Shown piece by piece: positions 1 through 64,000 of a stretch of 64,000 nt of DNA. Made by a program: the position numbers and the translations under genes. The notes below the pieces were generated by a model. The model worked only from the letters and a program-made list of their open reading frames with translations, was not told where the DNA came from and made no database searches. Within the stretch, counting starts at the first letter, position 1; each line of letters begins with the position of its first letter. Source of the stretch: Gammaproteobacteria bacterium (GTDB lineage Bacteria > Pseudomonadota > Gammaproteobacteria > HyVt-429). The stretch spans positions 13,046 to 77,045 of the forward strand of contig JAADGI010000018.1 in NCBI GenBank assembly GCA_013152415.1. The letters are read 5' to 3'.

Positions 1-2
1 TA

Positions 3-458
3 ACACGCATCCTCTGTCTGCCCGGCCGCTTCATGGAGATTGGCCGCACCTGTATCGATAGTGCGTACCGCAGCAGTTCCGCCCTGGCCGTACTGTGGCG
101 TGGTCTGGCACACATCATGGTGGCGCAGGACATTGACTATCTTATTGGCTGCGCCAGCATCCCGGCAGACCCAGGTCTTAGCTACGTAGCAACGGTGATG
201 ACCGAGCTTCGGCGGCGCTGCTACGCACCGGAGCACCTGCGAGTCTATCCCAGGGTGCCCATGGTATGCCGCAAGACCACGGCCAGCGAGTCTATTTCTC
301 TGCCACCCTTGCTCAAGGGCTACGTACACTCCGGGGCCATGGTCTGTGGTGAACCCGCCTGGGACGAGGCATTCAATGTGGCGGATGTCTTCATTCTGCT
401 GGAACGCGACCGCCTGGACCGGCGCTACGCCCGGCGCTTCGTACGCCGTGTTAACTGA
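3..458 (+). CDS. 3' portion of an ornithine-lipid N-acyltransferase-like (OlsB-like, hemolysin-like acyltransferase fold) gene, truncated by the window start
   Basis: The open frame runs from the window start with no stop. It is co-oriented with and 2 nt upstream of a PlsC-family acyltransferase, the classic olsB-olsA pairing. The family is assigned mostly from context. Confidence 0.45.
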   Translation, partial: TRILCLPGRFMEIGRTCIDSAYRSSSALAVLWRGLAHIMVAQDIDYLIGCASIPADPGLSYVATVMTELRRRCYAPEHLRVYPRVPMVCRKTTASESISLPPLLKGYVHSGAMVCGEPAWDEAFNVADVFILLERDRLDRRYARRFVRRVN

Positions 459-460
459 CT

Positions 461-1285
461 TTGCTCACTCCTACCCTTAGACGGACCCTGCGCCTGCCGG
501 TTCTGGGGGCCTTGCTACTGGGTGGTGTACTGACAGCATCGCTGGCCCGGATATTCTTGGGATCTTTGTGGTATCAGCAATCCATCGGCAGCAAGCTGGT
601 TACCGCCTGGATGCAGCAAATATGCTGGACACTGGGAATCCAGGTACAGACACACGGTATACCCATACTGAAAACTGCTCTGCTGGTGGCCAATCATATC
701 TCCTGGCTCGATATCATCGCCCTACGCTCGGTGCACAACACGGTGTTCCTGGCCAAATCAGAAATCAGGGACTGGCCAGTATTAGGTTTCCTCGCTGCCC
801 TTAGCGGTACCCAATTCATCTGTCGCAACAGGCCACGCGCTACTCGCCGGGCCATGGCCAAGCTAACAAATCTGCTAAGAGACGGGCGCAACGTTACGCT
901 GTTTCCAGAAGGCACTACCCTGGATGGCCACACCGTGGGCCCCTTTCATTCTGCCCTCTTTCAGTCTGCCATTGATAGCAAATGTCCAATACAGCCACTG
1001 GGACTATGCTATACGCACCAGGGCAGGATTGACCCGCTCGTGCCCTTCATTGGTGACGACCCCTTTCTGAGCCACCTGTGGCGTATCCTGGGGCGCAAAC
1101 ACATACAGCTCGATATTTATTCAACACCACCCATAAGCCCGACGGCCACCAGCCGAATAGAACTCGCACAATCCGCCCGGCAATGCCTGTTACGGGTGAT
1201 CCCACCCACGGATACGACAACAACGGACTGGCGCCGGCCAAACTTGAGACAGATGAGAATCGGGCAAACCGATGTCATAAAATAG
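461..1285 (+). CDS. olsA: PlsC-family lysophospholipid acyltransferase, putative lyso-ornithine lipid O-acyltransferase OlsA
   Basis: HxxxxD acyltransferase motif (NHISWLD) and an FPEGT motif, preceded by a signal/TM segment. It starts with TTG. The OlsA call is inferred from the adjacency to the OlsB-like gene. Confidence 0.6.
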   Translation: MLTPTLRRTLRLPVLGALLLGGVLTASLARIFLGSLWYQQSIGSKLVTAWMQQICWTLGIQVQTHGIPILKTALLVANHISWLDIIALRSVHNTVFLAKSEIRDWPVLGFLAALSGTQFICRNRPRATRRAMAKLTNLLRDGRNVTLFPEGTTLDGHTVGPFHSALFQSAIDSKCPIQPLGLCYTHQGRIDPLVPFIGDDPFLSHLWRILGRKHIQLDIYSTPPISPTATSRIELAQSARQCLLRVIPPTDTTTTDWRRPNLRQMRIGQTDVIK

Positions 1286-1322
1286 TCCTATTTACCGATG
1301 GCCGTCGTGGGGGGACTACAAA

Positions 1323-1344
1323 TTGTCACACTACTGTCATAAAT
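1323..1344 (+). promoter_or_regulatory. Candidate Pho box (PhoB binding site) upstream of pstC
   Basis: TTGTCACA-CTAC-TGTCATAAAT is two TGTCA(C/T)A direct repeats with a 4-nt spacer, 23 nt upstream of the pstC ATG. A further TGTCATAAAA half-site sits at 1273-1282. Confidence 0.55.
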
Positions 1345-1366
1345 CGGGGCTATTCTCACCGGCTCC

Positions 1367-3640
1367 ATGACTATCCCTGCCCAAGACACCTCCGAGGCCC
1401 TGCAAAAGGCCCTGCACAACACCCGCCACAGGCGATTGCGTGCACTGAAAGATCGCTTTGCGCAGTGGAGTATTGCCGCTGGGGGAGTAGGGGTCATCAT
1501 CGCCATTGTGCTGATCTTCTTCTATCTGGTGTGGGTGACCCTGCCCCTGTTTCAGCCCGCATCCCTGCATAAAACCGCTCAATACCCAGCCCCAGGGGAT
1601 GCCGATGCAGTCACACGGTATCTGGCCATGGAGGAACAGCACGAGATTGGTGTGCGCTTTACCGACCGTGGTCAGGTGGTGTTTTTTGCCGCCAACAACG
1701 GAAAAATTATCTCCCAGGTCAATAGCAAACTGCCCAAGAATATTGGCATCACCAGCTTTACCGCCGGTGCCCCTAACAAGGCCACCGTGGCCTACGGCCT
1801 GGATGATGGCCGTGCCCAGGTCTTGCGCCATGTTTATGATGTGACCTTTCCTGGTGACCACAGACTGATTACACCCCGGCTGGAAAACCCACTGGGAGAC
1901 GCCCCCCTGGTGGTGGACCCCAAGAAACACCCCCTGGTACAACTCGCCGTTCAGGTCGGTGAGGATACCGCCACCCTGGTGGCGGCCACCGATGACCACC
2001 GGCTGCTGCTGCTGGGATTGGAAAAATCAGAGTCTTTACTCGATGATGGGGAGTGGACCACGACCCGTACCGAACTCCAGGCCCCAGCTGCCCCCATTAC
2101 ACACATCATCCTCAATCTGGACCAACGGGAACTCTACGCCGCCGACCAGGAAGGGCGTATCAGTTTTTATGACATCCGCGACAAATCCGCACCTCGCCTG
2201 GTGCACACGGTTGCCGCAGTCCGTGACGGCGTACAAATCAGTGCCTTACAATTCCTGTCCGGGGGAATCTCTATCATGGTAGGGGGATCCGATGGCAGCC
2301 TGAGCCAATGGTTTCCGGTACGTGATTCGCACAACAACTACACCTTGTCCGCCATTCGCCGTTTTGACCCCCTCACCGGTCCGGTCACGAGCATTACCCC
2401 GGAGTTTAGCCGTAAGGGTTTTATGGCGGCTGGCCAACGGGGCCAATTCAATATCTACCACAGCACCGCGCACAGCACCGTGCTGCGTAAAACACTGTCA
2501 AAATACAGTGTAAACCAATTGGCGATTGCACCCAGGGCCAATGCCTTGCTGCTGGAAGACGCCAGCCAACAGATACAGTTTTACCTCGTCGACAACGAGC
2601 ACCCTGAAATTTCATGGTCCTCACTTTGGAGCAAGGTGTGGTACGAGGGTTATGACGCACCGCAATATCTGTGGCAATCGTCTTCTGCCTCTAATGATTA
2701 CGAACCCAAATTCAGTCTGACGCCCATCACCTTCGGTACCCTCAAGGCGGCCTTCTACGCCATGTTGTTCGCCATACCCCTGGCCATCCTGGGTGCCATC
2801 TACACCTCCTATTTTATGGCGCCGCGCATGCGCAGACTGGTCAAGCCGAGCATCGAGATCATGGAGGCCCTGCCCACCGTAATCCTCGGTTTTCTGGCCG
2901 GACTATGGTTGGCGCCCTTTCTGGAGAAACACCTGCCGGGGGTATTTTCCCTGCTCATTATTCTGCCCGTGGGGGTGCTGTTATTTGCCTACCTTTGGCA
3001 GTGCGCACCCAAATTACTACGTGATTGTGTCCCCGAGGGTTGGGAGGGGGCGCTCCTCATCCCTGTCATTATCCTGATCAGTTGGGCGGCCATTTCCATC
3101 AGCCAACCCATGGAACAATGGTTCTTCCAGGGTGATATTCGCAAGTGGCTATCCAATGATATGGGCATCCAGTTTGACCAACGGAATTCCCTGGTGGTGG
3201 GGCTGGCGATGGGTTTTGCGGTCATCCCCACGATCTTTTCCATTGCCGAAGACGCCATATTTGGGGTGCCCAAGCACCTCACCCAAGGCTCCCTTGCCCT
3301 GGGGGCCACCCCCTGGCAAACCCTCAGCCGGGTTGTCATCCTCACCGCCAGCCCAGGTATCTTTTCCGCCATCATGATTGGGCTGGGTCGTGCGGTGGGC
3401 GAAACCATGATTGTGCTGATGGCCACCGGTAACACCCCGGTCATGGACTTCAGCATCTTCCAGGGCATGCGCACCCTGTCTGCCAATGTCGCCGTGGAAA
3501 TGCCTGAGGCCGAAGTGGGCAGCACCCACTACCGGGTGCTGTTTCTGGCGGCAACGGTGTTGTTTGCCGCCACATTTCTGTTCAACACCGCCGCAGAAGT
3601 CGTCAGACAACGGCTGCGTAAAAAATACAGCAACCTGTAG
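1367..3640 (+). CDS. pstC: Phosphate ABC transporter permease PstC (long form with a large N-terminal periplasmic extension)
   Basis: 757 aa. The C-terminal half is a typical Pst permease with an EAA-like loop. The long N-terminal domain is as in Pseudomonas-type PstC. pstA, pstB and phoU follow it. Confidence 0.9.
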   Translation: MTIPAQDTSEALQKALHNTRHRRLRALKDRFAQWSIAAGGVGVIIAIVLIFFYLVWVTLPLFQPASLHKTAQYPAPGDADAVTRYLAMEEQHEIGVRFTDRGQVVFFAANNGKIISQVNSKLPKNIGITSFTAGAPNKATVAYGLDDGRAQVLRHVYDVTFPGDHRLITPRLENPLGDAPLVVDPKKHPLVQLAVQVGEDTATLVAATDDHRLLLLGLEKSESLLDDGEWTTTRTELQAPAAPITHIILNLDQRELYAADQEGRISFYDIRDKSAPRLVHTVAAVRDGVQISALQFLSGGISIMVGGSDGSLSQWFPVRDSHNNYTLSAIRRFDPLTGPVTSITPEFSRKGFMAAGQRGQFNIYHSTAHSTVLRKTLSKYSVNQLAIAPRANALLLEDASQQIQFYLVDNEHPEISWSSLWSKVWYEGYDAPQYLWQSSSASNDYEPKFSLTPITFGTLKAAFYAMLFAIPLAILGAIYTSYFMAPRMRRLVKPSIEIMEALPTVILGFLAGLWLAPFLEKHLPGVFSLLIILPVGVLLFAYLWQCAPKLLRDCVPEGWEGALLIPVIILISWAAISISQPMEQWFFQGDIRKWLSNDMGIQFDQRNSLVVGLAMGFAVIPTIFSIAEDAIFGVPKHLTQGSLALGATPWQTLSRVVILTASPGIFSAIMIGLGRAVGETMIVLMATGNTPVMDFSIFQGMRTLSANVAVEMPEAEVGSTHYRVLFLAATVLFAATFLFNTAAEVVRQRLRKKYSNL

Positions 3641-3648
3641 CCAGAAAA

Positions 3649-5343
3649 ATGAACAGCAACAAACAAGACCATCGGGATATGAATCATTCAGCCAAAAACT
3701 GGTTCAAGAGCGGTTCACCCTGGGTGTGGCTTACCGCAGCAGCGGTCAGTGCCAGCATCATCATGGTCGCTGGCCTGCTTGCCCTGATTGCTGTCCGTGG
3801 ACTGAGTCACTTTTGGCCCACTCCGGTAATGGTGGCGGATTATCATGAGTCCGACACGCGCACTGTGCACATCATCGGTGAAATACGGGATAGCGAGTCG
3901 GTGCCCCTGGCGCGTCTACATGCCAACGGTGAGACCATCAAAAGCGACAGTGAATCCATCACCCGCTACCTGCTGCGTGTCGGCAATCGGGATATACAGG
4001 GCCTGGATTTCCGTTGGGTACTGAAACCCAAACTCAGCCAGCAACACTACCCCGACGCTGTCATGGTCATTGAGCGTCGTGAGTGGGGAAATTTTTACGG
4101 TCATCTCCAGGCCATTAAGGAAGATGGAAAGGTCGTTAAAGAAGGCGACAGGGCCTGGGACGCATTACAACAACGTATCGCCCGCACACAAAAGATATTC
4201 AGTGAGATCAGGGAGATTGAGAAAGACGACATCGGTGCCATCAACTATCGGTTGGAACGCCTGCGCCTGGATGAGCGCCACATGGAAATCGCCAATAATA
4301 ACGATGCCGATGATCGGGCATCCATTAGCCGCGAGAGGGCCGTACTGCAGGCCCGTTACAAGGGCCTGCAACAAAAGCTGGTCCAATTGTATGCCGACAT
4401 CGGCCGAGATGTATTGGTCGCGAAAACAGGTGAGGGGCGAGTGGTGGATATCCCCCTGAGCAAGGTTGTGCGCGCCTATCGGCCCAACGCCATGAGTTTT
4501 TTAAAAAAATGCCTGTTCTACGCTGAAAAGCTGTGGGAGTTTGTCAGCGATGAACCACGCGAGGCCAACACCGAAGGGGGCATATTGCCCGCCATCTTTG
4601 GTACGGTGATGATGGTCATCCTCATGTCAATATTCGTCACCCCCTTTGGGGTTGTTGCCGCCGTGTATTTGCGTGAATATGCCAAACAAGGTCCACTGAC
4701 CCGCACAATCCGTATTGCGGTAAATAATCTCGCCGGTGTGCCCTCCATCGTCTACGGTGTGTTCGGCCTTGGATTTTTTGTCTACTTTCTGGGAGGCTCT
4801 CTGGACCAATTATTTTACCCGGAAGCCCTGCCGGCACCGACCTTTGGAACACCTGGCATCCTGTGGTCCTCGCTTACCCTGGCATTACTCACTCTGCCGG
4901 TGGTGATCGTCGCCACCGAGGAAGGCTTGAGCCGTATACCCAAATCGATCCGCGAGGGTAGCCTGGCGCTCGGCGCGACCAAGGCGGAGACATTGTGGCG
5001 AACAGTATTGCCTATGGCCAGCCCGGCCATGATGACCGGGCTGATCCTGGCCATCGCCCGTGCTGCGGGTGAAGTCGCACCACTGATGCTGGTCGGTGTG
5101 GTAAAACTTGCGCCTTCTCTGCCGTTAGACACCAACGCCCCCTTTCTACACCTTGAACGTAAATTTATGCATCTCGGGTTTCACATTTATGATGTGGGTT
5201 TCCAGAGTCCCAATGTCGAGGCTGCACGCCCGTTGGTCTATGCTACCTCCTTGTTGCTGGTCCTGGTCATCATTGCCCTCAACCTGACGGCCATTGCGGT
5301 GCGCAACCACCTGCGTGAAAAATACCGCGCACTTGAGTCATAA
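3649..5343 (+). CDS. pstA: Phosphate ABC transporter permease PstA (long form)
   Basis: 564 aa with an N-terminal TM, an insert domain and a C-terminal ABC permease core. It lies between pstC and pstB. Confidence 0.9.
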   Translation: MNSNKQDHRDMNHSAKNWFKSGSPWVWLTAAAVSASIIMVAGLLALIAVRGLSHFWPTPVMVADYHESDTRTVHIIGEIRDSESVPLARLHANGETIKSDSESITRYLLRVGNRDIQGLDFRWVLKPKLSQQHYPDAVMVIERREWGNFYGHLQAIKEDGKVVKEGDRAWDALQQRIARTQKIFSEIREIEKDDIGAINYRLERLRLDERHMEIANNNDADDRASISRERAVLQARYKGLQQKLVQLYADIGRDVLVAKTGEGRVVDIPLSKVVRAYRPNAMSFLKKCLFYAEKLWEFVSDEPREANTEGGILPAIFGTVMMVILMSIFVTPFGVVAAVYLREYAKQGPLTRTIRIAVNNLAGVPSIVYGVFGLGFFVYFLGGSLDQLFYPEALPAPTFGTPGILWSSLTLALLTLPVVIVATEEGLSRIPKSIREGSLALGATKAETLWRTVLPMASPAMMTGLILAIARAAGEVAPLMLVGVVKLAPSLPLDTNAPFLHLERKFMHLGFHIYDVGFQSPNVEAARPLVYATSLLLVLVIIALNLTAIAVRNHLREKYRALES

Positions 5344-5355
5344 CCGGTAATCAAC

Positions 5356-6195
5356 ATGAGCAAACCGACTACACCCACCCATGCCATTGATGTCAGCGCC
5401 CTGACCCACCGGGCCTCTGGTCAGATTGATTTCGAACAGGAAGATATCTGTCTTGAAGTGCAGGATCTCAACCTCTATTACGGGCAGAAACAGGCGCTCA
5501 AAGACATCAATCTGCACATACCTGCAAAACGCGTGACGGCCTATATTGGGCCCAGCGGTTGCGGTAAATCGACCCTGTTACGCTGCTTTAATCGCATGAA
5601 CGATTTAATCGATGTCGTGCGTATCGAAGGTCGCATTCTGCTCGATGAACAGAACATTCATGATTCCTCGATCAATGTTGCCGATCTGCGCAGGCGGGTG
5701 GGCATGGTCTTCCAGAAGCCCAACCCCTTTCCAAAATCGATCTATGAAAATGTCGCCTACGGCTTACGCCTACAGGGTGTCAATGACCGCAGGACCCTGG
5801 ACGAGGCGATAGAAAAGGCATTACGACGCGCCGCACTCTGGGACGAGGTAAAAGACCGTCTAACGGAAAATGCCTTGGGTCTGTCTGGCGGCCAACAACA
5901 ACGTTTGGTTATTGCACGCGCTATTGCCATCGAGCCAGAGGTATTATTGCTTGACGAGCCGGCCTCAGCACTTGATCCTATCTCGACCCTAAAGATCGAA
6001 GAACTCATCTATGAATTAAAAAATAATTACACTATCGTCATCGTTACACATAATATGCAGCAGGCAGCGCGGGTCTCGGACTACACCGCCTTTATGTATC
6101 TCGGTGAGGTCATCGAGTTTGGTGACACCAACACATTGTTCACCAATCCGCAGGAAAAACGCACGGAAGATTATATTACCGGCCGCTACGGCTAA
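5356..6195 (+). CDS. pstB: Phosphate ABC transporter ATP-binding protein PstB
   Basis: Walker [10 protein letters not shown] and signature LSGGQQQR. The length and C-terminus are typical of PstB. Confidence 0.95.
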
Positions 6196-6234
6196 CACCC
6201 CAGGCAAACTTATTGGTACAGAGGTTTATCGACA

Positions 6235-6951
6235 ATGGAAAAGGGCGACATCGGACACCACATATCACAACAATTCAACGCCGAACTGGAAGATATTCGT
6301 AACCGTGTTCTTGGCATGGGTGGATTGGTTGAACAACAACTGGCTGAGGCAATACTGTCTCTGATTGAGGCAGATCGCGATATAGCCGAACGCGTCATCA
6401 CAACCGACTACCAGGTCAACGCCCTTGAGGTCTCTATTGACGAGGAATGCACAAAGATTCTTGCCCGTCGGCAACCGGCAGCCAGTGATCTGCGACTTGT
6501 CATCGCCGTTATCAAGACTATCACTGATCTGGAACGTATCGGCGATGAGGCGGAACGTATCAGCCGCATGACCCTGTATTTAAGCGATGACGCAAAACTC
6601 AATAAGGCACTGTATGTGGAAATTGAACATATGGGTAATCATGTTCGCAAAATGCTGCATGATGCCCTGGATGCCTTTGCCCGAATGGATGTGGAAGTTG
6701 CGCTCAATACCGCCCGTGAAGATGAAAAAGTTGACCGTGAGTATGAGAGCATCATGCGCCAACTCATGACATATATGATGGAAGACCCTCGATCAATTCC
6801 ACACGTTCTTAATGTAATGTGGTCGGCCCGTGCACTGGAGCGTATTGGTGACCGCTCCTGTAATATCTGTGAATATGTAATCTATCTGGTCAAGGGAAAG
6901 GATGTTCGTCACGTCAGCATGGAACAAATGGAAAAAGACGCCCAGCCCTAA
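6235..6951 (+). CDS. phoU: Phosphate signalling complex protein PhoU
   Basis: 238 aa with two PhoU repeats (E/DxxxD motifs), directly after pstB. Confidence 0.9.
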   Translation: MEKGDIGHHISQQFNAELEDIRNRVLGMGGLVEQQLAEAILSLIEADRDIAERVITTDYQVNALEVSIDEECTKILARRQPAASDLRLVIAVIKTITDLERIGDEAERISRMTLYLSDDAKLNKALYVEIEHMGNHVRKMLHDALDAFARMDVEVALNTAREDEKVDREYESIMRQLMTYMMEDPRSIPHVLNVMWSARALERIGDRSCNICEYVIYLVKGKDVRHVSMEQMEKDAQP

Positions 6952-6997
6952 AAAAAGCAGCCGGTAAGCCCGTGACAAACAACCAGGGGACTTATTT

Positions 6998-8263
6998 CTA
7001 GGTCAGAAATATCCCTTTAAACATAAAGAAAAACATGATGGACAGACCGGCGCCCGCAGGTAGGGTAATGGCCCAGGACATAAAGATACTGCCGACAACG
7101 CGCAGGTTCAAGGCCGCTATACCTCGTGCGAAACCCACACCCAACACTGCACCCACCAGGGTGTGGGTGGTGGAAATAGGCATACCGGTATAGGAGGCCA
7201 TCACCACGGTCCCGGCCGCTGCAATCTCCGCAGCAAACCCACGGCTGGGTGTCAATTCTGTAATTTGACGCCCCACCGTGCGCATGACCCGGTAACCAAA
7301 GGTTGCCAGCCCCAGCACAATGCCTGCACCCCCCAACAGTAATACCCAGGGAGGTAAAACGGACTGCTGCAACACTTCACCCGTCGTGGCCACACTTACT
7401 ATCGCCGCCACTGGACCCACCGCATTGGCCACATCATTTGAACCATGGGCAAAGGCCATGGCCGATGCGGTAAAGATCATCATCAAACCGAAGACCTTCT
7501 CTACATTGGTATAGTGGAATTTACGGTCTGCCTTGGGGTCCATTTTGATGCGCCGAATCATAAGTCCACCAATAAAAGCAATGCCCAAACCCAGGCTGAC
7601 GGCCACCAAGAAGGCTTCACCATTACCAATATCCAGGCCCACATGCTTCAGCCCCTTCTTGATGGTAACCATGGCGATAAGAAAACCTACGGCAAATAAA
7701 TATAGGGGACCGTATCGCTTGGCATTTTCAAAGGGACGCTCGGTATTAAGTATCAATTTTTGAACACTGGTAAAGATCATGTAAGACAAGATACCGGCAA
7801 ACAGCGGCGACGCCACCCAACTCAGGACAATGGTCCCGACCTTGCCCCACTGCACCGCATCGACGTCCACACCAACAGCGGCAAAACCCACTACCGCACC
7901 CACGATAGTGTGGGTGGTGGATACGGGCCAACCGTTTCGCGACGCAATGAGCAGCCAGGTCGCCGCCGCCAGTAAAGCGGCGAGCATGCCATACACCAAT
8001 ATATCGGGTGATGCCTGGCAGCCCACACAAAAAACATCCGAATCAATGATGCCCTTACGTATGGTCTTCGTCACCTGCCCCCCGGCCAGATAGGCACCGG
8101 CAAATTCGAAGATTGCGGCAATAATGATGGCCTTTTTTACAGTTAAGGCCCGAGAACCTACCGACGTTGCCATGGCATTGGCGACGTCATTGGCGCCGAT
8201 ACCCCAAGCCATAAACAAACCAAATACACCGGCCAGAATGATATAAATTGTCATCTGATCCAC
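6998..8263 (-). CDS. Inorganic phosphate transporter, PiT family
   Basis: GANDVANA motifs in both halves and about 10 TM segments. Confidence 0.9.
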   Translation of the reverse strand: MDQMTIYIILAGVFGLFMAWGIGANDVANAMATSVGSRALTVKKAIIIAAIFEFAGAYLAGGQVTKTIRKGIIDSDVFCVGCQASPDILVYGMLAALLAAATWLLIASRNGWPVSTTHTIVGAVVGFAAVGVDVDAVQWGKVGTIVLSWVASPLFAGILSYMIFTSVQKLILNTERPFENAKRYGPLYLFAVGFLIAMVTIKKGLKHVGLDIGNGEAFLVAVSLGLGIAFIGGLMIRRIKMDPKADRKFHYTNVEKVFGLMMIFTASAMAFAHGSNDVANAVGPVAAIVSVATTGEVLQQSVLPPWVLLLGGAGIVLGLATFGYRVMRTVGRQITELTPSRGFAAEIAAAGTVVMASYTGMPISTTHTLVGAVLGVGFARGIAALNLRVVGSIFMSWAITLPAGAGLSIMFFFMFKGIFLT

Positions 8264-8278
8264 TGTTGTCTCCCCCCC

Positions 8279-8971
8279 CTATTTGGCCAACAACAATTGC
8301 AAACGACTGCCCACTTTTTCAGCGTAGTCGCCCACATTACCAATCCATTCCAGGAGCCTATAGGTGAACATAACATCTGTGGGTCTTAGGTCGTCTTCCA
8401 TAGCAAATAGCATATCGCGTAGCTCGACTTGATTTTTATCGGTCTCACTTTCGATGGTATTAATCTCTGTTATCATCTCTTCCACGCGTTCTACTTCGAG
8501 ACCGCGAAAACCAGTCTCCAACAATTCATCCAACTCATTAATCACATCCAGAGCCTTAGCCACGGCATTGATACTGCAATCACCATATTGCAGAAACAGT
8601 GTGTGCATGGCCTTGGGAACAGTCATCTTTCGACCCACAATCAGACCAGCGATATCTTTTGCCCGATTGGCGATATTGTCTTGCATCAACAACAATTCGA
8701 GCAGGTCGCGGCGATCAATAGGCATAAACAGCCCTTTGGGCAGGTGATTGCGCAACTCTTTTTTCATTGAATCGGCATCGTTCTCCAGCTGGCTGATAAT
8801 GCGCTGGATTCTTCTCACCTCATCTTGATCATCGTCCACCATGGCCTGCAACAGAGGCTTTAACTGGGAAACACACCCAAACACCTTGCTCATGTGCTCT
8901 TGCAAGGGACGTATAGGTGAACGACCAAAGAGGTTTGTCAGATAACTATTGGCCACCGTAGTGTCCTCCAA
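8279..8971 (-). CDS. DUF47 / TIGR00153 family protein (PhoU-like partner of PiT)
   Basis: 230-aa helical protein immediately upstream of and co-directional with the PiT gene. This pairing is conserved. Confidence 0.75.
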   Translation of the reverse strand: MEDTTVANSYLTNLFGRSPIRPLQEHMSKVFGCVSQLKPLLQAMVDDDQDEVRRIQRIISQLENDADSMKKELRNHLPKGLFMPIDRRDLLELLLMQDNIANRAKDIAGLIVGRKMTVPKAMHTLFLQYGDCSINAVAKALDVINELDELLETGFRGLEVERVEEMITEINTIESETDKNQVELRDMLFAMEDDLRPTDVMFTYRLLEWIGNVGDYAEKVGSRLQLLLAK

Positions 8972-9345
8972 ATATTTTGGAATGAAGGGCGCACCCCGCT
9001 ATAGCAGCCACATTCTTAGGTGCTTGAAGCGCCCAATCTGGATCATGGGGTACGGTGAGTCTCGTCTTCTGTCGACGCGTAACATGGATGGGCCATAAGG
9101 TCACACAAGATAAAGACCGACAACAAAGTTGTTTTGAAGAAAAGGAAGAAAACTGCCGACTGACAACATCTACGCCAGCTTGATTTCCAGAAAGTATAAA
9201 ATATTTTTTTATCATGTCTTTTACAAGTACCGCCCCCAGTGCCCCGTGATGCTGCCTACCGGCACTCTGACCTGCTTTTAGCCCCTGCAATTGGCGCGCA
9301 GTATACATTCACACCAACCGAACACAAACCCTGGCTAAGTAGAAA

Positions 9346-10380
<1,035 letters not shown>

Positions 10381-10454
10381 TCAACCTGGAGAGCACATCA
10401 TGGCCTGGCCCCGGAGCAAAAATCAAAGAGGACGCCATCAACCCAGCCCAATGG

Positions 10455-11522
10455 CTACCTCCGCTTCTTTTTCTTAGCCTTCTTTTTCTTAACCTTCTTT
10501 TTCTTGGCGGCCTTCTTTTTAGTCGCCTTTTTCTTGGTCTTCTTTTTCTTGGCTACTTTTTTCTTAGCCTTCTTTTTGACCTTCTTTTTAGTCTTCTTTT
10601 TCTTAACAGCCTTTTTCCGGGTTGCCTTTTTCTTAACCTTCTTTTTCTTGGCGGCCTTCTTTTTAGTCGCCTTTTTCTTGGTCACTTTCTTCTTGGCAGC
10701 CTTCTTCTTGGCAGCCTTCTTCTTGGCCTTCTTTTTTGCGGCCTTTTTAGGTTTCTTTTTAGTTGTCTTGGTAGCCTTCTTCTTCTTTTTCTTAGCAGTC
10801 TTGGCCGTTGCAGTGGGTGATGTCACCGCTGCCACCACCGGCTGTGCCTCGACGCCCTTTACCTGTAGTGGCCGAATCTCGGCATCCACCATGTCACAAA
10901 TGTGGGAAAAAATCTCATCCACCTCGTCCATACCATGGACCCGGCGTAGCTTTCCCTGGGCCTTGTAATAGGCGACCAAGGGGGCGGTCTCGCTTTCATA
11001 GACCTCCAGCCGTTTTCGGATGGTGGATTCATTATCATCCGAACGTTGCATGAGTGATCCACCACATTTGTCACAGCGACCCTGAATCTTGGGCGTGGCA
11101 AAATGAATGTTGTACATCTGGCCACAGCTGCTGCAGGTGCGTCGACCGGTCAGCCGTTTGATCAGGATATCGTTGTCCACTGCTACCAATAGGGCAATTT
11201 GCAGGGGCCGACCCAACCAGGCGAGCTTGGCATCCAGTTCCTGGGCCTGGGGGATATTGCGGGGAAAGCCATCAAGGATAAAGCCACTCTTGGCATCAGG
11301 CTGGGTCAAACGCTCTTCGATCATACCCAAAACTACGTCGTCTGATACCAACTGGCCTGCATCCATAGCCGCCTTGGCCTGCTTGCCGAGAGCCGTTCCT
11401 GCCTTGACTGCAGCACGCAGCAGGTCCCCGGTGGACACCTGCGGTACCTTGTATCTCTCAACTAGTAATTTGGCCTGGGTTCCCTTCCCGGATCCTGGTG
11501 CACCCAACAGTATTATTCTCAT
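10455..11522 (-). CDS. adk: Adenylate kinase fused to a lysine/alanine-rich (KKKA-repeat) histone-H1-like C-terminal tail about 120 aa long
   Basis: N-terminal GAPGSGKGT P-loop and a Cys4 zinc lid (CSSC...CDKC). The core ends around residue 217. It is followed by a linker and then KKKAAKKK-type repeats running to the stop. Confidence 0.85.
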   Translation of the reverse strand: MRIILLGAPGSGKGTQAKLLVERYKVPQVSTGDLLRAAVKAGTALGKQAKAAMDAGQLVSDDVVLGMIEERLTQPDAKSGFILDGFPRNIPQAQELDAKLAWLGRPLQIALLVAVDNDILIKRLTGRRTCSSCGQMYNIHFATPKIQGRCDKCGGSLMQRSDDNESTIRKRLEVYESETAPLVAYYKAQGKLRRVHGMDEVDEIFSHICDMVDAEIRPLQVKGVEAQPVVAAVTSPTATAKTAKKKKKKATKTTKKKPKKAAKKKAKKKAAKKKAAKKKVTKKKATKKKAAKKKKVKKKATRKKAVKKKKTKKKVKKKAKKKVAKKKKTKKKATKKKAAKKKKVKKKKAKKKKRR

Positions 11523-11792
11523 GATTTTCTCGCTCTTGGATTTTTCTTGCCCCAGACCTTCACTTGGCCCAGGTCTATGTAAGGCCGCTAAACTACCGCC
11601 TTGACGGCCCTGACGTCAATGGTGAAAGCCAATTATGCGTGATCTCAGCACCCTGAAATTTCAAGGCTAACCCCTTAACCCCGTGACCCTGGACACGAAA
11701 AAATCCCGATTTCTCTGCTGATGGGGCAAAAAACCGGGCTGCGGCCTTGCCATGACACGTCGTTGTGGGACAATCCCCCTCCGGAGAATCCC

Positions 11793-12182
11793 ATGCCAGA
11801 TATCAACGACTTTAGCGACACCGAAATGTGGACCATCCAGACCACGTTGAAGGAACGCTATGGCAAGGACGTGGAGGTGCAGCTGGCGGATGTTGATCTA
11901 CGCCTAAGCCCCGCTGACCGCGAAACCACCTCTTGCCCAGCCCTGTACTGGTCTGAACGCGATGCCAACTTTGTGGTCGCCAAACTCGGCGATGAACGCT
12001 TTTATTGTCAGTTTTATTATCGCGGCCACGAGCAGTTTGGCGTTGGCCGTGATGAGTGGGACAACCTGGCGGAGTGTGTCACCACCTTATTGCAAGTTCA
12101 GGCTGATCACGAGGCCAAACGGGCCACGGAACCCGAAGACAGCACCGGGGACACCAAGAGAGCAACGCCTGATTCGCCCTGA
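11793..12182 (+). CDS. Hypothetical acidic protein
   Basis: The ORF has a GGAGAA RBS 6 nt before the ATG at 11793. I do not recognise the family. Confidence 0.4.
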   Translation: MPDINDFSDTEMWTIQTTLKERYGKDVEVQLADVDLRLSPADRETTSCPALYWSERDANFVVAKLGDERFYCQFYYRGHEQFGVGRDEWDNLAECVTTLLQVQADHEAKRATEPEDSTGDTKRATPDSP

Positions 12183-12255
12183 TCGGCCAAGCAATTCACC
12201 CGATTTCTTTTAACCCTATCCAATATAAATAGCAGCAGCGAGGTAGTAACATCCA

Positions 12256-13593
12256 ATGGCAGCCCGAAAGAAGAAGACTAAATCCAAGAAAAAAACCGTG
12301 AAACGCGCTAAGTCACGGGTCACCCCCAAGCCCAAGGCCCAAAATGCCTTTTACGCCCAATCCGGCGGTGTCACCGCAGTCATCAATGCGTCCGCTTGTG
12401 GCATCATCGAAACCGCGCGTAAACATAAAAAACATATTGCCAAGGTCTATGCGGGCCGTAATGGCATCATCGGCGCGCTCACCGAAGACCTGATTGATAC
12501 CAGCAAGGAATCTGCGGCCACCATCCGCGCCCTGCGCCATACTCCCAGTGGGGCCTTTGGCTCATGCCGCTACAAGCTCAAAAGCCTGGAACACAACCGC
12601 CGTGAGTACGAACGCCTCATCGAGGTCTTCAAGGCCCACAATATCGGTTATTTCTTCTACAATGGTGGCGGTGATTCTGCCGATACCTGTCTCAAGATTT
12701 CCCAGCTATCCGAGACCATGGGCTATCCCATCAAGGCCATCCATGTGCCCAAGACCGTGGACAATGATCTGCCCATTACCGACAACTGCCCCGGCTTCGG
12801 TTCGGTAGCCAAATACATTGCAATCTCCACCCGAGAGGCCAGCTTCGACGTGGCCTCCATGTGCAAGACCTCTACCAAGGTCTTTGTGCTGGAAGTGATG
12901 GGTCGCCATGCCGGCTGGATTGCCGCCGCCGGTGGCCTGGCCTCGAACAAGGATTGCGAAATTCCGGTAATTATCCTGTTCCCGGAAGTGGCCTTCGATA
13001 AGGAAAAATTCCTCAAGCGGGTGGATGAACTGGTCAAGAAACACGGCTACTGCTCAGTAGTGGTGTCTGAAGGTGTTAAAGGTGCCGACGGCAAGTTTCT
13101 TGCCGACCAGGGCCTGGTGGATGCCTTCGGTCATGCCCAACTGGGGGGGGCCGCACCGGTGGTCGCCAACATGATCAAGGATGGCCTGGGCCTGAAATAC
13201 CATTGGGGCGTGGCCGATTATCTACAGCGGGCGGCGCGCCATGTGGCCTCCAAGACCGATGTGGATATGGCCTACGCCATGGGTAAGGCCGCAGTGCAGT
13301 ATGCCGTCAAGGGTCACAACTCGGTAATGCCCACCGTAGTCCGCACCTCCAACAAACCCTTCAAGTGGAAAGTGGGCATGGCCCCCTTGAGTAAGGTGGC
13401 CAATGTGGAAAAAATGATGCCGAAAAACTTTATCAGTAAAGATGGTTTTGGTATCACCCAGGCCTGCCGCAATTATCTGACCCCCCTCATCAAGGGTGAA
13501 GACTACCCGCCTTATAAGGATGGCATGCCGAAATACGTACGACCCAAGAGTGTGGCCGTACCAAAAAAGCTCAAAAACAAGTTCGAGCTGTAA
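12256..13593 (+). CDS. pfp: Pyrophosphate-dependent 6-phosphofructokinase (PPi-PFK, Pfp), carrying a roughly 30-aa lysine-rich N-terminal extension
   Basis: PFK fold (AFYAQSGGVTAVINA ... GGDGS-equivalent region) and about 420 aa, typical of gammaproteobacterial Pfp. It is adjacent to an H+-PPase gene, as in methanotrophs and sulfur oxidisers. Confidence 0.8.
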   Translation: MAARKKKTKSKKKTVKRAKSRVTPKPKAQNAFYAQSGGVTAVINASACGIIETARKHKKHIAKVYAGRNGIIGALTEDLIDTSKESAATIRALRHTPSGAFGSCRYKLKSLEHNRREYERLIEVFKAHNIGYFFYNGGGDSADTCLKISQLSETMGYPIKAIHVPKTVDNDLPITDNCPGFGSVAKYIAISTREASFDVASMCKTSTKVFVLEVMGRHAGWIAAAGGLASNKDCEIPVIILFPEVAFDKEKFLKRVDELVKKHGYCSVVVSEGVKGADGKFLADQGLVDAFGHAQLGGAAPVVANMIKDGLGLKYHWGVADYLQRAARHVASKTDVDMAYAMGKAAVQYAVKGHNSVMPTVVRTSNKPFKWKVGMAPLSKVANVEKMMPKNFISKDGFGITQACRNYLTPLIKGEDYPPYKDGMPKYVRPKSVAVPKKLKNKFEL

Positions 13594-13597
13594 TCTG

Positions 13598-13639
13598 AAC
13601 GCCACCGCCGCTATTGATAGCAATATCGGTGGTGGCGTT
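13598..13639 (+). terminator. Large imperfect hairpin immediately after the pfp stop (13-bp outer stem plus palindromic loop), possible terminator or attenuator
   Basis: AACGCCACCGCCG-N16-CGGTGGTGGCGTT. There is no clear U-tract. Confidence 0.35.
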
Positions 13640-13827
13640 CCCACCTGCAACACAGCAAGTGTACGTTCCCATTTATAAATCAATGAGTTATCCGATTTTT
13701 TTACAAAACTATTGATGAAATTTCGTGCTAGAAAGATTCCAATTTAATGGCCGCATAAAAATATTTACCTTGCCTATTTATACCTTTGCTGCAAGCTTGC
13801 AGGCTGTTTTTCCGACCCCGGAAACTA

Positions 13828-14040
13828 ATGACAATTGATAAGGCACACGAGTTACTAGAGGTTCAGGCCGGCTTCGGTGGTTTCTATAATGGCAATTCGG
13901 CCAAACTGATCCTGTCTGAGGTAAGCCGTGAACATGGACAGGCCGCTGTGGACCAACTCATTCGTGAATTGGAACTGGAACACATCTTTGGTTTTAAACC
14001 GGGTACGGAATTTAAGGGTGGCTTGGCCATAGATGACTAA
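13828..14040 (+). CDS. Small hypothetical protein (70 aa)
   Basis: ORF upstream of hppA. The start is uncertain (TTG at 13786 or ATG at 13828). Confidence 0.3.
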   Translation: MTIDKAHELLEVQAGFGGFYNGNSAKLILSEVSREHGQAAVDQLIRELELEHIFGFKPGTEFKGGLAIDD

Positions 14041-14114
14041 GGCAACGTTCATCTAGCTTTAAGTGACTAAAACTATAATCTCGAACCTAACCCTATAATT
14101 TAGGAGGAGTACCC

Positions 14115-16154
14115 ATGGCGACCGGATTAATCATCGCATTAGTGTGCGCAGCTGCGGCATTGTTATACGGCGCGTTCTCAATCAAGTGGATTCTAGCCAA
14201 GCCAGCCGGCAACGAACGCATGCAAGAAATTGCAGCGGCCATTCAAGAAGGGGCCATGGCTTATCTTAACCGTCAATATTCCACCATCGCCGTAGTCGGC
14301 GTTGTCCTCATGGTCGCCATCGCCTATTTTGTCGACACCATGACCGCAGTGGGGTTTGTCATTGGCGCCGTACTTTCAGGCCTGACCGGCTATATTGGTA
14401 TGCATATCTCAGTGCGCTCCAACGTACGCACCGCTGAGGCCGCCAACAATGGCCTTAACGCCGCCATGCAAGTGGCCTTTCGCGGTGGTGCCATCACCGG
14501 CATGCTGGTGGTGGGTTTGGGGCTACTGGGTGTGGCCGGCTTCTACGGGGTCCTGGCAGCCATGGCGCCCAGCGGCGAGACCGTCAACCTGACACCCCTG
14601 ATAGGCTTGGCCTTTGGTGGTTCCCTGATCTCCATTTTTGCACGACTCGGTGGCGGTATCTTCACCAAGGGTGCCGATGTAGGTGCCGATATCGTAGGCA
14701 AGGTCGAGGCCGGTATCCCCGAAGATGACCCCCGTAACCCCGCAGTAATCGCTGATAACGTGGGGGATAATGTAGGGGATTGCGCCGGTATGGCCGCTGA
14801 TCTGTTTGAAACCTATGCCGTCACCATCGTCGCCACCATGCTGTTGGGAGGATTACTTATCAGCGGGGCAGGAACCACTTCGGCAATCTATCCCCTGGTC
14901 CTGGGGGGTGTCTCCATCATTGCCTGTATCGTTGGAACCTTCTTCGTCAAGGCACGAGAAGGTGGCAAGATCATGAATGCCTTGTATCGTGGGCTCATCG
15001 TCACCGGGATCCTTGCCGCAGCAGGCTTTTATCCGGCCACCATGTGGATGATGGGTGACGGCGTCAGCATAGACGGCAACACCATCTCGTCATTAAACTT
15101 GTATTACGCCACCTTGATCGGACTGGCACTCACTGCAGCCATGGTGGTCATCACTGAGTACTACACCGGTACGGAATACAAGCCGGTACGGCATATTGCT
15201 GAAGCCTCTACTACCGGCGACGGCACCAACGTCATCGCCGGCCTGGGTGTGTCCATGAAATCCACCGCCCTGCCCGTATTGGCCGTCTGTGCCAGTATTT
15301 GGGGGGCCCATGAATTGGCGGGACTGTACGGTATCGCCATCGCCGCGACCTCTATGTTGTCCCTAACCGGTATCATTGTCGCCCTGGACGCCTATGGCCC
15401 CATCACCGATAACGCCGGTGGTATTGCTGAAATGGCCGAACTGGACGAGAAAATTCGCAACATCACCGACCCCCTGGATGCGGTGGGCAACACCACCAAG
15501 GCGGTCACCAAGGGTTATGCCATCGGCTCCGCCGGGCTTGCTGCCCTGGTGTTATTTGCCGATTTCACCCACTCGTTGGACGCCCATGGTGGACAGCCTC
15601 TCAACTTCTCCCTGGACAACCACATGGTGCTCATCGGTCTGTTTATCGGTGGTCTGGTGCCCTACCTGTTCGGTGCCATGGCCATGGAGGCCGTAGGTCG
15701 GGCCGCTGGGGGCATCGTCAACGAGGTACGTCGGCAGTTCAAAGAAATCCCTGGCATCATGAAGGGCACGGCCAAACCGGACTACACCCGGGCCGTAGAT
15801 ATGCTGACCAAGGCCGCCATCAAAGAAATGATAATACCGTCCCTATTACCGATAGCGGTGCCCATTCTGGTGGGCCTGCTGCTGGGCAAAGAGGCCTTGG
15901 GTGGCCTGCTGATTGGCACTATCGTCACCGGCCTGTTTGTGGCCATCTCCATGACCACCGGTGGTGGTGCCTGGGATAATGCCAAAAAGTACATCGAGGA
16001 TGGTAACCATGGCGGTAAGGGTTCCGACGCCCACAAGGCCGCTGTGACCGGTGATACCGTAGGTGACCCCTACAAGGACACCGCCGGTCCCGCCATTAAC
16101 CCATTGATCAAAATTATCAATATTGTCGCTCTGCTGATGGTGCCGTTGTTATAA
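14115..16154 (+). CDS. hppA: K+-insensitive H+-translocating membrane pyrophosphatase (HppA)
   Basis: 679 aa with about 16 TM segments. The GNTTKA motif has Lys at the K+-dependence position. DxxxD PPi-binding motifs are present. Confidence 0.95.
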
Positions 16155-16250
16155 AAACAGGCGAAAGGAACGAGGGGAAGGGATGCCCCATACACCTGTT
16201 TCTCTGGATTTTGGCTTCCACCAGAACCTTACGCAACTGAGGAAAAAATC

Positions 16251-16460
16251 ATGCAAAAGTGGATCGACAAGTTGGTTGGCAAGGAAGTCAAAGTCATTAC
16301 CCGCAATGACGAGACCGAACACGAAGGTACCTTGCTCGCAATCAATATGGAGCCCCTGAAACATGGTATGGGCCCGTCGGTGGCCATCGAGAATGATGAC
16401 CGCACCCACACCCTGGCCTTTGACGTAGAGTACATCGACGAACTACACGAAGACGACTAA
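16251..16460 (+). CDS. Small hypothetical protein (69 aa)
   Basis: Good RBS (GAGGAAAAAATCATG). No recognisable family. Confidence 0.4.
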   Translation: MQKWIDKLVGKEVKVITRNDETEHEGTLLAINMEPLKHGMGPSVAIENDDRTHTLAFDVEYIDELHEDD

Positions 16461-16473
16461 GAGAGCCCTTAAT

Positions 16474-17385
16474 TCAGTCCCCGTTGCCCTTTCTTCGGGC
16501 TCGGGGGTGGGTCTGATCATAGACCTTGGCCAAATGTTGAAAGTTGAGGTGAGTGTAAACCTGGGTGGTGGCAATATCTGCATGCCCGAGTAATTCCTGG
16601 ACCGCACGCAGGTCACCACTGGACTCCAACAGGTGGCTGGCAAAAGAATGGCGCAACATGTGTGGGTGCACCGGCACCCCCACCCCTTGGCGGCGAGCCC
16701 AATATTGAATACGGCCCTGCACCCCACGCCCACTGATACGTTGGCCACGACTATTAACAAACAAGGCCGATTCAGCTTGTTTTGCGACTTCCCCACGACA
16801 GACCAGCCATTCTTGAGTAGCCTCGCGGGCAAAACGGCCCACCGGCACGATACGCGTCTTACCACCCTTACCGGTCACCCGTACCGTCGCGTCCACCAGA
16901 TCGATATCCGCCACATCCAATGACACCAACTCAGCAAGGCGCAATCCAGAGGAATACAACAATTCCATAATAGCCCGGTCACGCAAGGCCAAAGGCTGTC
17001 GACTATTTACTGCCACCAACAAGCCGACCTGCTCGATATCCAGAGTCTTGGGCAACAACTTGGGTGACTTGGGAGCAGCCACCCCTTCCAGGGGGTTATA
17101 GCTGACCGTGTTCTGCTTGATAAGGTATCGATAAAACGAGCGGGCTGCAGAGAGCAACCGCGCAATACTGCGACCCGAGAGATTATTGTGATGCAGATGA
17201 GCTACATAGTTGCGGCTATCGTGAACAGTGAGCATGTCCCACGACAATATATGCTGCTGGTCACAAAATTTTTCCAATCGGCCAAGGTCACGACCATAGT
17301 TACTTAGGGTATGGGGCGACAAACGCCGCTCAACCCTTAGCGAGTCTAAATAGCCGGAGATTTGCTTTTGGGCCGACGTATTCAC
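16474..17385 (-). CDS. xerC: Tyrosine recombinase XerC
   Basis: R..HxxR..Y catalytic residues (HMLRHSFASHLL, C-terminal Y). It sits in the conserved dapF-DUF484-xerC arrangement. Confidence 0.85.
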   Translation of the reverse strand: MNTSAQKQISGYLDSLRVERRLSPHTLSNYGRDLGRLEKFCDQQHILSWDMLTVHDSRNYVAHLHHNNLSGRSIARLLSAARSFYRYLIKQNTVSYNPLEGVAAPKSPKLLPKTLDIEQVGLLVAVNSRQPLALRDRAIMELLYSSGLRLAELVSLDVADIDLVDATVRVTGKGGKTRIVPVGRFAREATQEWLVCRGEVAKQAESALFVNSRGQRISGRGVQGRIQYWARRQGVGVPVHPHMLRHSFASHLLESSGDLRAVQELLGHADIATTQVYTHLNFQHLAKVYDQTHPRARRKGNGD

Positions 17386-17408
17386 AAATTCATGGCCCTA
17401 CCCTCACA

Positions 17409-18164
17409 CTAAGAGCGGAATCTCTGAAAGGCGCTACTCATTACCTCACCCAAACGCCCCAAATAAACGGTACCGATGTCAGGGTGAAAGCGGCGTTTAT
17501 CCGATGAGGTCAACACCAACACACCCCATGGGGCACCCGTCCCCAAGGCAACAAAGGCAACTGAGGCAATAACTTTCGCACTGCCCAAAAACAGGGCTTC
17601 CATGATCGTGGCATCGGGTTGATCGTCACACCGCACTCGGGCATCACCCATCCAATTTAACAAATGATGAGCCAATTCAGACTCTGGGTAGATGATCTCG
17701 GCACCCATCTTGGCCAGTGCCTCATTATCATCGGCACACACCAACCGAGTCGTCTCAAGCTTAAAGTTATCGCGTAACCGATCACTGATGACACGCAATA
17801 ATTTTTTAGCACTGCTCGCCTCATTCAAAGCCAAACAAAACCGATGTAGACGCTCACCCGCGACATTATTTTCGCGTGCGATGGCCATCAAATCCTGTAA
17901 CTGTCTTTGCATAGCACAATTCTTAGTGCGCAACACATCGACCTGTTTCTCAATCAGCGATATTGTGACGCCGCGACCCTCATGGGGGATACGCAAATGC
18001 ATTAGTATTTCTGGATGACTCTCAAAATAGTCCAGGTGTTCACCCAAATAGCGAGTCACAGTTTCCTCCCACTGTAGTTCCGGGGACACCTCAGTGTTTT
18101 GTTCTTCTCTCATTCGCTTATTAACCCCGCAATGCATCCATATCAACTTGACCATCAAATACAT
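17409..18164 (-). CDS. DUF484 family protein (YigA-like)
   Basis: Lies between dapF and xerC, as in many gammaproteobacteria. GAF-like. Confidence 0.75.
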
Positions 18165-18969
18165 GGTGGGCGGGTCCGGTCATCTCAACACCGTGACCTT
18201 CACCTGCCCAACGCACATCCAACCATCCACCACGCAATTGCACCTGAACCCGTTCACCCAACACGCCTCTAATACGACCCGTAACCACTGCAGCACAGGC
18301 CCCCGATCCACAGGCCAGAGTTTCACCCACACCACGCTCATACACGCGCAACCGAATCTCGACGTCACTGACGATCTCCATGTACCCCGCATTCACCCGT
18401 TGGGGAAATCTTGAGTGCTGCTCTATCAAAGGTCCCTGTGTTGTTACGGGTGCCCGGTCAATGGCATCAACAATCTGTACCGCATGAGGATTGCCCATGG
18501 ACAACACCGTTACTTCCACAATATTACCCTCTACGTCCAGATCATACCTGTCTTGCCGGCCATCGGCCACAAACGGGATACGGGTGGGTTCAAACTGGGG
18601 AGCGCCCATATCCAGGCTAACACGCCCGTCCTGCTCTACCTTGGCCTCGATCACACCGGCTCCGGTGGACACAATGATCTGACGTTTATCGGTCAAACCC
18701 TGGTGACGGACGAACAGAGCAAAACAACGCGCACCATTACCACACTGATCGACCTCACCCCCATCAGCGTTAAATATCCGGTAATTAAAATCGATCCCCA
18801 CCTGATTCGCCGGCTCCACCAACAGCAACTGATCGCAGCCCACACCGAAATGCCGATCCGCCAGTCGTCGAATCTGGTCACGTTCCAGCCGTATTTTCTG
18901 GCGCACTGCGTCGATGACTATGAAATCATTTCCCAGGGCCTGCATCTTAGAAAACTTTAGTATCATCAC
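18121..18969 (-). CDS. dapF: Diaminopimelate epimerase DapF
   Basis: N-terminal [10 protein letters not shown] and catalytic Cys motifs (GNGARC, GSGACA). Confidence 0.9.
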
Positions 18970-19086
18970 TCGTCTTAGCCTCTGCGTCTTTGCAAGAATA
19001 TCATTGCATCAAACGCTTGGCACTATTACTTACAACCTCTCAATAAGTCCGTGCAACCTCAATCTAACGAACTTATCGAAAAGTTA

Positions 19087-19908
19087 CTATTGATTGCCTT
19101 CACCAAGATAAGCGGTCCAATCGTGGTTACCGCTACCACCAGCAAAAAACCACGGATTGAGTATGGAAGGCTTGTTATAGGTCAAGGGAGAATTTTTAGA
19201 ATCCACCACCCTCCCCCCGGCTGCCTCGACCACACATTGGGCCGCAGCCGTATCCCATTCCGAGGTGGGCCCCAGGCGCGGATAGACATCGGCACGACCC
19301 TCTGCCACCAGGCACAGCTTGATGGAGCTGCCCATCGCCAAGGCCTGAAAAGAACCTTGGCATTGCTCGAATCGCGCCAGATAGTCGGCCAGATCCTTGC
19401 CTGGGTGGGACCGGCTGGTGACGATTGTGGCCGCGCCACCGTGATACGAACGTGCATGAATTGCCCGCTCGGCACCCTCTGGGTCACAGCGGAATGCACC
19501 TTCACCCTCACAGGCAAAGTAACTGACCCCCGATACCGGTAGGTGCACCACGCCCAGCACCGGCCTGTGACCGTCAATCAGGGCAATGTTCACCGTAAAC
19601 TCATCATTGCGCTTAACAAACTCCCGCGTGCCATCAAGGGGGTCGACCAACCAGAATTTCTCCCAGTCTTGACGCATGGCCAAGACACGACTGTCCGACT
19701 CCTCGGATAACGTAGGAATATCTGGCGTAAGTTTGGCCAACCCGGTAACAATAACCTGATGGGCGGCCCGATCTGCGTCCGTGAGGGGGGACCCGTCACA
19801 CTTTGTGTCCACATCAAATCCCCGTTGATAAATATCCAGGATACGGTCTGCCGCCTGGGCCGCCAGTTCCCGTATCCGAGACAAATAATGACTATACCGG
19901 GCTGACAC
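19087..19908 (-). CDS. cysQ: 3'(2'),5'-bisphosphate nucleotidase CysQ (inositol monophosphatase family)
   Basis: WLVDPLDGTREF metal-binding motif. About 270 aa. Confidence 0.8.
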   Translation of the reverse strand: MSARYSHYLSRIRELAAQAADRILDIYQRGFDVDTKCDGSPLTDADRAAHQVIVTGLAKLTPDIPTLSEESDSRVLAMRQDWEKFWLVDPLDGTREFVKRNDEFTVNIALIDGHRPVLGVVHLPVSGVSYFACEGEGAFRCDPEGAERAIHARSYHGGAATIVTSRSHPGKDLADYLARFEQCQGSFQALAMGSSIKLCLVAEGRADVYPRLGPTSEWDTAAAQCVVEAAGGRVVDSKNSPLTYNKPSILNPWFFAGGSGNHDWTAYLGEGNQ

Positions 19909-19913
19909 TGGCC

Positions 19914-20465
19914 TTAAGTACCGGCCGCGGCCAGATAGTCGCGCAAAAGGAATAGGGCAAGGAGGCTCCTTGCCTCAGTAAAATCTGGCTGATCCAGTAA
20001 GGATTTAATATCGTCAACGGGCCAGGTCAGCGTCTCGATAGGCTCAGGTTCATCACCCTCGAGCTGTTGCGGATAAAGATCTTGAGCCAACAGAACATGG
20101 CAATGGTGGTCACTGTAACCCGGCGCCAGATACACCTTCCGAAGGGGCTCTATACGTCGAGCACCCAACCCTATCTCCTCCATAAGCTCCCGTTGCCCCG
20201 CCTGTTCCGGCGTTTCGCCTGCCTCTATCCGCCCCTTCGGAAAAGTGAGCTCATAGTCCTCAACCCCGGCAGCATATTCTCGAATGAGGATAATATTATG
20301 GGCATCGGCCATGGGCACCACCATTACCGCACTGGCCGCAGCCCCACATAATCGTTCATATTGTGCCTTGATCCCATTTGAAAACACCAAGTTCAATTGC
20401 TCAATTTGAAACAACCTCGATTGGGCGATGACTTGGCGAGACTCGATACTCGGTTTCTTTTTCAT
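19914..20465 (-). CDS. nudE: NUDIX hydrolase, NudE-like ADP-compounds hydrolase
   Basis: Nudix box GRIEAGETPEQAGQRELMEEIG. Adjacent to cysQ, with yrfG nearby. Confidence 0.75.
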   Translation of the reverse strand: MKKKPSIESRQVIAQSRLFQIEQLNLVFSNGIKAQYERLCGAAASAVMVVPMADAHNIILIREYAAGVEDYELTFPKGRIEAGETPEQAGQRELMEEIGLGARRIEPLRKVYLAPGYSDHHCHVLLAQDLYPQQLEGDEPEPIETLTWPVDDIKSLLDQPDFTEARSLLALFLLRDYLAAAGT

Positions 20466-20528
20466 AACACCGAGCGTAAAACAAATATTACAGCTAAACT
20501 ATGGGATATAACGTCAGAGGGCATCATA

Positions 20529-20873
20529 GTGATTACGACACAAGAAGATAAAAACCTGATAGGAATAAAAGTGTTTGGGGAGCTGACTATAGCAGATTTT
20601 CGAGAATTCGAGGACGCGGTCACCGACGAACTGGAACGTTATCAGAAGATTGACCTACTCGTGGACCTGAGTGAAATGACCGGCTTTACCCTGGACGCCG
20701 CACTCGAAGATATTCAGTTTAATCGCCAACACGCTCATGACTTTAAACGCATTGCCATAGTCACTGATAGTCAGTGGTTGACGTGGTTATCCTGGCTGTC
20801 AGGAACATTCACCCAGGCTGAGGTCCAAACCTTTCCCGATATTGCCAGTGCCAATGATTGGCTGGCAGGCTAA
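20529..20873 (+). CDS. STAS/SEC14-like domain protein (DUF3478 family)
   Basis: Resembles DUF3478 proteins (RIAIVTDSQWLTWL..., C-terminal AEV..F). The ORF has no internal ATG, so the start is placed at GTG 20529. The exact start is uncertain. Confidence 0.55.
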   Translation: MITTQEDKNLIGIKVFGELTIADFREFEDAVTDELERYQKIDLLVDLSEMTGFTLDAALEDIQFNRQHAHDFKRIAIVTDSQWLTWLSWLSGTFTQAEVQTFPDIASANDWLAG

Positions 20874-20914
20874 GCCTTGAGGTCCTCTAGTCCTCTGAGG
20901 AACAAAAGCCTGGC

Positions 20915-21337
20915 TTAGTGGGCCAGGGGCGTAAAACCAAAGTCACCCCGCCACGTCCCCCGGGAATAATCCAGGCTCAACCACCGTGGAGCAATCCGAG
21001 AATCATGTTGCAAGGGAAAATCAATCACGTCGGGTTCATCCACTATGTCACTGACCCGGCAGCGCCGGGTCATAACGGGGCGAAAACTGATGGACACCCG
21101 ACTATTCAAATTAACCAGGCTGTGTTCCTTGCGAGGCGTGGACAGCACATTTACCCGCTTTCGAATCAGGCAGCTAAAGTAAAGCTCCATCTCAAAATGG
21201 ACCGGCTGATTGACACGCTCTAGGGCAGACTGTGCCCGTTTGGTGAGCACCACCTGCAGTAACCGCTCACCCATTTTGATCTGACGTATCGCATTGGTAT
21301 CCACATGAGTATCCTCTAGGTCAGGCTGATAGTGCAT
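20915..21337 (-). CDS. Hypothetical protein
   Basis: 140-aa ORF inserted between the STAS gene and yrfG. No family recognised. Confidence 0.4.
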   Translation of the reverse strand: MHYQPDLEDTHVDTNAIRQIKMGERLLQVVLTKRAQSALERVNQPVHFEMELYFSCLIRKRVNVLSTPRKEHSLVNLNSRVSISFRPVMTRRCRVSDIVDEPDVIDFPLQHDSRIAPRWLSLDYSRGTWRGDFGFTPLAH

Positions 21338-21358
21338 CGCGCACGTGTTTGAATATTT

Positions 21359-21387
21359 ACTAAGGAAAACGGAAGTTGCCCGACATC
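21359..21387. repeat. 29-nt motif ACTAAGGAAAACGGAAGTTGCCCGACATC, copy 1 (partial element)
   Basis: Near-identical (27/29) to 25515-25543, in a divergent intergenic region. Confidence 0.6.
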
Positions 21388-21534
21388 GCTATCGGTAAGA
21401 CTATCATCAGACAAAAAAATTCCCCTCGCACCAGGACCATAGCCAGGCTGTCCGGGGAATCACTGGCCAAACGATCTGCTACAATCTGCCTGATGCACCG
21501 CAACACAAGCAACCCCTATCGGACCTGATGTACC

Positions 21535-22197
21535 ATGACCATACCCTATTTTGACTGGGACCAACTCGACACCCTATTCCTGGACATGGACGGGACCCTG
21601 CTCGATCTCAATTTTGACAATCATTTCTGGCAAATACACGTACCCAAGCGTTACGGCGAAAAACACGGCATCAGTACCGACCAGGCTTTGGCCCAGCTCA
21701 TCCCCCGTTTTCGTGCCGCCGAAGGTCGCCTGGATTGGTACTGTGTGGATTATTGGAGCAATGAACTGGATATGGACATCGCTCTGCTCAAAGAAGAAGT
21801 GGACCACCTCATTGCCGTCCACCCCGATGTCCTCGAGTTTCTCACCACCATGCGACAGATGGAGAAACGACTGACCCTGGTAACCAATGCCCACGGCAAA
21901 AGCATTGACATCAAAATGCGCAAGACCGTCCTGGGACAACACCTGGACCGGATCATCAGCTCCCATGACATCGGCACTGCCAAAGAACAAGACGGATTTT
22001 GGGTGCAGTTACAACAAAAAGAGGCCTTTGATCCAGCACGTACCCTACTGGTGGACGACAGCCTGCCGGTACTGCGTGCCGCACGCCGCTTCGGCATGAC
22101 GCATTTACTGGCCATCCATAAACCCGATTCAAAACAACCGATAAAAGACGTGGAAGAATTCAGCGCCATCCACAGCTTCGCGGAAATAATGCCATAA
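21535..22197 (+). CDS. HAD-family hydrolase, YrfG-like GMP/IMP nucleotidase
   Basis: DMDGTL motif I and a HAD fold. Conserved neighbour of nudE. Confidence 0.75.
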   Translation: MTIPYFDWDQLDTLFLDMDGTLLDLNFDNHFWQIHVPKRYGEKHGISTDQALAQLIPRFRAAEGRLDWYCVDYWSNELDMDIALLKEEVDHLIAVHPDVLEFLTTMRQMEKRLTLVTNAHGKSIDIKMRKTVLGQHLDRIISSHDIGTAKEQDGFWVQLQQKEAFDPARTLLVDDSLPVLRAARRFGMTHLLAIHKPDSKQPIKDVEEFSAIHSFAEIMP

Positions 22198-22296
22198 AGA
22201 ATCGGGGACAGGTGACAAAAAGAATACCCAGCAAGTACTTACAAGCAAACGCACTGAAACAACGAAGCCTTTGAATCAAACAATGGCAGAATCAAC

Positions 22297-22722
22297 ATGG
22301 TAAGTGTATTTCTAATCAACAGCATGGTCGTCGCGATTGCCGTAATCATTCACTACGAATTCCTGATTCAGCTTTCCGCCCTTATGCCAAAGATGAAAAT
22401 CAGGCATCGTTTTAGAATAGTGCTTGGGGTCTTCGGGGCACTCATCGCCCATGCGGTCGAAATATGGATATTTGCATTCGCTTACTATTTCATGCACCAG
22501 GCAGAAAAATGGGGGACTTTGGTGGGAAACTTTTCTGGCAGCTTGGTGGATTGTGCCTATTTTTCGTTTACAACATTTACCACCCTGGGCTTCGGTGATA
22601 TTGAACCCCTGGGTGATCTGAGGTATTTGACGGGCATCGAATCACTCACTGGCCTGGTCCTGATTACCTGGACAGCTTCTTTCTTGTATTATGAAATGCA
22701 ACGCTTCTGGGGTTCGAAATAA
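22297..22722 (+). CDS. Two-TM ion channel family protein (K+ channel pore-like)
   Basis: TTLGFGD selectivity-filter-like motif between two TM helices. Confidence 0.7.
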   Translation: MVSVFLINSMVVAIAVIIHYEFLIQLSALMPKMKIRHRFRIVLGVFGALIAHAVEIWIFAFAYYFMHQAEKWGTLVGNFSGSLVDCAYFSFTTFTTLGFGDIEPLGDLRYLTGIESLTGLVLITWTASFLYYEMQRFWGSK

Positions 22723-22813
22723 ACACCTGCGAACAAATCAAGAAAAAGATACCTGCTCTGCTTAGGGCTCCCTTTACCACCCCTGGGACACTCTTCCCCA
22801 CAGACCCTATCCA

Positions 22814-23242
22814 TCACTTATCTTTTTCTTTCGCCCACTTCTTAAAACGATTGTCCCATTTTTTATAACGTTTCTTGCAATACGTCACCAGAGAATCGTA
22901 GTCCTTAAAATACAAATCAAAATCATCGGCACCGGCAAGGCCGTCAAATTCGCAACCGTCATTGGTATGCTCACGACACACCTGGGGGCGTTCCTCGTAA
23001 ATGCCACAGCGCCCATCGGCTTCAAGATGCATACACCGGGTGGGAAGCAGCAAGAACCATCCATCGTCATCTTTGTAGGCTTCCGTATCCTTATGAGACA
23101 CCTGCCACAACAACGTATCAAAGTCCTCCATGGAGCGAGGAGTATCGATCTGTTGAGTGATGTAGGTACAACAGTTAGAGCCCTTACAAAAACTGCATTT
23201 ATTTTCCGATGTAATCTCTACATCAACGGGAATTTGCTTCAT
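22814..23242 (-). CDS. YkgJ-family cysteine-cluster (zinc/iron-chelating, UPF0153) protein
   Basis: CSFCKGSNCC cluster plus further conserved Cys. The start is set at MKQIPVD. Confidence 0.65.
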   Translation of the reverse strand: MKQIPVDVEITSENKCSFCKGSNCCTYITQQIDTPRSMEDFDTLLWQVSHKDTEAYKDDDGWFLLLPTRCMHLEADGRCGIYEERPQVCREHTNDGCEFDGLAGADDFDLYFKDYDSLVTYCKKRYKKWDNRFKKWAKEKDK

Positions 23243-23329
23243 TGAAAACCTTTCTATTGTGGCGTAGCGAAAATCTGGGGCGCAGTGTAACAGACCCGGT
23301 TCGGGCAATAAAAGAACGCCTAAACTGGG

Positions 23330-24133
23330 TTAAAAGCCCCAACCCAAACCCACATAACCCAGCTTTTGATAGCGATCAGTCACGATCGGGCTGTTGGCAG
23401 CATCATCACCCAGACGACGCAGGGAAACTCCCGAAATCAATCGCCAATGCTCATCAAACCGGTACTCCGAAATAAAGGCCAGGGTATAGTTCAAGGTACC
23501 GCTCGGGCTATAGACCGAGCGGAATATAGTGGCTTCTGAAGGCGTCACACCGTAGTAGTAATTCACTACGTTGCGACTTAACCACTCGACAGCAGCAGAG
23601 CCTGCGAGTGTAAGCCCCTGGTTTTGGTAAAAAGGGACGCTAACTTTGAGGTTGGCAGAATTACCGTCGGCGGTACTGCTGATATCCGTATCATAAGACG
23701 CCTCTAGCAAAACACCTATAGGTGTCCGCCAATACAGGGCCACACCCGCTTCCAGGGATGTCTCGCGACCCCCCATCCCAGACAGCACATCGCCATCCCC
23801 GGCACCATAACCACCACGAGGCTCAACCGCCAGACCCAATTTCAGGCTACGATCATCCGTATGATATAGCCATACACCCGCTCGCTTGACCTTAAAATAA
23901 TATTTATCCTTGTAGCTTGCTATCAACACGGGAAGCAGGCTTAGTTTATTACTTGCCGAACCGGAATAGTCTGGTGAAGAAATCACCGCCACACCTACCG
24001 CGCCCTTTAGCTCCGTGCCCAGCTCATCCAGAGATGGGATATAGTCACCGATCTTGCTGACCAGGCTACCCGCAAGCACTGGGGGTGTTGTCAGCAACCC
24101 CAGCAGTATTCCCGTTATGATTCTTATGTCCAT
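23330..24133 (-). CDS. MipA/OmpV family outer-membrane protein
   Basis: Signal peptide, alternating beta-strand pattern and a C-terminal aromatic (WGF). Confidence 0.75.
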   Translation of the reverse strand: MDIRIITGILLGLLTTPPVLAGSLVSKIGDYIPSLDELGTELKGAVGVAVISSPDYSGSASNKLSLLPVLIASYKDKYYFKVKRAGVWLYHTDDRSLKLGLAVEPRGGYGAGDGDVLSGMGGRETSLEAGVALYWRTPIGVLLEASYDTDISSTADGNSANLKVSVPFYQNQGLTLAGSAAVEWLSRNVVNYYYGVTPSEATIFRSVYSPSGTLNYTLAFISEYRFDEHWRLISGVSLRRLGDDAANSPIVTDRYQKLGYVGLGWGF

Positions 24134-24252
24134 ATCCTCTTTTCAAGAATGACGTAAATTGAATTTTGCCAGCTACTATGCTGTGTAGGCAAGTAGCAGT
24201 GATAAATAGACCCCACTCTAGGGGACTCTCGCATACCCATCAAGCACCCAAT

Positions 24253-25383
24253 TTAGGCCACCTGCTTTCTAAAAATTCGCCGTCTCTTGTGCAGCACCGG
24301 ATTGAAATGCTTCCATTGCGCTTGCACCTTCTTGTTTGACTCCAACTCCGGATTGGACTCTGCCGCACTAAAACCCAGATCCAAAGCCACTTCAATCATC
24401 TGCAATTGCATAAGCAGATCTACACCTTTACCTCGATATTGAGCCCTAATCCCGGCCAGGTAAAAATCCAAAATATCGTAGCTGTGCAAGGATTTGAGGA
24501 TATGCCACCACCCCAGGGGCAAGAGCCGTCCTCTGGCTTTTTGAAACCCCCGTGACAAGCTGGGCATAGCCAGCATAAAACCAACCATCTCATCGCGCTC
24601 GTTAACGGCAATCTTGACCGTACGGTAGTTCACAAAAGAAATATATTTCTTGATATAGTAGCGCATCTGATCCTTGCTCAAGGGTACGCTACCGTAAATT
24701 TCTTCAAAAGTTTCATCCACCAACCGAAAGAGCTCCGGAGCCCGCCTTAAAAGCTGACGCTTATTTTCGAAATTGACTACCCTCAACTTCGACCGCTGGC
24801 GCACACGTTCGGCAATACGCGTCAATTTTGATGGAATACCTGTCTCGGTGGGTGCCGGGGTAAGAAACTCCACATAGTCGACCTCTTTTTCAAAACCACA
24901 ACGCTCTGTCAGTTCCACGTAATAGGGATAATTGTAGTAAGTCGCTATCGTAGGCAACTGATCATAGCCCTGCGTCAACATACCTTGGGGATCGAAATCG
25001 CAAAATCCATGGGGACCCGTCAATGTTTCCATGCCCAACTCTCGAGCCCATGCCTCCACCGCTACAAACAAACTACGGGCAACCTCCAACTCATTGATGG
25101 TATCGAACCAACCAAAGCGAAGATTCTTGGTTTGATACTTTTTGTTAGCGGCATGATTCAAAATAGCGGCAATACGCCCCACCGGCACACCATCTCGATA
25201 GGCCACAAACAATCTCGTCTGAGCCGTCTCGTAGGCCGGATTCTTCTTGGGATTAAAGGTCGCCAGATCATCACTAATCAGTGGGGGCACCCAGTAAGGA
25301 CTGTCCCGATACAGGGCGAAAGGTACACCAATAAATGTCTTGAGTTCACGGCGACAGGATACTGTTTTAATGGTTATAGACAT
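24253..25383 (-). CDS. GNAT-fold acyltransferase-like protein (family uncertain)
   Basis: 376 aa. Weak resemblance to bacterial N-acyltransferase/FemAB-like proteins. Low certainty. Confidence 0.45.
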   Translation of the reverse strand: MSITIKTVSCRRELKTFIGVPFALYRDSPYWVPPLISDDLATFNPKKNPAYETAQTRLFVAYRDGVPVGRIAAILNHAANKKYQTKNLRFGWFDTINELEVARSLFVAVEAWARELGMETLTGPHGFCDFDPQGMLTQGYDQLPTIATYYNYPYYVELTERCGFEKEVDYVEFLTPAPTETGIPSKLTRIAERVRQRSKLRVVNFENKRQLLRRAPELFRLVDETFEEIYGSVPLSKDQMRYYIKKYISFVNYRTVKIAVNERDEMVGFMLAMPSLSRGFQKARGRLLPLGWWHILKSLHSYDILDFYLAGIRAQYRGKGVDLLMQLQMIEVALDLGFSAAESNPELESNKKVQAQWKHFNPVLHKRRRIFRKQVA

Positions 25384-25514
25384 GGCTGACTATTTAAAGG
25401 CCTCTTAATGGACGCAATAGAACCATCAATCTAAACAGGACCGACCCAGCATGCAAGCTCGCCATACTGGGCCAGGAGCTTGTCCCAGCACCAGGGGCAA
25501 TCAATTGCTTCATA

Positions 25515-25633
25515 ACTAAGGAAAACGAAAGTTACCCGACATCCTTTATCAGCGGGACACGGTGAATACGTCCCTGTACGCTTGATGGCAGCGTCCATGC
25601 TGCCAACACCCGCTGATAAAGGATGTCGGGTAA
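25515..25633. repeat. Copy 2 of the 29-nt motif followed by a long hairpin element (25-bp perfect stem, about 52-nt loop containing a nested GGCAGC/GCTGCC hairpin)
   Basis: ttacccgacatcctttatcagcggg at 25532-25556 pairs perfectly with cccgctgataaaggatgtcgggtaa at 25609-25633. The 5' 29 nt match 21359-21387. Confidence 0.65.
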
Positions 25634-25737
25634 GCAATGAACTCATTAGTAGATGTAGTTTCAGGATTTGCCTTGATCTAGGGTTGAGATAATTATTAAA
25701 TACCGGACCCTGACCTGATTATGGCCAAAGAGATAAT

Positions 25738-26154
25738 GTGAGACACTATATCCGTCATCCCGCCGATATTCCGATTGAAATCACCACAACCGAAGACGGC
25801 AATAAAACGAGTGAACCTCTGTCCAATATTAGCCCCGGGGGAGTGGCCTTCCGATCTAAAACAAAACTCGATATTGGCACCTCACTCAATATCCGAATCG
25901 ACCTGGTTAACCCACCCTTTGAGACCCGTGCACGCGTAGTATGGTGCCAACCCAAAGCCCCATACTACGAAGTGGGGGCTGAGTTGCTTGATAAAGAGGC
26001 CGTATTCCAGGCGAGAATGGTCGAGCAAATTTGCCACATTGAGCACTATCGGAAAGAAGTACAGCGGGCGGAAGGTCGATCATTAAGTGGTCGAGAGGCG
26101 GCACTGGAATGGATAGAAAAATACGCCGACCGCTTTCCCAGTCTGGATGACTGA
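25738..26154 (+). CDS. PilZ domain protein (c-di-GMP receptor)
   Basis: RxxxR (RHYIRHP) and N-x-S-x-G-G (NISPGGVAF) motifs. GTG start. Confidence 0.7.
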   Translation: MRHYIRHPADIPIEITTTEDGNKTSEPLSNISPGGVAFRSKTKLDIGTSLNIRIDLVNPPFETRARVVWCQPKAPYYEVGAELLDKEAVFQARMVEQICHIEHYRKEVQRAEGRSLSGREAALEWIEKYADRFPSLDD

Positions 26155-26260
26155 TTCGACCCGATAGGCCTTGAACATACCGAGACGATCCCAACCTACA
26201 ATTGCCTTAATAAATAAAGGTATCAGGATACTGATAACTCAAGGCTCACCCACACCCAGC

Positions 26261-27484
26261 TTAGCTCGCCACCGCAGCAAAGAACCTAAAACAATTTCCT
26301 GATCCCTTGGCATTGTACATGGCACTATCCGCGTGACGGATCAGCACCTGCGGTGTAATGGCAGAATGGCCAACATCGAACATAGCGATGCCTATACTGG
26401 GTGTCACTGAGACATCGAAACCATCGACACAATAGGGGGGCTTCATCACTTGTATGATTTTTCGCGCCACACCGATAGCATCGTCCTTTGAACGCACCGC
26501 TTCCATGATATAGGCGAACTCATCGCCCCCATACCTCGCCACTGTATCGCTGCGCCGGGCACATCGCTTCAATCGCTTGGCCACAGCCTTCAACAGCTCA
26601 TCGCCAACATGGTGCCCCAGGTTGTCATTGATCAGCTTAAAACCATCCAGATCTATAAATAACAAAGCCAACTGCCGCTTGTTCCGTTGCGCCCGGGCCA
26701 AACCCGTGTCTAAACGATCCCAAAGTAATGCACGATTGGGTAAGCCGGTAAGTTCATCATGGTGGGCACGGTGCGCGAGCTGACGCTCGTGCTTCTTGCG
26801 CTCTGTAATATCAACAAAAGAAAGTTGCAGGTTCATCGTGGGACTGGAGATCACGCTTATCAACACCTCAAGGCGTCGACCCTGTTGGCTGCGGCAAACG
26901 ACTTCATGCTCCAGGACCCCCTGATGCCCCAACAACAACTTGAGCACCAACACCACGGCCTCATCGGCACCCCCGCACCAATTTGTGAGAGGACCCTGCA
27001 GACTTGATTTGTGATCCACCCCAAAGAGTGTACAGGCGGCTACATTGGCGTCACGCACTCTTAGTTTCTTGGCCGCCTGGGCCCGCCATTTTGGGTGTTT
27101 AAGCAGGAAGGCCTTCAGTTCAGTGCTATCCCGAATCGGGAGTTTGTCTAATTGGGACTGCAACCGACTTAAATCAAGTTCCACCAAACAAGCGGGGGCA
27201 TGCTCAAACAACTGTTGGTAACGTTTCTTTTCCAGGCGCAGACGCTCTGTCGCCCGGCGTTGACGACTGACCTCACCCTGGGCAACCTGGTAGCCCCGTA
27301 GCGCGGCATGACCCAATGTGCTCAGACCTCGATCCTTTCTCAGCCAACCGTGTTGCTCGGCCAATATAAGCAGGGGCCTGTTTTTGGATGCACAGGGGAC
27401 ACTGCGATGCTGGCCCGCATCCAACCACGCCAGAACGGCCGCCTCCAGGCTCGACCCTCCCCTGAAATCACTGATGATCTCCAC
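26261..27484 (-). CDS. PAS-domain diguanylate cyclase (GGDEF)
   Basis: GGDEF active site (RYGGDEF) with an RxxD I-site immediately upstream. N-terminal PAS-like region. Confidence 0.9.
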   Translation of the reverse strand: MEIISDFRGGSSLEAAVLAWLDAGQHRSVPCASKNRPLLILAEQHGWLRKDRGLSTLGHAALRGYQVAQGEVSRQRRATERLRLEKKRYQQLFEHAPACLVELDLSRLQSQLDKLPIRDSTELKAFLLKHPKWRAQAAKKLRVRDANVAACTLFGVDHKSSLQGPLTNWCGGADEAVVLVLKLLLGHQGVLEHEVVCRSQQGRRLEVLISVISSPTMNLQLSFVDITERKKHERQLAHRAHHDELTGLPNRALLWDRLDTGLARAQRNKRQLALLFIDLDGFKLINDNLGHHVGDELLKAVAKRLKRCARRSDTVARYGGDEFAYIMEAVRSKDDAIGVARKIIQVMKPPYCVDGFDVSVTPSIGIAMFDVGHSAITPQVLIRHADSAMYNAKGSGNCFRFFAAVAS

Positions 27485-27818
27485 GTTTCAATCCTCTGCC
27501 ACGCAGGTAATTACTTGGACTTAATTTCAAGTGTAGACGATAAAATCAATAAGTTAAGTAAATTAGTTAAGAGTCTAAGTTAATTAGACCCTGTAACTTG
27601 CAAAAAGAATCGCCCTAATTTTACCCTGCCTACAGCACCCACAAAAATATTATTACTTTAAAATCATATAGTTATAGTATTTCTAGGGGATGTCATATGG
27701 AATTTCAGAGGATGCGACAGCGGTCCCCAGGCATTAATTGCCTCAAGAAGGGGAAAAGGTGGGTGATCGTAGACAAACCGCCGTGGCACCAACACCCAAA
27801 CCAAGCCCACTTTCGGCC

Positions 27819-28049
27819 TTAGGCCGCCTGGGGTGGAGGCCTTAGGAACAGGGCTTCGGGTTGACTCATCAGATCTTCCGGTACCACGGCAATCCGGAAA
27901 CCCAACTCAATGCTAGGATCAGCCTGAAACAGGCCGGGATAGTTGTGCCGCAGCACCCGATAGTGCCGACGATTGATGAATACCACATTTGGGCGGTATC
28001 CGTGCCGACGCTCAAACCCCTGAACTTGACGTAATATGTGATCAAGCAT
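27819..28049 (-). CDS. Small basic hypothetical protein (76 aa)
   Basis: ORF only. It lies upstream of the GGDEF gene across a 330-bp AT-rich spacer. Confidence 0.3.
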   Translation of the reverse strand: MLDHILRQVQGFERRHGYRPNVVFINRRHYRVLRHNYPGLFQADPSIELGFRIAVVPEDLMSQPEALFLRPPPQAA

Positions 28050-28269
28050 CAGTGCCTACCCCCACACAGTCATTCACTACAGAGTATAGACCACACTGCC
28101 CCCCCAATAGTTGCAGGGGGGAAATCCAATAATGGCCGACGAAAGATGCGACGAATGGCTGGAAATAGAGGGTGATTGCACTGTCATTTTAAGTTAACCT
28201 ACTCGCCGGAAACCGTCACAACAAAATACGTTGAGCGGTAGGCACAAAGACGGTTGGAGGAATCGAGAC

Positions 28270-28665
28270 ATGTTAGGCAACAAAAAAAGTGACCAAAAAC
28301 CAGCCGCCATCAACACTATGATCGGTGCCAAAACCGAGGCCATTGGTAATATCTCTTTCCAGGGGGGTATGCGCATAGATGGCAAAGTACACGGTAATGT
28401 CACGGCTGCAGATGACAAGGCTATCTTGATTTTAAGCGGTTCCGCCACGGTCGAAGGGACCGTGGATGCCCCCACGGTCATCGTCAGTGGCTCAATCAAT
28501 GGAAATTTGATTGCCAGAAAGCGGGTGGAACTCCACGCTGATGCCCATGTAGAGGGTGATGTGCATTACTCCTCCCTGGCCATGGACCCCGGGGCCGTCG
28601 TCAATGGTAATCTGTATCACGAACAGGATTACCCAAATAAAGCAGGCACCGTCAAAAACGCCTAG
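28270..28665 (+). CDS. Bactofilin family cytoskeletal protein
   Basis: Repetitive beta-helical bactofilin (DUF583) pattern (ISFQGGMRIDGKVHGNV ... EGDVHYSSL). Strong GGAGGA RBS. Confidence 0.85.
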   Translation: MLGNKKSDQKPAAINTMIGAKTEAIGNISFQGGMRIDGKVHGNVTAADDKAILILSGSATVEGTVDAPTVIVSGSINGNLIARKRVELHADAHVEGDVHYSSLAMDPGAVVNGNLYHEQDYPNKAGTVKNA

Positions 28666-28683
28666 CCCAAGCCCACTCAGCGA

Positions 28684-30198
28684 CTATTTGACCCCGTGCA
28701 TGAGGCGCCTAATCAAGGGTGCCAACAATAACAACAACAGTCCGGCCCCCGTCGAGCTCCCCACCAAGAACCAATACAGGGGCAGACCGGATTCCACCAA
28801 CAAAGATTCCAGCATTCCGGCCAAATAATTGGCTGCAGCTACCGCTGTAAACCAAAACCCCAACATCATCGATACCAACTGGGCCGGTGCCAATTTAGTC
28901 ACCATAGAAAGCCCAATGGGAGACAGGCACAACTCACCTATGGTATGGAGCAAGTACACCCCTAATAGCCATTGCGGACCCACTGTGCCGTACAAATCCG
29001 CTTGCTCCTGGGCTAGCGCCAGTAACACAAAGCCCAAACCCAGAATCAACATACCGATAGCCTGCTTGGTCACCGAAGACAGGGCAAACCGGGAACGGTC
29101 CACGCGTACCCATAATAGTGAAAACAGGGGTGCCAGTACCAATATGAACAGGGGGTTGACCGATTGGAAGTAACTCGCCGGCATAAGCCAGTCACCGATT
29201 TGACGATGGGTCAGCTTGTCGGCAAACAAATTCATGGTGCCACCAGCCTGTTCAAAACCCATCCAAAAGAAGATAACGAACTGACTCATAATGGCGATGG
29301 CGAAAATACGATGCATTTCCACTCGACTCAACCGCCGTCGACCTTGGTTGGCACCGTCAGTGGATTTTTTGCTTAACCCCCACACTCCGGCACGATACAA
29401 GCTGGGGAACCACCACAACAGGGCTACCACAGACAAACCAATCCCCCCCTGCCACAAACCACTCAATCCACTCCACCACCCACTAAAAGTTGCCCACAGG
29501 CCAACAATGCTTAGCACCGTAATGAGCGTCACCATGCTGGTGAATACCACAACCAAGCCATCCCTTGCCGTTAGAGGCCCTTGTTTCAGGTTTCGCTGCC
29601 CGGTTGCAAAAACCCACAACCCGATCACCATGCCGACCCCGGCGGCGGCAAAACCATAGTGCCAACCGTATCGCTCGCCCAAAGTACCGCAGACCAATGG
29701 CGACATGAATGCACCCAAGTTGATGCCCATGTAGAAAATAGTGAAGCCACTGTCGCGTCGGGTATCGTTATCACCATACAGGCTACCCACAATGGTGGAG
29801 ATATTGGGCTTGAAGAACCCATTACCGACCACTAAAAAACCGAGTGCCACGTACAATAGATCCGGCACGGCCATGGTGAAGTGGCCCATGGCCATGACCG
29901 CTGCACCCACCAGTACCGCTCGACGCGCACCCAGGTAACGATCGGCAATATAGCCACCGATGATTGGCGTCAAATACACCAAAGCAGTGTAAGTGGCATA
30001 CAGTTTCAGGGCCTGATCCCGGGGGTACTCCAAGGCATTGACCAGGTACAACACCAACAGGGCGCGCATACCATAGTAACTAAAACGCTCCCACATTTCG
30101 GTGAAGAACAAGGTAGACAAACCCGCTGGATGACGAGGAAATGGGGCTGAATGAATCAGCTTATTAACCCTCCTGGAGCTAAGTTTGAACTCAGGCAT
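28684..30198 (-). CDS. POT-family proton-dependent di/tripeptide transporter (MFS)
   Basis: ExxERFxYYG signature (FFTEMWERFSYYGMRALL) and 14 TM segments. Confidence 0.9.
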   Translation of the reverse strand: MPEFKLSSRRVNKLIHSAPFPRHPAGLSTLFFTEMWERFSYYGMRALLVLYLVNALEYPRDQALKLYATYTALVYLTPIIGGYIADRYLGARRAVLVGAAVMAMGHFTMAVPDLLYVALGFLVVGNGFFKPNISTIVGSLYGDNDTRRDSGFTIFYMGINLGAFMSPLVCGTLGERYGWHYGFAAAGVGMVIGLWVFATGQRNLKQGPLTARDGLVVVFTSMVTLITVLSIVGLWATFSGWWSGLSGLWQGGIGLSVVALLWWFPSLYRAGVWGLSKKSTDGANQGRRRLSRVEMHRIFAIAIMSQFVIFFWMGFEQAGGTMNLFADKLTHRQIGDWLMPASYFQSVNPLFILVLAPLFSLLWVRVDRSRFALSSVTKQAIGMLILGLGFVLLALAQEQADLYGTVGPQWLLGVYLLHTIGELCLSPIGLSMVTKLAPAQLVSMMLGFWFTAVAAANYLAGMLESLLVESGLPLYWFLVGSSTGAGLLLLLLAPLIRRLMHGVK

Positions 30199-30503
30199 GA
30201 ACCGCTTTAATAGTGACTAGGCCCAATACCGGACTGAAAATAATCCCGCTGATGCCGCCGCCTGTGAGGGTATTTATCCCCGCCTTCTTTATATCACGCC
30301 GGGGAGATACGCTATACTGAACCCCATCCTGCTCGAACACGGCTGATTACGACCAGGCCCCCGCTTTAAAAACCCGACCCCTTCACTACCACTTCACCTC
30401 GGACACGATAAAGTGTAACGTCTCAGATTGTAGACTTTGATATGGAATTCACCTCACTATTAAATAATGACCCCACCTCCCAGCTAATCTAATATTTACA
30501 AAC

Positions 30504-31067
30504 ATGAACTATTGCAGCGAATGTGGTGCCCGTGTATCTACACGAATCCCAGAAGGAGACCATCTGCCCAGATTTATATGCGACCAATGCAACACCATCC
30601 ATTATCAAAATCCAAAAATTGTTGCAGGCTGCATCCCAACCTGGAATAACAAAATTTTATTTTGTAAACGAGCCATCGAACCACGGCGGGGGCTTTGGAC
30701 CCTGCCTGCAGGATTTATGGAAAACGAAGAGACCACTGCGGAAGCGGCGGCCAGAGAAACCCAGGAAGAGGCCAATGCAATAATCGAAAACATAACCCTG
30801 TATAGCGTCTTTAGCCTACCCCATATCAGCCAGGTCTACATGATGTATCGCGGGCAGCTTAAAGATGGAATAGCGAGTCCTGGGGAGGAAAGTTTAGAGG
30901 TGGCGCTGTTAGATGAAGACGCGATTCCCTGGGATCGGCTTGCCTTTCCTGTTGTTGAGAAAACTCTGCGTCTATTTCTTGAGGACCGCCGCCAAGACCA
31001 ATACCGGGTCCACAACGTGACCATTCTGAAACATTCCACAGGATTTGAATTTGAAGAGCTTCCTTAA
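30504..31067 (+). CDS. NUDIX hydrolase with N-terminal zinc ribbon
   Basis: CSECG...CDQC zinc ribbon, then a Nudix box (GFMENEETTAEAAARETQEEAN). Confidence 0.8.
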   Translation: MNYCSECGARVSTRIPEGDHLPRFICDQCNTIHYQNPKIVAGCIPTWNNKILFCKRAIEPRRGLWTLPAGFMENEETTAEAAARETQEEANAIIENITLYSVFSLPHISQVYMMYRGQLKDGIASPGEESLEVALLDEDAIPWDRLAFPVVEKTLRLFLEDRRQDQYRVHNVTILKHSTGFEFEELP

Positions 31068-31115
31068 GGATCAGCCCTGACATACCAAACTGTCACCGGA
31101 TCTCAACGGCACCCT

Positions 31116-32582
31116 TTGTTGCCTTTTAAAAAACAGCACCACTTTATGAATAAAATACACTGCAAACATCATCCTACTGCACCCGCAAGTTGGACGTGCG
31201 ACCAATGCGGCACAGATCTTTGTTCATCGTGCATCAAGCATGACTATTTGCCTGATAAAGTTGCCGTATGCCCAGTCTGCGACCAGAATTTACGTTCGCT
31301 TGGATCCGAAAATTTGATCCAGCCATTTTGGCTCCGAATACCAAGATTTTTTCTATTCCCCTTAAACATATCTTCCCTCTTGTACATTGGGGCATTGTCG
31401 CTAGTTAGCATTATTACATTTCAACCATCGCTTATCGGCTTGCTTTTTCAGTTAGCCATCTTTCTGGTTTTCCTAAAATATGCCTATGCTGTCCTGGCCC
31501 AACGAGCGGCCGGTTATGAAAGCCCACCCGAAATAAACGCAGATATGATCAACCAGGGATTAGATTTGCCCTTCAAACAGCTCGGCATATTTCTTCTTAT
31601 TGGGTTTATCGGTGGAGCTGTATACCGGAATACTGGACCAGTAGCGGCATACGTTTACGACATAATCATTAATCTCTTTATCCCTGCAACAGTTATGGTA
31701 TTAGCGATTGACAACAGTTTCTTTCGCGCAATAAACCCCATACTGCTGTTTTCCATTATTAGGCGAATGGGTTTGCCGTATCTAATACTCTGTATATTTC
31801 TTTTAATTTTACAGGGTGGGGGAGGATTAGTGATGAGTTTATTCGGTCGTCCTGAATCTTTCTTGGCAGCACTGTTTATCTTCAATATTTTTTCAATGTA
31901 TTTTTTACTCATTATGTTCAACATGATGGGATATGCGATATACCAACACCACGAAGCTCTGGGTTATCCAATTGAAATCGAACCTGATGAGCAAACGAGA
32001 AAAACCAATCAGGAATCAACAAAACAATATGTGGGCATGCCAAATGATATCGAAGTTCTCATTAAAGAAGGCCAAATAGCCAAAGTAGTTGGCCGTCTAA
32101 AAGCACTGATAAAAACACAGCCTGGCGAAATTTCAACTCATCGCCTACTCCATAAACTGGCTATGATGGCAAATGATACTGTTGCAGTGCTTGATAACGG
32201 AGAGAGCCTAATCTCTAAACTCATAGAACGCAATTACACCGGAGAAGCAGCGAGTGTTATTGTAGACATCATGACACTACAATCTTCATTTCAGATTGGA
32301 AATGCAGATCTAATATATCCACTTGCCAGACAGCTGGTTTCCACGGGAAAAGGGCAACATGCACTCGATATAATAAATGGATATGCTCAACGCTTCCCAC
32401 AACATCCTGATATCCCACGGCTGTATCTACTGGCCGCCAAGATACTTTGTGAAACATTAAAAAAGGACAATAGAGCCAAAGGACTACTGGTCAACCTACT
32501 AAAAACGTACCCGAAACACGAACTGGCACCTGAGATTGCATCATATCTAGAGGTGGTTAATAGGCTATCAACTTCGCACTAA
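31116..32582 (+). CDS. Polytopic membrane protein with an N-terminal B-box-like zinc finger and a C-terminal helical (TPR-like) domain
   Basis: C-x2-H-x8-C-x2-C-x4-C-x2-C-x3-H-x9-C-x2-C cluster at the N-terminus, about 6 TM helices, and a C-terminal soluble helical domain. Confidence 0.6.
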   Translation: MLPFKKQHHFMNKIHCKHHPTAPASWTCDQCGTDLCSSCIKHDYLPDKVAVCPVCDQNLRSLGSENLIQPFWLRIPRFFLFPLNISSLLYIGALSLVSIITFQPSLIGLLFQLAIFLVFLKYAYAVLAQRAAGYESPPEINADMINQGLDLPFKQLGIFLLIGFIGGAVYRNTGPVAAYVYDIIINLFIPATVMVLAIDNSFFRAINPILLFSIIRRMGLPYLILCIFLLILQGGGGLVMSLFGRPESFLAALFIFNIFSMYFLLIMFNMMGYAIYQHHEALGYPIEIEPDEQTRKTNQESTKQYVGMPNDIEVLIKEGQIAKVVGRLKALIKTQPGEISTHRLLHKLAMMANDTVAVLDNGESLISKLIERNYTGEAASVIVDIMTLQSSFQIGNADLIYPLARQLVSTGKGQHALDIINGYAQRFPQHPDIPRLYLLAAKILCETLKKDNRAKGLLVNLLKTYPKHELAPEIASYLEVVNRLSTSH

Positions 32583-32599
32583 CATACTGGCCCCAATCG

Positions 32600-34060
32600 C
32601 TAACAACGTTGACGTTTTGCAAGCTTGGCAGCATGGCTGCCTGAATATATATCAGAGAGTAATTTCAGATAATGCCTGTGCTTGTTTTCCTTGCCTTCAC
32701 GACAAAATGCGGTTGCTAGCATTAAGAGTCCATCTGGCAAGCCAGCCAAATCCTTATCTTTCTTAAGAAGATAGGTGAAGATTTGTTCGGCATTATTAGT
32801 GTAACCACCTTTGGCAAAACAAACCCCCAGTTCGCAAAACTCTTTTGATGACATTCTCATGGTGGGTCTGGCGTGCTTACTATAGTCCGAAAATATCTCG
32901 TTGGCTGTCATCAAATAATGTTGGTCACCCATGCCCATTTTGAGTAATTTAAGAGCGATGCTATGGTAGCCGTCAGACAACGGGTGCATCTTATTGATGC
33001 GATAGAGTTTCACCAACACTTCTTGATCATCGGGGTCGCGTTGTAACATCTCTTTAAACACTCGTTTGGCCTTCTCGAATTCCAATTCCGCCATAAAGTT
33101 CAAACCTCGTTCAAGATCACTTATGCGCCGTTGCTTCTCAGATGACTCATTAATGTAGTCAAAATCTACAGTCCGAAATACCTTCGCTTGCAGCAAACCG
33201 ATTGCTGCACCGCCTAAATACCCCCCAATATGCACGACATAAGCAATCCTCTGGTAGCCATTAAAAACACCATACCACTCGTTCAGCAGCCATAAGGGTA
33301 TAAGAATAATGGCTGGCGCTTTTACAAAATCAAAATAAAAGACTATCCAATAAAAAAATCTTATTTTACGCACACCAAAAAGTACTGAGTAGAGACCCAT
33401 TACTGCACTAATAGCGCCCGAGGCTCCAAGAACCGAACGGTCTGGATACACTAGAGCCCAAAGTCCTATTGACAACAACCCACCCAAAATATAAGAAAAA
33501 AAGAACTGGGTATGTCCTAATATTCGCTCTACTGCAAAACCGACAATGAATAGAAATAGCATGTTGCCCACAAGGTGGCCTAGGCTACCGTGTAGAAATG
33601 CAGATGTTATATATGTAATGGCATCGTTACGATGGAAGGAATAATTATTTGTTACCAAGCGGCCATACATTCGGTCGAATTTAATTCGAGAAAGTTTCCA
33701 TTTAATAAATTTGGGATGCGCGATAGTTATGATTTCATTGCGATGGAGTTTTTCCATAAACTCGCCAGTATATTGAATATCATAGAATATCCACATTGCC
33801 TGTTTATTTTGACTTACTGATTCCCTCACAGAGGCTGAATGTTCATACTCACCAACGCTACTTAGATAATCAGCAAATAGCGGAAACTCTATGACATGCA
33901 ATTTAGCTGCAAAGTAATAGTTTGATGCTTGTGCTAGCCTTTTAGCATCGCCCCCTTGAATAACAAAAAAAACAAATATGTTAATCAGCACTAAAGCGAT
34001 GGTGACAAATGGAGGATTTTTCCAATTAATATTCTTTTCTAGAGGTATGAGTAACAACAC
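32600..34060 (-). CDS. Rhomboid-family intramembrane serine protease with C-terminal TPR-like domain
   Basis: GASGAISAV (GxSG) catalytic serine and a downstream His inside TM helices. The C-terminal third is soluble and helical. Confidence 0.8.
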   Translation of the reverse strand: MLLLIPLEKNINWKNPPFVTIALVLINIFVFFVIQGGDAKRLAQASNYYFAAKLHVIEFPLFADYLSSVGEYEHSASVRESVSQNKQAMWIFYDIQYTGEFMEKLHRNEIITIAHPKFIKWKLSRIKFDRMYGRLVTNNYSFHRNDAITYITSAFLHGSLGHLVGNMLFLFIVGFAVERILGHTQFFFSYILGGLLSIGLWALVYPDRSVLGASGAISAVMGLYSVLFGVRKIRFFYWIVFYFDFVKAPAIILIPLWLLNEWYGVFNGYQRIAYVVHIGGYLGGAAIGLLQAKVFRTVDFDYINESSEKQRRISDLERGLNFMAELEFEKAKRVFKEMLQRDPDDQEVLVKLYRINKMHPLSDGYHSIALKLLKMGMGDQHYLMTANEIFSDYSKHARPTMRMSSKEFCELGVCFAKGGYTNNAEQIFTYLLKKDKDLAGLPDGLLMLATAFCREGKENKHRHYLKLLSDIYSGSHAAKLAKRQRC

Positions 34061-34295
34061 GGCGCTATGAGTTCAACATTGAAGGGCTTGAGCTCTTTAT
34101 AGGGAATTTCAAAATATCATGAAGGAAGTGGCCAAACAACGTTCCACGTTCCTATTTGACAGAGCGCTAAATACAACACAGGGCGTAGCCACAGAGAAAA
34201 GCAATCCACCTCATCGCCCAAACCACTCAATCTCGGTAAGTTTTGAACCCTGCTGGCCCACGCGACCCGGCACCCATCCCATTAAATCGGGGCTA

Positions 34296-34482
34296 AAAAC
34301 CCTAATGCGTTGGGATTAGGGTTTTCTGTAGAGTCCAGACGACCAGTCAGTCTATGGTATGCGCCATCAAGGTATAGAACATATCGCCGTGCCAGGTTTG
34401 ACATGGACGAAGGATGGCAGTCCGCCAAGGAACAGGCACCGGGAGAGTAGCCTGTTGCATAAGGCCCCATGGACGGGGCCTT
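34296..34482. other. Cluster of three perfect hairpins in a 650-bp divergent intergenic region (candidate small RNA or regulatory structure)
   Basis: AAAACCCTAAT-N8-ATTAGGGTTTT (34296-34325), AACAGGC-N12-GCCTGTT (34431-34456) and AAGGCCCC-N6-GGGGCCTT (34461-34482). Confidence 0.4.
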
Positions 34483-34706
34483 ACTCTCCCACCAAAAATA
34501 ACAAGCCCCGAATGATGCGCACGGGCAACTCAGTCAGCCCCTTACACATACAAATTAACGCCCCAGGGCACTCAAATCGGCCTGATTATTCCGTCACAGG
34601 CGCTATAATATTAGCAATTCCCCTTATACTGAGCTCGTAGCCATGGCATGATCATTTTCTGGTCACCCACAGCGGATTGAAACGACACAGTGGACACGGG
34701 CGCACA

Positions 34707-36011
34707 ATGAATAAAGTCATTAAGAACGTCCCATATGAAGATGAAGTACACGTTGTCAAGCCAGCGACGACACAATCGCTGGCGCACAATTCTGACCTGA
34801 TTTACAACGTCCTCACCGCAGTTTCCAAGGCCCACGCCGAGGGCAAAGCCGCCCTGGTCGAACGTTATGGCTTTACCCGTACCCAGGCAGAAACCATCGC
34901 CCGTCTTTCTGCCCACGAACTCCATCGTCTTAGTGATCCCAAGCTCAAATTATTTAACATGCATATGGACACGGATGCACTGGATCACATGCTCGTACAT
35001 ATGCAAAAAGAGGAACGGCACCGGGCGCTTCAAGATCGACTGCTTTCTCTGGGTGCCCCTGCACCACTGATGCAAGAACTCTTTGGCTGGAGCGCCCAGG
35101 ACTGCGCTGACCGCCGCAAGGCCTTAGACATTTCCGGAGCCGATACGGGACGCCCCCGGCGCACCACTGAAGAGGAAGACCAAGCCATCTGGAAATCGTG
35201 GAATGGAAGCCTGGGAATGACCAAGGCTGAACGCTATGAGACAGTGGCCAGCGAGACCGGGATGCGACTCAATTTGATCTGGGCCCAGGTCAAAGGCTGG
35301 ACCAATGAAGGAGTACCCCTGTCTGAAAATGATTCTTTTATTGAGGACTCACAAAACACGCCCATTTCAGAACGGGTACCCCCGATCATTTCTAAAAGCA
35401 AAACCTCCCTGCGGCGCAGACTGTGGCATCGCTTCACACACCGCCCGGACTCCGAGCACGATCAGGCACTAATACGCCTGTTCGCTGCACCCTGCCTGAT
35501 AGCCTATGGTTATTTTGTGGCACCCTACGATCAATATGCCGCACTACAGCTAGCAGAAACCCAACGTATGCTGCTATTGGTAGGGGCAGTCTTCTTCACT
35601 GTCACCGTCCTGCTTACCCTGTCTATCTTAATCTGGCCAAAGACTGTTGAATCGAGACGTTACGCCTCTATCTGCCTGGATGTCGTGGGGTGTACCATTT
35701 TTATTGGCTACCTGGGTGACTTTGGCGTCCTATTCTACGTCATGTATCTATGGGCCATTGTCGGTGGTGGTTTTCGTTATGGCGTCAACTACTTGATTGT
35801 CGCCACCGTGGTCTCCATGACAGGGTTTAGTATTGTATTCTCCATCCACCCCTACTGGCAGTCCCTTGGGGCCATACCCTACTGCTTACTCGCTGGTCTG
35901 TTTGTCGTCCCGGCCTGGACACTGGCCTGGATGCACAGCAAAACACGGGCCCAGCGGCGCGCTCAACAGGTGCGTATTGGTGTACATACCATATTGCCCT
36001 ATCTGGAATAG
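34707..36011 (+). CDS. Two-domain protein: N-terminal soluble domain resembling DUF2857 (an ICE-associated family) fused to a C-terminal 5-6 TM domain
   Basis: The N-terminal roughly 230 aa resemble DUF2857 proteins from integrative conjugative elements (LGxxxxxMxELFGxxxxD...RRK). The C-terminus is polytopic. The ATG at 34707 is preferred over the TTG at 34677. Confidence 0.5.
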   Translation: MNKVIKNVPYEDEVHVVKPATTQSLAHNSDLIYNVLTAVSKAHAEGKAALVERYGFTRTQAETIARLSAHELHRLSDPKLKLFNMHMDTDALDHMLVHMQKEERHRALQDRLLSLGAPAPLMQELFGWSAQDCADRRKALDISGADTGRPRRTTEEEDQAIWKSWNGSLGMTKAERYETVASETGMRLNLIWAQVKGWTNEGVPLSENDSFIEDSQNTPISERVPPIISKSKTSLRRRLWHRFTHRPDSEHDQALIRLFAAPCLIAYGYFVAPYDQYAALQLAETQRMLLLVGAVFFTVTVLLTLSILIWPKTVESRRYASICLDVVGCTIFIGYLGDFGVLFYVMYLWAIVGGGFRYGVNYLIVATVVSMTGFSIVFSIHPYWQSLGAIPYCLLAGLFVVPAWTLAWMHSKTRAQRRAQQVRIGVHTILPYLE

Positions 36012-36052
36012 GCCTGGCTCCATATGTGGGATATTGAAATACGGTGACGCCC

Positions 36053-37120
36053 CTACCCAGGGGGGTGATAGTTAAGGGCGGTCAGTACGGTCCAAGTGGG
36101 ATGAAATTGATCATAGGCATCCCCACTTTGATAGTAGGAAGATGTCCAGGACCCCTGCCTATCCTGAAGGCCAAGAAGGTACCGTTCAGCATCCCGCAAC
36201 TTGGGTAACTCACTATACCCAAGAATCTTTAGGCAATGGACAAACTCGGCAAGAAGATCCCTATCGTTCACAATATCACGCACGGTGTCGAAATGCGCAA
36301 GAAGATAGCCTTCCAACCTTTGTCTAAGCTTGTTTTTTACTGGAGCATGCCGCCCAAAATCAGACATCACAAAGATTAAATGGGTGACATAATAATTCTG
36401 TAAGGAATACTTATCGGCAACGGTATACTCGTACACGAGATCCAAATCCACCAGCTTGGCAAGATACCGATCAAGTACCCCCTGGGGCAGGGCCAAATCA
36501 ATCTTGGGAAATCGCCTTTGCAAACGATCTGGGTAATAAGCGTTGATAACAAGGTCTGTCAATTTTGAGTAGTCTTTCGATATAACGGCGTTATCAAAGA
36601 TGGATTCTTGTTCTGCCCACGGTAACTGATCAAAACCCAAGCGATAGTAGTCCGCAAACTTGTTCACCTCGACACCATATTTGTACACATAAGGCAAAAT
36701 GGCGATAAATTGCTGCCTGGCTGAATCGGTGATAGGGAAGACGGCAGACAAACGCCCCGCCAACCGGCCTAGGGCCTGGCGTGACAGTGCCTCGACATAT
36801 CCCTCCATGGCGGAACCCTGGCTGCCTGTCGCCAGTTCCTCCAGCATAAGCAGATAGTCGGGGGCGATATATTCAAATCGGTTGTCGTCATCTACAAGCG
36901 CCAACACCCACTGCAAACCCCCCAATATGGCATACTCACGGGAGTCGGCTTTGAGCTGATTTTTATCTCGATCAATGGCCCAACAGACTGGGGTGTGGTG
37001 TGTCAGTTGGCAGCGGGGCGAAACCGAATCTACAAGAGCACCCTGTGCCAGGGCAATAGACCCCACACCTAAAAGCCACAGCAGTAATCTCAGTCTCTTG
37101 TATTTCACCACCACCTCCAA
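36053..37120 (-). CDS. Secreted hypothetical protein (signal peptide)
   Basis: N-terminal signal peptide LLLWLLGVGSIALAQG. No family recognised. Confidence 0.5.
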   Translation of the reverse strand: MEVVVKYKRLRLLLWLLGVGSIALAQGALVDSVSPRCQLTHHTPVCWAIDRDKNQLKADSREYAILGGLQWVLALVDDDNRFEYIAPDYLLMLEELATGSQGSAMEGYVEALSRQALGRLAGRLSAVFPITDSARQQFIAILPYVYKYGVEVNKFADYYRLGFDQLPWAEQESIFDNAVISKDYSKLTDLVINAYYPDRLQRRFPKIDLALPQGVLDRYLAKLVDLDLVYEYTVADKYSLQNYYVTHLIFVMSDFGRHAPVKNKLRQRLEGYLLAHFDTVRDIVNDRDLLAEFVHCLKILGYSELPKLRDAERYLLGLQDRQGSWTSSYYQSGDAYDQFHPTWTVLTALNYHPPG

Positions 37121-37325
37121 AAACCACCACCGCCAACCACAACATGGTGGCTTCGAGCTGATGCTGGTACATGCTAATGAGTTCGTTAGTTACCCTGTCT
37201 TCTTACTAACGTACTCATTAGTAAAACGTGATAGATTGAGATGGGAACCCGTTATGGGTTAAAACTGTCAATCATACTGCTCTATCTAATTTACTTTATC
37301 TATTTTACTGGGGAACCGGACGGCC

Positions 37326-38414
37326 ATGACACCCATGGAACGATATCAACAAGACCTCCGTAGAAAAAACTACCATAAAGATGCTCGCCAACTGATCGCT
37401 GTCAGTCACACTCAGGACCTATATGATGCAATATTAAGACAACAGAATCATAAAAACTCTTTAACCCACCTGTTCCGCAAACCACCACCCGTTCGTGGAC
37501 TCTATTTATGGGGCGGCACAGGTCGTGGCAAAACCTACCTGGTGGATAGTTTCTATCAGTGCCTGCCCACAGACAAGAAACACCGGATTCATTTTCATCG
37601 ATTTATGAGGGACATCCACAGTCGCCTTAAACGGCTACCCAAATCCCCCAACCCTCTGGTGATCATCGCCAAAGATCTGGCAACCAAGATCCAAATTTTA
37701 TGTGTGGATGAATTTCATGTCCATGATATTGCCGACGCCATGATCATGGCAGGATTGCTCAAGGCCCTCTTCGATAAAGAGGTCACACTTGTGGCCACAT
37801 CCAATATAGCCATTGAAGACCTTTATAAAAATGGATTACAAAGAGACCGATTCATGTATGCCATCGGCTTGCTCAAGAAGCATACCCTGGAGGTCGACCT
37901 CGGTACCGGCACGGACTACCGCTATCATGTCCTGGAAGAAAATGGCACCTACTTCGCAGGTAACGCTGACAGCAGCAAAAAATTCCTGGAGCGCCAACTT
38001 GGCGCTCTGGTACCGTGCACACCCAAGCGCAACCACCAACTAGAGATCAACCATCGCCAAATCGACTACGTGGCCCTGGCAGATGATGTTGTCTGGTTCA
38101 ATTTTGACGCCCTGTGTGATTCACCACGCTCTGCCAGTGACTACATTGAAATCGCACGAATGTATCATACCGTCATCTTGAGTGATGTACCCATCCTTAA
38201 GCCATCACAAGATGCGGCTGCAAAACGTTTTATTCATCTAATCGATGCGCTCTATGACAACAATGTGAAATTGATTATCAGCGCCCAAACTGAGCCGACA
38301 CAACTTTACCAGGGATCAAGCCTGGAATTTGCTTTTCAGCGCACCGCCAGTCGACTCATGGAAATGCGCAGCAAAACCTACCTAAGTGCACCGCATCGCA
38401 CCACGATAGATTAA
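37326..38414 (+). CDS. zapE: Cell division protein ZapE (AFG1-family ATPase)
   Basis: Walker A GGTGRGKT. The AFG1/ZapE length and motifs are present. Confidence 0.85.
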   Translation: MTPMERYQQDLRRKNYHKDARQLIAVSHTQDLYDAILRQQNHKNSLTHLFRKPPPVRGLYLWGGTGRGKTYLVDSFYQCLPTDKKHRIHFHRFMRDIHSRLKRLPKSPNPLVIIAKDLATKIQILCVDEFHVHDIADAMIMAGLLKALFDKEVTLVATSNIAIEDLYKNGLQRDRFMYAIGLLKKHTLEVDLGTGTDYRYHVLEENGTYFAGNADSSKKFLERQLGALVPCTPKRNHQLEINHRQIDYVALADDVVWFNFDALCDSPRSASDYIEIARMYHTVILSDVPILKPSQDAAAKRFIHLIDALYDNNVKLIISAQTEPTQLYQGSSLEFAFQRTASRLMEMRSKTYLSAPHRTTID

Positions 38415-38448
38415 GCCCGGTTTTCAGACAATCAAGGGAGGCCCAAAA

Positions 38449-39096
38449 CTATGACGCCGCTGATATCGTCTCGGCTTCCCACTCGGGTGTGGTCTCTGAC
38501 CAGGCCGGTGTTTGGGCAACACGCTGATACCAGGCCTGAACATTGTCATAACTTGACCATGGCATCTTGGCGGGTTCGGCATAGGCAAAACAAGAGGCGA
38601 TGGAAAAATCTGCCAGGGTCAGCTCATCACCACAAATAAATTTATTCGTCTGTAGATGACGATCCAGGACCACGGCACAGTCTTTGAAGCTTTCTGCGGC
38701 CTCTTCCAGCTTGGCTGGATCCGGGGCACCCATATCCAGTATAGGTTTGAGCATATTCTGGAACAAAAATGTATTGGTAGGCAGCGCCAGATGACACATC
38801 TGCCAGGCCAACCATCGATTAACATCGGCCCGCTTTTGGGTGTCCTCGGGGTAGAGTGAGCTGGGTCCAAAACGATCTGCCAAATACTGCATAATGGCAT
38901 TGGACTCCCATAGACTAAAATCACCGTCCACCAGGATGGGTAGCCGCCCGGTGATATTGTGCTGCTGAATCTCTGCTACCTTGTGCTCACCTTTGAGTAA
39001 GTTGGCCACTTCCACATCCACGTCGGCCTTGAGATGGGCCACGGTGGCCAGGACCCGCCACGAATGGTGGGAAGGGGGGAAACAGTAAAGTCGCAT
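38449..39096 (-). CDS. Glutathione S-transferase
   Basis: N-terminal thioredoxin-like GST domain (MRLYCFPPSHHSWRV ...) and a C-terminal helical domain. The start is set at MRLY. Confidence 0.8.
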   Translation of the reverse strand: MRLYCFPPSHHSWRVLATVAHLKADVDVEVANLLKGEHKVAEIQQHNITGRLPILVDGDFSLWESNAIMQYLADRFGPSSLYPEDTQKRADVNRWLAWQMCHLALPTNTFLFQNMLKPILDMGAPDPAKLEEAAESFKDCAVVLDRHLQTNKFICGDELTLADFSIASCFAYAEPAKMPWSSYDNVQAWYQRVAQTPAWSETTPEWEAETISAAS

Positions 39097-39161
39097 ATCC
39101 AAATCCTCCATATTGATGCCAGGCTGGCGGACCAATACTGTACCTACAGGTACAGTATTGG

Positions 39162-39773
39162 TCAAGCCGCCCCGCCCGACTGTCTCAGGGATTTTAAATA
39201 AATCAGGGCATTTTTGACTGCGGCCTCCAGGGCCTGAGGATGACGTTGTACCTTTGACACCAGCAAACCACCCTGCAAAGTAGCAAAACAAAACTGCGCC
39301 AGCTCCTGGGGGTCTGCGCCAACCTTAAGCCTTTTTTGCTCCTTTTGGTTATCAAAAAACCGCTCCAAATTGGCCATCGCCTTGGTAAATACGGCGTTGA
39401 CATCCTGACGGATCAATTCCTGAGCAGGATCAAGCTCATTACCAATTGTGCCGATGGGGCAGCCTCTTTGGCAGTCATACTGCTTGCTGACGGTGACGAA
39501 AAACCCAAACCAGGCCTCCAGACCCTTCCAGGTCCTGATGGGTTGGTTGTTGAATTGACCCTCACACATCTGGGCATAAAAATATTGCAGGGTCTCGTGG
39601 ACCAGGCCTTCTTTGCTGCCAAAGTGATGGTAAAACTGGCTCTTGCCGGTAGCGGTACGATCCATCACGTCCTGGGGACTGGTGGCGCGCACCCCCTGGG
39701 CATGAAACAGATCCATGGCCGCCAGGATCATCCTGTGTTTGGTCTTTTTGGGACGTGCCGATGGGGCTGACAT
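39162..39773 (-). CDS. TetR/AcrR family transcriptional regulator
   Basis: N-terminal HTH (ILAAMDLFHAQGVRATSPQDVMDRTATGKSQFYHHF). Its gene diverges from the giant ORF. Confidence 0.85.
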   Translation of the reverse strand: MSAPSARPKKTKHRMILAAMDLFHAQGVRATSPQDVMDRTATGKSQFYHHFGSKEGLVHETLQYFYAQMCEGQFNNQPIRTWKGLEAWFGFFVTVSKQYDCQRGCPIGTIGNELDPAQELIRQDVNAVFTKAMANLERFFDNQKEQKRLKVGADPQELAQFCFATLQGGLLVSKVQRHPQALEAAVKNALIYLKSLRQSGGAA

Positions 39774-39946
39774 AACTGTACCTCCAGGTCTATTATAATC
39801 CTTCGCCCCGTCCACACAAAAACCCTTTCTTGGTGCTGGGTACCGGCCCGTAGGTCAACTGCCTGCCTCCCTGGCGTTGGTCATGGAAGCAAAAGGCACT
39901 ACACTCAAAGGCTCCACTGCCGGAACTGGATTCGAGGGACGATGTT

Positions 39947-42900
39947 ATGGATCACGACCCCCTAAGGCGCGTTCTTTTTGTACTGTGGTTGTTGGTGCCA
40001 ACCACACTCTACGCCGCCCCCCTGAAACCCGACCGGGTCCCCGAACCCCTCAAACCCTGGGTCGAATGGGCCCTCCACGGTGAAGAACAAAAGACCTGTC
40101 CCTTCACCTACAACAACGAAAAACAACACTATTGCGCCTGGCCCAGCGAACTGCAACTGGAGCTGGATACACGTCAGGGCCAATTTGAACAACGCTGGCA
40201 AGTGCATAGTGAATCCTGGGCGGCACTGCCGGGCAGCCCCAAACACTGGCCCCAGTCGGTGAAGGTCGATGGCCAACCGGCGGTGGTACTCAACCGTGGC
40301 GGTCGACCCACCCTCAAACTGGCAGCCGGCACACATACCGTTGAGGGCAGGTTCACCTGGGACCGCCTCCCCGAATCCCTGTCCATCCCCAGGACCACGG
40401 GTCTGGTGGGTCTCAAGATCAAAAATCGCACAGTCCCTTTCCCAAATTTGGACACAGGGGGTCGCCTGTGGCTGCGGGAGCGGGATACCGACGCTAACAA
40501 AACCAAGCTAGGGGACCGCGTAGAGGTACAAGTCTATCGACGTATTGGGGACTCGATCCCCATGCAGATCACCACCCGCCTGGACCTCACCGTCTCCGGC
40601 ACCCAGCGGGAGATCGTGTTGGGTCCGGTCCTGCTCACTGAGGCCATTCCCCTGAAACTGAAAAGCACCCTGCCCGTGCGCCTGGAGGCAGACGGTCGCC
40701 TGCGTATACAAGTGCGTCCGGGGCGCTGGCAGATCGACTTGGTGGTGCGGTTCCCCGACCCACGCACCCAGTTGTCGGCCCCCGAGACGGGACCGCCCTG
40801 GCCTAAAGACGAGGTCTGGGTACTCGATGCCCGTAACGCGTTGCGCCTGGTGGAGGTCCAGGGGGTCACTCCTATAGACCCCCGCCAGACCAACCTGCCC
40901 AAGGACTGGAAAGACCTTCCCGCCTATCGCATGGGCAAAGGGGAGGTGTTCTCCCTCAAGATATTGCGTCGCGGTGACCCGTCCCCGGAACCCAATGCCC
41001 TCAAATTGCAGCGTACCCTGTGGCTGGATTTTGACGGCGGCGGTTACACCATCAAGGACAATATCAGTGGCCGCATGACCCAGGGTTGGCGCTTGGCCAT
41101 GTCAAACCCCACCCACCTGGGCCGTGTCACCGTCGACGGCAAACCCCAATTCATCACCCGGCTACAAGGTGAGGCCGAGGACGGCATAGAGGTTCGCCGG
41201 GGCGCCATCAGGCTGGAAGCCGACAGCCGCCTGGATAAAGCTGATCGTCGCCTACCGGTAGTGGGCTGGAACCAGGATTTTCAATCTGTCAGCGGCGAAC
41301 TCAACCTGCCCCCAGGCTGGCGCCTGCTCGCTGCCAACGGTGTGGACAAGGTCCCCGGCACTTGGCTGCAACGCTGGACCCTGCTCGACCTGTTCCTGGT
41401 GTTGATCGCCGCCGTCACCACCCTGCGCCTGTGGGACTGGCGAGGTGGGCTGCTGGCCCTGGTCACCCTGGGCCTGGTCTGGCACGAACCGGGGGCACCA
41501 CAAAATGTCTGGCTCAACATCCTCGCCGCCATCGCGCTGCTGCGGGTGCTGCCCGCCAATCGTTTGCGCACTGCGGTGACGTGGTATCGCAACGCCAGCC
41601 TCCTGGCCCTGGTGTTGATCGCCATCCCCTTCATGATCGATCAGGTACGCACCGGCCTGTACCCGCAACTGGAACGGCCCGGGCAACTTCGGCTCCTCGA
41701 CACACGCACGGATGACCGCCTTGAGATCACAGAACTCGCCGCACCCTTGGTGCAAAAACAGTTACTTGGTGCAATGAAGGCACAGACGGCCAAGCCAAAA
41801 CCCGCCTACAAGGATAAACACACTCGCAAGTTGCGATCAAAAATGCTCTATTCCCCGCAACAACAGGCCATTGACATCAATCAGCAAATCGACCCCAAGG
41901 CCCATATCCAAACCGGACCGGGCATCCCCAACTGGCGTTGGACCCGCATCCCCCTGAGTTGGAGTGGGCCGGTCAAAAAAGATCAAACCATGTCCCTGGT
42001 ATTGCTGTCCCCAGCATCCAATATGATCTTACAGTTTATTCAAATCCTGTTGCTGTTGGCCCTGGCCCTGTTCTTATCAGGGGTGATGCGAATCACAAAC
42101 AAAGGTATCCGCCTGGGCGCCCCCGTTCTGATGGCCGCATTGCTGGCAGGCAACCTGTTGGCACTGACACCCTCACCGGCACAGGCCGACATACCCACAC
42201 CAGAAATATTGAAGACTCTTAAGGAACGTTTGTTGGCACCCCCCGAGTGCCTGCCTCAATGCGCCCAGATTCCACGGCTGCAGTTGCAGCTGTCGCCCCA
42301 CACCTTGAGCGCCCGCATGGAGATACACACCCAGGAGGCCGTGGCGGTACCCCTGCCCGGTCACGCCAAACATTGGTTGCCCACTGAGGTCTTGGTCGAC
42401 GGCAAAATGGCCCAGGGCCTGTTCCGTAAAAATGGTGGGCTGTGGCTACAGCTTGCCCCCGGCAGACACCAAATCCTCATGGCCGGGCCTCTGCCCCAAC
42501 GCAACAATCTGGAATTGCCCCTGCCCCTGCGGCCCCATCATGTGCGCATCACCACCAAGGGGTGGTCCGTGGACGGCGTCCATGAAAACGGGCTTGTCGA
42601 TCAACAACTGCAACTTACCCGCAGTCGCGGCAGCGCCCCCCGCTTGCAGACACTTCAGTCCGACACCCTGCCACCCTTTGTCCGCGTGGTACGCACCCTG
42701 CACCTGGGACTCGACTGGCGGCTCGAGACCCGCGTGGTACGTGCCTCACCCAAGGGTGCGGCAATCTTGCTGGAAGTCCCCCTGCTCGGCAAAGAATCGG
42801 TGACCACCGATGGGGTGCGCATCAAGGATGGCAAAGTCCTGGTCAACATGTCCGCCGGTCAAACACGGATGGTCTGGCATTCAACCCTGGAGAAACAGGA

Positions 42901-44047
42901 CAGTCTCACCCTCACCGCCGCAGACACCTCCCGGTGGGTGGAGCAATGGCGTCTCGATGTGAGTCCCATCTGGCATCCCACCTTCTCCGGCATCCCGGTG
43001 GTACACCACCAAAACCGGGGCCAATGGTTACCCACCTGGCAACCCTGGCCCGGCGAATCCATCACCCTGAAAATACACCGCCCACAAGGCGTGGACGGAC
43101 GGACCCTTACTATTGATAGCAGTCAACTCAGTGTAGAACCCGGTCTACGGGCCACGGACCTGACTCTGAATTTCTCACTGCGCAGCAGTCAGGGCGGACA
43201 ACACACAATTACGATTCCCGAGGGGACACAATTACAATCGGTGACCATCAACAGCCGCCCCCAACCCATACGCCAGGACGGCAACAAGATCACCTTGCCC
43301 GTTGTCCCCGGCAGCCAGCGTGTCGTGCTTAAACTACGCAGCGACCAGGGCATCAAGACCGGGTTGACCACCCCGGCCATCCACCTGGGTGCGGCCAGCG
43401 TGAACCATCGACTGCACCTGACCCTGCCCCGGGATCGCTGGGTCTTGTTTGTAGGCGGACCAGACCTGGGACCGGCGGTGTTATTTTGGGGGGTACTCAT
43501 CGTGTTGGTCCTGTTGGCCTGGGGACTTGGCCGGATACCGTTGACGCCCCTGAAACATTGGCACTGGTTATTGTTGTTGATCGGCCTGAGCCAAGTCCCA
43601 GTATGGACGGGAGCCACCGTCGTGGCCTGGTTACTGGTACTGGGGATGCGGGCACGACTGGACGCAAACATCGGTCAACAACGTTTTGATCTCATGCAGA
43701 TCACCATTGTCCTACTGACCGTGCTCGCACTGTTGTTGTTATTCAACGCCGTGAAACAGGGCTTGCTGGGTACACCGGACATGCAGATTGCCGGTAACGG
43801 CTCCCACGCCTTCCGCCTCAACTGGTACCAGGACCGCAGCGGTGAAACCCTGCCCACCGCTTGGGTCGCATCGGTGCCGCTGTTTATCTACCGGTTTCTT
43901 ATGCTGGCCTGGGCACTATGGTTGGCCTTCGCCCTGCTACGCTGGTTGCGTTGGGGCTGGGAGTGCTTTGCCACCAATGGGCTGTGGCGTAAAGTGGCGG
44001 AAAAGAAAACGACAAAGAAAACAAAAAAGGGCGTCAAGAAAAAGTGA
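39947..44047 (+). CDS. Giant (1366 aa) internally duplicated envelope protein of unknown family, ending in a lysine-rich tail
   Basis: Signal peptide, a periplasmic domain of about 450 aa and a 4-TM cluster, then a second signal-like segment (ALTPSPAQA-D), a homologous second domain and a second TM cluster. It ends KKTTKKTKKGVKKK. Confidence 0.7.
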   Translation: MDHDPLRRVLFVLWLLVPTTLYAAPLKPDRVPEPLKPWVEWALHGEEQKTCPFTYNNEKQHYCAWPSELQLELDTRQGQFEQRWQVHSESWAALPGSPKHWPQSVKVDGQPAVVLNRGGRPTLKLAAGTHTVEGRFTWDRLPESLSIPRTTGLVGLKIKNRTVPFPNLDTGGRLWLRERDTDANKTKLGDRVEVQVYRRIGDSIPMQITTRLDLTVSGTQREIVLGPVLLTEAIPLKLKSTLPVRLEADGRLRIQVRPGRWQIDLVVRFPDPRTQLSAPETGPPWPKDEVWVLDARNALRLVEVQGVTPIDPRQTNLPKDWKDLPAYRMGKGEVFSLKILRRGDPSPEPNALKLQRTLWLDFDGGGYTIKDNISGRMTQGWRLAMSNPTHLGRVTVDGKPQFITRLQGEAEDGIEVRRGAIRLEADSRLDKADRRLPVVGWNQDFQSVSGELNLPPGWRLLAANGVDKVPGTWLQRWTLLDLFLVLIAAVTTLRLWDWRGGLLALVTLGLVWHEPGAPQNVWLNILAAIALLRVLPANRLRTAVTWYRNASLLALVLIAIPFMIDQVRTGLYPQLERPGQLRLLDTRTDDRLEITELAAPLVQKQLLGAMKAQTAKPKPAYKDKHTRKLRSKMLYSPQQQAIDINQQIDPKAHIQTGPGIPNWRWTRIPLSWSGPVKKDQTMSLVLLSPASNMILQFIQILLLLALALFLSGVMRITNKGIRLGAPVLMAALLAGNLLALTPSPAQADIPTPEILKTLKERLLAPPECLPQCAQIPRLQLQLSPHTLSARMEIHTQEAVAVPLPGHAKHWLPTEVLVDGKMAQGLFRKNGGLWLQLAPGRHQILMAGPLPQRNNLELPLPLRPHHVRITTKGWSVDGVHENGLVDQQLQLTRSRGSAPRLQTLQSDTLPPFVRVVRTLHLGLDWRLETRVVRASPKGAAILLEVPLLGKESVTTDGVRIKDGKVLVNMSAGQTRMVWHSTLEKQDSLTLTAADTSRWVEQWRLDVSPIWHPTFSGIPVVHHQNRGQWLPTWQPWPGESITLKIHRPQGVDGRTLTIDSSQLSVEPGLRATDLTLNFSLRSSQGGQHTITIPEGTQLQSVTINSRPQPIRQDGNKITLPVVPGSQRVVLKLRSDQGIKTGLTTPAIHLGAASVNHRLHLTLPRDRWVLFVGGPDLGPAVLFWGVLIVLVLLAWGLGRIPLTPLKHWHWLLLLIGLSQVPVWTGATVVAWLLVLGMRARLDANIGQQRFDLMQITIVLLTVLALLLLFNAVKQGLLGTPDMQIAGNGSHAFRLNWYQDRSGETLPTAWVASVPLFIYRFLMLAWALWLAFALLRWLRWGWECFATNGLWRKVAEKKTTKKTKKGVKKK

Positions 44048-44080
44048 ATATCCTCTCCCTCCAGGAGAGGGAATGAAGTC

Positions 44081-44100
44081 ATTCTGGCAAAAGCCAGAAT
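44081..44100 (+). terminator. Hairpin (8-bp stem ATTCTGGC/GCCAGAAT, AAAA loop) after the giant gene, followed by an AT-rich, T-biased stretch
   Basis: Seen directly, 34 nt after the stop codon. Confidence 0.45.
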
Positions 44101-44344
44101 CCAGTAATTATTTAATTCTTTGTCGCTGAGGCACAAAGAAAGACCCGTACTTCTTGGCTCTGGGATAAAACGCAAAGGTCGCGGAGGCGCCAAGGACGCA
44201 GAGATATAAAACAATCCAAACCGGACTATCCAAACATGGAAAGATACACCTCTATCTGGAACAATATATCCATAATATGGAAAGTGAATTTAATAACACT
44301 ATTATCTGTATAAATAAAATCGCGCCACGTATATGAATTAGAGA

Positions 44345-45211
44345 ATGGAAGAAATACATAACATAATAAAAAAATACAATAAAGGTCATGTTGATGATAG
44401 CCTGAATTCCTTAGAGGATATCAAAGCCTTTTCGCTGGTGTTTTTTAAAGATGTTTCAGAAGTATATGATTGCATAACGAGATTAAAAAACACAAAAAGG
44501 AACCCCACTGGGTATTCATTAGATGATGCGCCTATAATTGCGTTATTAGTTAAAATATGGAAACTTCTTAAAGAAATAATTGTGTATTATGAAAAAGACA
44601 ATGCTGAAATAATTAGTTTATTTGAACGCCCGCTAATCGAATCTTCAGTGACGGCTAGTTATTTATTAAAATCAAACAGCCAAGCAATAGAAGACTATAG
44701 AAAAATATCTTACAAAGATCGCTTGAGGATATTACGAGAACTAAAAGAAGGATCTGCTTTCTACGAGACAAAAGCCGGAAAAAGATTATTGAAATCTGTT
44801 CAAGAAAAAATGAATTTTGAAAAGTTGACAATTGATGACTTTCAAGAACAAAAACGAAATAGATGGCGGTTACAAAACAAGTCTTTTTTCGATATTTTCA
44901 AGGAGATTGAAGGGAAAGATCTTTACGCTTGTACATACGGCATGATGTCTGAAGCTGTACATTGCTCTTGGAATGACTCTTTAGATTGGTGTCTAAGTAA
45001 AAACGATGATGATACTTTTGATGTTTATCCTTTCTACCAAACCGCTGACATTCGTCACATATCGCCAACTTTAGTATTTTGCAATCGACCATATAAACTT
45101 TGGCTGCAACACATAGATATAACAGATACATATATAAATGATGTGTTGCAGTGGATTGAAAATATAAACTCTATGATATATGTTGCCTTCGATGAATTAT
45201 ATGATGAGTAA
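44345..45211 (+). CDS. Hypothetical protein in low-GC island (about 33% GC)
   Basis: 288-aa ORF with strongly AT-biased codon usage, unlike the surrounding sequence. No family recognised. Confidence 0.6.
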   Translation: MEEIHNIIKKYNKGHVDDSLNSLEDIKAFSLVFFKDVSEVYDCITRLKNTKRNPTGYSLDDAPIIALLVKIWKLLKEIIVYYEKDNAEIISLFERPLIESSVTASYLLKSNSQAIEDYRKISYKDRLRILRELKEGSAFYETKAGKRLLKSVQEKMNFEKLTIDDFQEQKRNRWRLQNKSFFDIFKEIEGKDLYACTYGMMSEAVHCSWNDSLDWCLSKNDDDTFDVYPFYQTADIRHISPTLVFCNRPYKLWLQHIDITDTYINDVLQWIENINSMIYVAFDELYDE

Positions 45212-45482
45212 AAATACGGCTAACAAACTCAAGAGGACAAAGAAGAAAGGGGGCAGATCACTTGCTTCATAACACATGCACCTTGCTCAGGCCGCCACAC
45301 ATTGAATACAAAAATCAGACACCTGGGACACGCATAAATTACTTGGCCTCACTAAATTAGTGAGGAAATTTTAACGGTACGTTTTGCATATCGCCATAAC
45401 GTGATCCGAAAAACAATCGAGGTCAGACACCGTAGAATAGCCATAAAGTCCTTGAAGAAAATATTTTAGGTAAAAACGAGAG

Positions 45483-46130
45483 ATGCTTAGCTACTGTGAA
45501 GTCATAAAATTTTATGACGCGTTCGGCAAGAGACAGGACAAACAATTCTACGAGAAAGCGGCAATTAACGATCTGATTGAACAGGGTCAATTTGACGAGG
45601 CAAAAAATATAATAGAATTTGGTTGTGGCACCGGGAAGCTGGCATCTCGTTTATTGGCCTGTATCACGCCTGACAGTTGCCATTATTTAGGGGTCGATAT
45701 CAGCCAAACCATGGTCTCTCTTTGCCGAAAAAATATTGGGTCCTTTTCAGAACGTGCAACATGCTATAAAACTGAAGGGGAATCGAGAATAGATGCCCCA
45801 GATCAAACTGCCGACCGATTTATTTCCACCTATGTGCTCGACTTGCTGACCGAAGAAGACGCCATAAGCCTGCTAAACGAGGCACATCGAGTACTCCTGC
45901 CAGGGGGGTATTTGTGCCTCGCCAGTTTAACCCATGGCATTTCGTTCGTTTCACGTATTGTAGAGATTTTATGGCGCAGGCTGTACCAATTAAAACCCTT
46001 TATTGTAGGCGGCTGCCGCCCAATAAATTTAAAAAAATACCTGCAAAATGATCAATGGCATGTTGTTCATGACCCGGTCATTGTGTCTTACGGTGTTCCA
46101 TCGGAAGTGGTAATCGCAAAAAGGCTATAA
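45483..46130 (+). CDS. Class I SAM-dependent methyltransferase (small-molecule type)
   Basis: Motif I IEFGCGTGKL and motif post-I/II (LLPGGYLCL). About 42% GC. Confidence 0.75.
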   Translation: MLSYCEVIKFYDAFGKRQDKQFYEKAAINDLIEQGQFDEAKNIIEFGCGTGKLASRLLACITPDSCHYLGVDISQTMVSLCRKNIGSFSERATCYKTEGESRIDAPDQTADRFISTYVLDLLTEEDAISLLNEAHRVLLPGGYLCLASLTHGISFVSRIVEILWRRLYQLKPFIVGGCRPINLKKYLQNDQWHVVHDPVIVSYGVPSEVVIAKRL

Positions 46131-46275
46131 ACCGTAGAATCGGGGGCAATTCACTTGAAATGGGATAAATCCGTGGGTTAAGGTGTGCCACGCATACCTG
46201 ACCCTTGGGCTGGTCCTTGGGGGTTTAATACCGTCACCCACAGCAAACAAACCTTCTAACCGGAGATCCTGTTAC

Positions 46276-46689
46276 ATGAATCATAGATGGCTATGGCTGC
46301 TTTTAGCAATTTTTAGTGGAAATGCACAATCGTTTCAACCATCAATAGAAATTATTGAACAATTTGATGATGTTAAGCTGGTTGCATTTATAAATGAAAC
46401 CGATATTGAAAATTATCCCCTGTGGCACCCATTAACAGAAGCGCCGCCTTTGTCCGTAAGCAAGGCAATTCAAGCCATCAAAGATCTGTACAAGACAAAC
46501 CGTGATCAGTTGCTTCCAAAGTCGGTCAAGGAAATAGAACTAAGAGAGCTGTCACGGCATGAATATTACTGGCACTATCTGGTTAAGGTAAAGACCAATG
46601 ACGACAAAAAACCTAAATATCAAATTTACGTGGTTTTAATGAACGGAAAAGTAATCCCTGCATTGATTGAATCAGAGTCATACAAATAA
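46276..46689 (+). CDS. Small secreted hypothetical protein
   Basis: Signal peptide (LWLLLAIFSGNAQS) and a GGAGA RBS. About 38% GC. Confidence 0.5.
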   Translation: MNHRWLWLLLAIFSGNAQSFQPSIEIIEQFDDVKLVAFINETDIENYPLWHPLTEAPPLSVSKAIQAIKDLYKTNRDQLLPKSVKEIELRELSRHEYYWHYLVKVKTNDDKKPKYQIYVVLMNGKVIPALIESESYK

Positions 46690-47118
46690 CACGCAAGCTC
46701 ACAAAGACACCCCATAGCCACCCAAAATGATAACCCACACCTCGTACACTTGCGGGGAAATGAGCAGATTCTCTCAAATCCTGATGTTTTAACGAGGCAC
46801 TCTGGGTTTGTGTTCTGACCTCATACAATTTACCAAGTAAAAATGCAGTCTTGCCGCGTAGGATATATTTTTTTACCTTTCTCGTCGCATGATGTTGGGT
46901 TGTCTTACTTAGCTTGGTGAGACTTGGAATTGGGGACAGGAAATCTGTAAGTGTTATCCCAAAATGGAATAGGGCCTTGATCTTTTGCTTTAAAAAGACC
47001 AGTCGGGAATAGGCCAGGATATGAGCTCCTTGAAGAGCGATAGTGAAGCCCCCATATAGACTATACTAAACAGTGAACCCTGATCTTTTATCCACCACTA
47101 TTTCGTAATGGAGGACTT

Positions 47119-47394
47119 ATGAGAATCAACATTATGGCTCTATCTGTTACCGCCGCATTGTTTTGGGGTATAGCAATCTTTATCACTGCCTCCGCGAACC
47201 TGGTCTGGCCGGGTTACGGCAGTGCCTTCCTTGAGCTTGCGGCCTCCATATACCCAGGATTCAACCCTGGCACCGGCATGGGATCTGTCATTACAGGAAC
47301 ACTTTATGGATTAGTGGACGGGGCAATATGCGGTGCCATATTCGGCTGGCTCTACAATCTTCTGGCACGCAAGTTTCCGGGTACGGCCACCTAA
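47119..47394 (+). CDS. Small glycine-rich membrane protein (91 aa, 2-3 TM)
   Basis: Hydrophobic ORF with a GGAGGA RBS. Confidence 0.5.
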   Translation: MRINIMALSVTAALFWGIAIFITASANLVWPGYGSAFLELAASIYPGFNPGTGMGSVITGTLYGLVDGAICGAIFGWLYNLLARKFPGTAT

Positions 47395-47428
47395 CCCAAA
47401 CAAAAAGGGGAAGAATTTGAGCAAAAAG

Positions 47429-47464
47429 AAATGACTGTCCTTGTTTTGTCAGGGACAGTCATTT
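47429..47464. terminator. Strong hairpin (12-bp stem AAATGACTGTCC/GGACAGTCATTT) flanked by an A-tract on the + strand and a T-tract on the - strand, possible bidirectional terminator
   Basis: Lies between the convergent genes 47119-47394 (+) and 47619-48284 (-). The minus-strand reading gives hairpin then CTTTTTG. Confidence 0.6.
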
Positions 47465-47618
47465 AGAAATACAAGCTGACAATCGCTTTGGCCAGTTTGT
47501 GACAAACATCCCCACCCTCTCCCCACAAAAATCCTTGGCGTGGGAAGGAGGGCTACGCCGGGTTTGGTGTTTATACTGAACCAGACCCACTCATTGTCTC
47601 AACTCTAAACAGCCCTTT

Positions 47619-48284
47619 TTAACTGTTGCTGTTTCCACCGTTGTCATTTTTATTGTCGTCTTCATTTTCGTTACCATTATCGTTCCCATGTCCCTCGGAA
47701 CCGTTGTCATTGCCACTATTGTCATTGGCACCATCATCATGATTGTCATTGCCATCATTATCGGAACCGTTGCCATTGCCACCATTGTCATCATGGGGTG
47801 CACTGGTGACACTGCCGACACTGGCCTGACCACTATTGGTGTTCAGGCTAACGTTGCTCATCGTCGTCGTAGCACTTGCCTGTGCGTTCACTGAAACTGA
47901 TGCTGTACCACCGGTCTGGGTTTGGAATGTGACAGTCTGCGCACCGGGGGTGGTGCTCATGGAAAAATTACCCGCATCGTCAGTTGTGGTAGAGGACCCG
48001 GATGAAGAGGTTACCGTAATACCCCCCACGCCACCGGTCTGCGCAAGTACCGGTGCAATCACCCAATCCAGCACCCGAACCAACGTATGCTGACGTATAA
48101 CAGGGGCCAACTCGGGTCCAAATACCTTATTCAAGGCGACTACGGTCACAACGTTACCATTAAGTATGGCAGAACCACTGCCGCCACCTGTACTGGTGCC
48201 ACCACCCCCGCAGCTTACCAGTACAATTGTTAATATCCCGATGATCAAATGACGAAAAGCTACAGGGCGGGTTTTTGGGGTCAT
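47619..48284 (-). CDS. Lipoprotein with a beta-sandwich (carboxypeptidase-regulatory-like) domain and an Asp/Asn/Gly-rich low-complexity C-terminal tail
   Basis: Lipobox LVSC, Gly-rich linker, then a long DNGN-type repeat tail (NDNGGNGNGSDNDGNDNHDDGANDN...). Confidence 0.7.
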   Translation of the reverse strand: MTPKTRPVAFRHLIIGILTIVLVSCGGGGTSTGGGSGSAILNGNVVTVVALNKVFGPELAPVIRQHTLVRVLDWVIAPVLAQTGGVGGITVTSSSGSSTTTDDAGNFSMSTTPGAQTVTFQTQTGGTASVSVNAQASATTTMSNVSLNTNSGQASVGSVTSAPHDDNGGNGNGSDNDGNDNHDDGANDNSGNDNGSEGHGNDNGNENEDDNKNDNGGNSNS

Positions 48285-48583
48285 GGCAAATTCCTCTTGG
48301 TCTAACGGTTAACTTCCTGCCGAACCGGACCCTCTCATTGGGCAATAAATCAGGATATTGACCTATTCTAGAGTCACCACGCCAAACACGGGCAACTGCT
48401 CAATGATAAAGGCAGGCGCTTACGGCATAAGTGTAGGCACTGATCTCAGTTATTTCATGGGGCATCCGTACTATACGGTACCATTCTGGTACATATGTCC
48501 GATCAGGCCCCCTTTGAAATGGTGTACCTGCAGACAGAACCCATGGCCCTGGTATCAAAAAAAAGAGGGGAGGCGTGCCGGAC

Positions 48584-49522
48584 CTAGTCTTTATCCTGAA
48601 CCAATTCCACCCGTCGGTTCAATGTGCGGCCTGCATCAGTCAGGTTTGTCGCAGCCGGTGCCAAATAACCCACGCCATCACTCTTAAGACGCGTCGCAGC
48701 GATCTTATAATCGGAAACCAGGGCGTTCATTACCGCCTTGGCACGGCGCTTCGAGAGGCTCATATTGTAGTCATAACCACCCACATAATCGGTATGGCCA
48801 ACAACGATGATCTTAAGGCTCGGCTGACTCTTAAGTAGTTTCGCAATTTCTCCCAAAGTAGGCTTTGAGTTGGGCTTGATGGTCGCGCTGTTGTAGTCAA
48901 AATATATACCGTACAAGGCAACACGACCGGTTTCCGCCATACTCATTTGCATTTTTTTGGCATCCACCATCTGCATTTCCATGGCCTTGGTTTCGGCGGC
49001 AATCAAACCAACCCGCATCCCGTTACCCCCACCGTGGGGGGCCACCAACACAGAGATATAATTCTTTGCCCCGGAAACATCTTTAGCCGCGACGAAATAA
49101 TGGAAGCCACTCCCCAGGGCCGCTTCTTTTACAATATCAACTGGGTGTTTATACTTAAACACATAATCATTGATTTTATCCGGGCCACCGGAAAAAATCA
49201 TTTCGTAGTTTGCCTCTTTGATACGTACTTCAAAATTACGAAACACCTCCAGAGCTGAGATACCCTTGGGCACACGATAGAAGATCCTTGTAATTTTACC
49301 CTCTACAGTTAATGCGGTCTTTTCGGCATCGCTGTCCTTTTTTACAGGCCCGGTGGCAAATACTGTCTTGCCATAATTCTCGACTTTATAGTCAACAATT
49401 TCAGAGCCCTTAAAACGGCCGATATTGGGGTAATCTTCACTACCTTGCACATCCGCTGCCAAAACCACGGCTTGCAGGGCGATTAGACTGATTCCTGCCA
49501 CAGTAGCAACTATATATTTCAT
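48584..49522 (-). CDS. OmpA-family protein (N-terminal domain of unknown function plus C-terminal OmpA/MotB peptidoglycan-binding domain)
   Basis: Signal peptide. C-terminal OmpA-like motifs (GHTDYVGGYDYNMSLSKRRAKAV, NRRVE). The start is set at MKYIV with a GAGGTG RBS. The longer ORF upstream overlaps the TrpB2 gene. Confidence 0.85.
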   Translation of the reverse strand: MKYIVATVAGISLIALQAVVLAADVQGSEDYPNIGRFKGSEIVDYKVENYGKTVFATGPVKKDSDAEKTALTVEGKITRIFYRVPKGISALEVFRNFEVRIKEANYEMIFSGGPDKINDYVFKYKHPVDIVKEAALGSGFHYFVAAKDVSGAKNYISVLVAPHGGGNGMRVGLIAAETKAMEMQMVDAKKMQMSMAETGRVALYGIYFDYNSATIKPNSKPTLGEIAKLLKSQPSLKIIVVGHTDYVGGYDYNMSLSKRRAKAVMNALVSDYKIAATRLKSDGVGYLAPAATNLTDAGRTLNRRVELVQDKD

Positions 49523-49595
49523 CTTTGTCACCTCGTATGGATACCCAATATCCGTTGGATAAGCCCTGACCCCAGCTTTTATGAATGAACTGAAG

Positions 49596-50954
49596 CTAGC
49601 CTTCGGCGATCTTTGGAATATTTTGCATCGATTTTTTGATCGCCTCTTCAGGGTAATCAAAATCTTCAAGCTCACCACTGAAGTAACGGTCATAGGCTGC
49701 CATATCAAAATGCCCGTGGCCCGATAGATTAAAGAGCAGTGTCTTTGCCTCACCCGATCTTTTGCAAGCCAAGGCCTCGTCAATACAGGCACGAATGGCA
49801 TGATTAGACTCAGGTGCGGGGATAATGCCCTCGGCCTTGGAGAACATGACGCCCGCTTCGAAGGTGGCAATCTGTGGCACAGCAATCGCCTCGATCAAAC
49901 CCTCGTTGTAGAGTTGTGAGACCAATGCGGAGTCACCGTGGTAGCGTAGCCCCCCTGCGTGGATGCCCGGTGGCATGAAGTCATGCCCCAGGGTGTACAT
50001 CTTCATCAACGGCGTCATGCCTATGGCATCACCAAAGTCATAGGCATATTTTCCCTTGGTCAGGGTAGGACAGGATGTCGGCTCGACCGCAACCAGGCGC
50101 ACATTTTTACCCGCCGCGTTATCGGCAAAGAAGGGAAAGGCAATGCCGCCAAAATTCGAACCGCCGCCACAGGGGGCAAACACCATGTCCGGATAATCTC
50201 CGGCCACCTCAAATTGTTTCTTTGCCTCCAGACCGATGATGGTCTGGTGCAGCAAGACATGATTGAGCACCGAACCCAGTGAATAGTTGGTGTCATCACG
50301 ACCGGCGGCCTCTTCAACGGCCTCGGAGATGGCAATCCCCAAAGAACCTTCCGAGTCCGGGTCTTGTGCCAGAATATTGCGCCCTGCCTCGGTCTGGTCG
50401 GTGGGGCTGGCCAAGACCTCGGCACCCCATGCCTGCATCATGGAACGGCGAAAGGGTTTTTGCCCATAGCTCACCTTGACCATGTAGACATGCACATCGA
50501 TACCAAACATCTGCCCCGCCAGGGCCAGCGCACAACCCCATTGCCCGGCACCCGTCTCTGTCGACAGGCGCTTTATGCCCGCCTCCTTGTTGTAATACGC
50601 CTGTGGGGTGGCGGTATTGGGCTTGTGTGAACCGGCAGGGCTAACACCTTCGTATTTGTAATAAATCTTTGCCGGTGTCCCCAACATCTGCTCTAAACGA
50701 TGCGCCCGGTACAGCGGACTGGGCCGCCACAGGCGGTAAATCTCACGCACCGGTTCCGGGATATCGATCCAACGTTGTGCGGAGACCTCCTGCTCGATCA
50801 GTGCCATGGGGAAAATGGCCGCCAGGGCCTCCGGACCAATGGGCTGGCCATCCGGACCCAGCGGAGGGGTCGGGGGGTTCGGCATATCGGCCACCACGTT
50901 GTACCACTGTTTCGGGATATCGGACTCATCAAGAAAAATTTTTGTATTTGACAC
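49596..50954 (-). CDS. TrpB-like PLP-dependent enzyme (tryptophan synthase beta paralogue, TrpB2 type)
   Basis: 452 aa. The PLP-binding lysine is in the SHK context. The N-terminal extension is typical of TrpB2. Confidence 0.85.
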
Positions 50955-51110
50955 AATTTTCTCCCCTGTACATTTTTAAGAATGTAGACATGCTATCACT
51001 AATGCCCTCTAAACCGACAAATGAAGGTCCTCACGACTGTAATCTACTTTAGATCGCGCTCGACTCTAAAAAACCTATGCGCTATGTATTAAACAAAACC
51101 ACAGAAGTTC

Positions 51111-52556
51111 TCAACCAGGATGCGCCAAAGAACCTGCATAGAATACATTACAACGCTTACCACTAAGCAATTTAAGTGGCGCGGTGAGTGCGCCACTCAC
51201 CGGTGCAGTAATAGCCTTAAAAAAGCTGGGTTTCTCAATGGTAGGGTTGTCCAGAGCACCGTGGATCTTCTGGCTAAACGTCGCACAACCCTTTTTGTTG
51301 AGCACGGCAACAGTCATTCCATCAATATATCTGCTCACCAGATTGATGCGGCCACGCAAGGCAACACGGTTTTTGATTGTGGTGAAGGCGACGTCCTCCG
51401 CACGGGCAATGCCGTCTTTGATCGACCAACGTGAAACAAATTGATCCAGAGTCCCGGTGGCACCGGATGTGGCCTTGGCCACATTAGACAACTCCCGCCC
51501 CTTGACCATGGCCGTACCCCATGGCCCCATGAACATGAATGCGCCCAGATCCACTAGATTGATACGCTGTACCTTTTTGATTCGATCGAGCAGTTTATCG
51601 ACATTCACCCCATGCAAGGTGATCCCCTCTCCATTGACCAGGGTTTCGCCACCAAGGGTGGCCAGCATATTCTGCAGCGTCATGCCCTCCCAATGTAGAT
51701 TAACACTGGCACGGGCCGGCCCAGACATCACCGCTTGCTCGGACACGGTCTCCAACAATCTGGCGATATCGAAACCTTCCAGCTCAAATTGAAAATCCAT
51801 TTTGGCTATGGTCTTTGATTGATCAACGATGAGTTGCCCCTGGCCATGACCTTCAAATAGATTTGCACTCAGATTATTAAAACGTACCACCGGCCCAGAT
51901 TTTATTACCGACGATTTTATCTTGTTTATAGACGTATAAGGTGTTTGCAGCGATCTGATAGACAGTTTGCCGCTGGCCGACACACTGGAACCGTCATGCC
52001 TGCCTATGGATTTCAATTCGGAGCTATGGAGATGGAATTGGGCATCAACAAACCGTAAGGGCTGTCTCCAATTGGCCCGGCTAAAACTAATATCGGCATT
52101 TTGGATGCTCACATCACCGCTGTCCGCGATCTTTATCCTGAAACCATAGGGAATTGATGTCTCAGAACCATGACCTATACCCGAGGTGACCAGGCCCAGT
52201 TTGGATTCTGAAGTCAGGGAGATCTGCGGTGATATTAGATTGATGCGTTCAAATTGCAGCACTCGATCAAACAACGGTTTAATAGCGAGGTCCAACCGAA
52301 CTTTTTTCAGTGCGACAACTTGCCGACCGTCCTTGATAATGCGCGGCTTGCTGAGGACGAGCCCAAGGGTGGGAAACACCGTAAAGCTCAAGGGCCCATC
52401 CAGAATAACCTGGGCATCCAAGGCCTTGGAAGCCATGGCAGCGAGCTGTGGCCGATAGGCATTGAGGTCCACATAGCGGGCGATTAAAAAAGGTGCCGAA
52501 CCGATCAGAACAGCGAAGAAAATGAATAACAGGATCAGTCGTTTTATAAATTTCAA
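51111..52556 (-). CDS. AsmA family outer-membrane assembly protein
   Basis: N-terminal TM anchor, then a long beta-rich periplasmic domain with an AsmA-like N-terminus (YRPQLAAMASKALDAQV). Confidence 0.75.
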   Translation of the reverse strand: MKFIKRLILLFIFFAVLIGSAPFLIARYVDLNAYRPQLAAMASKALDAQVILDGPLSFTVFPTLGLVLSKPRIIKDGRQVVALKKVRLDLAIKPLFDRVLQFERINLISPQISLTSESKLGLVTSGIGHGSETSIPYGFRIKIADSGDVSIQNADISFSRANWRQPLRFVDAQFHLHSSELKSIGRHDGSSVSASGKLSIRSLQTPYTSINKIKSSVIKSGPVVRFNNLSANLFEGHGQGQLIVDQSKTIAKMDFQFELEGFDIARLLETVSEQAVMSGPARASVNLHWEGMTLQNMLATLGGETLVNGEGITLHGVNVDKLLDRIKKVQRINLVDLGAFMFMGPWGTAMVKGRELSNVAKATSGATGTLDQFVSRWSIKDGIARAEDVAFTTIKNRVALRGRINLVSRYIDGMTVAVLNKKGCATFSQKIHGALDNPTIEKPSFFKAITAPVSGALTAPLKLLSGKRCNVFYAGSLAHPG

Positions 52557-52589
52557 CGCCAGGCCGCCTCCATCGACACGCCTCTCACC

Positions 52590-54592
<2,003 letters not shown>

Positions 54593-54770
54593 GCCAACCT
54601 AAACAATTGCGCCGCCCAATGCAAGAAGGCCCATGAGATACAAAGGTTTTGGCGGCATCCTGTCTGCCCCGAGCCCGTTCGGCACCTGCTTGCACATCCC
54701 CCGTAAACCGCTTACCCTTAGCCGTTCTTATACCAAATATATCAGCCAGATTCAGACACAAGAGATAGCG

Positions 54771-55424
54771 ATGGATTTCGAGCAGGCACGTTTTAACATG
54801 GTGGAACAACAGATCCGCCCCTGGGCAGTGTTGGACCCACGCGTACTGGATCTGATTGGCCAGCTATACCGGGAAGATTTTGTCCCCAAGCAATATCGCA
54901 AATTGGCTTACGCCGATATGCGTATTCCCTTAGGTCATGACCAGGTCATGATGGCCCCCAAGACTGAAGCAAGATTACTCCAGGAATTGGAAATCAATCC
55001 TCAAGATCGGATGCTGGAAGTCGGCACCGGCAGTGGTTACCTAACCGCACTGTTGGCACGCTCTGGTGCGGAGCTTGTCAGCCTGGAAATTTATTCAGAC
55101 CTCGCCAATGAGGCAGAAAAAAGACTCGCGGCCCACAGTATCTCCAATGTCACCGTCGTCACTGGCGACGCGGCCGACACATATGGTAAATACGGTTTAT
55201 TCGATGTCATCGTGTTAACAGGTTCAGTACCACACATGCCGAATCACTATAGAAAAATACTGAACAAGGGAGGTCGTTTAGCCGCCATCGTTGGTCAGTC
55301 CCCCGCCATGGAAGCCATTGTCAGCACCCGGATGAGTGAACACAATTGGGTGGAACGTAGTGTGTTTGATACCGACCTGCCACGACTGATCGGGGTAGAT
55401 GAAGCACCCAAGTTTGTCTTTTAA
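54771..55424 (+). CDS. pcm: Protein-L-isoaspartate O-methyltransferase (Pcm)
   Basis: SAM-binding motif LEVGTGSGY. The length is about 217 aa from MDFEQ. Confidence 0.85.
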   Translation: MDFEQARFNMVEQQIRPWAVLDPRVLDLIGQLYREDFVPKQYRKLAYADMRIPLGHDQVMMAPKTEARLLQELEINPQDRMLEVGTGSGYLTALLARSGAELVSLEIYSDLANEAEKRLAAHSISNVTVVTGDAADTYGKYGLFDVIVLTGSVPHMPNHYRKILNKGGRLAAIVGQSPAMEAIVSTRMSEHNWVERSVFDTDLPRLIGVDEAPKFVF

Positions 55425-55464
55425 TAGCCCACAAAACTCGTTCTTTACGGCACAAAGTGCCTCT

Positions 55465-56730
55465 TCAGGCTAACAGCTCATCTACAAGTGCCAGGGTCCT
55501 GGCCAGGGCACCCTTGTTTTCTTCGATAAGTTTTTTACCTGCCTCACCGGCATCAAAACGTCGGCTGGGATCTTCCAAATAGCCAACAACGGCCATGATT
55601 AACTCACCAGTATTTTTGACCTGCGTCCCTGCCGACCTATCAATTACCATCTGGCTGACCTCGGAAAAATTAAACATGCTTGGGCCAAATATTACCGGCG
55701 TACCCACCGCACAGGCTTCAAGAATATTGTGCCCACCAGTACCCACCAGACTACCGCCAACAAAAGCCACATCGGCAGCAGTGTAGAACAACAACAGCTC
55801 CCCCATGGTGTCACCGATGAGGATATCGACAGATTCATCCAGGGCTTGGCTCTTAAAATCACTACGTCGTGCGACCTTATAACCCGCTTTGCGACACAAC
55901 TGTTCCACCGTTGAGAATCGTTCTGGATGACGCGGCACCAATACCAATAACAGATTGGTAAATCGCTTTTTGATGTCAGGCAAGGCCTTGAGTATCTGCT
56001 CCTCCTCACCGTCCCGAGTGCTGGCAGCCAGCAACACATTGCGACTGGTGCCCCAATCTCGTCGTAATGCTTCACCAACCTCAAACAGACTGGCAGTCAA
56101 TTGTAATTCAAATTTGATATTACCGGTGATGCGAACCGTCATCAGGGGTGCGCCAATACGTCGCAGGCGTTGGGCATCCACCTCACTTTGCACACCAAAC
56201 AGGCCGACTTGCTCTAAGGTACTTCGGCTCAAACGGGAAAATCGTTCGTACCCTCGTGCAGATTTTTCCGACAAGCGCACGTTAGCCACCAGTAATGGGA
56301 TAGACCGCGCACGACAGGCATGAAATAGATTTGGCCACAATTCAGTTTCCATGATCACCACCAATCGTGGCTGACAATGCTCCAGGAAGCGAGTCACGGC
56401 ACCCGGAAAATCGTAGGGCACATAGCTATGCACCACCCGGTCGGCCAACAGTTGGCTGACCTGATCTGATCCGGTAGGCGTCATGGTCGTTACCAATACA
56501 CGGCAATCAGGATAACGCTCCAATAAACGATTGATCAGGGGAACAGCGGCACGCACTTCCCCCACGGATACCGCATGCACCCAATACACATCACGGGCAT
56601 CGGGGAACCGATAACCAAAGCGTTCCCCCCACCGCCGCCAATAGGCCGGGTTGCGCAGCCCACGCCACAACAGGCGCACCAGCAACCAAGGCGATAACAG
56701 ATAAAGCATTAGGGAATAGAATCGAATCAC
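55465..56730 (-). CDS. waaA: 3-deoxy-D-manno-octulosonic acid (Kdo) transferase WaaA
   Basis: N-terminal TM, HAVSVGE motif, and about 420 aa. Confidence 0.9.
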   Translation of the reverse strand: MIRFYSLMLYLLSPWLLVRLLWRGLRNPAYWRRWGERFGYRFPDARDVYWVHAVSVGEVRAAVPLINRLLERYPDCRVLVTTMTPTGSDQVSQLLADRVVHSYVPYDFPGAVTRFLEHCQPRLVVIMETELWPNLFHACRARSIPLLVANVRLSEKSARGYERFSRLSRSTLEQVGLFGVQSEVDAQRLRRIGAPLMTVRITGNIKFELQLTASLFEVGEALRRDWGTSRNVLLAASTRDGEEEQILKALPDIKKRFTNLLLVLVPRHPERFSTVEQLCRKAGYKVARRSDFKSQALDESVDILIGDTMGELLLFYTAADVAFVGGSLVGTGGHNILEACAVGTPVIFGPSMFNFSEVSQMVIDRSAGTQVKNTGELIMAVVGYLEDPSRRFDAGEAGKKLIEENKGALARTLALVDELLA

Positions 56731-56851
56731 ATGCAGCGAACTTAAATAATATTAAGGGCGGATACTGTTAATAGGTTCAACCATAACATAGATATGACCT
56801 GTGATTCAGGCCAACCAAAAGACGTCTTCTAATAAGATAACATAAAGACCC

Positions 56852-58423
56852 TTACTGCTTTCTGTTGGTATAAGGCAACAATTGCTCGCTCAAGTAACCT
56901 ACCAATTCTGGATCACACCATCGATTCCCAAGAAACCTTCTCACGTCCCGACTAAAATGCCAACGCCAAACCCAATCACTGCGATGTTGTCGTACCGCCT
57001 CCAAATCCAGCAAAACGGGACGGTTGTTCCGCAGTATGATGTTGGTGTCCTTCATATCACCGTGGCTGAGCCTTGCCACACACAAGCGCCTAAACAACCC
57101 GATAAGATTTTCCACCACCACGGCTCGTGATGCCATACGATGTATCGGCTGCTCAAAATACTCCCGGCAACGCTCACCGTCTACATATTCACTGATAAAG
57201 TACGAGACACCACGACACCATGAAATCTTTTTGTCCATGGCCGCAATTGGACGCGGCGTCTCTACCCCGCTACACAATAGTCGATGGGCATTACACCAGG
57301 CACGCTGGCTACGGCTGTTTCGAAAAACCGCTTTAAAAGCAGACCATCCGCCGCACCAGGTATATCGCTTGATCACCCATTGCTGTTTGTTGATTTCAAC
57401 ACGCACCACAGTGGTGGCTGGGCCCATCTTTAGCACTTTACCCCGACCCATAGCCGCATCCGGTGATCGTAACAGCTTGCGCAAACCAAAGGACTGTCGG
57501 AACGAAGAGTCGATGCATAGCCGACCCTGGCGACCTGAGCAACAAGCAGATTCTGCCGGAAGCAAATTATTCAACCATAGCAAGGCATGGTGCCCTGACT
57601 CCAATTTACCGAATGGATGGCGTCGCAACATACGCGAGGTTCGACTTACAACTTTACGCCACAGCGCAGCCTCTTCGACCAGTGCACGCGACCATGGCCT
57701 ATTTGTATAGGCCTGGATAAATCGCAGGCCATCTCGCCGGGCAAAGGGGACAGCCGACGGGCTCAACAACAATGAATACAACAACGCGGATAAATCTTTG
57801 ACAATCCAACGCCGGGGGGTGTGCCGTCTAAGCTGGGCCCGGTGCAGATCCATCACATAGAGTTTGATGGGATCATTTACAGCGGCGGGGCCATACCGAT
57901 CCACACGCAGGTGGCACAAATAAAAATCCCGGTGGTTGATACCGTGGGCATGAAGTTTATGGGCCAATGTCGCGACCGCACTTATGAGTCGGCGTTTTTG
58001 AACAACCCGGTTGGGGCCATACCGATCCAGGACATCTAACAAACCATGCTCCAGATCGATAGTGTGCTCCAGGGCCCGGGTGATAATGAAAGATCGACGT
58101 CGAGCAGGGTTCCAACCCTGCTCCCCCCAGGCCACCACCGACATCGTGGCAACACCCAAGGCCTCCAGGCGACGAATGGCCATACATTCAATCCGCGCAC
58201 TGACCACGGGTAGGCGCAGGTTAAAAAGATTCTTGAATATCTCCTTCCAGCCTACACCCTCATGTATCTTGATGAAAAAGGTCTGGCCACCACACTTGAT
58301 TTGGAGCACACGACGACGTGGACTGGACTTAATAATTTTGCCCTTAATGGACAGAAAATCGATGATGGAGGAATACTCCGAAAAAATATTTTGCACCTCT
58401 GGATGCACATAAAGCACCGTCAT
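56852..58423 (-). CDS. Fused tandem LPS core kinases: N-terminal WaaP/RfaP-like heptose kinase plus C-terminal InaA/Kdo-kinase-family domain
   Basis: The first half aligns with WaaP (GTGWPEI-like HEGVGWKEIFKNL). The second half has a second kinase catalytic region (HGDMKDTNIIL). It is one uninterrupted 523-aa ORF. Confidence 0.75.
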   Translation of the reverse strand: MTVLYVHPEVQNIFSEYSSIIDFLSIKGKIIKSSPRRRVLQIKCGGQTFFIKIHEGVGWKEIFKNLFNLRLPVVSARIECMAIRRLEALGVATMSVVAWGEQGWNPARRRSFIITRALEHTIDLEHGLLDVLDRYGPNRVVQKRRLISAVATLAHKLHAHGINHRDFYLCHLRVDRYGPAAVNDPIKLYVMDLHRAQLRRHTPRRWIVKDLSALLYSLLLSPSAVPFARRDGLRFIQAYTNRPWSRALVEEAALWRKVVSRTSRMLRRHPFGKLESGHHALLWLNNLLPAESACCSGRQGRLCIDSSFRQSFGLRKLLRSPDAAMGRGKVLKMGPATTVVRVEINKQQWVIKRYTWCGGWSAFKAVFRNSRSQRAWCNAHRLLCSGVETPRPIAAMDKKISWCRGVSYFISEYVDGERCREYFEQPIHRMASRAVVVENLIGLFRRLCVARLSHGDMKDTNIILRNNRPVLLDLEAVRQHRSDWVWRWHFSRDVRRFLGNRWCDPELVGYLSEQLLPYTNRKQ

Positions 58424-59553
58424 AATCCTGCCTTCCGGTTAAGCTGCGCCCGCATCATAATAATATCGGCGCTCCGATCTACCAGACTGCACAAATCCTG
58501 GCTTTTGGTGTAGGCGATGGCATTTTGTCGCCAGCTTTTAAGCGCGCTGTGACTCATCATTTCAACCAAACGCTGATTTAATTGTGACTGTTGAAACGGC
58601 AGGGGACAGATCAAACCCGCCCGTGCTTTATCAATATGGTGAGCATAACCGCAGGCCTCACTGGCCAATACTGGCAAGCCACAAAATAAGGCCTCAATGA
58701 GCACACCACCGGTATTTTCACGACGCGCTGGATGTAACAACAAATCGGCAGCAGCATAGTAGGCTGCCACTTGCTGTTGTGGACCGGCGAAATGTATTTG
58801 ATTTCGTACCCCCAAACGCCACGCCAGGCGCTGGTAACGGTTAACATCACCCGCGCCTACCACCACCATCTTGGTCCGTTTGCGTTGCGGCCTGTCTAGG
58901 CTGGCAATGGCGTGAATCCCCCGGTCCACACCCTTGGTGTGAAACGAAGACCCCATCATCAATATCACGAATACACCCTCACCAAAGTTCAGCACCTTGC
59001 GGGTCTTGATACGCAATTTGGGGTCATCAAAACAAGGCGTCAATCTCGAACTATCCATTCCTGGGGGCAGGCAATGGAAACGATGGGCTTCGGTACCGTA
59101 GTATTGCTCAAACCATTTTTGCTGGTCATGGGCGATGAGCAAGATATCGGTACTCGCACCTTTTTTAAACACCGTGGACTCTTGTTCGTGGTATTGACGA
59201 AAACGTGGCGTATGGGTATACCAGCCATTTTTGTGTTGAGTCCCTGCCACAAAACAAGGATTACCGGCATAGTAAACATCCAGGCCCTGCATGGGCGTAG
59301 AACTCACCACACAATCAAAACCCTTTTGCTTTTGCCAAACTTGTACACAATGGGCAAATTTGGCGTTAAAACCATGATTGGTCCAGGACCGTACCGGCAA
59401 AACCTCCATAGCTAAACCCGTAGGCCGGTCCCCTCTCACCCGTGCAACCAACACAACTACTTGTGCGCCCAGCTGTTGGCAACGCCTGGCGATCCGCAGA
59501 ACATTACGCGACAAGCCACTAGAAGGTGAGAGTGTCGCCACCGCAAAGATCAC
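58420..59553 (-). CDS. Glycosyltransferase family 4, WaaG-like LPS core glucosyltransferase
   Basis: Aligns with the WaaG N-terminus from MIFAVATLSPSSGLSRN (GTG start at 59553). The longer ORF to 59658 would overlap the upstream GT2 gene by 58 nt. Confidence 0.75.
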   Translation of the reverse strand: MIFAVATLSPSSGLSRNVLRIARRCQQLGAQVVVLVARVRGDRPTGLAMEVLPVRSWTNHGFNAKFAHCVQVWQKQKGFDCVVSSTPMQGLDVYYAGNPCFVAGTQHKNGWYTHTPRFRQYHEQESTVFKKGASTDILLIAHDQQKWFEQYYGTEAHRFHCLPPGMDSSRLTPCFDDPKLRIKTRKVLNFGEGVFVILMMGSSFHTKGVDRGIHAIASLDRPQRKRTKMVVVGAGDVNRYQRLAWRLGVRNQIHFAGPQQQVAAYYAAADLLLHPARRENTGGVLIEALFCGLPVLASEACGYAHHIDKARAGLICPLPFQQSQLNQRLVEMMSHSALKSWRQNAIAYTKSQDLCSLVDRSADIIMMRAQLNRKAGL

Positions 59554-59600
59554 TCGTAGATGCGATGATGTCTGCGCAGCGACCTCTTCCGTTTCCAGAT

Positions 59601-60494
59601 TTAGCCGGGCGTTCTCTGCCAGAACAGGGCACGCAGGTATTTTCTCAGGTGTGGCCATTTGAGGATATTGATCGGTCTGGCTGCCAATGCCCGATGGTAA
59701 AGAGCAATCGTCTGTGCATAATCCTTGGCATAGTAGTGGGCTCGCGCCAGATTAAGCAAATGATTTGATTCAAATTGTTTTTGTCTGCCCATAAATCGAG
59801 GTGGAAGCAAAACCGGGTCAAATACCTGAGTCACAACCTGGTCCCCGGATTCACGGATACCGGAGATATTATCCCGCTTTCGCCCTGGGTGGTCATGCAC
59901 CTCCACCACCGGATTGGGAAAACCAATACAATAAAAACAGGCCAAGGCCTGGGCCTCAACAACGGTATCCTCATAATTTTGCAGCGCCTCCGGAAAATGC
60001 AAACGGTGGAACACCTGTCGCCGCCACAAAGCCGCCCCTGTGGGAATGCGCAGCTTGCCCTCAATATAGGCGATAAAATTGGCCAGGCGATCCTCATCAA
60101 GTCGTGGCCCTGGGTGCCTTCGCTGCCGACCCCGTGCATTTGTCGAAACATAGCCGCCAATCAAGACATCAACTCCAACATGGGCCTGCAACACCTGACG
60201 GAAATAACCCAAAGCACCAGGCAACAAACAATCGTCGGCGTCCAGAAAAATAAGATAATCGCCCCTGGCCATGTCAACACCACGGTTTCGTGCCGCTGCG
60301 GTACCTTGATTGGCTTGTCGAAAATAATACAGCTGTTTCCTGTAGGCTTGAATCCGCTCTTGGGTATCATCGGTAGAGCCATCGTCCACCAAAATCACCT
60401 CGTAATCATCGCCCTCCTGACTCAGTACGGAATCAAGTGCCCGTGGCAGAAATTCACCGTAGTTATAACTGGGGATGACTATCGAAAAACGCAT
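59601..60494 (-). CDS. Glycosyltransferase family 2
   Basis: N-terminal SIVIPSYN ... DDGSTD ... DADD motifs. The start is set at MRFSIV. Confidence 0.8.
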   Translation of the reverse strand: MRFSIVIPSYNYGEFLPRALDSVLSQEGDDYEVILVDDGSTDDTQERIQAYRKQLYYFRQANQGTAAARNRGVDMARGDYLIFLDADDCLLPGALGYFRQVLQAHVGVDVLIGGYVSTNARGRQRRHPGPRLDEDRLANFIAYIEGKLRIPTGAALWRRQVFHRLHFPEALQNYEDTVVEAQALACFYCIGFPNPVVEVHDHPGRKRDNISGIRESGDQVVTQVFDPVLLPPRFMGRQKQFESNHLLNLARAHYYAKDYAQTIALYHRALAARPINILKWPHLRKYLRALFWQRTPG

Positions 60495-60557
60495 TGCATT
60501 GCATGAGACCAAGCTGCCCACTCAATATCATGTGGCAGGGATAACGACTAACAGGCC

Positions 60558-61607
60558 CTAAGCCGCCGACGGTGCTTCAGCCTCAGCCCGGCTCGCCATA
60601 CCATCCCGTTCCCAGGTGTAGGCGGTACGACAAATCACGGCCAGATCCTGGTGTTGCGGTGTCCAATCCAGCACCTCATGAATACGTGTGGCATCGGCAA
60701 CCAGGGCGGGGGGGTCGCCGGCACGACGGGGGCCTATGGTCACTGGAAGATCTATACCACTGACCTGGCGCACCTGATTTAACACCTCACTGACACTGAA
60801 TCCACGACCATAGCCGCAGTTGAGTATTTCAGACTTGCCATCTACCGCAAGATAATCCAGCGCCGCAAGATGGGCGCTGGCAAGATCCTCGACATGGATG
60901 TAGTCACGTACACAGGTGCCATCAACAGTGTCGTAGTCATCGCCAAATACAGTGACGCCCTGGCGTTTGCCACAAACGGCCTCACAGGCCACCTTGATCA
61001 AATGGGTGGCCTCGGGCGTGGCTTGGCCGAGAGTACCATCTAGGCTGGCACCGGCAACATTAAAATAGCGCAGGGCCACGTAGCGAAAATCACCCTGGCC
61101 ATCAGAAGGTACAGAACCCAACTGGCGACTGACGGCCAGATCGTGCAACATCCACTCGGTCATCAGCTTGGACCGACCGTAGGGATTGATCGGTGCGGTG
61201 GGCGCGTCTTCACGGGCTGGTAAGACCTCCGGAATCCCATAGACCGCAGCACTGGAAGAAAAGATAAATTTATCGACTCCCGTCTCCATACAGGCCTGCA
61301 TCAAGCTCAAAGATCCGACGGTATTATTCAGGTAATACTTCTGTGGATTTTCCACCGACTCCGGGACCACGATATAACCGGCAAAGTGAATGACAGCCTG
61401 GATATCGTGGTCACGCAGCAAGCGCTCTACCAGCTCGCTGTTGGCCACATCACCTTCTACCAAAGTCGCATCGGCCGGTACCGCCCAACGATGACCTGAA
61501 TAAAAATTATCCAGCACCACCACCTGATGCCCTGCTGCTACCAGTTGCCGGGCAGTATGCGAACCGATATAACCAGCACCGCCGGTTACCAACACACTCA
61601 ATGCCAT
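60558..61607 (-). CDS. galE: UDP-glucose 4-epimerase GalE
   Basis: GGAGYIGSH Rossmann motif and YxxxK. Confidence 0.9.
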   Translation of the reverse strand: MALSVLVTGGAGYIGSHTARQLVAAGHQVVVLDNFYSGHRWAVPADATLVEGDVANSELVERLLRDHDIQAVIHFAGYIVVPESVENPQKYYLNNTVGSLSLMQACMETGVDKFIFSSSAAVYGIPEVLPAREDAPTAPINPYGRSKLMTEWMLHDLAVSRQLGSVPSDGQGDFRYVALRYFNVAGASLDGTLGQATPEATHLIKVACEAVCGKRQGVTVFGDDYDTVDGTCVRDYIHVEDLASAHLAALDYLAVDGKSEILNCGYGRGFSVSEVLNQVRQVSGIDLPVTIGPRRAGDPPALVADATRIHEVLDWTPQHQDLAVICRTAYTWERDGMASRAEAEAPSAA

Positions 61608-62653
61608 TATTCGTTCACCACCATTTTAGGCCTTAACATATTGTCCTCTACCGTCCGCCAAACCCTATCAGGCGTCAGACTGGCGTAACATGCCCCATAC
61701 CCAATCTGTTGCACAGAAGCTTGCCGACAAGATCGTTGCAGACAAGGGGCACAGGGGTAGTCCACGCTGAGCTGTATCTGGCCCGCTCCACGGGTACCGG
61801 TCAACGCCGGGTCACTGGCCCCATACAAACTCACCGACGGCACACCCAAGGCTGTGGCAAGATGCACCAAACCGGTATCCACCGCAACTGCCGCCTGGGC
61901 ACCGGCCAACAACTGGGCAAGATCAGCCAGTGATGCCCGGGGCACAACCTGGGCATCTTTGCTGCTTGCCGCTATGGAATGGGCGCGTTCCTGTTCGGCC
62001 CGATTACCCCAAGGGAGATAAACTCTATAACCCTCGTTATTGGCTCGTTGGGCCAACACTTGCCAGTACGAGTCCGGCCAATGCTTGCTGGCCCAATGGG
62101 TACCGTGAAAGAAAATGACATACGGCTCAGCTAATGTAGCCTTCTCTGACACTGAAAGGTCCAACCCAAATTGTGGCTCTGACTGTGGCAGCACGTAATC
62201 CAGCGCCTGGGAAAACAAGTGGCGCACACGATCGACGGCGTGCATGGCCTTGGGTACATTAAATCGCTGCTGGTAGGCGAAGCCCAAGAATCGCTCCCGT
62301 GCAGATTGACGGTCCAGACCGCATCGCCGACCCCGGGCCATGCGCGTCATGACGGCGCTCTTTAGCAAACCCTGGGCATCAATAATGTAATCATAGGACC
62401 GTGCCCTTAGCATGGTGCGAAAACAACCTAACTCACTACCGATACGCACACGACCTATCTGCCTGCGCCAACGTCGCGTCGCCACCGGGACCACACGATC
62501 CACCGCCGGGTGCCACCCTGGAATTTCCGCAAATGCCTCCTCCACCACCCAGTCGAAACGGATACCTGAAATGGCTGCACTCGCATCCGAGACTGCGGGC
62601 AGCGTGTGCAACACATCCCCGAGAGAAGAGGTTTTAACGATCAATACGCGCAT
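61607..62653 (-). CDS. waaC: LPS heptosyltransferase I WaaC
   Basis: GT9 family N-terminus MRVLIVKTSSLGDVLHTLPA. Confidence 0.85.
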   Translation of the reverse strand: MRVLIVKTSSLGDVLHTLPAVSDASAAISGIRFDWVVEEAFAEIPGWHPAVDRVVPVATRRWRRQIGRVRIGSELGCFRTMLRARSYDYIIDAQGLLKSAVMTRMARGRRCGLDRQSARERFLGFAYQQRFNVPKAMHAVDRVRHLFSQALDYVLPQSEPQFGLDLSVSEKATLAEPYVIFFHGTHWASKHWPDSYWQVLAQRANNEGYRVYLPWGNRAEQERAHSIAASSKDAQVVPRASLADLAQLLAGAQAAVAVDTGLVHLATALGVPSVSLYGASDPALTGTRGAGQIQLSVDYPCAPCLQRSCRQASVQQIGYGACYASLTPDRVWRTVEDNMLRPKMVVNE

Positions 62654-63154
62654 GGGCCACAGACTAAAACAAATACCAGATCATTGCAGCTCCCAATACT
62701 CATCGGCCAGCACCAAGGGTGCCCATGGCGTCTTCAGATGAACCACAAGACCCAGCACCCACTAAGTAGCTGCGGCGCATGACCCCGGATCAGGTTCGGG
62801 CAGGCTCTGGGGCCAGCGACTCAATCCGCCTGACCGTGCTGACTGTCGCCGGGCGTTTTATCGATGGCATCAGCCCCATAAACTGACGACTGCACCTTAT
62901 CGCTGGTAGATGTAATATCTACGTCTGGATCTTTGCAATAGGCCTGCTAATAATCAGGTGGCGGCACCCAAGCCTATGGGGCCATTTGCCTTTGGGCAGC
63001 GGCCACAGCAGTGATCCATAGCTTGCCTGCGACAATGATTGTGCTGGACTATCGACAAACCGCCATGGAAAAATGCTAATGTTTCGAGAGAGGCTAAGGC
63101 CAAACGCTGCATACGACCCGTATCTGATCCAATAAGCACGCGATCGCTGTGACG

Positions 63155-64000
63155 ATGAAAACCAAAAAATCCCTGATCTTTAAAGGAGATGCGGCCCGGC
63201 TCTTTGATTCCAGGCCCTGGATCGCCCATTTGTATGTCACCGACCAATGCAATCTGGACTGCCACTATTGCAATGAGTACGACAACAACATACCCCACCC
63301 ACCCCTGGATGACCTCAAGACCTGGCTGGACAAAATTCGCAGCCTGGGTGTGACCCGGTTAGGGCTCCAGGGGGGTGAACCCCTGCTACACCCCAATATT
63401 GTGGCGGTGGTACATCATGCCAAGAATATCCTGGGCTTTTCCAAGGTGGGGCTCACCACCAATGCCTTTCGCCTGACCCAACCTATGCTCCAGGCATTGG
63501 GGGAGGCCGGCCTCGATTCCATGCAGATCTCGGTGGACCGCATGACCCCCATCCCCAGTACGCGTAAGTCACTGAAGAGCGTGGCCCATAAGATTGATTG
63601 GTTTGCCGATTCCCCCATCCGGGTCCAGGTGTCTGGAGTGCTGTCCCACGAGACCGTAGAGGAGGCGTACCAGGTCATGGATACCGTCCTCGCCAAGGGT
63701 GAGCGCGTCCGTGCCCACCTCATACACGATGACCTGGTCAACAAACGTACACTGCGTCTGGATTTAGCCCAAGATGAGCTGCTGGCATTCATGGACCACC
63801 AGCTGGAAAGAAAACGCCGCGGTGACGCCGTACAATCATCCAGGACATTGTTGGGTTATCAGCGCGGCCTGATTTTGGGCGATCAGGCCGAGTGGGAGTG
63901 CGTGGCAGGATACAAATACTTTTTTGTCTCCGCCCAGGGCAAATTCTGGTTGTGCAGCCAACGCCGCACCGATCGAAACATCATGGACATGGAGGTTGCG
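63155..64000 (+). CDS. Radical SAM domain protein (5' part, runs off the window end)
   Basis: CNLDCHYC radical-SAM cluster motif near the N-terminus. The open frame runs to the window end. It is not in the supplied ORF track because no stop is reached. Confidence 0.6.
   Translation, partial: MKTKKSLIFKGDAARLFDSRPWIAHLYVTDQCNLDCHYCNEYDNNIPHPPLDDLKTWLDKIRSLGVTRLGLQGGEPLLHPNIVAVVHHAKNILGFSKVGLTTNAFRLTQPMLQALGEAGLDSMQISVDRMTPIPSTRKSLKSVAHKIDWFADSPIRVQVSGVLSHETVEEAYQVMDTVLAKGERVRAHLIHDDLVNKRTLRLDLAQDELLAFMDHQLERKRRGDAVQSSRTLLGYQRGLILGDQAEWECVAGYKYFFVSAQGKFWLCSQRRTDRNIMDMEVA

What the first reader, a model, noticed from the sequence alone, without database searches (positions are those of the whole stretch)
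10455..10870. Adenylate kinase fused to a roughly 120-aa histone-H1-like poly-Lys/Ala tail
The adk ORF keeps a normal core with a Cys4 zinc lid, ending around ...ICDMVDAEI. It then continues in frame for about 140 codons, a short linker followed by about 120 aa of near-pure KKKA/KKKV repeats. The result is a 355-aa protein where 215 aa is typical. This composition is typical of DNA, RNA or polyphosphate-binding tails such as H1-like, AlgP-like or Hc1-like proteins. It is not a normal part of Adk. The repeat also creates mirror-image poly-F/L ORFs on the opposite strand. The fusion could tether nucleotide homeostasis to the nucleoid or to polyP granules. It could also be an assembly or frameshift artefact joining adk to a separate H1-like gene.
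Basis: seen in the sequence. Interest (0 to 1): 0.7.

Follow-up and report, generated by a model that had tools for sequence, protein, structure and literature searches.

The report
Adenylate kinase with conserved polylysine tail
A housekeeping enzyme that balances ATP, ADP and AMP carries a real, evolutionarily conserved, disordered tail of about 140 residues with roughly +79 net charge; the tail most likely sticks the enzyme to DNA, RNA or polyphosphate, and I found no published description of it.

Summary
ORF 10455..11522 (-) encodes a 355-aa protein. It has a complete zinc-lid adenylate kinase core (residues 1-216), a 28-aa linker, and 111 aa that are 66% Lys with no Asp or Glu (net +76).

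It is not an assembly or frameshift artefact. The 120 best database hits are all 289-503 aa, and they include the Adk of cultured Acidiferrobacter thiooxydans on a 3.3-Mb contig. A search with the core alone found dozens of 50%-identity clusters with Lys-rich C-tails of 56 to about 330 aa.

On a neighbour-joining tree, tailed Adks form one large gammaproteobacterial clade (Acidiferrobacteraceae, some Arenicellales, Thiohalomonadales/Thioalkalispiraceae, Thioalkalivibrio and Chromatiales MAGs). There is one nested loss and at least one separate gain.

The tail sequence turns over quickly, as a 58-nt perfect internal repeat and in-frame indels show. Its charge, reading frame and avoidance of long A-runs are kept. 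AlphaFold2 predicts the tail as disordered.

Best explanation: a histone-H1-CTD-like polycationic tail that tethers an active Adk to polyanions (nucleoid, RNA or polyphosphate). Binding is inferred and was not tested.

It belongs to the Adk family and not to the H1, Hc1/Hc2 or AlgP/PhaF families. I found no paper describing it. I rate it a new variant of a known kind, of moderate interest.

The parts
10455..11522 (-). Complete adk gene with tail: 355 codons plus the stop codon at 10455-10457
   Evidence: ORF list. An identical protein, P0001, is in public databases as 'adenylate kinase [Gammaproteobacteria bacterium]'.
10875..11522 (-). Adenylate kinase catalytic core, residues 1-216
   Evidence: Pfam ADK E=4e-54. 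PDB Adk chains align to residues 1-212. AF2 pLDDT is 94-97. P-loop G7-T15 and R36, R88, R123, R127, R160, R171, D162 and D163 are invariant.
11037..11144 (-). Zinc-type lid, residues 127-162, with Cys130, Cys133, Cys150 and Cys153
   Evidence: Pfam ADK_lid E=4e-15. All four Cys are invariant in 32 homologues.
10791..10874 (-). Linker, residues 217-244 (RPLQVKGVEAQPVVAAVTSPTATAKTAK). It starts with the junction motif (I)RPL found in most tailed Adks.
   Evidence: 110 of 169 tails start with RPL. P218 is >=90% conserved. The linker is nearly identical in L001/P0002 and P0003. AF2 pLDDT falls to ~48 here.
10458..10790 (-). Polylysine repeat region, residues 245-355: KKK(K) runs separated by one to three A/T/V/P/R residues, ending KKKKRR
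   Evidence: Composition and charge. TRF periods of 15, 30 and 45 nt. AF2 pLDDT 42-50 with no secondary structure.
10482..10539 (.). Copy 1 of a 58-nt perfect direct repeat inside the tail
   Evidence: Exact-repeat search. Spacing is 144 nt = 48 codons, which indicates a recent in-frame internal duplication.
10626..10683 (.). Copy 2 of the 58-nt perfect direct repeat
10048..10968 (+). Antisense shadow ORF (poly-F/L), not a gene. A second shadow ORF lies inside it at 10374..10820.
   Evidence: ORF list. It is the reverse complement of the AAG/AAA-rich coding strand and overlaps hemB and adk, both of which have strong family matches.
9346..10380 (-). hemB (porphobilinogen synthase), immediately downstream on the same strand. 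This is conserved synteny.
   Evidence: Pfam ALAD E=6e-141. hemB follows adk in many loci.
12256..13593 (+). Phosphofructokinase of the kind paired with H+-PPase (inferred PPi-dependent), divergent from adk. It has its own ~29-aa Lys-rich N-terminal extension at 12256-12342.
   Evidence: Pfam PFK. The extension is seen only here and in L002. The adk|pfk-hppA arrangement is conserved.
14115..16154 (+). Membrane ion-translocating pyrophosphatase (hppA), downstream of pfk
   Evidence: NCBIfam NF001951, 1164 bits.

Best explanation
This is a genuine, translated and selectively maintained C-terminal extension of the organism's adenylate kinase. The core has all the features of an active zinc-lid Adk. 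The tail is an intrinsically disordered polycation (about +79 in the window, median +46 across relatives). Its sequence drifts freely through slippage and duplication, while its charge is conserved. Like the histone H1 C-terminal domain and the bacterial KPAA/PAKKA tails of AlgP, PhaF, Hlp and Ku, it most likely binds polyanions non-specifically. That would keep Adk on the nucleoid or on ribosome-rich RNA during growth. By analogy with AlgP, it could move Adk to polyphosphate granules when these form, which would place AMP/ADP/ATP equilibration where nucleotides are consumed or regenerated. Shown here: the fusion is real, its anatomy, its conservation, the selection on frame and charge, and the predicted disorder. 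Inferred: polyanion binding, the identity of the partner, and any physiological benefit.
For: - Real and conserved. The best 120 homologues are all 289-503 aa, including A. thiooxydans on a 3.3-Mb contig. Their sequences show the same layout of core, linker and K/A/T/V/P-rich tail.
- Extending 75 genomic hits to their stop codons gives tails of 74-275 aa in Acidiferrobacteraceae, Arenicellales, Thioalkalispiraceae/Thiohalomonadales, Thioalkalivibrio, Chromatiaceae/Chromatiales and Steroidobacteraceae MAGs.
- A core-only phmmer search of 1.84 billion representatives finds dozens of tailed 50%-identity clusters.
- An NJ tree places almost all tailed Adks in one clade with one nested loss.
- Selection, window versus its closest relative L001: the core has 125 identical, 77 synonymous and 14 non-synonymous codons. 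The tail has 47 identical, 49 synonymous and 41 non-synonymous codons, and all indels are in frame.
- Four-fold-site divergence is 0.43. The 76 Lys codons are each one mutation from a stop, so 5-16 nonsense hits are expected and none is seen.
- Tails have a median of 2% D+E, and 0% in the last 60 aa.
- The longest A-run is 6 nt, against 11.8 expected from the genome's Lys codon usage; 0 of 5000 simulations were that short.
- Disorder: AF2 pLDDT is 42-50 with no secondary structure in the tail and 94-97 in the core.
- Precedents: the AlgP KPAA tail localises to polyP granules and is needed for their even spacing (PMC9239181). The PhaF KPAA region binds RNA through its lysines (PMC12818456). PAKKA tails of Ku and Hlp contact DNA (PMC3553676). 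Even untailed E. coli Adk binds ribosomes and RNA weakly (PMC6471074).
Against: - No binding, localisation or expression data exist for any tailed Adk.
- Rapid sequence turnover and a perfect 58-nt repeat also fit a tolerated slippage-prone appendage.
- One nested lineage (L013) lost the tail cleanly, and many related gammaproteobacteria with the same adk|pfk-hppA synteny have untailed Adk. The tail is therefore dispensable in similar genomic settings.
- The window tail is far more Lys-dense (66% K, no KPAA motif) than the experimentally studied tails, so the analogy rests on charge only.
- I could not determine whether these genomes also carry a second, untailed adk. One MAG (S010_5) has both kinds, on different contigs.
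Confidence: 0.6

Rival explanations
1. PolyP-specific version. The tail docks Adk on polyphosphate granules, so that ADP made from AMP plus polyP by PPK2/PAP-type enzymes is converted on the spot to ATP plus AMP. This would make a polyP-driven ATP-regenerating micro-compartment.
For: AlgP, which has a compositionally similar tail, is a validated polyP-granule protein. Coupling of Adk with polyP:AMP phosphotransferase or PPK to regenerate ATP is established biochemistry; it is cited in PMC3163519 and in the reference list of PMC8776046. In the window adk sits among phosphate and pyrophosphate genes: pstCAB-phoU, a Pit-like transporter, pfk and H+-PPase. The same holds in A. thiooxydans.
Against: No ppk, ppk2 or ppx gene was found in the 64-kb window. 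The phosphate/PPi synteny is shared with untailed Adk lineages, so it does not track the tail. A polycation of this kind cannot distinguish polyP from nucleic acids by sequence alone.
Confidence: 0.2
2. The tail is the functional part and Adk is the carrier. An abundant enzyme with +46 to +79 charge per molecule would act as a histone-H1-like nucleoid-compacting protein, possibly responsive to adenylate status through the open/closed cycle of Adk.
For: Charge and length are comparable to or greater than H1 CTDs and AlgP. Similar tails occur on other unrelated enzymes, for example the peroxiredoxin P0273. This suggests a portable polycation module.
Against: There is no evidence on abundance or DNA compaction. 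Conservation of the junction motif and of every catalytic residue shows the enzyme itself is under selection. Coupling to energy charge is pure speculation.
Confidence: 0.1
3. Neutral run-on. A low-complexity extension arose by stop-codon loss and replication slippage, and it is merely tolerated.
For: Length is very variable (56 to about 330 aa) and turnover is fast. There is a 58-nt perfect repeat. One lineage lost the tail cleanly. Tandem periodicities are visible.
Against: The tail persists while core identity falls to ~50%. No nonsense mutation has occurred although every Lys codon is one step from a stop. Acidic residues are essentially absent. Many AAA<->AAG synonymous changes preserve Lys. 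Long A-runs are avoided.
Confidence: 0.07
4. Assembly or frameshift artefact that joins adk to a separate H1-like gene.
For: In two Nanopore-derived MAGs (L030, L032) adk ends at an A9 run, and a basic 256-aa ORF follows in another frame. Homopolymer errors can therefore affect this gene, though there they split it rather than fuse it.
Against: The junction and linker are conserved at the amino-acid level, with many synonymous DNA differences, in independent assemblies. The fusion is present in a closed isolate chromosome and on 20 further contigs carrying the identical protein. The longest A-run in the window tail is only 6 nt.
Confidence: 0.01

Closest known systems
Bacterial zinc-lid adenylate kinase (e.g. 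Geobacillus stearothermophilus Adk 1ZIN, Bacillus subtilis 1P3J)
   Same: Residues 1-212 align end to end with E about 1e-65 to 1e-74. The fold is the same, with P-loop, catalytic Arg/Asp and a Cys4 lid.
   Different: All solved Adks are 187-245 aa. None has the 139-aa polycationic extension.
AlgP and PhaF of Pseudomonas (KPAA-repeat, histone-H1-like C-terminal domains)
   Same: A long, disordered, Lys/Ala-rich C-terminal repeat appended to a folded N-terminal domain. Repeat number varies between species. Experimentally these tails bind DNA, RNA or polyP granules.
   Different: The N-terminal domain is an enzyme, not a phasin-like helical domain. There is no KPAA motif. Lys density is about 2.5 times higher (66% against ~25%). 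No homology is detectable.
PAKKA-type lysine-rich tails of actinobacterial Hlp/HupB/HupS, M. smegmatis Ku and Deinococcus HU
   Same: Lysine-rich low-complexity terminal extensions that evolved repeatedly and change fast.
   Different: Those are attached to proteins that already bind DNA and modulate that binding. Here the carrier is a small-molecule metabolic enzyme with no known nucleic-acid role.
[quoted passage not shown]
   Same: K/A/P/T-rich composition, net positive charge and predicted disorder. Pfam HC2 (PF07382) is recorded for two relatives' tails, P0034 and P0120.
   Different: There is no winged-helix globular domain. The window protein has no Hc1 or Hc2 profile hit at E<=0.01.
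Targeting extensions on eukaryotic adenylate kinases (e.g. flagellar N-terminal extensions of trypanosome ADKs; from my own knowledge, not checked here)
   Same: The concept is the same: a non-catalytic terminal extension localises an Adk to a particular cell structure.
   Different: The position (N-terminal), the chemistry (not polycationic low complexity), the kingdom and the target are all different.

Membership tests
Adenylate kinase (Pfam PF00406, long-lid bacterial type) | Profile match to the ADK domain above the curated cut-off | tested here: met
   183.3 bits against a cut-off of 26.8, residues 5-190.
Adenylate kinase (Pfam PF00406, long-lid bacterial type) | P-loop GxPGxGKGT and the catalytic Arg/Asp set | tested here: met
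   G7, P9-Q16, R36, R88, R123, R127, R160, D162, D163 and R171 are invariant in a 32-sequence alignment that includes the window protein.
Adenylate kinase (Pfam PF00406, long-lid bacterial type) | Lid domain with a Cys4 zinc site | tested here: met
   ADK_lid 55.8 bits. C130, C133, C150 and C153 are invariant.
Adenylate kinase (Pfam PF00406, long-lid bacterial type) | Catalytic activity ATP + AMP <-> 2 ADP | not testable with these tools
   Inferred from intact catalytic residues and a confident AF2 core.
Linker histone H1/H5 | Winged-helix globular domain (Pfam Linker_histone) | tested here: not met
   The Pfam scan at E<=0.01 found only ADK and P-loop kinase families. AF2 shows no folded element after residue ~221.
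Linker histone H1/H5 | Lys/Ala/Pro-rich disordered C-terminal domain | tested here: met
   Composition and predicted disorder. This is a resemblance in composition only.
Chlamydial Hc1/Hc2 histone-like proteins | Match to the Hc1 or HC2 Pfam profiles | tested here: not met
   No hit for the window protein. Precomputed PF07382 appears for only two distant relatives.
AlgP/PhaF family | N-terminal phasin-like helical domain | tested here: not met
   The N-terminal domain is Adk.
AlgP/PhaF family | Tandem KPAA (or KPVA/KTAAA) repeats | tested here: not met
   The tail sequence contains no KPAA. Its units are KKK(K) followed by one to three A/T/V/P/R residues.
Polyanion (DNA/RNA/polyP)-binding polycationic tails, a functional class | Demonstrated binding to DNA, RNA or polyP | not testable with these tools
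   Supported only by charge (+79 for the whole tail) and by analogy.

The most novel reading that the evidence does not exclude
Tailed Adk is a previously unrecognised class of spatially organised energy-metabolism enzyme. The polylysine tail would partition the cell's adenylate-equilibrating enzyme into nucleoid or polyphosphate condensates. There it would either form a polyP-to-ATP regeneration compartment with PPK2/PAP, or act as an energy-charge-sensitive H1-like chromatin protein. This would hold across a whole radiation of sulfur-oxidising Gammaproteobacteria.
Probability: 0.2. Interest if true: 0.75.

Novelty: new variant of a known kind. Interest (0 to 1): 0.55.

Why it matters
Adenylate kinase is one of the most intensively studied enzymes and is usually treated as a freely diffusing ~215-aa monomer. 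Here a large, deeply diverged bacterial clade keeps a tail of up to about +79 charge on it. That implies this central step of energy homeostasis is spatially confined in these cells, probably on the nucleoid, RNA or polyP.

Lysine-rich tails have so far been studied mainly on proteins already associated with DNA or storage granules. This extends them to a core metabolic enzyme. Similar tails occur on a peroxiredoxin (P0273), and shorter basic extensions occur on the neighbouring PFK, which hints at a portable localisation module.

The idea is directly testable. A. thiooxydans is cultured, and the tail can be fused to reporters in model bacteria with or without polyP.

There is also a practical annotation point: A-rich tails are frameshift-prone in long-read assemblies, as L030 and L032 show.

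Tried and rejected
- **Artefact hypothesis.** Rejected on conservation.
- **Tail-only homology search.** It returned only 4 weak hits. As expected for low complexity, it gives no family assignment, though it showed similar tails on a peroxiredoxin and on unknown proteins.
- **Co-variation of the PFK Lys-rich N-extension with the Adk tail.** It does not co-vary; it occurs only in the window and L002.
- **A separate H1-like gene downstream of untailed adk as a fusion precursor.** I found only L030/L032, where an A9 frameshift suggests a split of an originally fused gene or a sequencing error, and an unrelated ComEA-like protein in Sulfurimonas L058.
- **Link between the phosphate/PPi neighbourhood and the tail.** The synteny is shared by untailed lineages, so it cannot support the polyP reading specifically.
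- **Promoter and terminator scan.** Counts were no higher than in shuffled sequence.
- **The repeat finder.** It gave only register-shifted low-identity families. The exact 58-nt repeat was found with a script.
- **Cluster look-up for taxonomy of distant tailed clusters.** It yielded almost no names.
- **Literature.** Eight of nine successful full-text searches looked for a tailed Adk or related precedents, and none found a description of it. The ninth concerned the PFK/H+-PPase pairing. The Ishige & Noguchi PNAS 2000 paper was not available.
- **The 1366-aa ORF first suspected to be RpoC with a Lys tail.** It is an uncharacterised multi-pass membrane protein whose short basic C-terminus is not comparable.

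Full report
**1. Observation**

The minus-strand ORF 10455..11522 encodes 355 aa.
- Pfam places the ADK domain at residues 5-190 (E=4e-54) and the ADK lid at 127-162. Nothing matches the C-terminal 140 residues.
- Sixty solved adenylate kinases, all 187-245 aa, align to query residues 1-212 at most.
- After ...ICDMVDAEI the frame continues with a 28-aa linker (RPLQVKGVEAQPVVAAVTSPTATAKTAK).
- Then come 111 aa of KKK(K) runs separated by one to three A/T/V/P/R residues, ending KKKKRR: 66% K, no D or E, net +76.
- The whole protein is 39.2 kDa with pI 10.6, against 23.6 kDa and pI 8.2 for the core.
- The poly-F/L ORFs on the plus strand (10048..10968 and 10374..10820) are the antisense image of the AAG/AAA codons.

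**2. Not an artefact**

- The identical protein is already deposited as 'adenylate kinase [Gammaproteobacteria bacterium]'. All of the best 120 homologues are 289-503 aa. They include the Adk of cultured Acidiferrobacter thiooxydans (354 aa, on a 3.3-Mb contig), which is encoded identically on at least 20 contigs.
- Their sequences share the same anatomy: core, a junction that is usually IRPL, a short A/P/T/V-rich linker, then a K/A/T/V/P-rich tail that often ends in RR, KR or KK.
- The closest relative is L001, an Acidiferrobacteraceae vent MAG with 94% core identity. It differs from the window at 77 synonymous and 14 non-synonymous codons in the core, so it is an independent sequence. It keeps the linker almost unchanged, and all tail indels are in frame.

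**3. Distribution**

I extended 75 genomic Adk hits from GTDB species representatives to their stop codons.
- Tails of 74-275 aa occur in Acidiferrobacteraceae, several unclassified Gammaproteobacteria, three Arenicellales, Thioalkalispiraceae/Thiohalomonadales, and Thioalkalivibrio, Chromatiaceae and Chromatiales MAGs. Steroidobacteraceae also have tails, though these are more Arg-rich.
- Nearly all hits below ~58% identity are 183-222 aa, as are a few at 62-67%.
- On an NJ tree of the cores (no support values), the tailed proteins form one large clade with a single nested, clean loss (L013). The Steroidobacteraceae pair is separate.
- A phmmer search with the core alone against 1.84 billion 50%-identity representatives is not biased by the tail. 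It still found dozens of single-domain clusters of 318-548 aa with Lys-rich C-tails. Some have an acidic or coiled-coil spacer before the basic part, for example P0144, P0156 and P0173.
- Of 205 single-domain relatives in hand, 169 have tails of at least 50 aa. The set is enriched by the first, full-length query. Medians are 129 aa, 38% K+R, 2% D+E and net +46. The last 60 aa are 50% K+R with 0% D+E.

**4. Evidence for selection and translation**

- **Many Lys positions stay Lys through AAA<->AAG changes.** In the tail, 49 codons differ synonymously and 41 differ non-synonymously.
- **No nonsense mutations.** Every Lys codon is one transversion from TAA or TAG. Four-fold-site divergence between the window and L001 is 0.43 (JC 0.64). 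A neutral tail of 76 Lys codons would be expected to collect about 5-16 nonsense hits between just these two genomes, and none occurred. The frame also stays open across much deeper splits.
- **Acidic residues are excluded**.
- **Long A-runs are avoided.** The longest is 6 nt. The expectation is 11.8 nt with the window's overall Lys codon usage (0 of 5000 simulations were that short) and 8.9 nt when the gene's own codons are shuffled (P=0.056). This fits avoidance of slippery poly-A.
- **The sequence itself is fluid.** TRF finds periods of 15, 30 and 45 nt. A perfect 58-nt repeat spaced 48 codons apart marks a recent in-frame duplication.

What is conserved is charge and disorder, not sequence.

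**5. Structure**

AlphaFold2 with a 32-sequence alignment gives pLDDT 94-97 for residues 1-216. From about residue 221 onward pLDDT is 42-50 with no secondary structure. The P-loop, the catalytic Arg/Asp residues and the four lid cysteines are invariant. I therefore infer that the enzyme is active.

**6. Context**

The window is ordinary chromosome.
- Upstream genes are pstC, pstA, pstB, phoU, a Pit-like transporter with its TIGR00153 partner, and hemB.
- Then comes adk. Divergently transcribed from it are a conserved small acidic ORF, a PFK, and a membrane ion-translocating pyrophosphatase.
- The adk | orf-pfk-hppA arrangement with hemB downstream is widely conserved. It is present in A. thiooxydans and also in lineages with untailed Adk. 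It therefore does not explain the tail.
- No ppk, ppk2 or ppx gene lies in the window.
- The window's PFK has a 29-aa Lys-rich N-terminal extension, shared only with L002.

**7. Mechanism**

The tail resembles the H1 C-terminal domain in composition. It also resembles bacterial Lys-rich low-complexity tails that have been studied experimentally.
- AlgP's KPAA domain puts it on the nucleoid and on polyP granules, and it is needed for even granule spacing (PMC9239181).
- PhaF's KPAA region binds RNA through its lysines (PMC12818456).
- PAKKA tails of Ku and Hlp contact DNA, and such tails 'have evolved repeatedly' (PMC3553676).
- Even untailed E. coli Adk interacts weakly with ribosomes and RNA (PMC6471074).

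The best-supported explanation is that the tail tethers Adk electrostatically to polyanions. The likely partner is the nucleoid or RNA during growth, and possibly polyP granules when these are present.

A polyP-specific reading is attractive because Adk plus PAP/PPK regenerates ATP from polyP and AMP (cited in PMC3163519 and PMC8776046). Nothing in the sequence data favours polyP over nucleic acids.

A neutral run-on tail is unlikely given the evidence in section 4. The artefact hypothesis is excluded.

**8. Comparison and novelty**

The protein is a bona fide Adk family member. It is not a member of the H1, Hc1/Hc2 or AlgP/PhaF families: it has no globular H1 domain, no profile hit, no phasin domain and no KPAA motif.

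Full-text searches found no description of an Adk with such a tail. Databases call these proteins simply 'adenylate kinase'.

I classify it as a new variant of a known kind: a known type of polycationic tail on an unexpected carrier, a core metabolic enzyme, conserved over a large clade. Interest is moderate at 0.55. The finding is real, widespread, undescribed and easy to test, but the function is inferred only by analogy, and lysine-rich tails are a familiar phenomenon in themselves.

Noticed in passing
window 12256-12342 (+): The PFK next to adk begins with a ~29-aa Lys/Arg-rich extension (MAARKKKTKSKKKTVKRAKSRVTPKPKAQ) ahead of the conserved NAFYAQSGG start. Among 31 related loci only L002 has a comparable extension (MATRKTKTKTKAKTTARRRTAAKTPV).
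   Followed up: partly
window 11721-12182 (+); also L001, L002, L004-6, L015-16, L036, L057, L060, L076-78: A small, strongly acidic ORF lies between adk and pfk and is conserved. It is 118 aa in A. thiooxydans, and the likely start in the window is Met25 at ~11793. It has no Pfam or NCBIfam match, and it occurs in both tailed and untailed Adk lineages.
   Followed up: partly
window 9346-16154; loci L002-L071, L076-78: The arrangement hppA <- pfk <- small ORF | adk -> hemB is conserved across many gammaproteobacterial orders. This is a stable association of adk with the genes inferred to handle pyrophosphate-dependent glycolysis.
   Followed up: partly
L030 4700-4810 and L032 2397-2460: In two Nanopore-derived MAGs adk ends ...ISKKKD* at an A9 run. 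One extra A would fuse it in frame to a 256-aa K/R/G-rich ORF (with GKNKGKNK repeats) that follows. This is either a homopolymer sequencing error, a true split, or a transcriptional-slippage site that gives two isoforms.
   Followed up: partly
P0273, P0274, P0271, P0272: Nearly identical KKKATKKKA-type tails are attached to a Bcp/AhpC-type peroxiredoxin (P0273) and to three uncharacterised proteins. P0274 also ends KKKKGKRR. The tail looks like a portable module.
   Followed up: no
C-termini of tailed Adks: Most tails end in a basic dipeptide. Of 169 tails, 41 end in RR, 26 in KR and 45 in KK. The recurrent switch from Lys to Arg at the very end (KKKKRR in the window) is unexplained.
   Followed up: no
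Linkers of P0145, P0150, P0152, P0153, P0165, P0180, P0182, P0200, P0212, and L011/L014/L023: A sub-clade of tailed Adks shares a short conserved linker motif, roughly (T/V)-I-(I/A/S)-G-G-x-(V/I)-x-(K/R), between the IRPL junction and the basic repeats. The window's sub-clade instead conserves V-x-x-V-(E/D)-A-x-P-V-(V/I)-A-x-V-T-S-P. These may be short binding motifs.
   Followed up: no
window 39947-44047 (+): A 1366-aa predicted multi-pass membrane protein has no Pfam, NCBIfam or PADLOC match. It ends in a short basic stretch (KKTTKKTKKGVKKK).
   Followed up: partly
window 1367-3640 and 3649-5343 (+): pstC (757 aa) and pstA (564 aa) are much longer than the ~300-aa profile lengths. The transporter domains occupy only the C-terminal parts.
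   Followed up: no
L034 and L046 (MAG S010_5, WFNB01): One MAG carries both a tailed Adk (59% identity to the window core) and an untailed 212-aa Adk of a different clade (54%) on separate contigs. This is either two paralogues or bin contamination.
   Followed up: no

Follow-up and report, generated by a model that had tools for sequence, protein, structure and literature searches.

Results

Organization of the locus

The locus lies in a 64,000-nucleotide stretch of contig JAADGI010000018.1 (hereafter the window, with positions counted from its first letter) and holds a complete open reading frame (ORF) with a GAGG-type ribosome-binding site 9–14 nt upstream of its start (Table 1). The product is identical to protein P0001, annotated as "hypothetical protein GXP09_07435, Gammaproteobacteria MAG", and the ORF is a genuine gene. 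An earlier interpretation of this DNA (the sequence-only reading) had described a 1366-aa ORF composed of two homologous modules, and both its coordinates and its modular composition were borne out. A TetR-family regulator gene diverges from the ORF, and a glutathione S-transferase (GST) gene follows the TetR gene after 62 bp, in the same orientation. A promoter-like site was located at 39767–39796 (plus strand), at the spacer between the ORF and the TetR gene. No inverted repeats were found in this spacer, and imperfect 7-mer palindromes numbered 0 against 1.9 expected. Furthermore, no Rfam elements were found near the two-module gene.

Table 1. Features of the two-module gene and of the adjoining genes, with positions in the window (arrow, predicted cut)
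Feature	Position	Strand	Description
Glutathione S-transferase (GST)	38449..39099	-	Pfam GST_N and GST_C; context only
TetR-family regulator, divergent from the ORF	39162..39773	-	Pfam TetR_N and TetR_C_13; context only, not itself a conserved partner
Spacer common to the ORF and the TetR gene	39774..39946	.	173 bp; promoter-like site; palindrome absent
ORF of the two-module protein precursor	39947..44047	+	1366 aa plus stop, complete
N-terminal Sec-type signal peptide	39947..40015	+	residues 1–23; predicted cut TLYA↓AP
Module 1 periplasmic region	40016..41371	+	residues 24–475
Module 1 TM helices 1–4	41381..41659	+	residues 479–495, 498–511, 519–534 and 539–571
Variable, partly basic insertion	41684..41914	+	residues 580–656, inside module 1
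Module 1 β-hairpin and TM5	41942..42079	+	residues 666–687 (periplasmic hairpin) and 689–711 (TM5)
Junction	42080..42187	+	basic cytoplasmic loop (712–722), then internal Sec-type signal peptide (723–747)
Module 2 periplasmic region	42188..43471	+	residues 748–1175
Module 2 membrane domain	43484..43972	+	TM1'–4' (1180–1195, 1204–1214, 1219–1236 and 1244–1274), hairpin 1290–1311, TM5' (1312–1342)
Cytoplasmic Lys-rich tail	43973..44044	+	residues 1343–1366; sequence not conserved

Architecture of the two-module protein

Each module consists, in order, of a signal peptide, three periplasmic β-sandwich domains, four transmembrane (TM) helices, a β-hairpin and a fifth TM helix. The large periplasmic domains and the K-rich C-terminal tail noticed in the sequence-only reading were both supported. 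The four-helix TM cluster that it had assigned to each module was also recovered, but it is followed by a periplasmic β-hairpin and a fifth TM helix that the reading had missed. The loops follow the positive-inside rule throughout, as read from the sequence, and the conserved Cys pairs fall in the predicted periplasmic portions; the pair in the first domain of each module is of the disulphide type.

The N-terminal signal peptide is a hydrophobic segment, modelled by AlphaFold as a helix at residues 5–20. Its h-region is poorly conserved (0.27), and among 120 homologues Ala is present at position −1 in 94 and Ala, Leu or Val at position −3 in 83. The periplasmic part of module 1 comprises a short helix, the near-invariant pair Cys51/Cys63, domain D1 (~62–175) and domains D2–D3 (~191–464), and TM1–4 are modelled with pLDDT values of 88–95 and show conservation of 0.54–0.71. 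Between TM4 and the hairpin lies the insertion, which is disordered (pLDDT <50), gappy and unconserved in the family alignment and was judged from the topology to be periplasmic. This insert within module 1 is what had been taken for a basic linker joining the modules. The motif QTGPG.P.W.W...W.GPV of the module 1 hairpin and TM5 is invariant or nearly so, and these two elements correspond to the hairpin and TM5' of module 2.

The periplasmic part of module 2 comprises a helix (752–762), the pair Cys768/Cys772, domain D1' (~771–892) and domains D2'–D3' (~912–1170). In both modules, the second and third domains share their fold with the M1-aminopeptidase N-domain and with Ost1/ribophorin I. In the membrane domain of module 2, TM5' is the most conserved helix of the protein (0.76), and a search for a specific fold match to this domain in the PDB found none.

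Internal duplication and single-module relatives

The homology of the two halves was confirmed at the levels of sequence, secondary structure and fold. BLASTP aligned residues 63–132 with 771–842 (E 7e-6), and hhalign, built on a 224-sequence alignment, matched residues 62–164 to 771–876 (E 3.3e-12) and residues 194–462 to 912–1169 (E 1.7e-6). The TM regions gave a collinear hhalign match that was non-significant (E 0.023). In addition, the secondary-structure elements of the halves pair one to one in two AlphaFold models (pLDDT 85 and 81), and both halves have the same best fold matches, namely the M1-aminopeptidase N-domain and Ost1/ribophorin I. With very high confidence, the architecture consists of a module of ~620–750 residues duplicated in tandem, each copy having the domain order described above.

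Free-standing single-module relatives of 626–656 aa were found in Desulfobacterota, where they are stand-alone genes. They share 37–49% identity with module 2 over its full length, compared with 24–28% with module 1. The C-terminal module is the orthologue of the free-standing proteins, and the N-terminal module is a diverged copy. A 1433-aa HEAT-repeat protein adjoining one single-module gene is unrelated.

Size, distribution and annotation of the family

The family yielded 2707 matches at 90% clustering and 2578 representatives at 50% identity clustering, of which 1494 had E-values below 1e-30. The 50% identity figure is a lower bound, and the members come from 511 or more GTDB species, with Gammaproteobacteria predominating. 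The carriers are metabolically diverse, and many oxidise methane, sulphur or iron; they include methanotrophs, sulphur/iron oxidisers, large sulphur bacteria, multicellular magnetotactic bacteria and the marine genera Zobellella and Oceanisphaera. More than 200 diverse homologues of 1330–1480 aa, from independent assemblies, are collinear over their full length, and a fusion of two genes through a sequencing error, which the sequence-only reading had named as one way in which it could fail, was rejected on these grounds. Database matches of 850–1136 aa were considered as new fusions and discarded as fragments of two-module proteins.

No families were returned for the 1366-aa query by Pfam, NCBIfam or PADLOC, Pfam returned scattered noise only when searched up to E 5 with 35 diverse members, and the whole-family profile had 0 matches among PDB sequences at E up to 5. 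The earlier statement that neither module could be assigned to a known family therefore holds. Every family copy whose source gives a credible name is labelled "hypothetical"; the PGAP names "lysostaphin resistance A-like" and "YkgJ family", each given to a homologue, lack profile support and were rejected. The family is a large, widespread and hitherto undescribed family of bacterial inner-membrane proteins.

Genomic neighbourhood

No conserved neighbour gene was found across ~90 loci from other genomes. The best neighbour cluster occurred in 13 of 83 loci and no neighbour was common to more; this cluster is apparently a chemoreceptor family, since the one member with an annotation carries MCPsignal, and the family was judged sufficiently frequent to account for the count by chance. 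Among further neighbours, GST, FKBP and isoaspartyl peptidase genes each recur in at most 3 loci. A TetR homologue was absent from the surroundings of the family gene in all 86 other loci, and a GST gene was near it in 3 of ~90 loci with the window included, the other two being Sulfuriflexus and the Azoarcus plasmid pAZKH, where it lies within ~2 kb of the homologue. This frequency of GST proximity is approximately that estimated for chance, and TetR and GST were never seen to recur together at any of the ~90 loci. The TetR and GST genes most simply form a unit of their own, since they are co-oriented and only 62 bp apart. Thus, the divergent TetR gene with a GST gene behind it, as pointed out in the sequence-only reading, is present in the window but this adjacency is not kept elsewhere, and the ligand-controlled expression proposed from it found no backing in the neighbours or in the spacer. 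The gene is, with high probability, a stand-alone one; the "envelope system" of that reading is a single gene and not a multi-gene system. Across the family, expression is not linked to a TetR regulator.

The junction and its internal signal peptide

Residues 712–747 show the features of a Sec-type signal peptide, with a basic n-region, an h-region (723–741) and small residues at −3 and −1 in a c-region of the form P742-x-x-A745-x-A747, and the predicted cut falls between A747 and D748. The mid-protein hydrophobic segment closes with ALTPSPAQA↓D (residues 739–748). Statistics over 224 homologues agreed with the cleavable-looking mid-protein signal sequence of the sequence-only reading: Ala occupies position −1 in 207 and a small residue does so in 219, a small or aliphatic residue stands at −3 in 202, and Asp or Glu at +1 in 181, with a median of 3 Lys/Arg in the n-region and a median h-region of 18 residues. 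Conservation of the internal h-region is 0.30, as low as that of the N-terminal signal peptide, and AlphaFold assigned the internal signal peptide pLDDT values of 43–66, compared with >90 for the other helices. Moreover, the internal signal peptide shares homology with those at the N-termini of the single-module relatives, for example MKIIPTIIIIALLINPSAMA↓DFPPSDLLKTLETRLL; the h- and c-regions together have a median length of 22 residues at the internal site versus 19 at these N-termini.

A search of 83 loci for versions of the gene naturally split in two at the junction found none. Short ORFs at these loci were considered as natural split genes and rejected, as they resemble frameshifts or contig-end fragments; those at L044, L063, L021 and L025 resemble assembly frameshifts.

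Discussion

The presence of a complete signal peptide and a conserved P-x-x-A-x-A↓D/E site at the junction suggested that the precursor is probably cut by signal peptidase I, a prediction from sequence to which we give slightly more belief than to its opposite. Cleavage would take place on the periplasmic face and would release polypeptides of ~24–747 and ~748–1366, which may remain together as a pseudo-two-fold heterodimer, and the single-module relatives may form the equivalent homodimer. Against cleavage counts the finding that the internal h-regions run somewhat beyond the usual signal-peptide length; as a general principle, long h-regions favour uncleaved signal-anchors (PMC2120157). The absence of naturally split genes from the 83 loci also counts against it. 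Since the protein lacks a cytoplasmic domain, an ATPase and a conserved partner gene, its activity would have to face the periplasm. Overall, the explanation that we favour, by a modest degree of confidence, is a stand-alone, duplicated inner-membrane protein that is cleaved to a heterodimer and faces the periplasm.

The membrane platform of this protein would be a conserved, Trp-rich and largely apolar assembly of 10 helices, above which the paired β-sandwich arms may bind or hold an envelope polymer or an unfolded polypeptide; secreted polypeptides or glycans handled at the membrane surface are candidate substrates. Such a periplasm-facing binding or handling platform is our best guess, but it is speculative and on balance doubtful. 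The proposal draws on fold analogy, and β-sandwiches are widespread and bear no signature of catalysis; a transport or enzymatic role, instead of a scaffold, might also be read from the very strongly conserved TM helices. In its full form, the proposal of a new inner-membrane machine of diderm bacteria is tentative: a tandem precursor would be cut by signal peptidase I into a paralogous, pseudo-symmetric heterodimer (a homodimer in single-module lineages), with a membrane fold that has no solved relative and twin Ost1-like arms serving an undescribed envelope function.

The most probable of the alternatives is a single uncleaved 12-TM polypeptide, whose mid-segment serves as a signal-anchor and which acts as an RND/SecDF-like transporter of an envelope lipid or polymer, either PMF-driven or passive. 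The RND superfamily (AcrB, SecDF, MmpL) has a duplicated topology of 2 × (TM + large periplasmic domain + 5 TM), as does the inner-membrane protein described here, and SecDF, MmpL and HpnN are stand-alone RND relatives; the highly conserved TM helices and the slightly longer internal h-region compared with single-module signal peptides would also suit this model. However, no member matches ACR_tran, MMPL, SecD_SecF or Patched in Pfam, and no sequence or fold similarity to RND proteins was found in the membrane or the periplasmic parts, the periplasmic fold being a β-sandwich where RND proteins have the porter fold. The conserved charges sit at the ends of the helices and not mid-membrane, there is no obvious mid-membrane charge relay, and the repeat junction carries a cleavage-type signal peptide whose −3/−1 site is conserved in >90% of sequences, which is hard to explain by a plain anchor. 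We regard the transporter as unlikely, with some residual weight. A metal-binding or metal-handling membrane protein with its site in the periplasmic part of module 2 is much less probable still. In its favour, H841, H1010, H1086, E950, E999, E1037 and C768/C772 are present in ≥90% of two-module and ≥80% of single-module proteins, the His equivalents are missing from module 1, which would make an asymmetric pair, and many hosts oxidise methane, sulphur or iron; yet no known metal-binding motif or family match was found, and the carriers are metabolically diverse.

Comparably small is the chance that the two-module gene makes up, with its TetR and GST neighbours, a ligand-controlled envelope, detoxification or stress system, as first proposed. 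The divergent arrangement around a spacer holding a promoter-like site and the GST genes near the homologues in Sulfuriflexus and on pAZKH would fit such a system, but the lack of TetR homologues at other loci, the absence of any neighbour common to more than 13 of 83 loci, the chance-level nearness of GST, the lack of inverted repeats in the spacer and the possibility that the closely spaced TetR and GST genes form an autoregulated unit all speak against it. A Bat-type or von Willebrand-type aerotolerance protein, the other outcome named in the sequence-only reading as fatal to it, or an artefactual fusion of two genes is scarcely credible. The likeness to BatD and the Bat proteins is superficial, consisting of a signal peptide, β-rich periplasmic domains and TM anchoring, whereas no BatD/VWA profile match was obtained for the query or for 35 diverse members at E up to 5, no batA-E-like operon was found at 83 loci, and the full-length architecture is kept in >200 sequences from independent assemblies.

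The favoured reading, a cleaved and duplicated periplasm-facing protein, can be compared with several known systems. Ost1/ribophorin I shares a tandem luminal β-sandwich fold combined with a membrane anchor. In contrast to Ost1, which has one TM helix and is part of a multi-subunit enzyme, the family protein is duplicated and has ~10 TM helices; it has no Pfam Ribophorin_I match, TM-scores are low (0.12–0.25), and, unlike Ost1 with its STT3 association, its gene has no STT3/PglB-like or other conserved neighbour. The N-terminal β-domain fold is also shared with M1 (and M61) aminopeptidases, leukotriene A4 hydrolase and TAF2, but sequence identity to M1-type β-domains is 4–15%, and the protein described here lacks the thermolysin-like catalytic domain, the HExxH motif and a Peptidase_M1 match. 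Neither Ost1 nor the M1 N-domain is catalytic; both line the path of the substrate, and the periplasmic arms would act in a similar manner. A parallel for processing is the cytochrome b/c1 precursor FbcH of Bradyrhizobium, whose internal signal peptide is followed by the second, periplasm-exposed part; processing of this precursor gives two subunits of one complex. Like FbcH, the present protein would be a bacterial membrane polyprotein with an internal signal peptide, with cleavage predicted only; the two proteins are unrelated, and the two products of the family protein would be paralogous copies.

The novelty claimed here concerns the protein family and its architecture, a family with no domain model and no solved relative. 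Its study could add a new membrane-domain fold to the known set. If the precursor is cleaved, the family could provide a clean bacterial case in which signal peptidase separates a membrane polyprotein at an internal signal peptide, and it may offer a bacterial context for the Ost1/ribophorin-type β-sandwich, with thousands of members in hosts that include the common marine genera Zobellella and Oceanisphaera.

Sequence family and distribution

The large gene is preceded by a GAGG-type ribosome-binding site, and an identical protein, annotated as hypothetical, is already known from a gammaproteobacterial MAG. The first search returned 2707 relatives at 90% clustering; the best 120 of these were all 1297–1408 aa long (119 of 120 within 1341–1408 aa), with an identity of 50–57% and, in nearly all, a query coverage of 97–100%. 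Moreover, an exhaustive HMMER scan found 2578 cluster representatives (50% identity) matching residues 690–1366, 1494 of them below 1e-30, and at least 511 species carried the gene when each GTDB species was represented by one genome. The majority of the listed host species belonged to Methylococcales, Chromatiales, Thiotrichales, and Beggiatoales, together with Zobellella and Oceanisphaera; sporadic hosts among the matches listed were Desulfuromonadales, Myxococcales, Mariprofundaceae, and Binatia. One copy, annotated 'hypothetical protein', lies on an Azoarcus megaplasmid. Copies were also seen on contigs binned as 'Klebsiella pneumoniae' (a MAG) and 'Promethearchaeota archaeon' (loci L073 and L082), which are probably binning contamination and not true hosts.

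The sequence-only reading had assigned neither module to a known family, and the searches agreed: the query had no match in Pfam, NCBIfam, or PADLOC, no precomputed Pfam domain occurred among the family proteins found, a Pfam search of 35 diverse members that admitted E values up to 5 gave only scattered noise, and the whole-family profile matched no PDB sequence at the same cutoff. The unusual PGAP names of two homologues were rejected for want of profile support, and no literature on the family was found. Fusion of two genes by sequencing error was excluded because more than 200 independent full-length sequences are collinear. Among the 29 ORFs examined in the window (mean GC 0.516), the large gene ranks first in both GC (0.60) and GC3 (0.715), in part because its product abounds in Gly, Pro, Ala, Arg, and Trp.

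Internal duplication and membrane topology

BLASTP between the two halves gave a single significant stretch (63–132 vs. 771–842, E 7e-6). Profile–profile comparison based on a 224-sequence alignment matched 62–164 with 771–876 (probability 97.6%, E 3.3e-12) and 194–462 with 912–1169 (probability 90%, E 1.7e-6, 249 columns). In the membrane parts, 483–572 and 1185–1274 were collinear, but the match was non-significant (E 0.023). In two AlphaFold models built on 119-sequence alignments (residues 1–690, pLDDT 85.1; residues 470–1366, pLDDT 81.3), secondary-structure elements pair one to one from strand 64–73/773–782 through 459–464/1164–1170, and the pairing goes on through four helices (479–571/1180–1274), a beta-hairpin (666–687/1290–1311), and a fifth helix (689–711/1312–1342). 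On reading the sequence, the motifs after TM4 are alike too, module 1 having GLYPQLE...IQTGPGIPNW and module 2 GLLGTPDMQIAGNGSHAFRLNW. The homology of the halves, first noticed from the sequence alone, was confirmed. The basic linker proposed to join them was not: segment ~580–656, which is disordered, variable, and partly basic, is an insertion within module 1, because its pLDDT is below 50 and the alignment is gappy there.

Every element listed in the sequence-only reading was recovered, namely the ORF, signal-like segments, TM clusters, Lys-rich tail, divergent TetR gene, and GST gene. By hydropathy, a signal-like segment lies at the N-terminus, residues 477–567 form a TM cluster, and residues 693–741 form a hydrophobic pair whose second segment runs into PSPAQA and then D; a C-terminal TM cluster (1177–1330) precedes the Lys-rich tail. 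The large beta regions were placed outside the cytoplasm, as a prediction, because each comes after a signal peptide and contains a near-invariant pair of Cys residues (C51/C63 and C768/C772). All predicted cytoplasmic short loops are basic (496–499, 535–541, 712–722, 1196–1203, 1235–1243, and the C-terminal tail) and all predicted periplasmic loops are neutral or acidic; hardly any of the protein lies in the cytoplasm. Taken as a whole, the analyses showed a stand-alone, internally duplicated inner-membrane protein, in which two periplasmic three-domain beta-sandwich arms stand on a membrane domain of ~10 helices that is conserved, Trp-rich, and largely apolar.

Signal peptide at the module junction

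Among 224 diverse full-length homologues, the position of A747 holds Ala in 207 and a small residue in 219, 202 have one of Ala, Val, Ser, Thr, Gly, and Leu at position −3, and 181 have Asp or Glu at position +1; the loop before the segment carries three Lys/Arg (median) and no acidic residues. Pro occupies position −6 in 97 of 120 homologues. Conservation of the hydrophobic core is 0.30, compared with 0.27 for the N-terminal signal peptide and 0.54–0.76 for the ten other TM helices, and this is the sole helix of low model confidence (pLDDT 43–66). Judged by these features, the junction is a predicted complete signal peptide. For a bacterial membrane protein to have a conserved signal peptide between its repeats is unusual; the one precedent known to us is the Bradyrhizobium FbcH cytochrome b/c1 precursor.

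A free-standing single-module clade (626–656 aa) includes Candidatus Magnetoglobus and Candidatus Magnetomorum proteins; identity of the clade to module 2, across the whole module, is 37–49%, compared with 24–28% to module 1. The genes are genuinely stand-alone, with unrelated neighbours. Their products begin with ordinary N-terminal signal peptides ending in A-x-A, followed by (D/E)(F/I/Y)P..LL..L..RLL..P.C.P.CA, a motif that also directly follows A747 in two-module proteins. At L084 (6077–11992) and L085, which share one arrangement, a HigB/HigA-like pair lies before the single-module homologue P0247, and after it come a 90-aa ORF and genes for a 1433-aa HEAT-repeat membrane protein, a cNMP-binding protein, and a spermine-synthase-like protein; the HEAT-repeat protein was rejected as a relative, being unrelated to the family.

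On the simplest reading, a single-module gene would have been duplicated in tandem and the copies fused, the signal peptide of the second copy staying functional; signal peptidase I would then cut the precursor between A747 and D748, leaving the h-region as a C-terminal helix of the first product. We lean slightly towards processing of the precursor into two paralogous subunits that would form a pseudo-symmetric heterodimer, for which homodimers would be the ancestral state. The internal h-plus-c length exceeds that of single-module signal peptides only slightly (median 22 vs. 19 residues). Against processing, long h-regions can, as PMC2120157 indicates, make a signal peptide act as an uncleaved anchor. 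Nor was the gene found naturally split into a pair among the loci and database matches examined.

Genomic context

Features of the window, in order of position
Feature	Position	Strand	Remarks
Second low-GC pair (GC 0.41)	31116–34060		488-aa protein (weak B-box zinc-finger match only) and convergent 486-aa rhomboid-domain protein
DUF2857 protein	34677–36011	+	DUF2857 (E 5e-36) and C-terminal multi-TM region weakly like DUF4118, one protein
DUF6895 protein	36053–37120	−	Adjoins the DUF2857 protein
GST gene	38449–39099	−	Behind the TetR gene, same strand
TetR-family regulator	39162–39773	−	TetR_N and TetR_C_13 (Pfam); divergent from the large gene
Large gene	39947–44047	+	1366 aa (ORF read from the window)
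Low-GC block	44345–46689		Right downstream of the large gene; DUF5677 protein (GC 0.32, GC3 0.29), class I methyltransferase (45483–46130), unassigned 168-aa ORF
thiC	52590–54479	−	ThiC_Rad_SAM, E 3.5e-183
TPP riboswitch	54496–54587	−	Rfam RF00059, 63.3 bits; directly upstream of thiC

The divergent TetR gene and the GST gene had been read as a ligand-controlled system with the large gene. The findings below do not support this reading. Sulfuriflexus, Methylocaldum, and Zobellella, three well-assembled genomes, have entirely different neighbours of the homologue, and none of the window neighbours recurred when flanking ORFs of 83 loci were clustered. The largest family, which appears to be chemoreceptors, occurred in 13 of the 83, a recurrence that we judge explicable by chance, such genes being common. 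Neither tblastn nor phmmer found a TetR homologue in other loci, and a GST lay near the homologue only in Sulfuriflexus and Azoarcus, which we estimate to be about the chance expectation. The 173-bp spacer between the TetR gene and the large gene holds a promoter-like site, with no inverted repeat and no imperfect 7-mer palindromes (1.9 expected). Furthermore, TetR and GST are most simply a unit of their own; the true gap of 62 bp between these co-oriented genes suggests an operon. Regulation of the large gene by TetR might still be a peculiarity of this locus. The mechanically called GST ORF (38449–39291, −) is 64 codons longer at its 5′ end than the likely gene, which would start at Met65 (39099), and this extension runs into the 3′ end of the TetR gene.

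On Azoarcus sp. KH32C plasmid pAZKH (L090, 4736–9744), the homologue (WP_015452075.1, 1364 aa) shares 4 bp with the beginning of an isoaspartyl peptidase/L-asparaginase gene and is divergent from a gene for a secreted FKBP isomerase. L089 and L044 likewise have an FKBP gene in the vicinity of the homologue, and three of ~90 loci are too few to indicate a link. Elsewhere in the window, the low-GC block resembles a small acquired island and marks an abrupt change in composition where the large gene ends; the TPP riboswitch and thiC are an ordinary thiamine-regulated arrangement.

Structural likeness and possible function

Foldseek comparison of the module 2 model with the PDB ranked ribophorin I/Ost1 of oligosaccharyltransferase on top (E 7.6e-8 to 3.8e-6), followed by integrin calf-type domains and the M1 aminopeptidase N-terminal domain, at sequence identities of 4–15%. 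No HExxH motif is present in the large protein, and no solved relative was found for the membrane domain. The likeness to Ost1 and the M1 aminopeptidase N-domain is one of non-catalytic beta-sandwich fold, not of family membership. The protein also mimics the topology of the RND superfamily, 2 × (TM + periplasmic domain + 5 TM).

A transporter, kept in play by TM helices that are very highly conserved, has a rather low probability. The conserved charges sit at helix ends, and there is no cytoplasmic domain, ATPase, or partner gene. On these grounds we prefer to ion-coupled transport a periplasm-facing platform that might bind or handle an envelope polymer or unfolded polypeptide, a speculative proposal by analogy to which we give a low probability. 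Conserved His/Glu residues kept in module 2 alone (H841, H1010, H1086, E950, E999, and E1037) would fit a putative asymmetric active or metal site. Although it offers no functional lead, the family is large and clean, and, judged by the sequence-family searches and the PDB comparison, we rate it as new both as a protein family and in its architecture.

Follow-up and report, generated by a model that had tools for sequence, protein, structure and literature searches.

Does the low-GC tract that follows the giant gene in this genome represent a single inserted island, and do its three genes form a functional system? The window, which is the whole 64-kb stretch of DNA analysed, has a GC content of 0.516, and the giant gene (39947-44047) has a GC content of 0.601. 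Downstream of the giant gene lie three co-oriented ORFs on the forward strand, encoding proteins of 288, 215 and 137 aa: gene 1 (44345-45211; GC 0.322), gene 2 (45483-46130; GC 0.443) and gene 3 (46276-46689; GC 0.372). The start of gene 3 is the ATG at 46276, internal to a listed GTG ORF of 46183-46689. Against 870-nt windows outside the island (mean GC 0.521, sd 0.043, minimum 0.378), gene 1 is the strongest GC drop of the window, with z of −4.7, and the span 44100-46700 has a GC content of 0.387, with z of −3.9. The true extent of the low-GC tract is about 44050 to 47100. The first-pass annotation of this DNA had reported the GC drop and the gene sizes (288-aa, small methyltransferase, 137-aa), and had taken the three genes for one inserted island. 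The drop is real (32% over gene 1 versus 60% over the giant gene and 52% overall), and the ORF listing bears out the sizes.

Gene 1, described earlier as having no recognisable family, does have one. Specifically, residues 61-221 of the 288-aa protein match profile positions 1-164 of 166 of Pfam DUF5677 (PF18928), with an E-value of 3.4e-24 and 86.2 bits (gathering threshold 27.1); this is a full-length match, with nothing that sets the protein apart from the family. The gene is intact and has 747 homologs, among them sequences from Vibrio, Pseudomonas, Shewanella, Marinobacter, Verrucomicrobia and Stappia at 60-66% identity. Members of the subfamily, which is patchily distributed, share 56-85% identity across Gamma- and Alphaproteobacteria and Verrucomicrobia. 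An alignment of 38 subfamily sequences has a mean column identity of 77%, and all 76 invariant columns are present in the protein of the window. The closest homolog with flanking sequence, that of locus L015, shares 84% amino-acid identity with the window protein, and the dN/dS of 0.054 between the two genes indicates strong purifying selection. A single domain in about 290 aa is the usual architecture for DUF5677. Longer relatives carry tandem DUF5677 copies or unannotated extensions, and no informative domain fusion is found among them.

Synteny separates gene 3 from genes 1 and 2. The closest relative found is L144, from an Acidiferrobacteraceae MAG (GCA_011052015.1). A block on the forward strand at 46147-46731, consisting of a 130-nt leader, gene 3 (the secreted-protein gene) and the 42 nt that follow its stop codon, has 84% DNA identity to L144 1923-2492. 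The downstream genes lipo221, PALP, AsmA, ThiC, PCMT and KdtA are syntenic as well, with DNA identity of 78–86% over the block and these genes. The gene 3 ortholog of L144 is likewise low in GC (0.33, compared with 0.37 in the window), and neither DUF5677 nor the methyltransferase gene is present in L144, whose sequence upstream of the ortholog covers 2 kb to the contig end. Gene 3 is thus best read, on gene order, as a resident backbone gene of the lineage that happens to be low in GC, with no insertion. The proposal of one inserted three-gene island fails on this synteny and on co-occurrence: each of the three is found without the other two in all 98 DUF5677, 3 methyltransferase and 7 secreted-protein loci. 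The comparison that had been suggested for setting the boundaries, made here through L144, assigns gene 3 to the backbone. Gene 1 and probably gene 2, but not gene 3, suit the earlier description of the tract as foreign DNA that is old or was inserted illegitimately, and the counter-possibility raised alongside it, that the island is core in all relatives, holds for gene 3 only. Synteny via the giant gene is uninformative on the boundaries: its 43 relatives are only 40-55% identical and have no neighbours in common with the window.

Genes 1 and 2 are 271 bp and 12 percentage points of GC apart. Most of the gap is taken up by a stretch of 163 nt (45225-45387) that has no L144 counterpart and no attC-like fold, and that includes the repeat GGGGGCAGATCACTTG once (45249-45264) as well as a perfect palindrome at 45343-45362. 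It is followed by a backbone segment on the forward strand, 45388-45413, in which 24 of 26 nt are identical to L144 1700-1725 (E = 5e-4 in a search of the 1.2 Mb of fetched loci). Because this L144-shared segment lies between genes 1 and 2, we argue for independent arrival or loss; its position suggests that two separate events were involved. In L144, other short colinear DNA matches fall on the DUF5677 stop-codon junction and on the final 55 nt of the methyltransferase gene, while a search of L144 at the protein level found no pseudogene remnants of either gene. The two genes may be older than the split from L144 and may have been lost there instead of gained here. Such relics, which hint that genes 1 and 2 predate the split, and the AT-richness of syntenic gene 3 in both lineages would also suit a history in which nothing is foreign, the three genes being native ones that are simply rich in AT. 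That history is very improbable, as DUF5677 is missing from L144 and from all 43 loci around relatives of the giant gene, the relatives nearest to it, at 60-85% identity, come from a scatter of unrelated phyla, and its GC3 is 0.29, compared with 0.52-0.72 in neighbouring core genes.

Gene 2 encodes a small class I SAM-dependent methyltransferase, as the first-pass annotation had called it. The protein scores 58 bits on Methyltransf_25 (cutoff 27), Methyltransf_11, 12 and 31 are above cutoff too, and residues 45-51 form the glycine-rich motif I, EFGCGTG. The curated models it matches best, among them CpaM, UbiE, BioC and CmoA, describe small-molecule or tRNA enzymes, and every one of these matches falls far short of its cutoff. 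Read by eye, the 215-aa sequence contains neither the DNA-methyltransferase motif IV, (D/N/S)PP(Y/F/W), nor the C5 motifs PC/ENV. Judged from its sequence, the enzyme is of a generic small-molecule type. Homologs with 70-73% identity occur in Ghiorsea and gammaproteobacterial MAGs, and in two loci (L061 and L062) the homolog is followed by an attC or attC-like sequence. In the window, short direct repeats bracket the gene, with ACCGTAGAAT at 45429 and 46131 and GGGGGCAnnTCACTTG at 45249 and 46142.

The adjacency of genes 1 and 2 had led to the speculation that a defence or toxin-like gene is paired here with a methyltransferase as its modification or immunity partner, whose task would be to modify the cell's own DNA or to neutralise DUF5677 in some other way. 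The two genes are indeed adjacent and co-oriented, and, as in restriction-modification and methylation-associated defence systems (MADS), a methyltransferase stands beside an uncharacterised gene in a low-GC patch. A PADLOC search, proposed as a check, gives the methyltransferase a partial match (E = 3.9e-15) to mad2, a component of the methylation-associated defence system. This match, however, spans only profile positions 261-424 of 492, the generic Rossmann core that binds SAM; MTase_II is matched at E = 0.016 only, and the other components of such systems are absent, as are the DNA-methyltransferase motifs. DUF5677, the 137-aa protein, the giant gene and the two downstream genes have no match in PADLOC-DB v2 at E ≤ 0.1. 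No methyltransferase homolog is found in the 98 DUF5677 loci (488 kb), nor DUF5677 in the 3 methyltransferase loci, and the immediate neighbours of DUF5677 homologs are singletons in 109 of 117 cases, with no recurrent partner. The wide gap with a backbone segment inside it and the difference in GC also speak against a pair, and a two-gene module is very improbable. Each gene would instead act alone, and the methyltransferase, rather than a modification or immunity partner, would be an accessory gene that is unrelated to gene 1 and whose gain or loss was a separate event.

The homologs of gene 1 point to how it may have travelled. A covariance model of attC built from 20 sites, many of them out of the same loci, and liable to miss divergent sites, finds 46 attC sites in 84 DUF5677 loci, 45 of which are co-oriented with the gene. 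It also recovers sites on which it was not trained (L007 6591-6666 and 5307-5381). An attC directly flanks the DUF5677 gene in 24 of 83 loci (17 upstream, 15 downstream, 8 on both sides), and no flanking attC is present in the other 59 (about 70%). L015 is a canonical cassette, with attC at 535-633 and 1534-1623, and L011 has an attC at 2011-2100. The attC alignment yielded no consensus structure in RNAalifold, and the structure was taken from per-sequence constrained folds instead. An initial scanner that combined a regular expression with folding energy scored 24 of 79 loci, compared with 7 of 79 after shuffling; it overlooked sites in which the first box and the stop codon overlap, and was replaced by the covariance model.

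The window copy retains what appears to be one piece of such a site. Six nucleotides after the DUF5677 stop codon, at 45218-45224 on the forward strand, is the heptamer GGCTAAC. The same heptamer occurs 5-7 nt past the stop codon in L015 and L011, where it opens a model-verified attC (54.4 and 47.5 bits, respectively). DNA identity between the window and L015 extends over the coding sequence and 15 nt beyond the stop codon, where it runs through TAAAAATACGGCTAACAA and into GCTAACAA, and then ends. By our own arithmetic, the chance of GCTAAC within a 20-nt window is about 0.004. We interpret GGCTAAC as the surviving first box (R'') of the attC of the cassette, the remainder of the site being missing. 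A cassette origin of the window copy is thus suggested mainly by its homologs, together with one short motif, a relic of 7-9 nt.

No attC is recognised by the covariance model in the whole 64 kb with filters off (best 12 bits, E = 1.6) or inside 43900-47300 (best 5 bits, E = 3), and 45212-45300 has no significant fold (z = +0.5). Three candidate sites were rejected. A single attC split by the methyltransferase gene and gene 3 would have its partner arm in 45245-47200, where the best score is 18 and the background reaches 24. A long degenerate attC at 45218-45387 (GGCTAAC...GTTTTGC) has a constrained fold of −10.3 kcal/mol with z of −0.3. A hairpin with boxes resembling R and L after gene 3, at 46732-46808, reaches z of only −0.4 and −0.6 and is unscored by the model.

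Relatives of the organism carry attC near gene 3. L144 has a canonical attC 1.7 kb upstream of its gene 3 ortholog, scoring 68.6 bits with a model that had this site in its training set. Another MAG (L147/L148) has a gene 3 homolog as the last member of a co-oriented array of small genes, toxin-antitoxin genes among them. The attC there scores 55 bits by construction, L148 being a training sequence and L147 a near-identical copy, and the gene content of the array is therefore the independent observation.

Taken with the synteny, these features favour a reading to which we give a probability of roughly 0.6: the low-GC tract is a variable region of mosaic composition that contains a decayed cassette, the DUF5677 copy having been cassette-borne and later stranded, and its genes are independent. 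The mosaic would lie between the giant gene and the conserved backbone block and would constitute neither a single island nor a functional three-gene system. DUF5677 would be a stand-alone member of a strongly conserved, horizontally travelling subfamily, often found as a single-gene cassette. The window copy most likely entered as a cassette, inserted at a secondary site or into a cassette array formerly present at the locus, and later loss of attC would have fixed it in place. The analysis shows that gene 1 belongs to DUF5677, that attC flanks homologs of it, that attC and an integron integrase are lacking here, that the three genes are independent of one another and that gene 3 is syntenic. 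We infer the route of entry, as well as the order and age of the events and any cellular role of DUF5677.

The gene could also have come in by a non-integron route: DNA acquired through transformation or conjugation might, for example, have recombined homologously, or a plasmid or integrative element might have supplied the gene by illegitimate recombination. GGCTAAC would then be a coincidence or a passenger. Some DUF5677 copies do reside in other vehicles, for example after traN on the Vibrio cholerae IncC-type plasmid pW7G; most homolog loci have no flanking attC; and attC, integrase and target duplication are all missing here. We nevertheless regard this route as unlikely, because the heptamer matches the first attC box of the two nearest cassette-borne homologs in both place and sequence, and because relatives of the organism have attC upstream of the gene 3 ortholog, although those sites trained the model.

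As to mobility signals, the window contains no intI gene, no tRNA and no transposase. Its sole tyrosine recombinase is XerC, 27 kb off at 16474-17385, which scores 366 bits on TIGR02224 but, on the integron-integrase model TIGR02249, only 120 bits where the cutoff is 265. No flanking direct repeats of 20 nt or more are present, only short ones, and no target duplication was found at the locus. The first-pass annotation was thus right that integrase, tRNA and long direct repeats are lacking.

Among known systems, a classic integron cassette, the form in which homologs of gene 1 occur, has a single gene and a co-oriented attC at each boundary. The window gene keeps only the first attC box, in the right place, and the following attC (R''-L''...L'-R', 50-150 nt) is absent. 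The window contains no complete integron (intI, attI and cassette array), as it lacks intI. CALINs are defined by at least two attC sites within 4 kb and a missing integron integrase (Cury et al. 2016, PMC4889954). The tract is CALIN-like in that no integrase is near it and relatives have attC at the equivalent locus, but it has no recognisable attC of its own. Without attC, it is at most a decayed relic, no longer mobilisable by an integron integrase. A classical genomic island would share the sharp compositional anomaly adjoining a gene end; here, in contrast, tRNA, integrase or transposase and long flanking repeats are absent, and the pieces have differing histories. The apparent three-gene island is a compositional artefact. 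A sharp GC trough can mix foreign and resident genes, and island boundaries therefore need synteny beyond composition. For the host genome the tract carries little weight, as an ordinary variable spot where accessory genes come and go.

DUF5677 might still act in conflict on its own, as a single-protein anti-phage or other effector that is present here as a fossil cassette, which would be compatible with the cassette origin. Homologs in L007 and L008 lie amid Schlafen AlbA_2, GmrSD_N and a ZorA-like gene, that of L014 is beside DUF4365, and GajA/LmuB-like ATPases or pPIWI-associated nucleases occur as neighbours in a few cases. Selection on the gene is strong and its transfer wide. Integron cassettes are reported in a preprint (bioRxiv 10.1101/2024.07.02.601686) to be rich in defence systems, and the DUF5677 domain is enriched near defence-linked serine recombinases in Bacillota (PMC12632615). 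In that study, however, the one DUF5677 ORF tested was outside the five of nine candidates that protected E. faecalis against six phages (PMC12632615). Moreover, any one family accounts for only 2-3 of the 117 immediate neighbours, many of which are housekeeping genes; DUF5677 has no match in PHROG, as in PADLOC, and is unmentioned in the supplements of two integron-cassette screens; the fusions are uninformative; and the predicted fold (pLDDT 86, pTM 0.85) is unmatched in the PDB and BFVD. We consider a single-protein effector doubtful on balance. A fuller version, equally tentative, is that the subfamily is a self-contained conflict effector (e.g., anti-phage or anti-plasmid) with a novel all-helical fold, which would spread mainly as a one-gene cassette and be kept here by selection after immobilisation. 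What is new on DUF5677 is that the subfamily is often cassette-borne, that it has no conserved partner, and that its predicted all-helical fold has no counterpart among solved structures. Because the gene is intact, strongly constrained, often cassette-borne and partnerless, with no solved structural homolog, the subfamily is a well-defined target for ongoing integron-cassette function screens.

The intergenic pieces share no detectable homology among the four of them, and 43000-48500 contains no Rfam family at E ≤ 1. The AT-rich leader of gene 1 (44101-44344; about 30-37% GC) resembles none of 151 fetched loci. It has no recognisable GTTRRRY box, the upstream cassette boundary expected 10-40 nt before the start codon, and no more promoter-like matches than shuffles. 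The similarity of 44300-44323 to the L015 cassette leader, convincing by eye, does not exceed chance, as 197 of 500 shuffles reach the same score. At the other end, the downstream spacer (46690-47118; 40-42% GC) measures 429 bp, in agreement with the AT-rich spacer of about 430 bp noted before, and from 46732 to 47118 it is not common to L144. The hairpins noted on the upstream flank are also present. Specifically, two tandem stem-loops follow the stop codon of the giant gene on the forward strand, at 44052-44070 and 44081-44100, with a folding energy of −24 kcal/mol (z = −3.6) that none of 200 shuffles equals. Neither fits a stem-plus-T-run terminator pattern in a scan, and no repeat of 44052-44100 was found elsewhere in the window. 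The pair is probably a transcript-end structure of the giant gene, outside any mobile element.

The tract at ~44050–47100, downstream of the giant gene, is a mosaic of three pieces with different origins: a probable stranded cassette carrying DUF5677, a small methyltransferase unrelated to it, and a low-GC gene that is resident. The GC content is 0.322 for the first gene (44345–45211), 0.443 for the second (45483–46130) and 0.372 for the third (46276–46689), compared with 0.601 for the giant gene (39947–44047) and 0.516 for the whole window. The first gene has a z-score of −4.7 when set against every 870-nt window taken outside the tract (mean 0.521, sd 0.043, minimum 0.378). The compositional anomaly is genuine, and the 64-kb window has none stronger. 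The three co-oriented ORFs of the first-pass annotation are all present, at 288, 215 and 137 aa, the last with an ATG start codon at 46276. The flanks are also as it described: two tandem hairpins follow the stop codon of the giant gene (44052–44100, z = −3.6), and a 429-bp AT-rich spacer (~41% GC) lies 3’ of the third gene. As it had noted, no tRNA was found in the 64-kb window. XerC (16474–17385, minus strand; TIGR02224, 366 bits) is the sole tyrosine recombinase of the window; it is 27 kb from the tract, adjoins a homolog of PRK10963 (hypothetical protein), and is unrelated to the island.

The product of the first gene (GXP09_07440 in the source record, a Gammaproteobacteria MAG), initially assigned to no recognisable family, is a full-length Pfam DUF5677 protein (PF18928, 86 bits versus a cutoff of 27). 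Searches of PADLOC, PHROGs and NCBIfam gave no matches. Homologs with 60–85% identity are present in Vibrio, Pseudomonas mendocina, Shewanella, Marinobacter, Marinomonas, Stappia, Magnetovibrio and Verrucomicrobia. The gene is intact and constrained, because the window protein keeps all 76 invariant columns in an alignment of 38 homologs (mean column identity 77%), with dN/dS of 0.054 relative to L015, the nearest homolog locus with flanking sequence. The family is small: of 1.84 billion representatives, 415 clusters (50% identity) match at E ≤ 1e-3. Its few longer members consist of DUF5677 copies in tandem or carry unannotated extensions. The AlphaFold model is all-helical (pLDDT 86, pTM 0.85). 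The predicted fold has no match in PDB or BFVD, and a sequence-profile search found no solved relatives.

Judging from their flanking sequences, DUF5677 homologs are frequently integron cassettes. Specifically, GGTCGTTAGTT precedes the gene in L015, and GCTAACAATGCGCTGCAG...AAGCGTTAGCG begins 7 nt past its stop codon, which are attC-type flanks; P. mendocina (L001) and a further locus, L011, have similar ones. A covariance model of attC sites (R1) was built from 20 aligned sites, with R/L box pairing taken from constrained folds, and recovers sites outside its training set (L007 6591–6666, 33.7 bits; L007 5307–5381). Over 84 DUF5677 loci, R1 detects 46 attC sites, 45 of them on the same strand as the gene, and an attC directly abuts the gene in 24 loci (17 upstream, 15 downstream, 8 on both sides). 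Other homologs occupy different variable contexts, e.g., after traN in a V. cholerae IncC-type plasmid. The 117 immediate neighbours include at most three members per Pfam family, and comparing all of them with one another leaves 109 singletons; because no family recurs among them, DUF5677 is a solitary gene. In the MAG contigs L007/L008, a co-oriented cassette array holds two tandem DUF5677 paralogues with a 234-aa gene 24 nt downstream, as well as Schlafen AlbA_2, GmrSD_N and ZorA-like proteins.

The window and L015 are ~85% identical in DNA through the coding sequence of the first gene, and the identity continues past the stop codon for 15 further bases (TAAAAATACGGCTAACAA versus TAAAGACACAGCTAACAA), then ends. 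This extension places GGCTAAC (45218–45224) where the L015 and L011 attC sites have their first (R'') box; we calculate that GCTAAC would fall in a 20-nt window with a chance of ~0.004. No partner arm was found downstream of GGCTAAC, and no fold in 45212–45300. With filters off, R1 reaches at best 12 bits over the 64 kb and 5 bits within 43900–47300, revealing no further attC remains, and the upstream cassette boundary is not recognisable. A 170-nt attC candidate does not fold and was ruled out; the similarity of the gene leader to that of L015 is good by eye, yet is equalled by 197 of 500 shuffles. The tract fits neither an integron nor a CALIN (a cluster of attC sites lacking integron integrase) as published (PMC4889954); the most fitting description is that of a fossil cassette. 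Between the DUF5677 and methyltransferase genes, the spacer also contains a perfect palindrome, CCTCACTAAATTAGTGAGG, with an 8-bp stem (45343–45362).

The third gene is part of the backbone. Its product, a secreted protein, has no more than 98 homologs, almost all of them from gammaproteobacterial MAGs, including one with 89% identity in the closest available relative, an Acidiferrobacteraceae MAG (L144–L146). Synteny with L144 begins 17 nt past the methyltransferase stop codon and covers the third gene with its leader (46147–46731, 84% identity), a lipoprotein (lipo221; 47567–48314, 78%), a PALP enzyme (49597–50968, 86%), and AsmA, ThiC and PCMT (51111–55425, 81%). Because the L144 ortholog is only 33% GC, low GC is native to this gene, which is not to be counted as inserted. 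Neither DUF5677 nor the methyltransferase was found in L144. An attC lies at L144 125–196, 1.7 kb upstream of the ortholog, and in another MAG (L147/L148) the homolog is last in a co-oriented, attC-containing array of toxin–antitoxin and other small genes, which makes a cassette array or remnants upstream of this gene plausible for the lineage. The L144 and L148 sites are R1 training sequences and the L147 site is a near-identical copy of the latter, so the L147 and L148 scores are not independent tests of R1. A repeated ~60-nt element, TAATCGGG..GGTCTCTAACCCCCAG.CCCACA..CACCC.GCATG, follows genes in these relatives' arrays (L144 ~640–700; L148 ~330–400 and 1120–1190) and is absent from the window.

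No homolog of this methyltransferase or of the third gene occurs in 98 DUF5677 loci (488 kb), and none of the three methyltransferase loci and seven third-gene loci contains either of the other two genes. Between the first and second genes, 45388–45413 matches L144 1700–1725 at 24 of 26 nt (E = 5e-4); because backbone sequence lies between them, the comparison points to separate events. The observation of the first-pass annotation is thus confirmed, and its foreign-island interpretation is supported in part: a probable stranded DUF5677 cassette is present, but the three genes are not one unit, and L144 synteny makes the third resident. L144 1687–1722 reads TAAAGATACGGCTA followed directly by TATCGCC..., which the window carries as two halves separated by 165 nt (45209–45222 and 45388–45410). 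The first half consists of the DUF5677 stop codon and the next 11 nt, a hint that L144 once had, then lost, the cassette. Moreover, L144 1723–1925 and the final part of the methyltransferase gene have 16 8-mers in common, last codons and stop included (3.0 ± 2.3 in shuffles). Together with direct repeats bracketing that gene, GGGGGCAnnTCACTTG (45249–45264, 46142–46157) and ACCGTAGAAT (45429–45438, 46131–46140), these hints allow both genes to be older than the split from L144 and lost there. The repeats may be a footprint of the event that placed the methyltransferase gene.

The second gene encodes a small class I SAM-dependent methyltransferase (215 aa), as first proposed, with Methyltransf_25, 11, 12 and 31 above cutoffs. 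The best curated matches (CpaM, UbiE, BioC and CmoA) are all far under cutoffs, the nearest solved relatives are CmoA-type enzymes (E ~1e-6), and a PADLOC mad2 match covers the methyltransferase core only. Homologs with 70–73% identity are present in Ghiorsea bivora and several MAGs. The Ghiorsea homolog has an attC-like sequence after its stop codon (18.5 bits, E = 0.14), and in MAG locus L062 a canonical attC, itself in the R1 training set, lies 415 nt downstream of the homolog; a past as a cassette is thus possible for this family too, on thinner evidence than for DUF5677. In L062 (GCA_964654445.1, 5001–10666), the homolog (71% identity) is 2.8 kb upstream of a 1371-aa giant-gene homolog (41%), with the attC (6081–6154) between them. 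This pairing may be coincidence, since the methyltransferase is missing from all 43 other giant-gene loci.

That the methyltransferase is a modification or immunity partner of the first gene, as had been suggested, is very improbable: the two do not co-occur in the 98 DUF5677 or three methyltransferase loci, and the enzyme's sequence contains no (D/N/S)PP(Y/F) or C5 motif of DNA methyltransferases. A conflict or defence role for DUF5677 is doubtful. A few homologs lie beside Schlafen, GmrSD, ZorA-like, GajA/LmuB-like or pPIWI-nuclease genes, but most neighbours are unrelated to defence. Defence systems are reportedly abundant among integron cassettes (bioRxiv 10.1101/2024.07.02.601686), and PMC12632615 picked out the domain in the vicinity of serine recombinases linked to defence, but the single DUF5677 ORF assayed in that study was not among the protective candidates. 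The main remaining value of the tract is DUF5677, a clean candidate for screens of cassette function.

Other features were noted in the window. A 91-aa membrane protein resembling NCBIfam bacteriophage holin_4 (47119–47394, plus strand; 55 bits, cutoff 70) falls within 46732–47566, which is unshared with L144; L144 has a 709-aa gene there. An OmpA/DUF4892 gene (48584–49885, minus strand) between the lipoprotein and PALP genes has no L144 counterpart and marks a further insertion or deletion within this variable stretch; its true start is probably an internal ATG (MKYIVATVAG...), because the listed ORF overlaps the PALP gene start. The giant gene (plus strand, 1366 aa) is atypical toward high GC (60%, GC3 0.72) and has no family matches in Pfam, NCBIfam or PADLOC; its relatives (40–55% identity), in Methylococcales, Thiodiazotropha, Burkholderiales and other MAGs, never have the same neighbours. 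A second low-GC patch (31100–34300, 40–42%) contains a convergent pair, one gene encoding a 488-aa protein that weakly matches a B-box zinc finger and the other a 486-aa rhomboid-domain protein.
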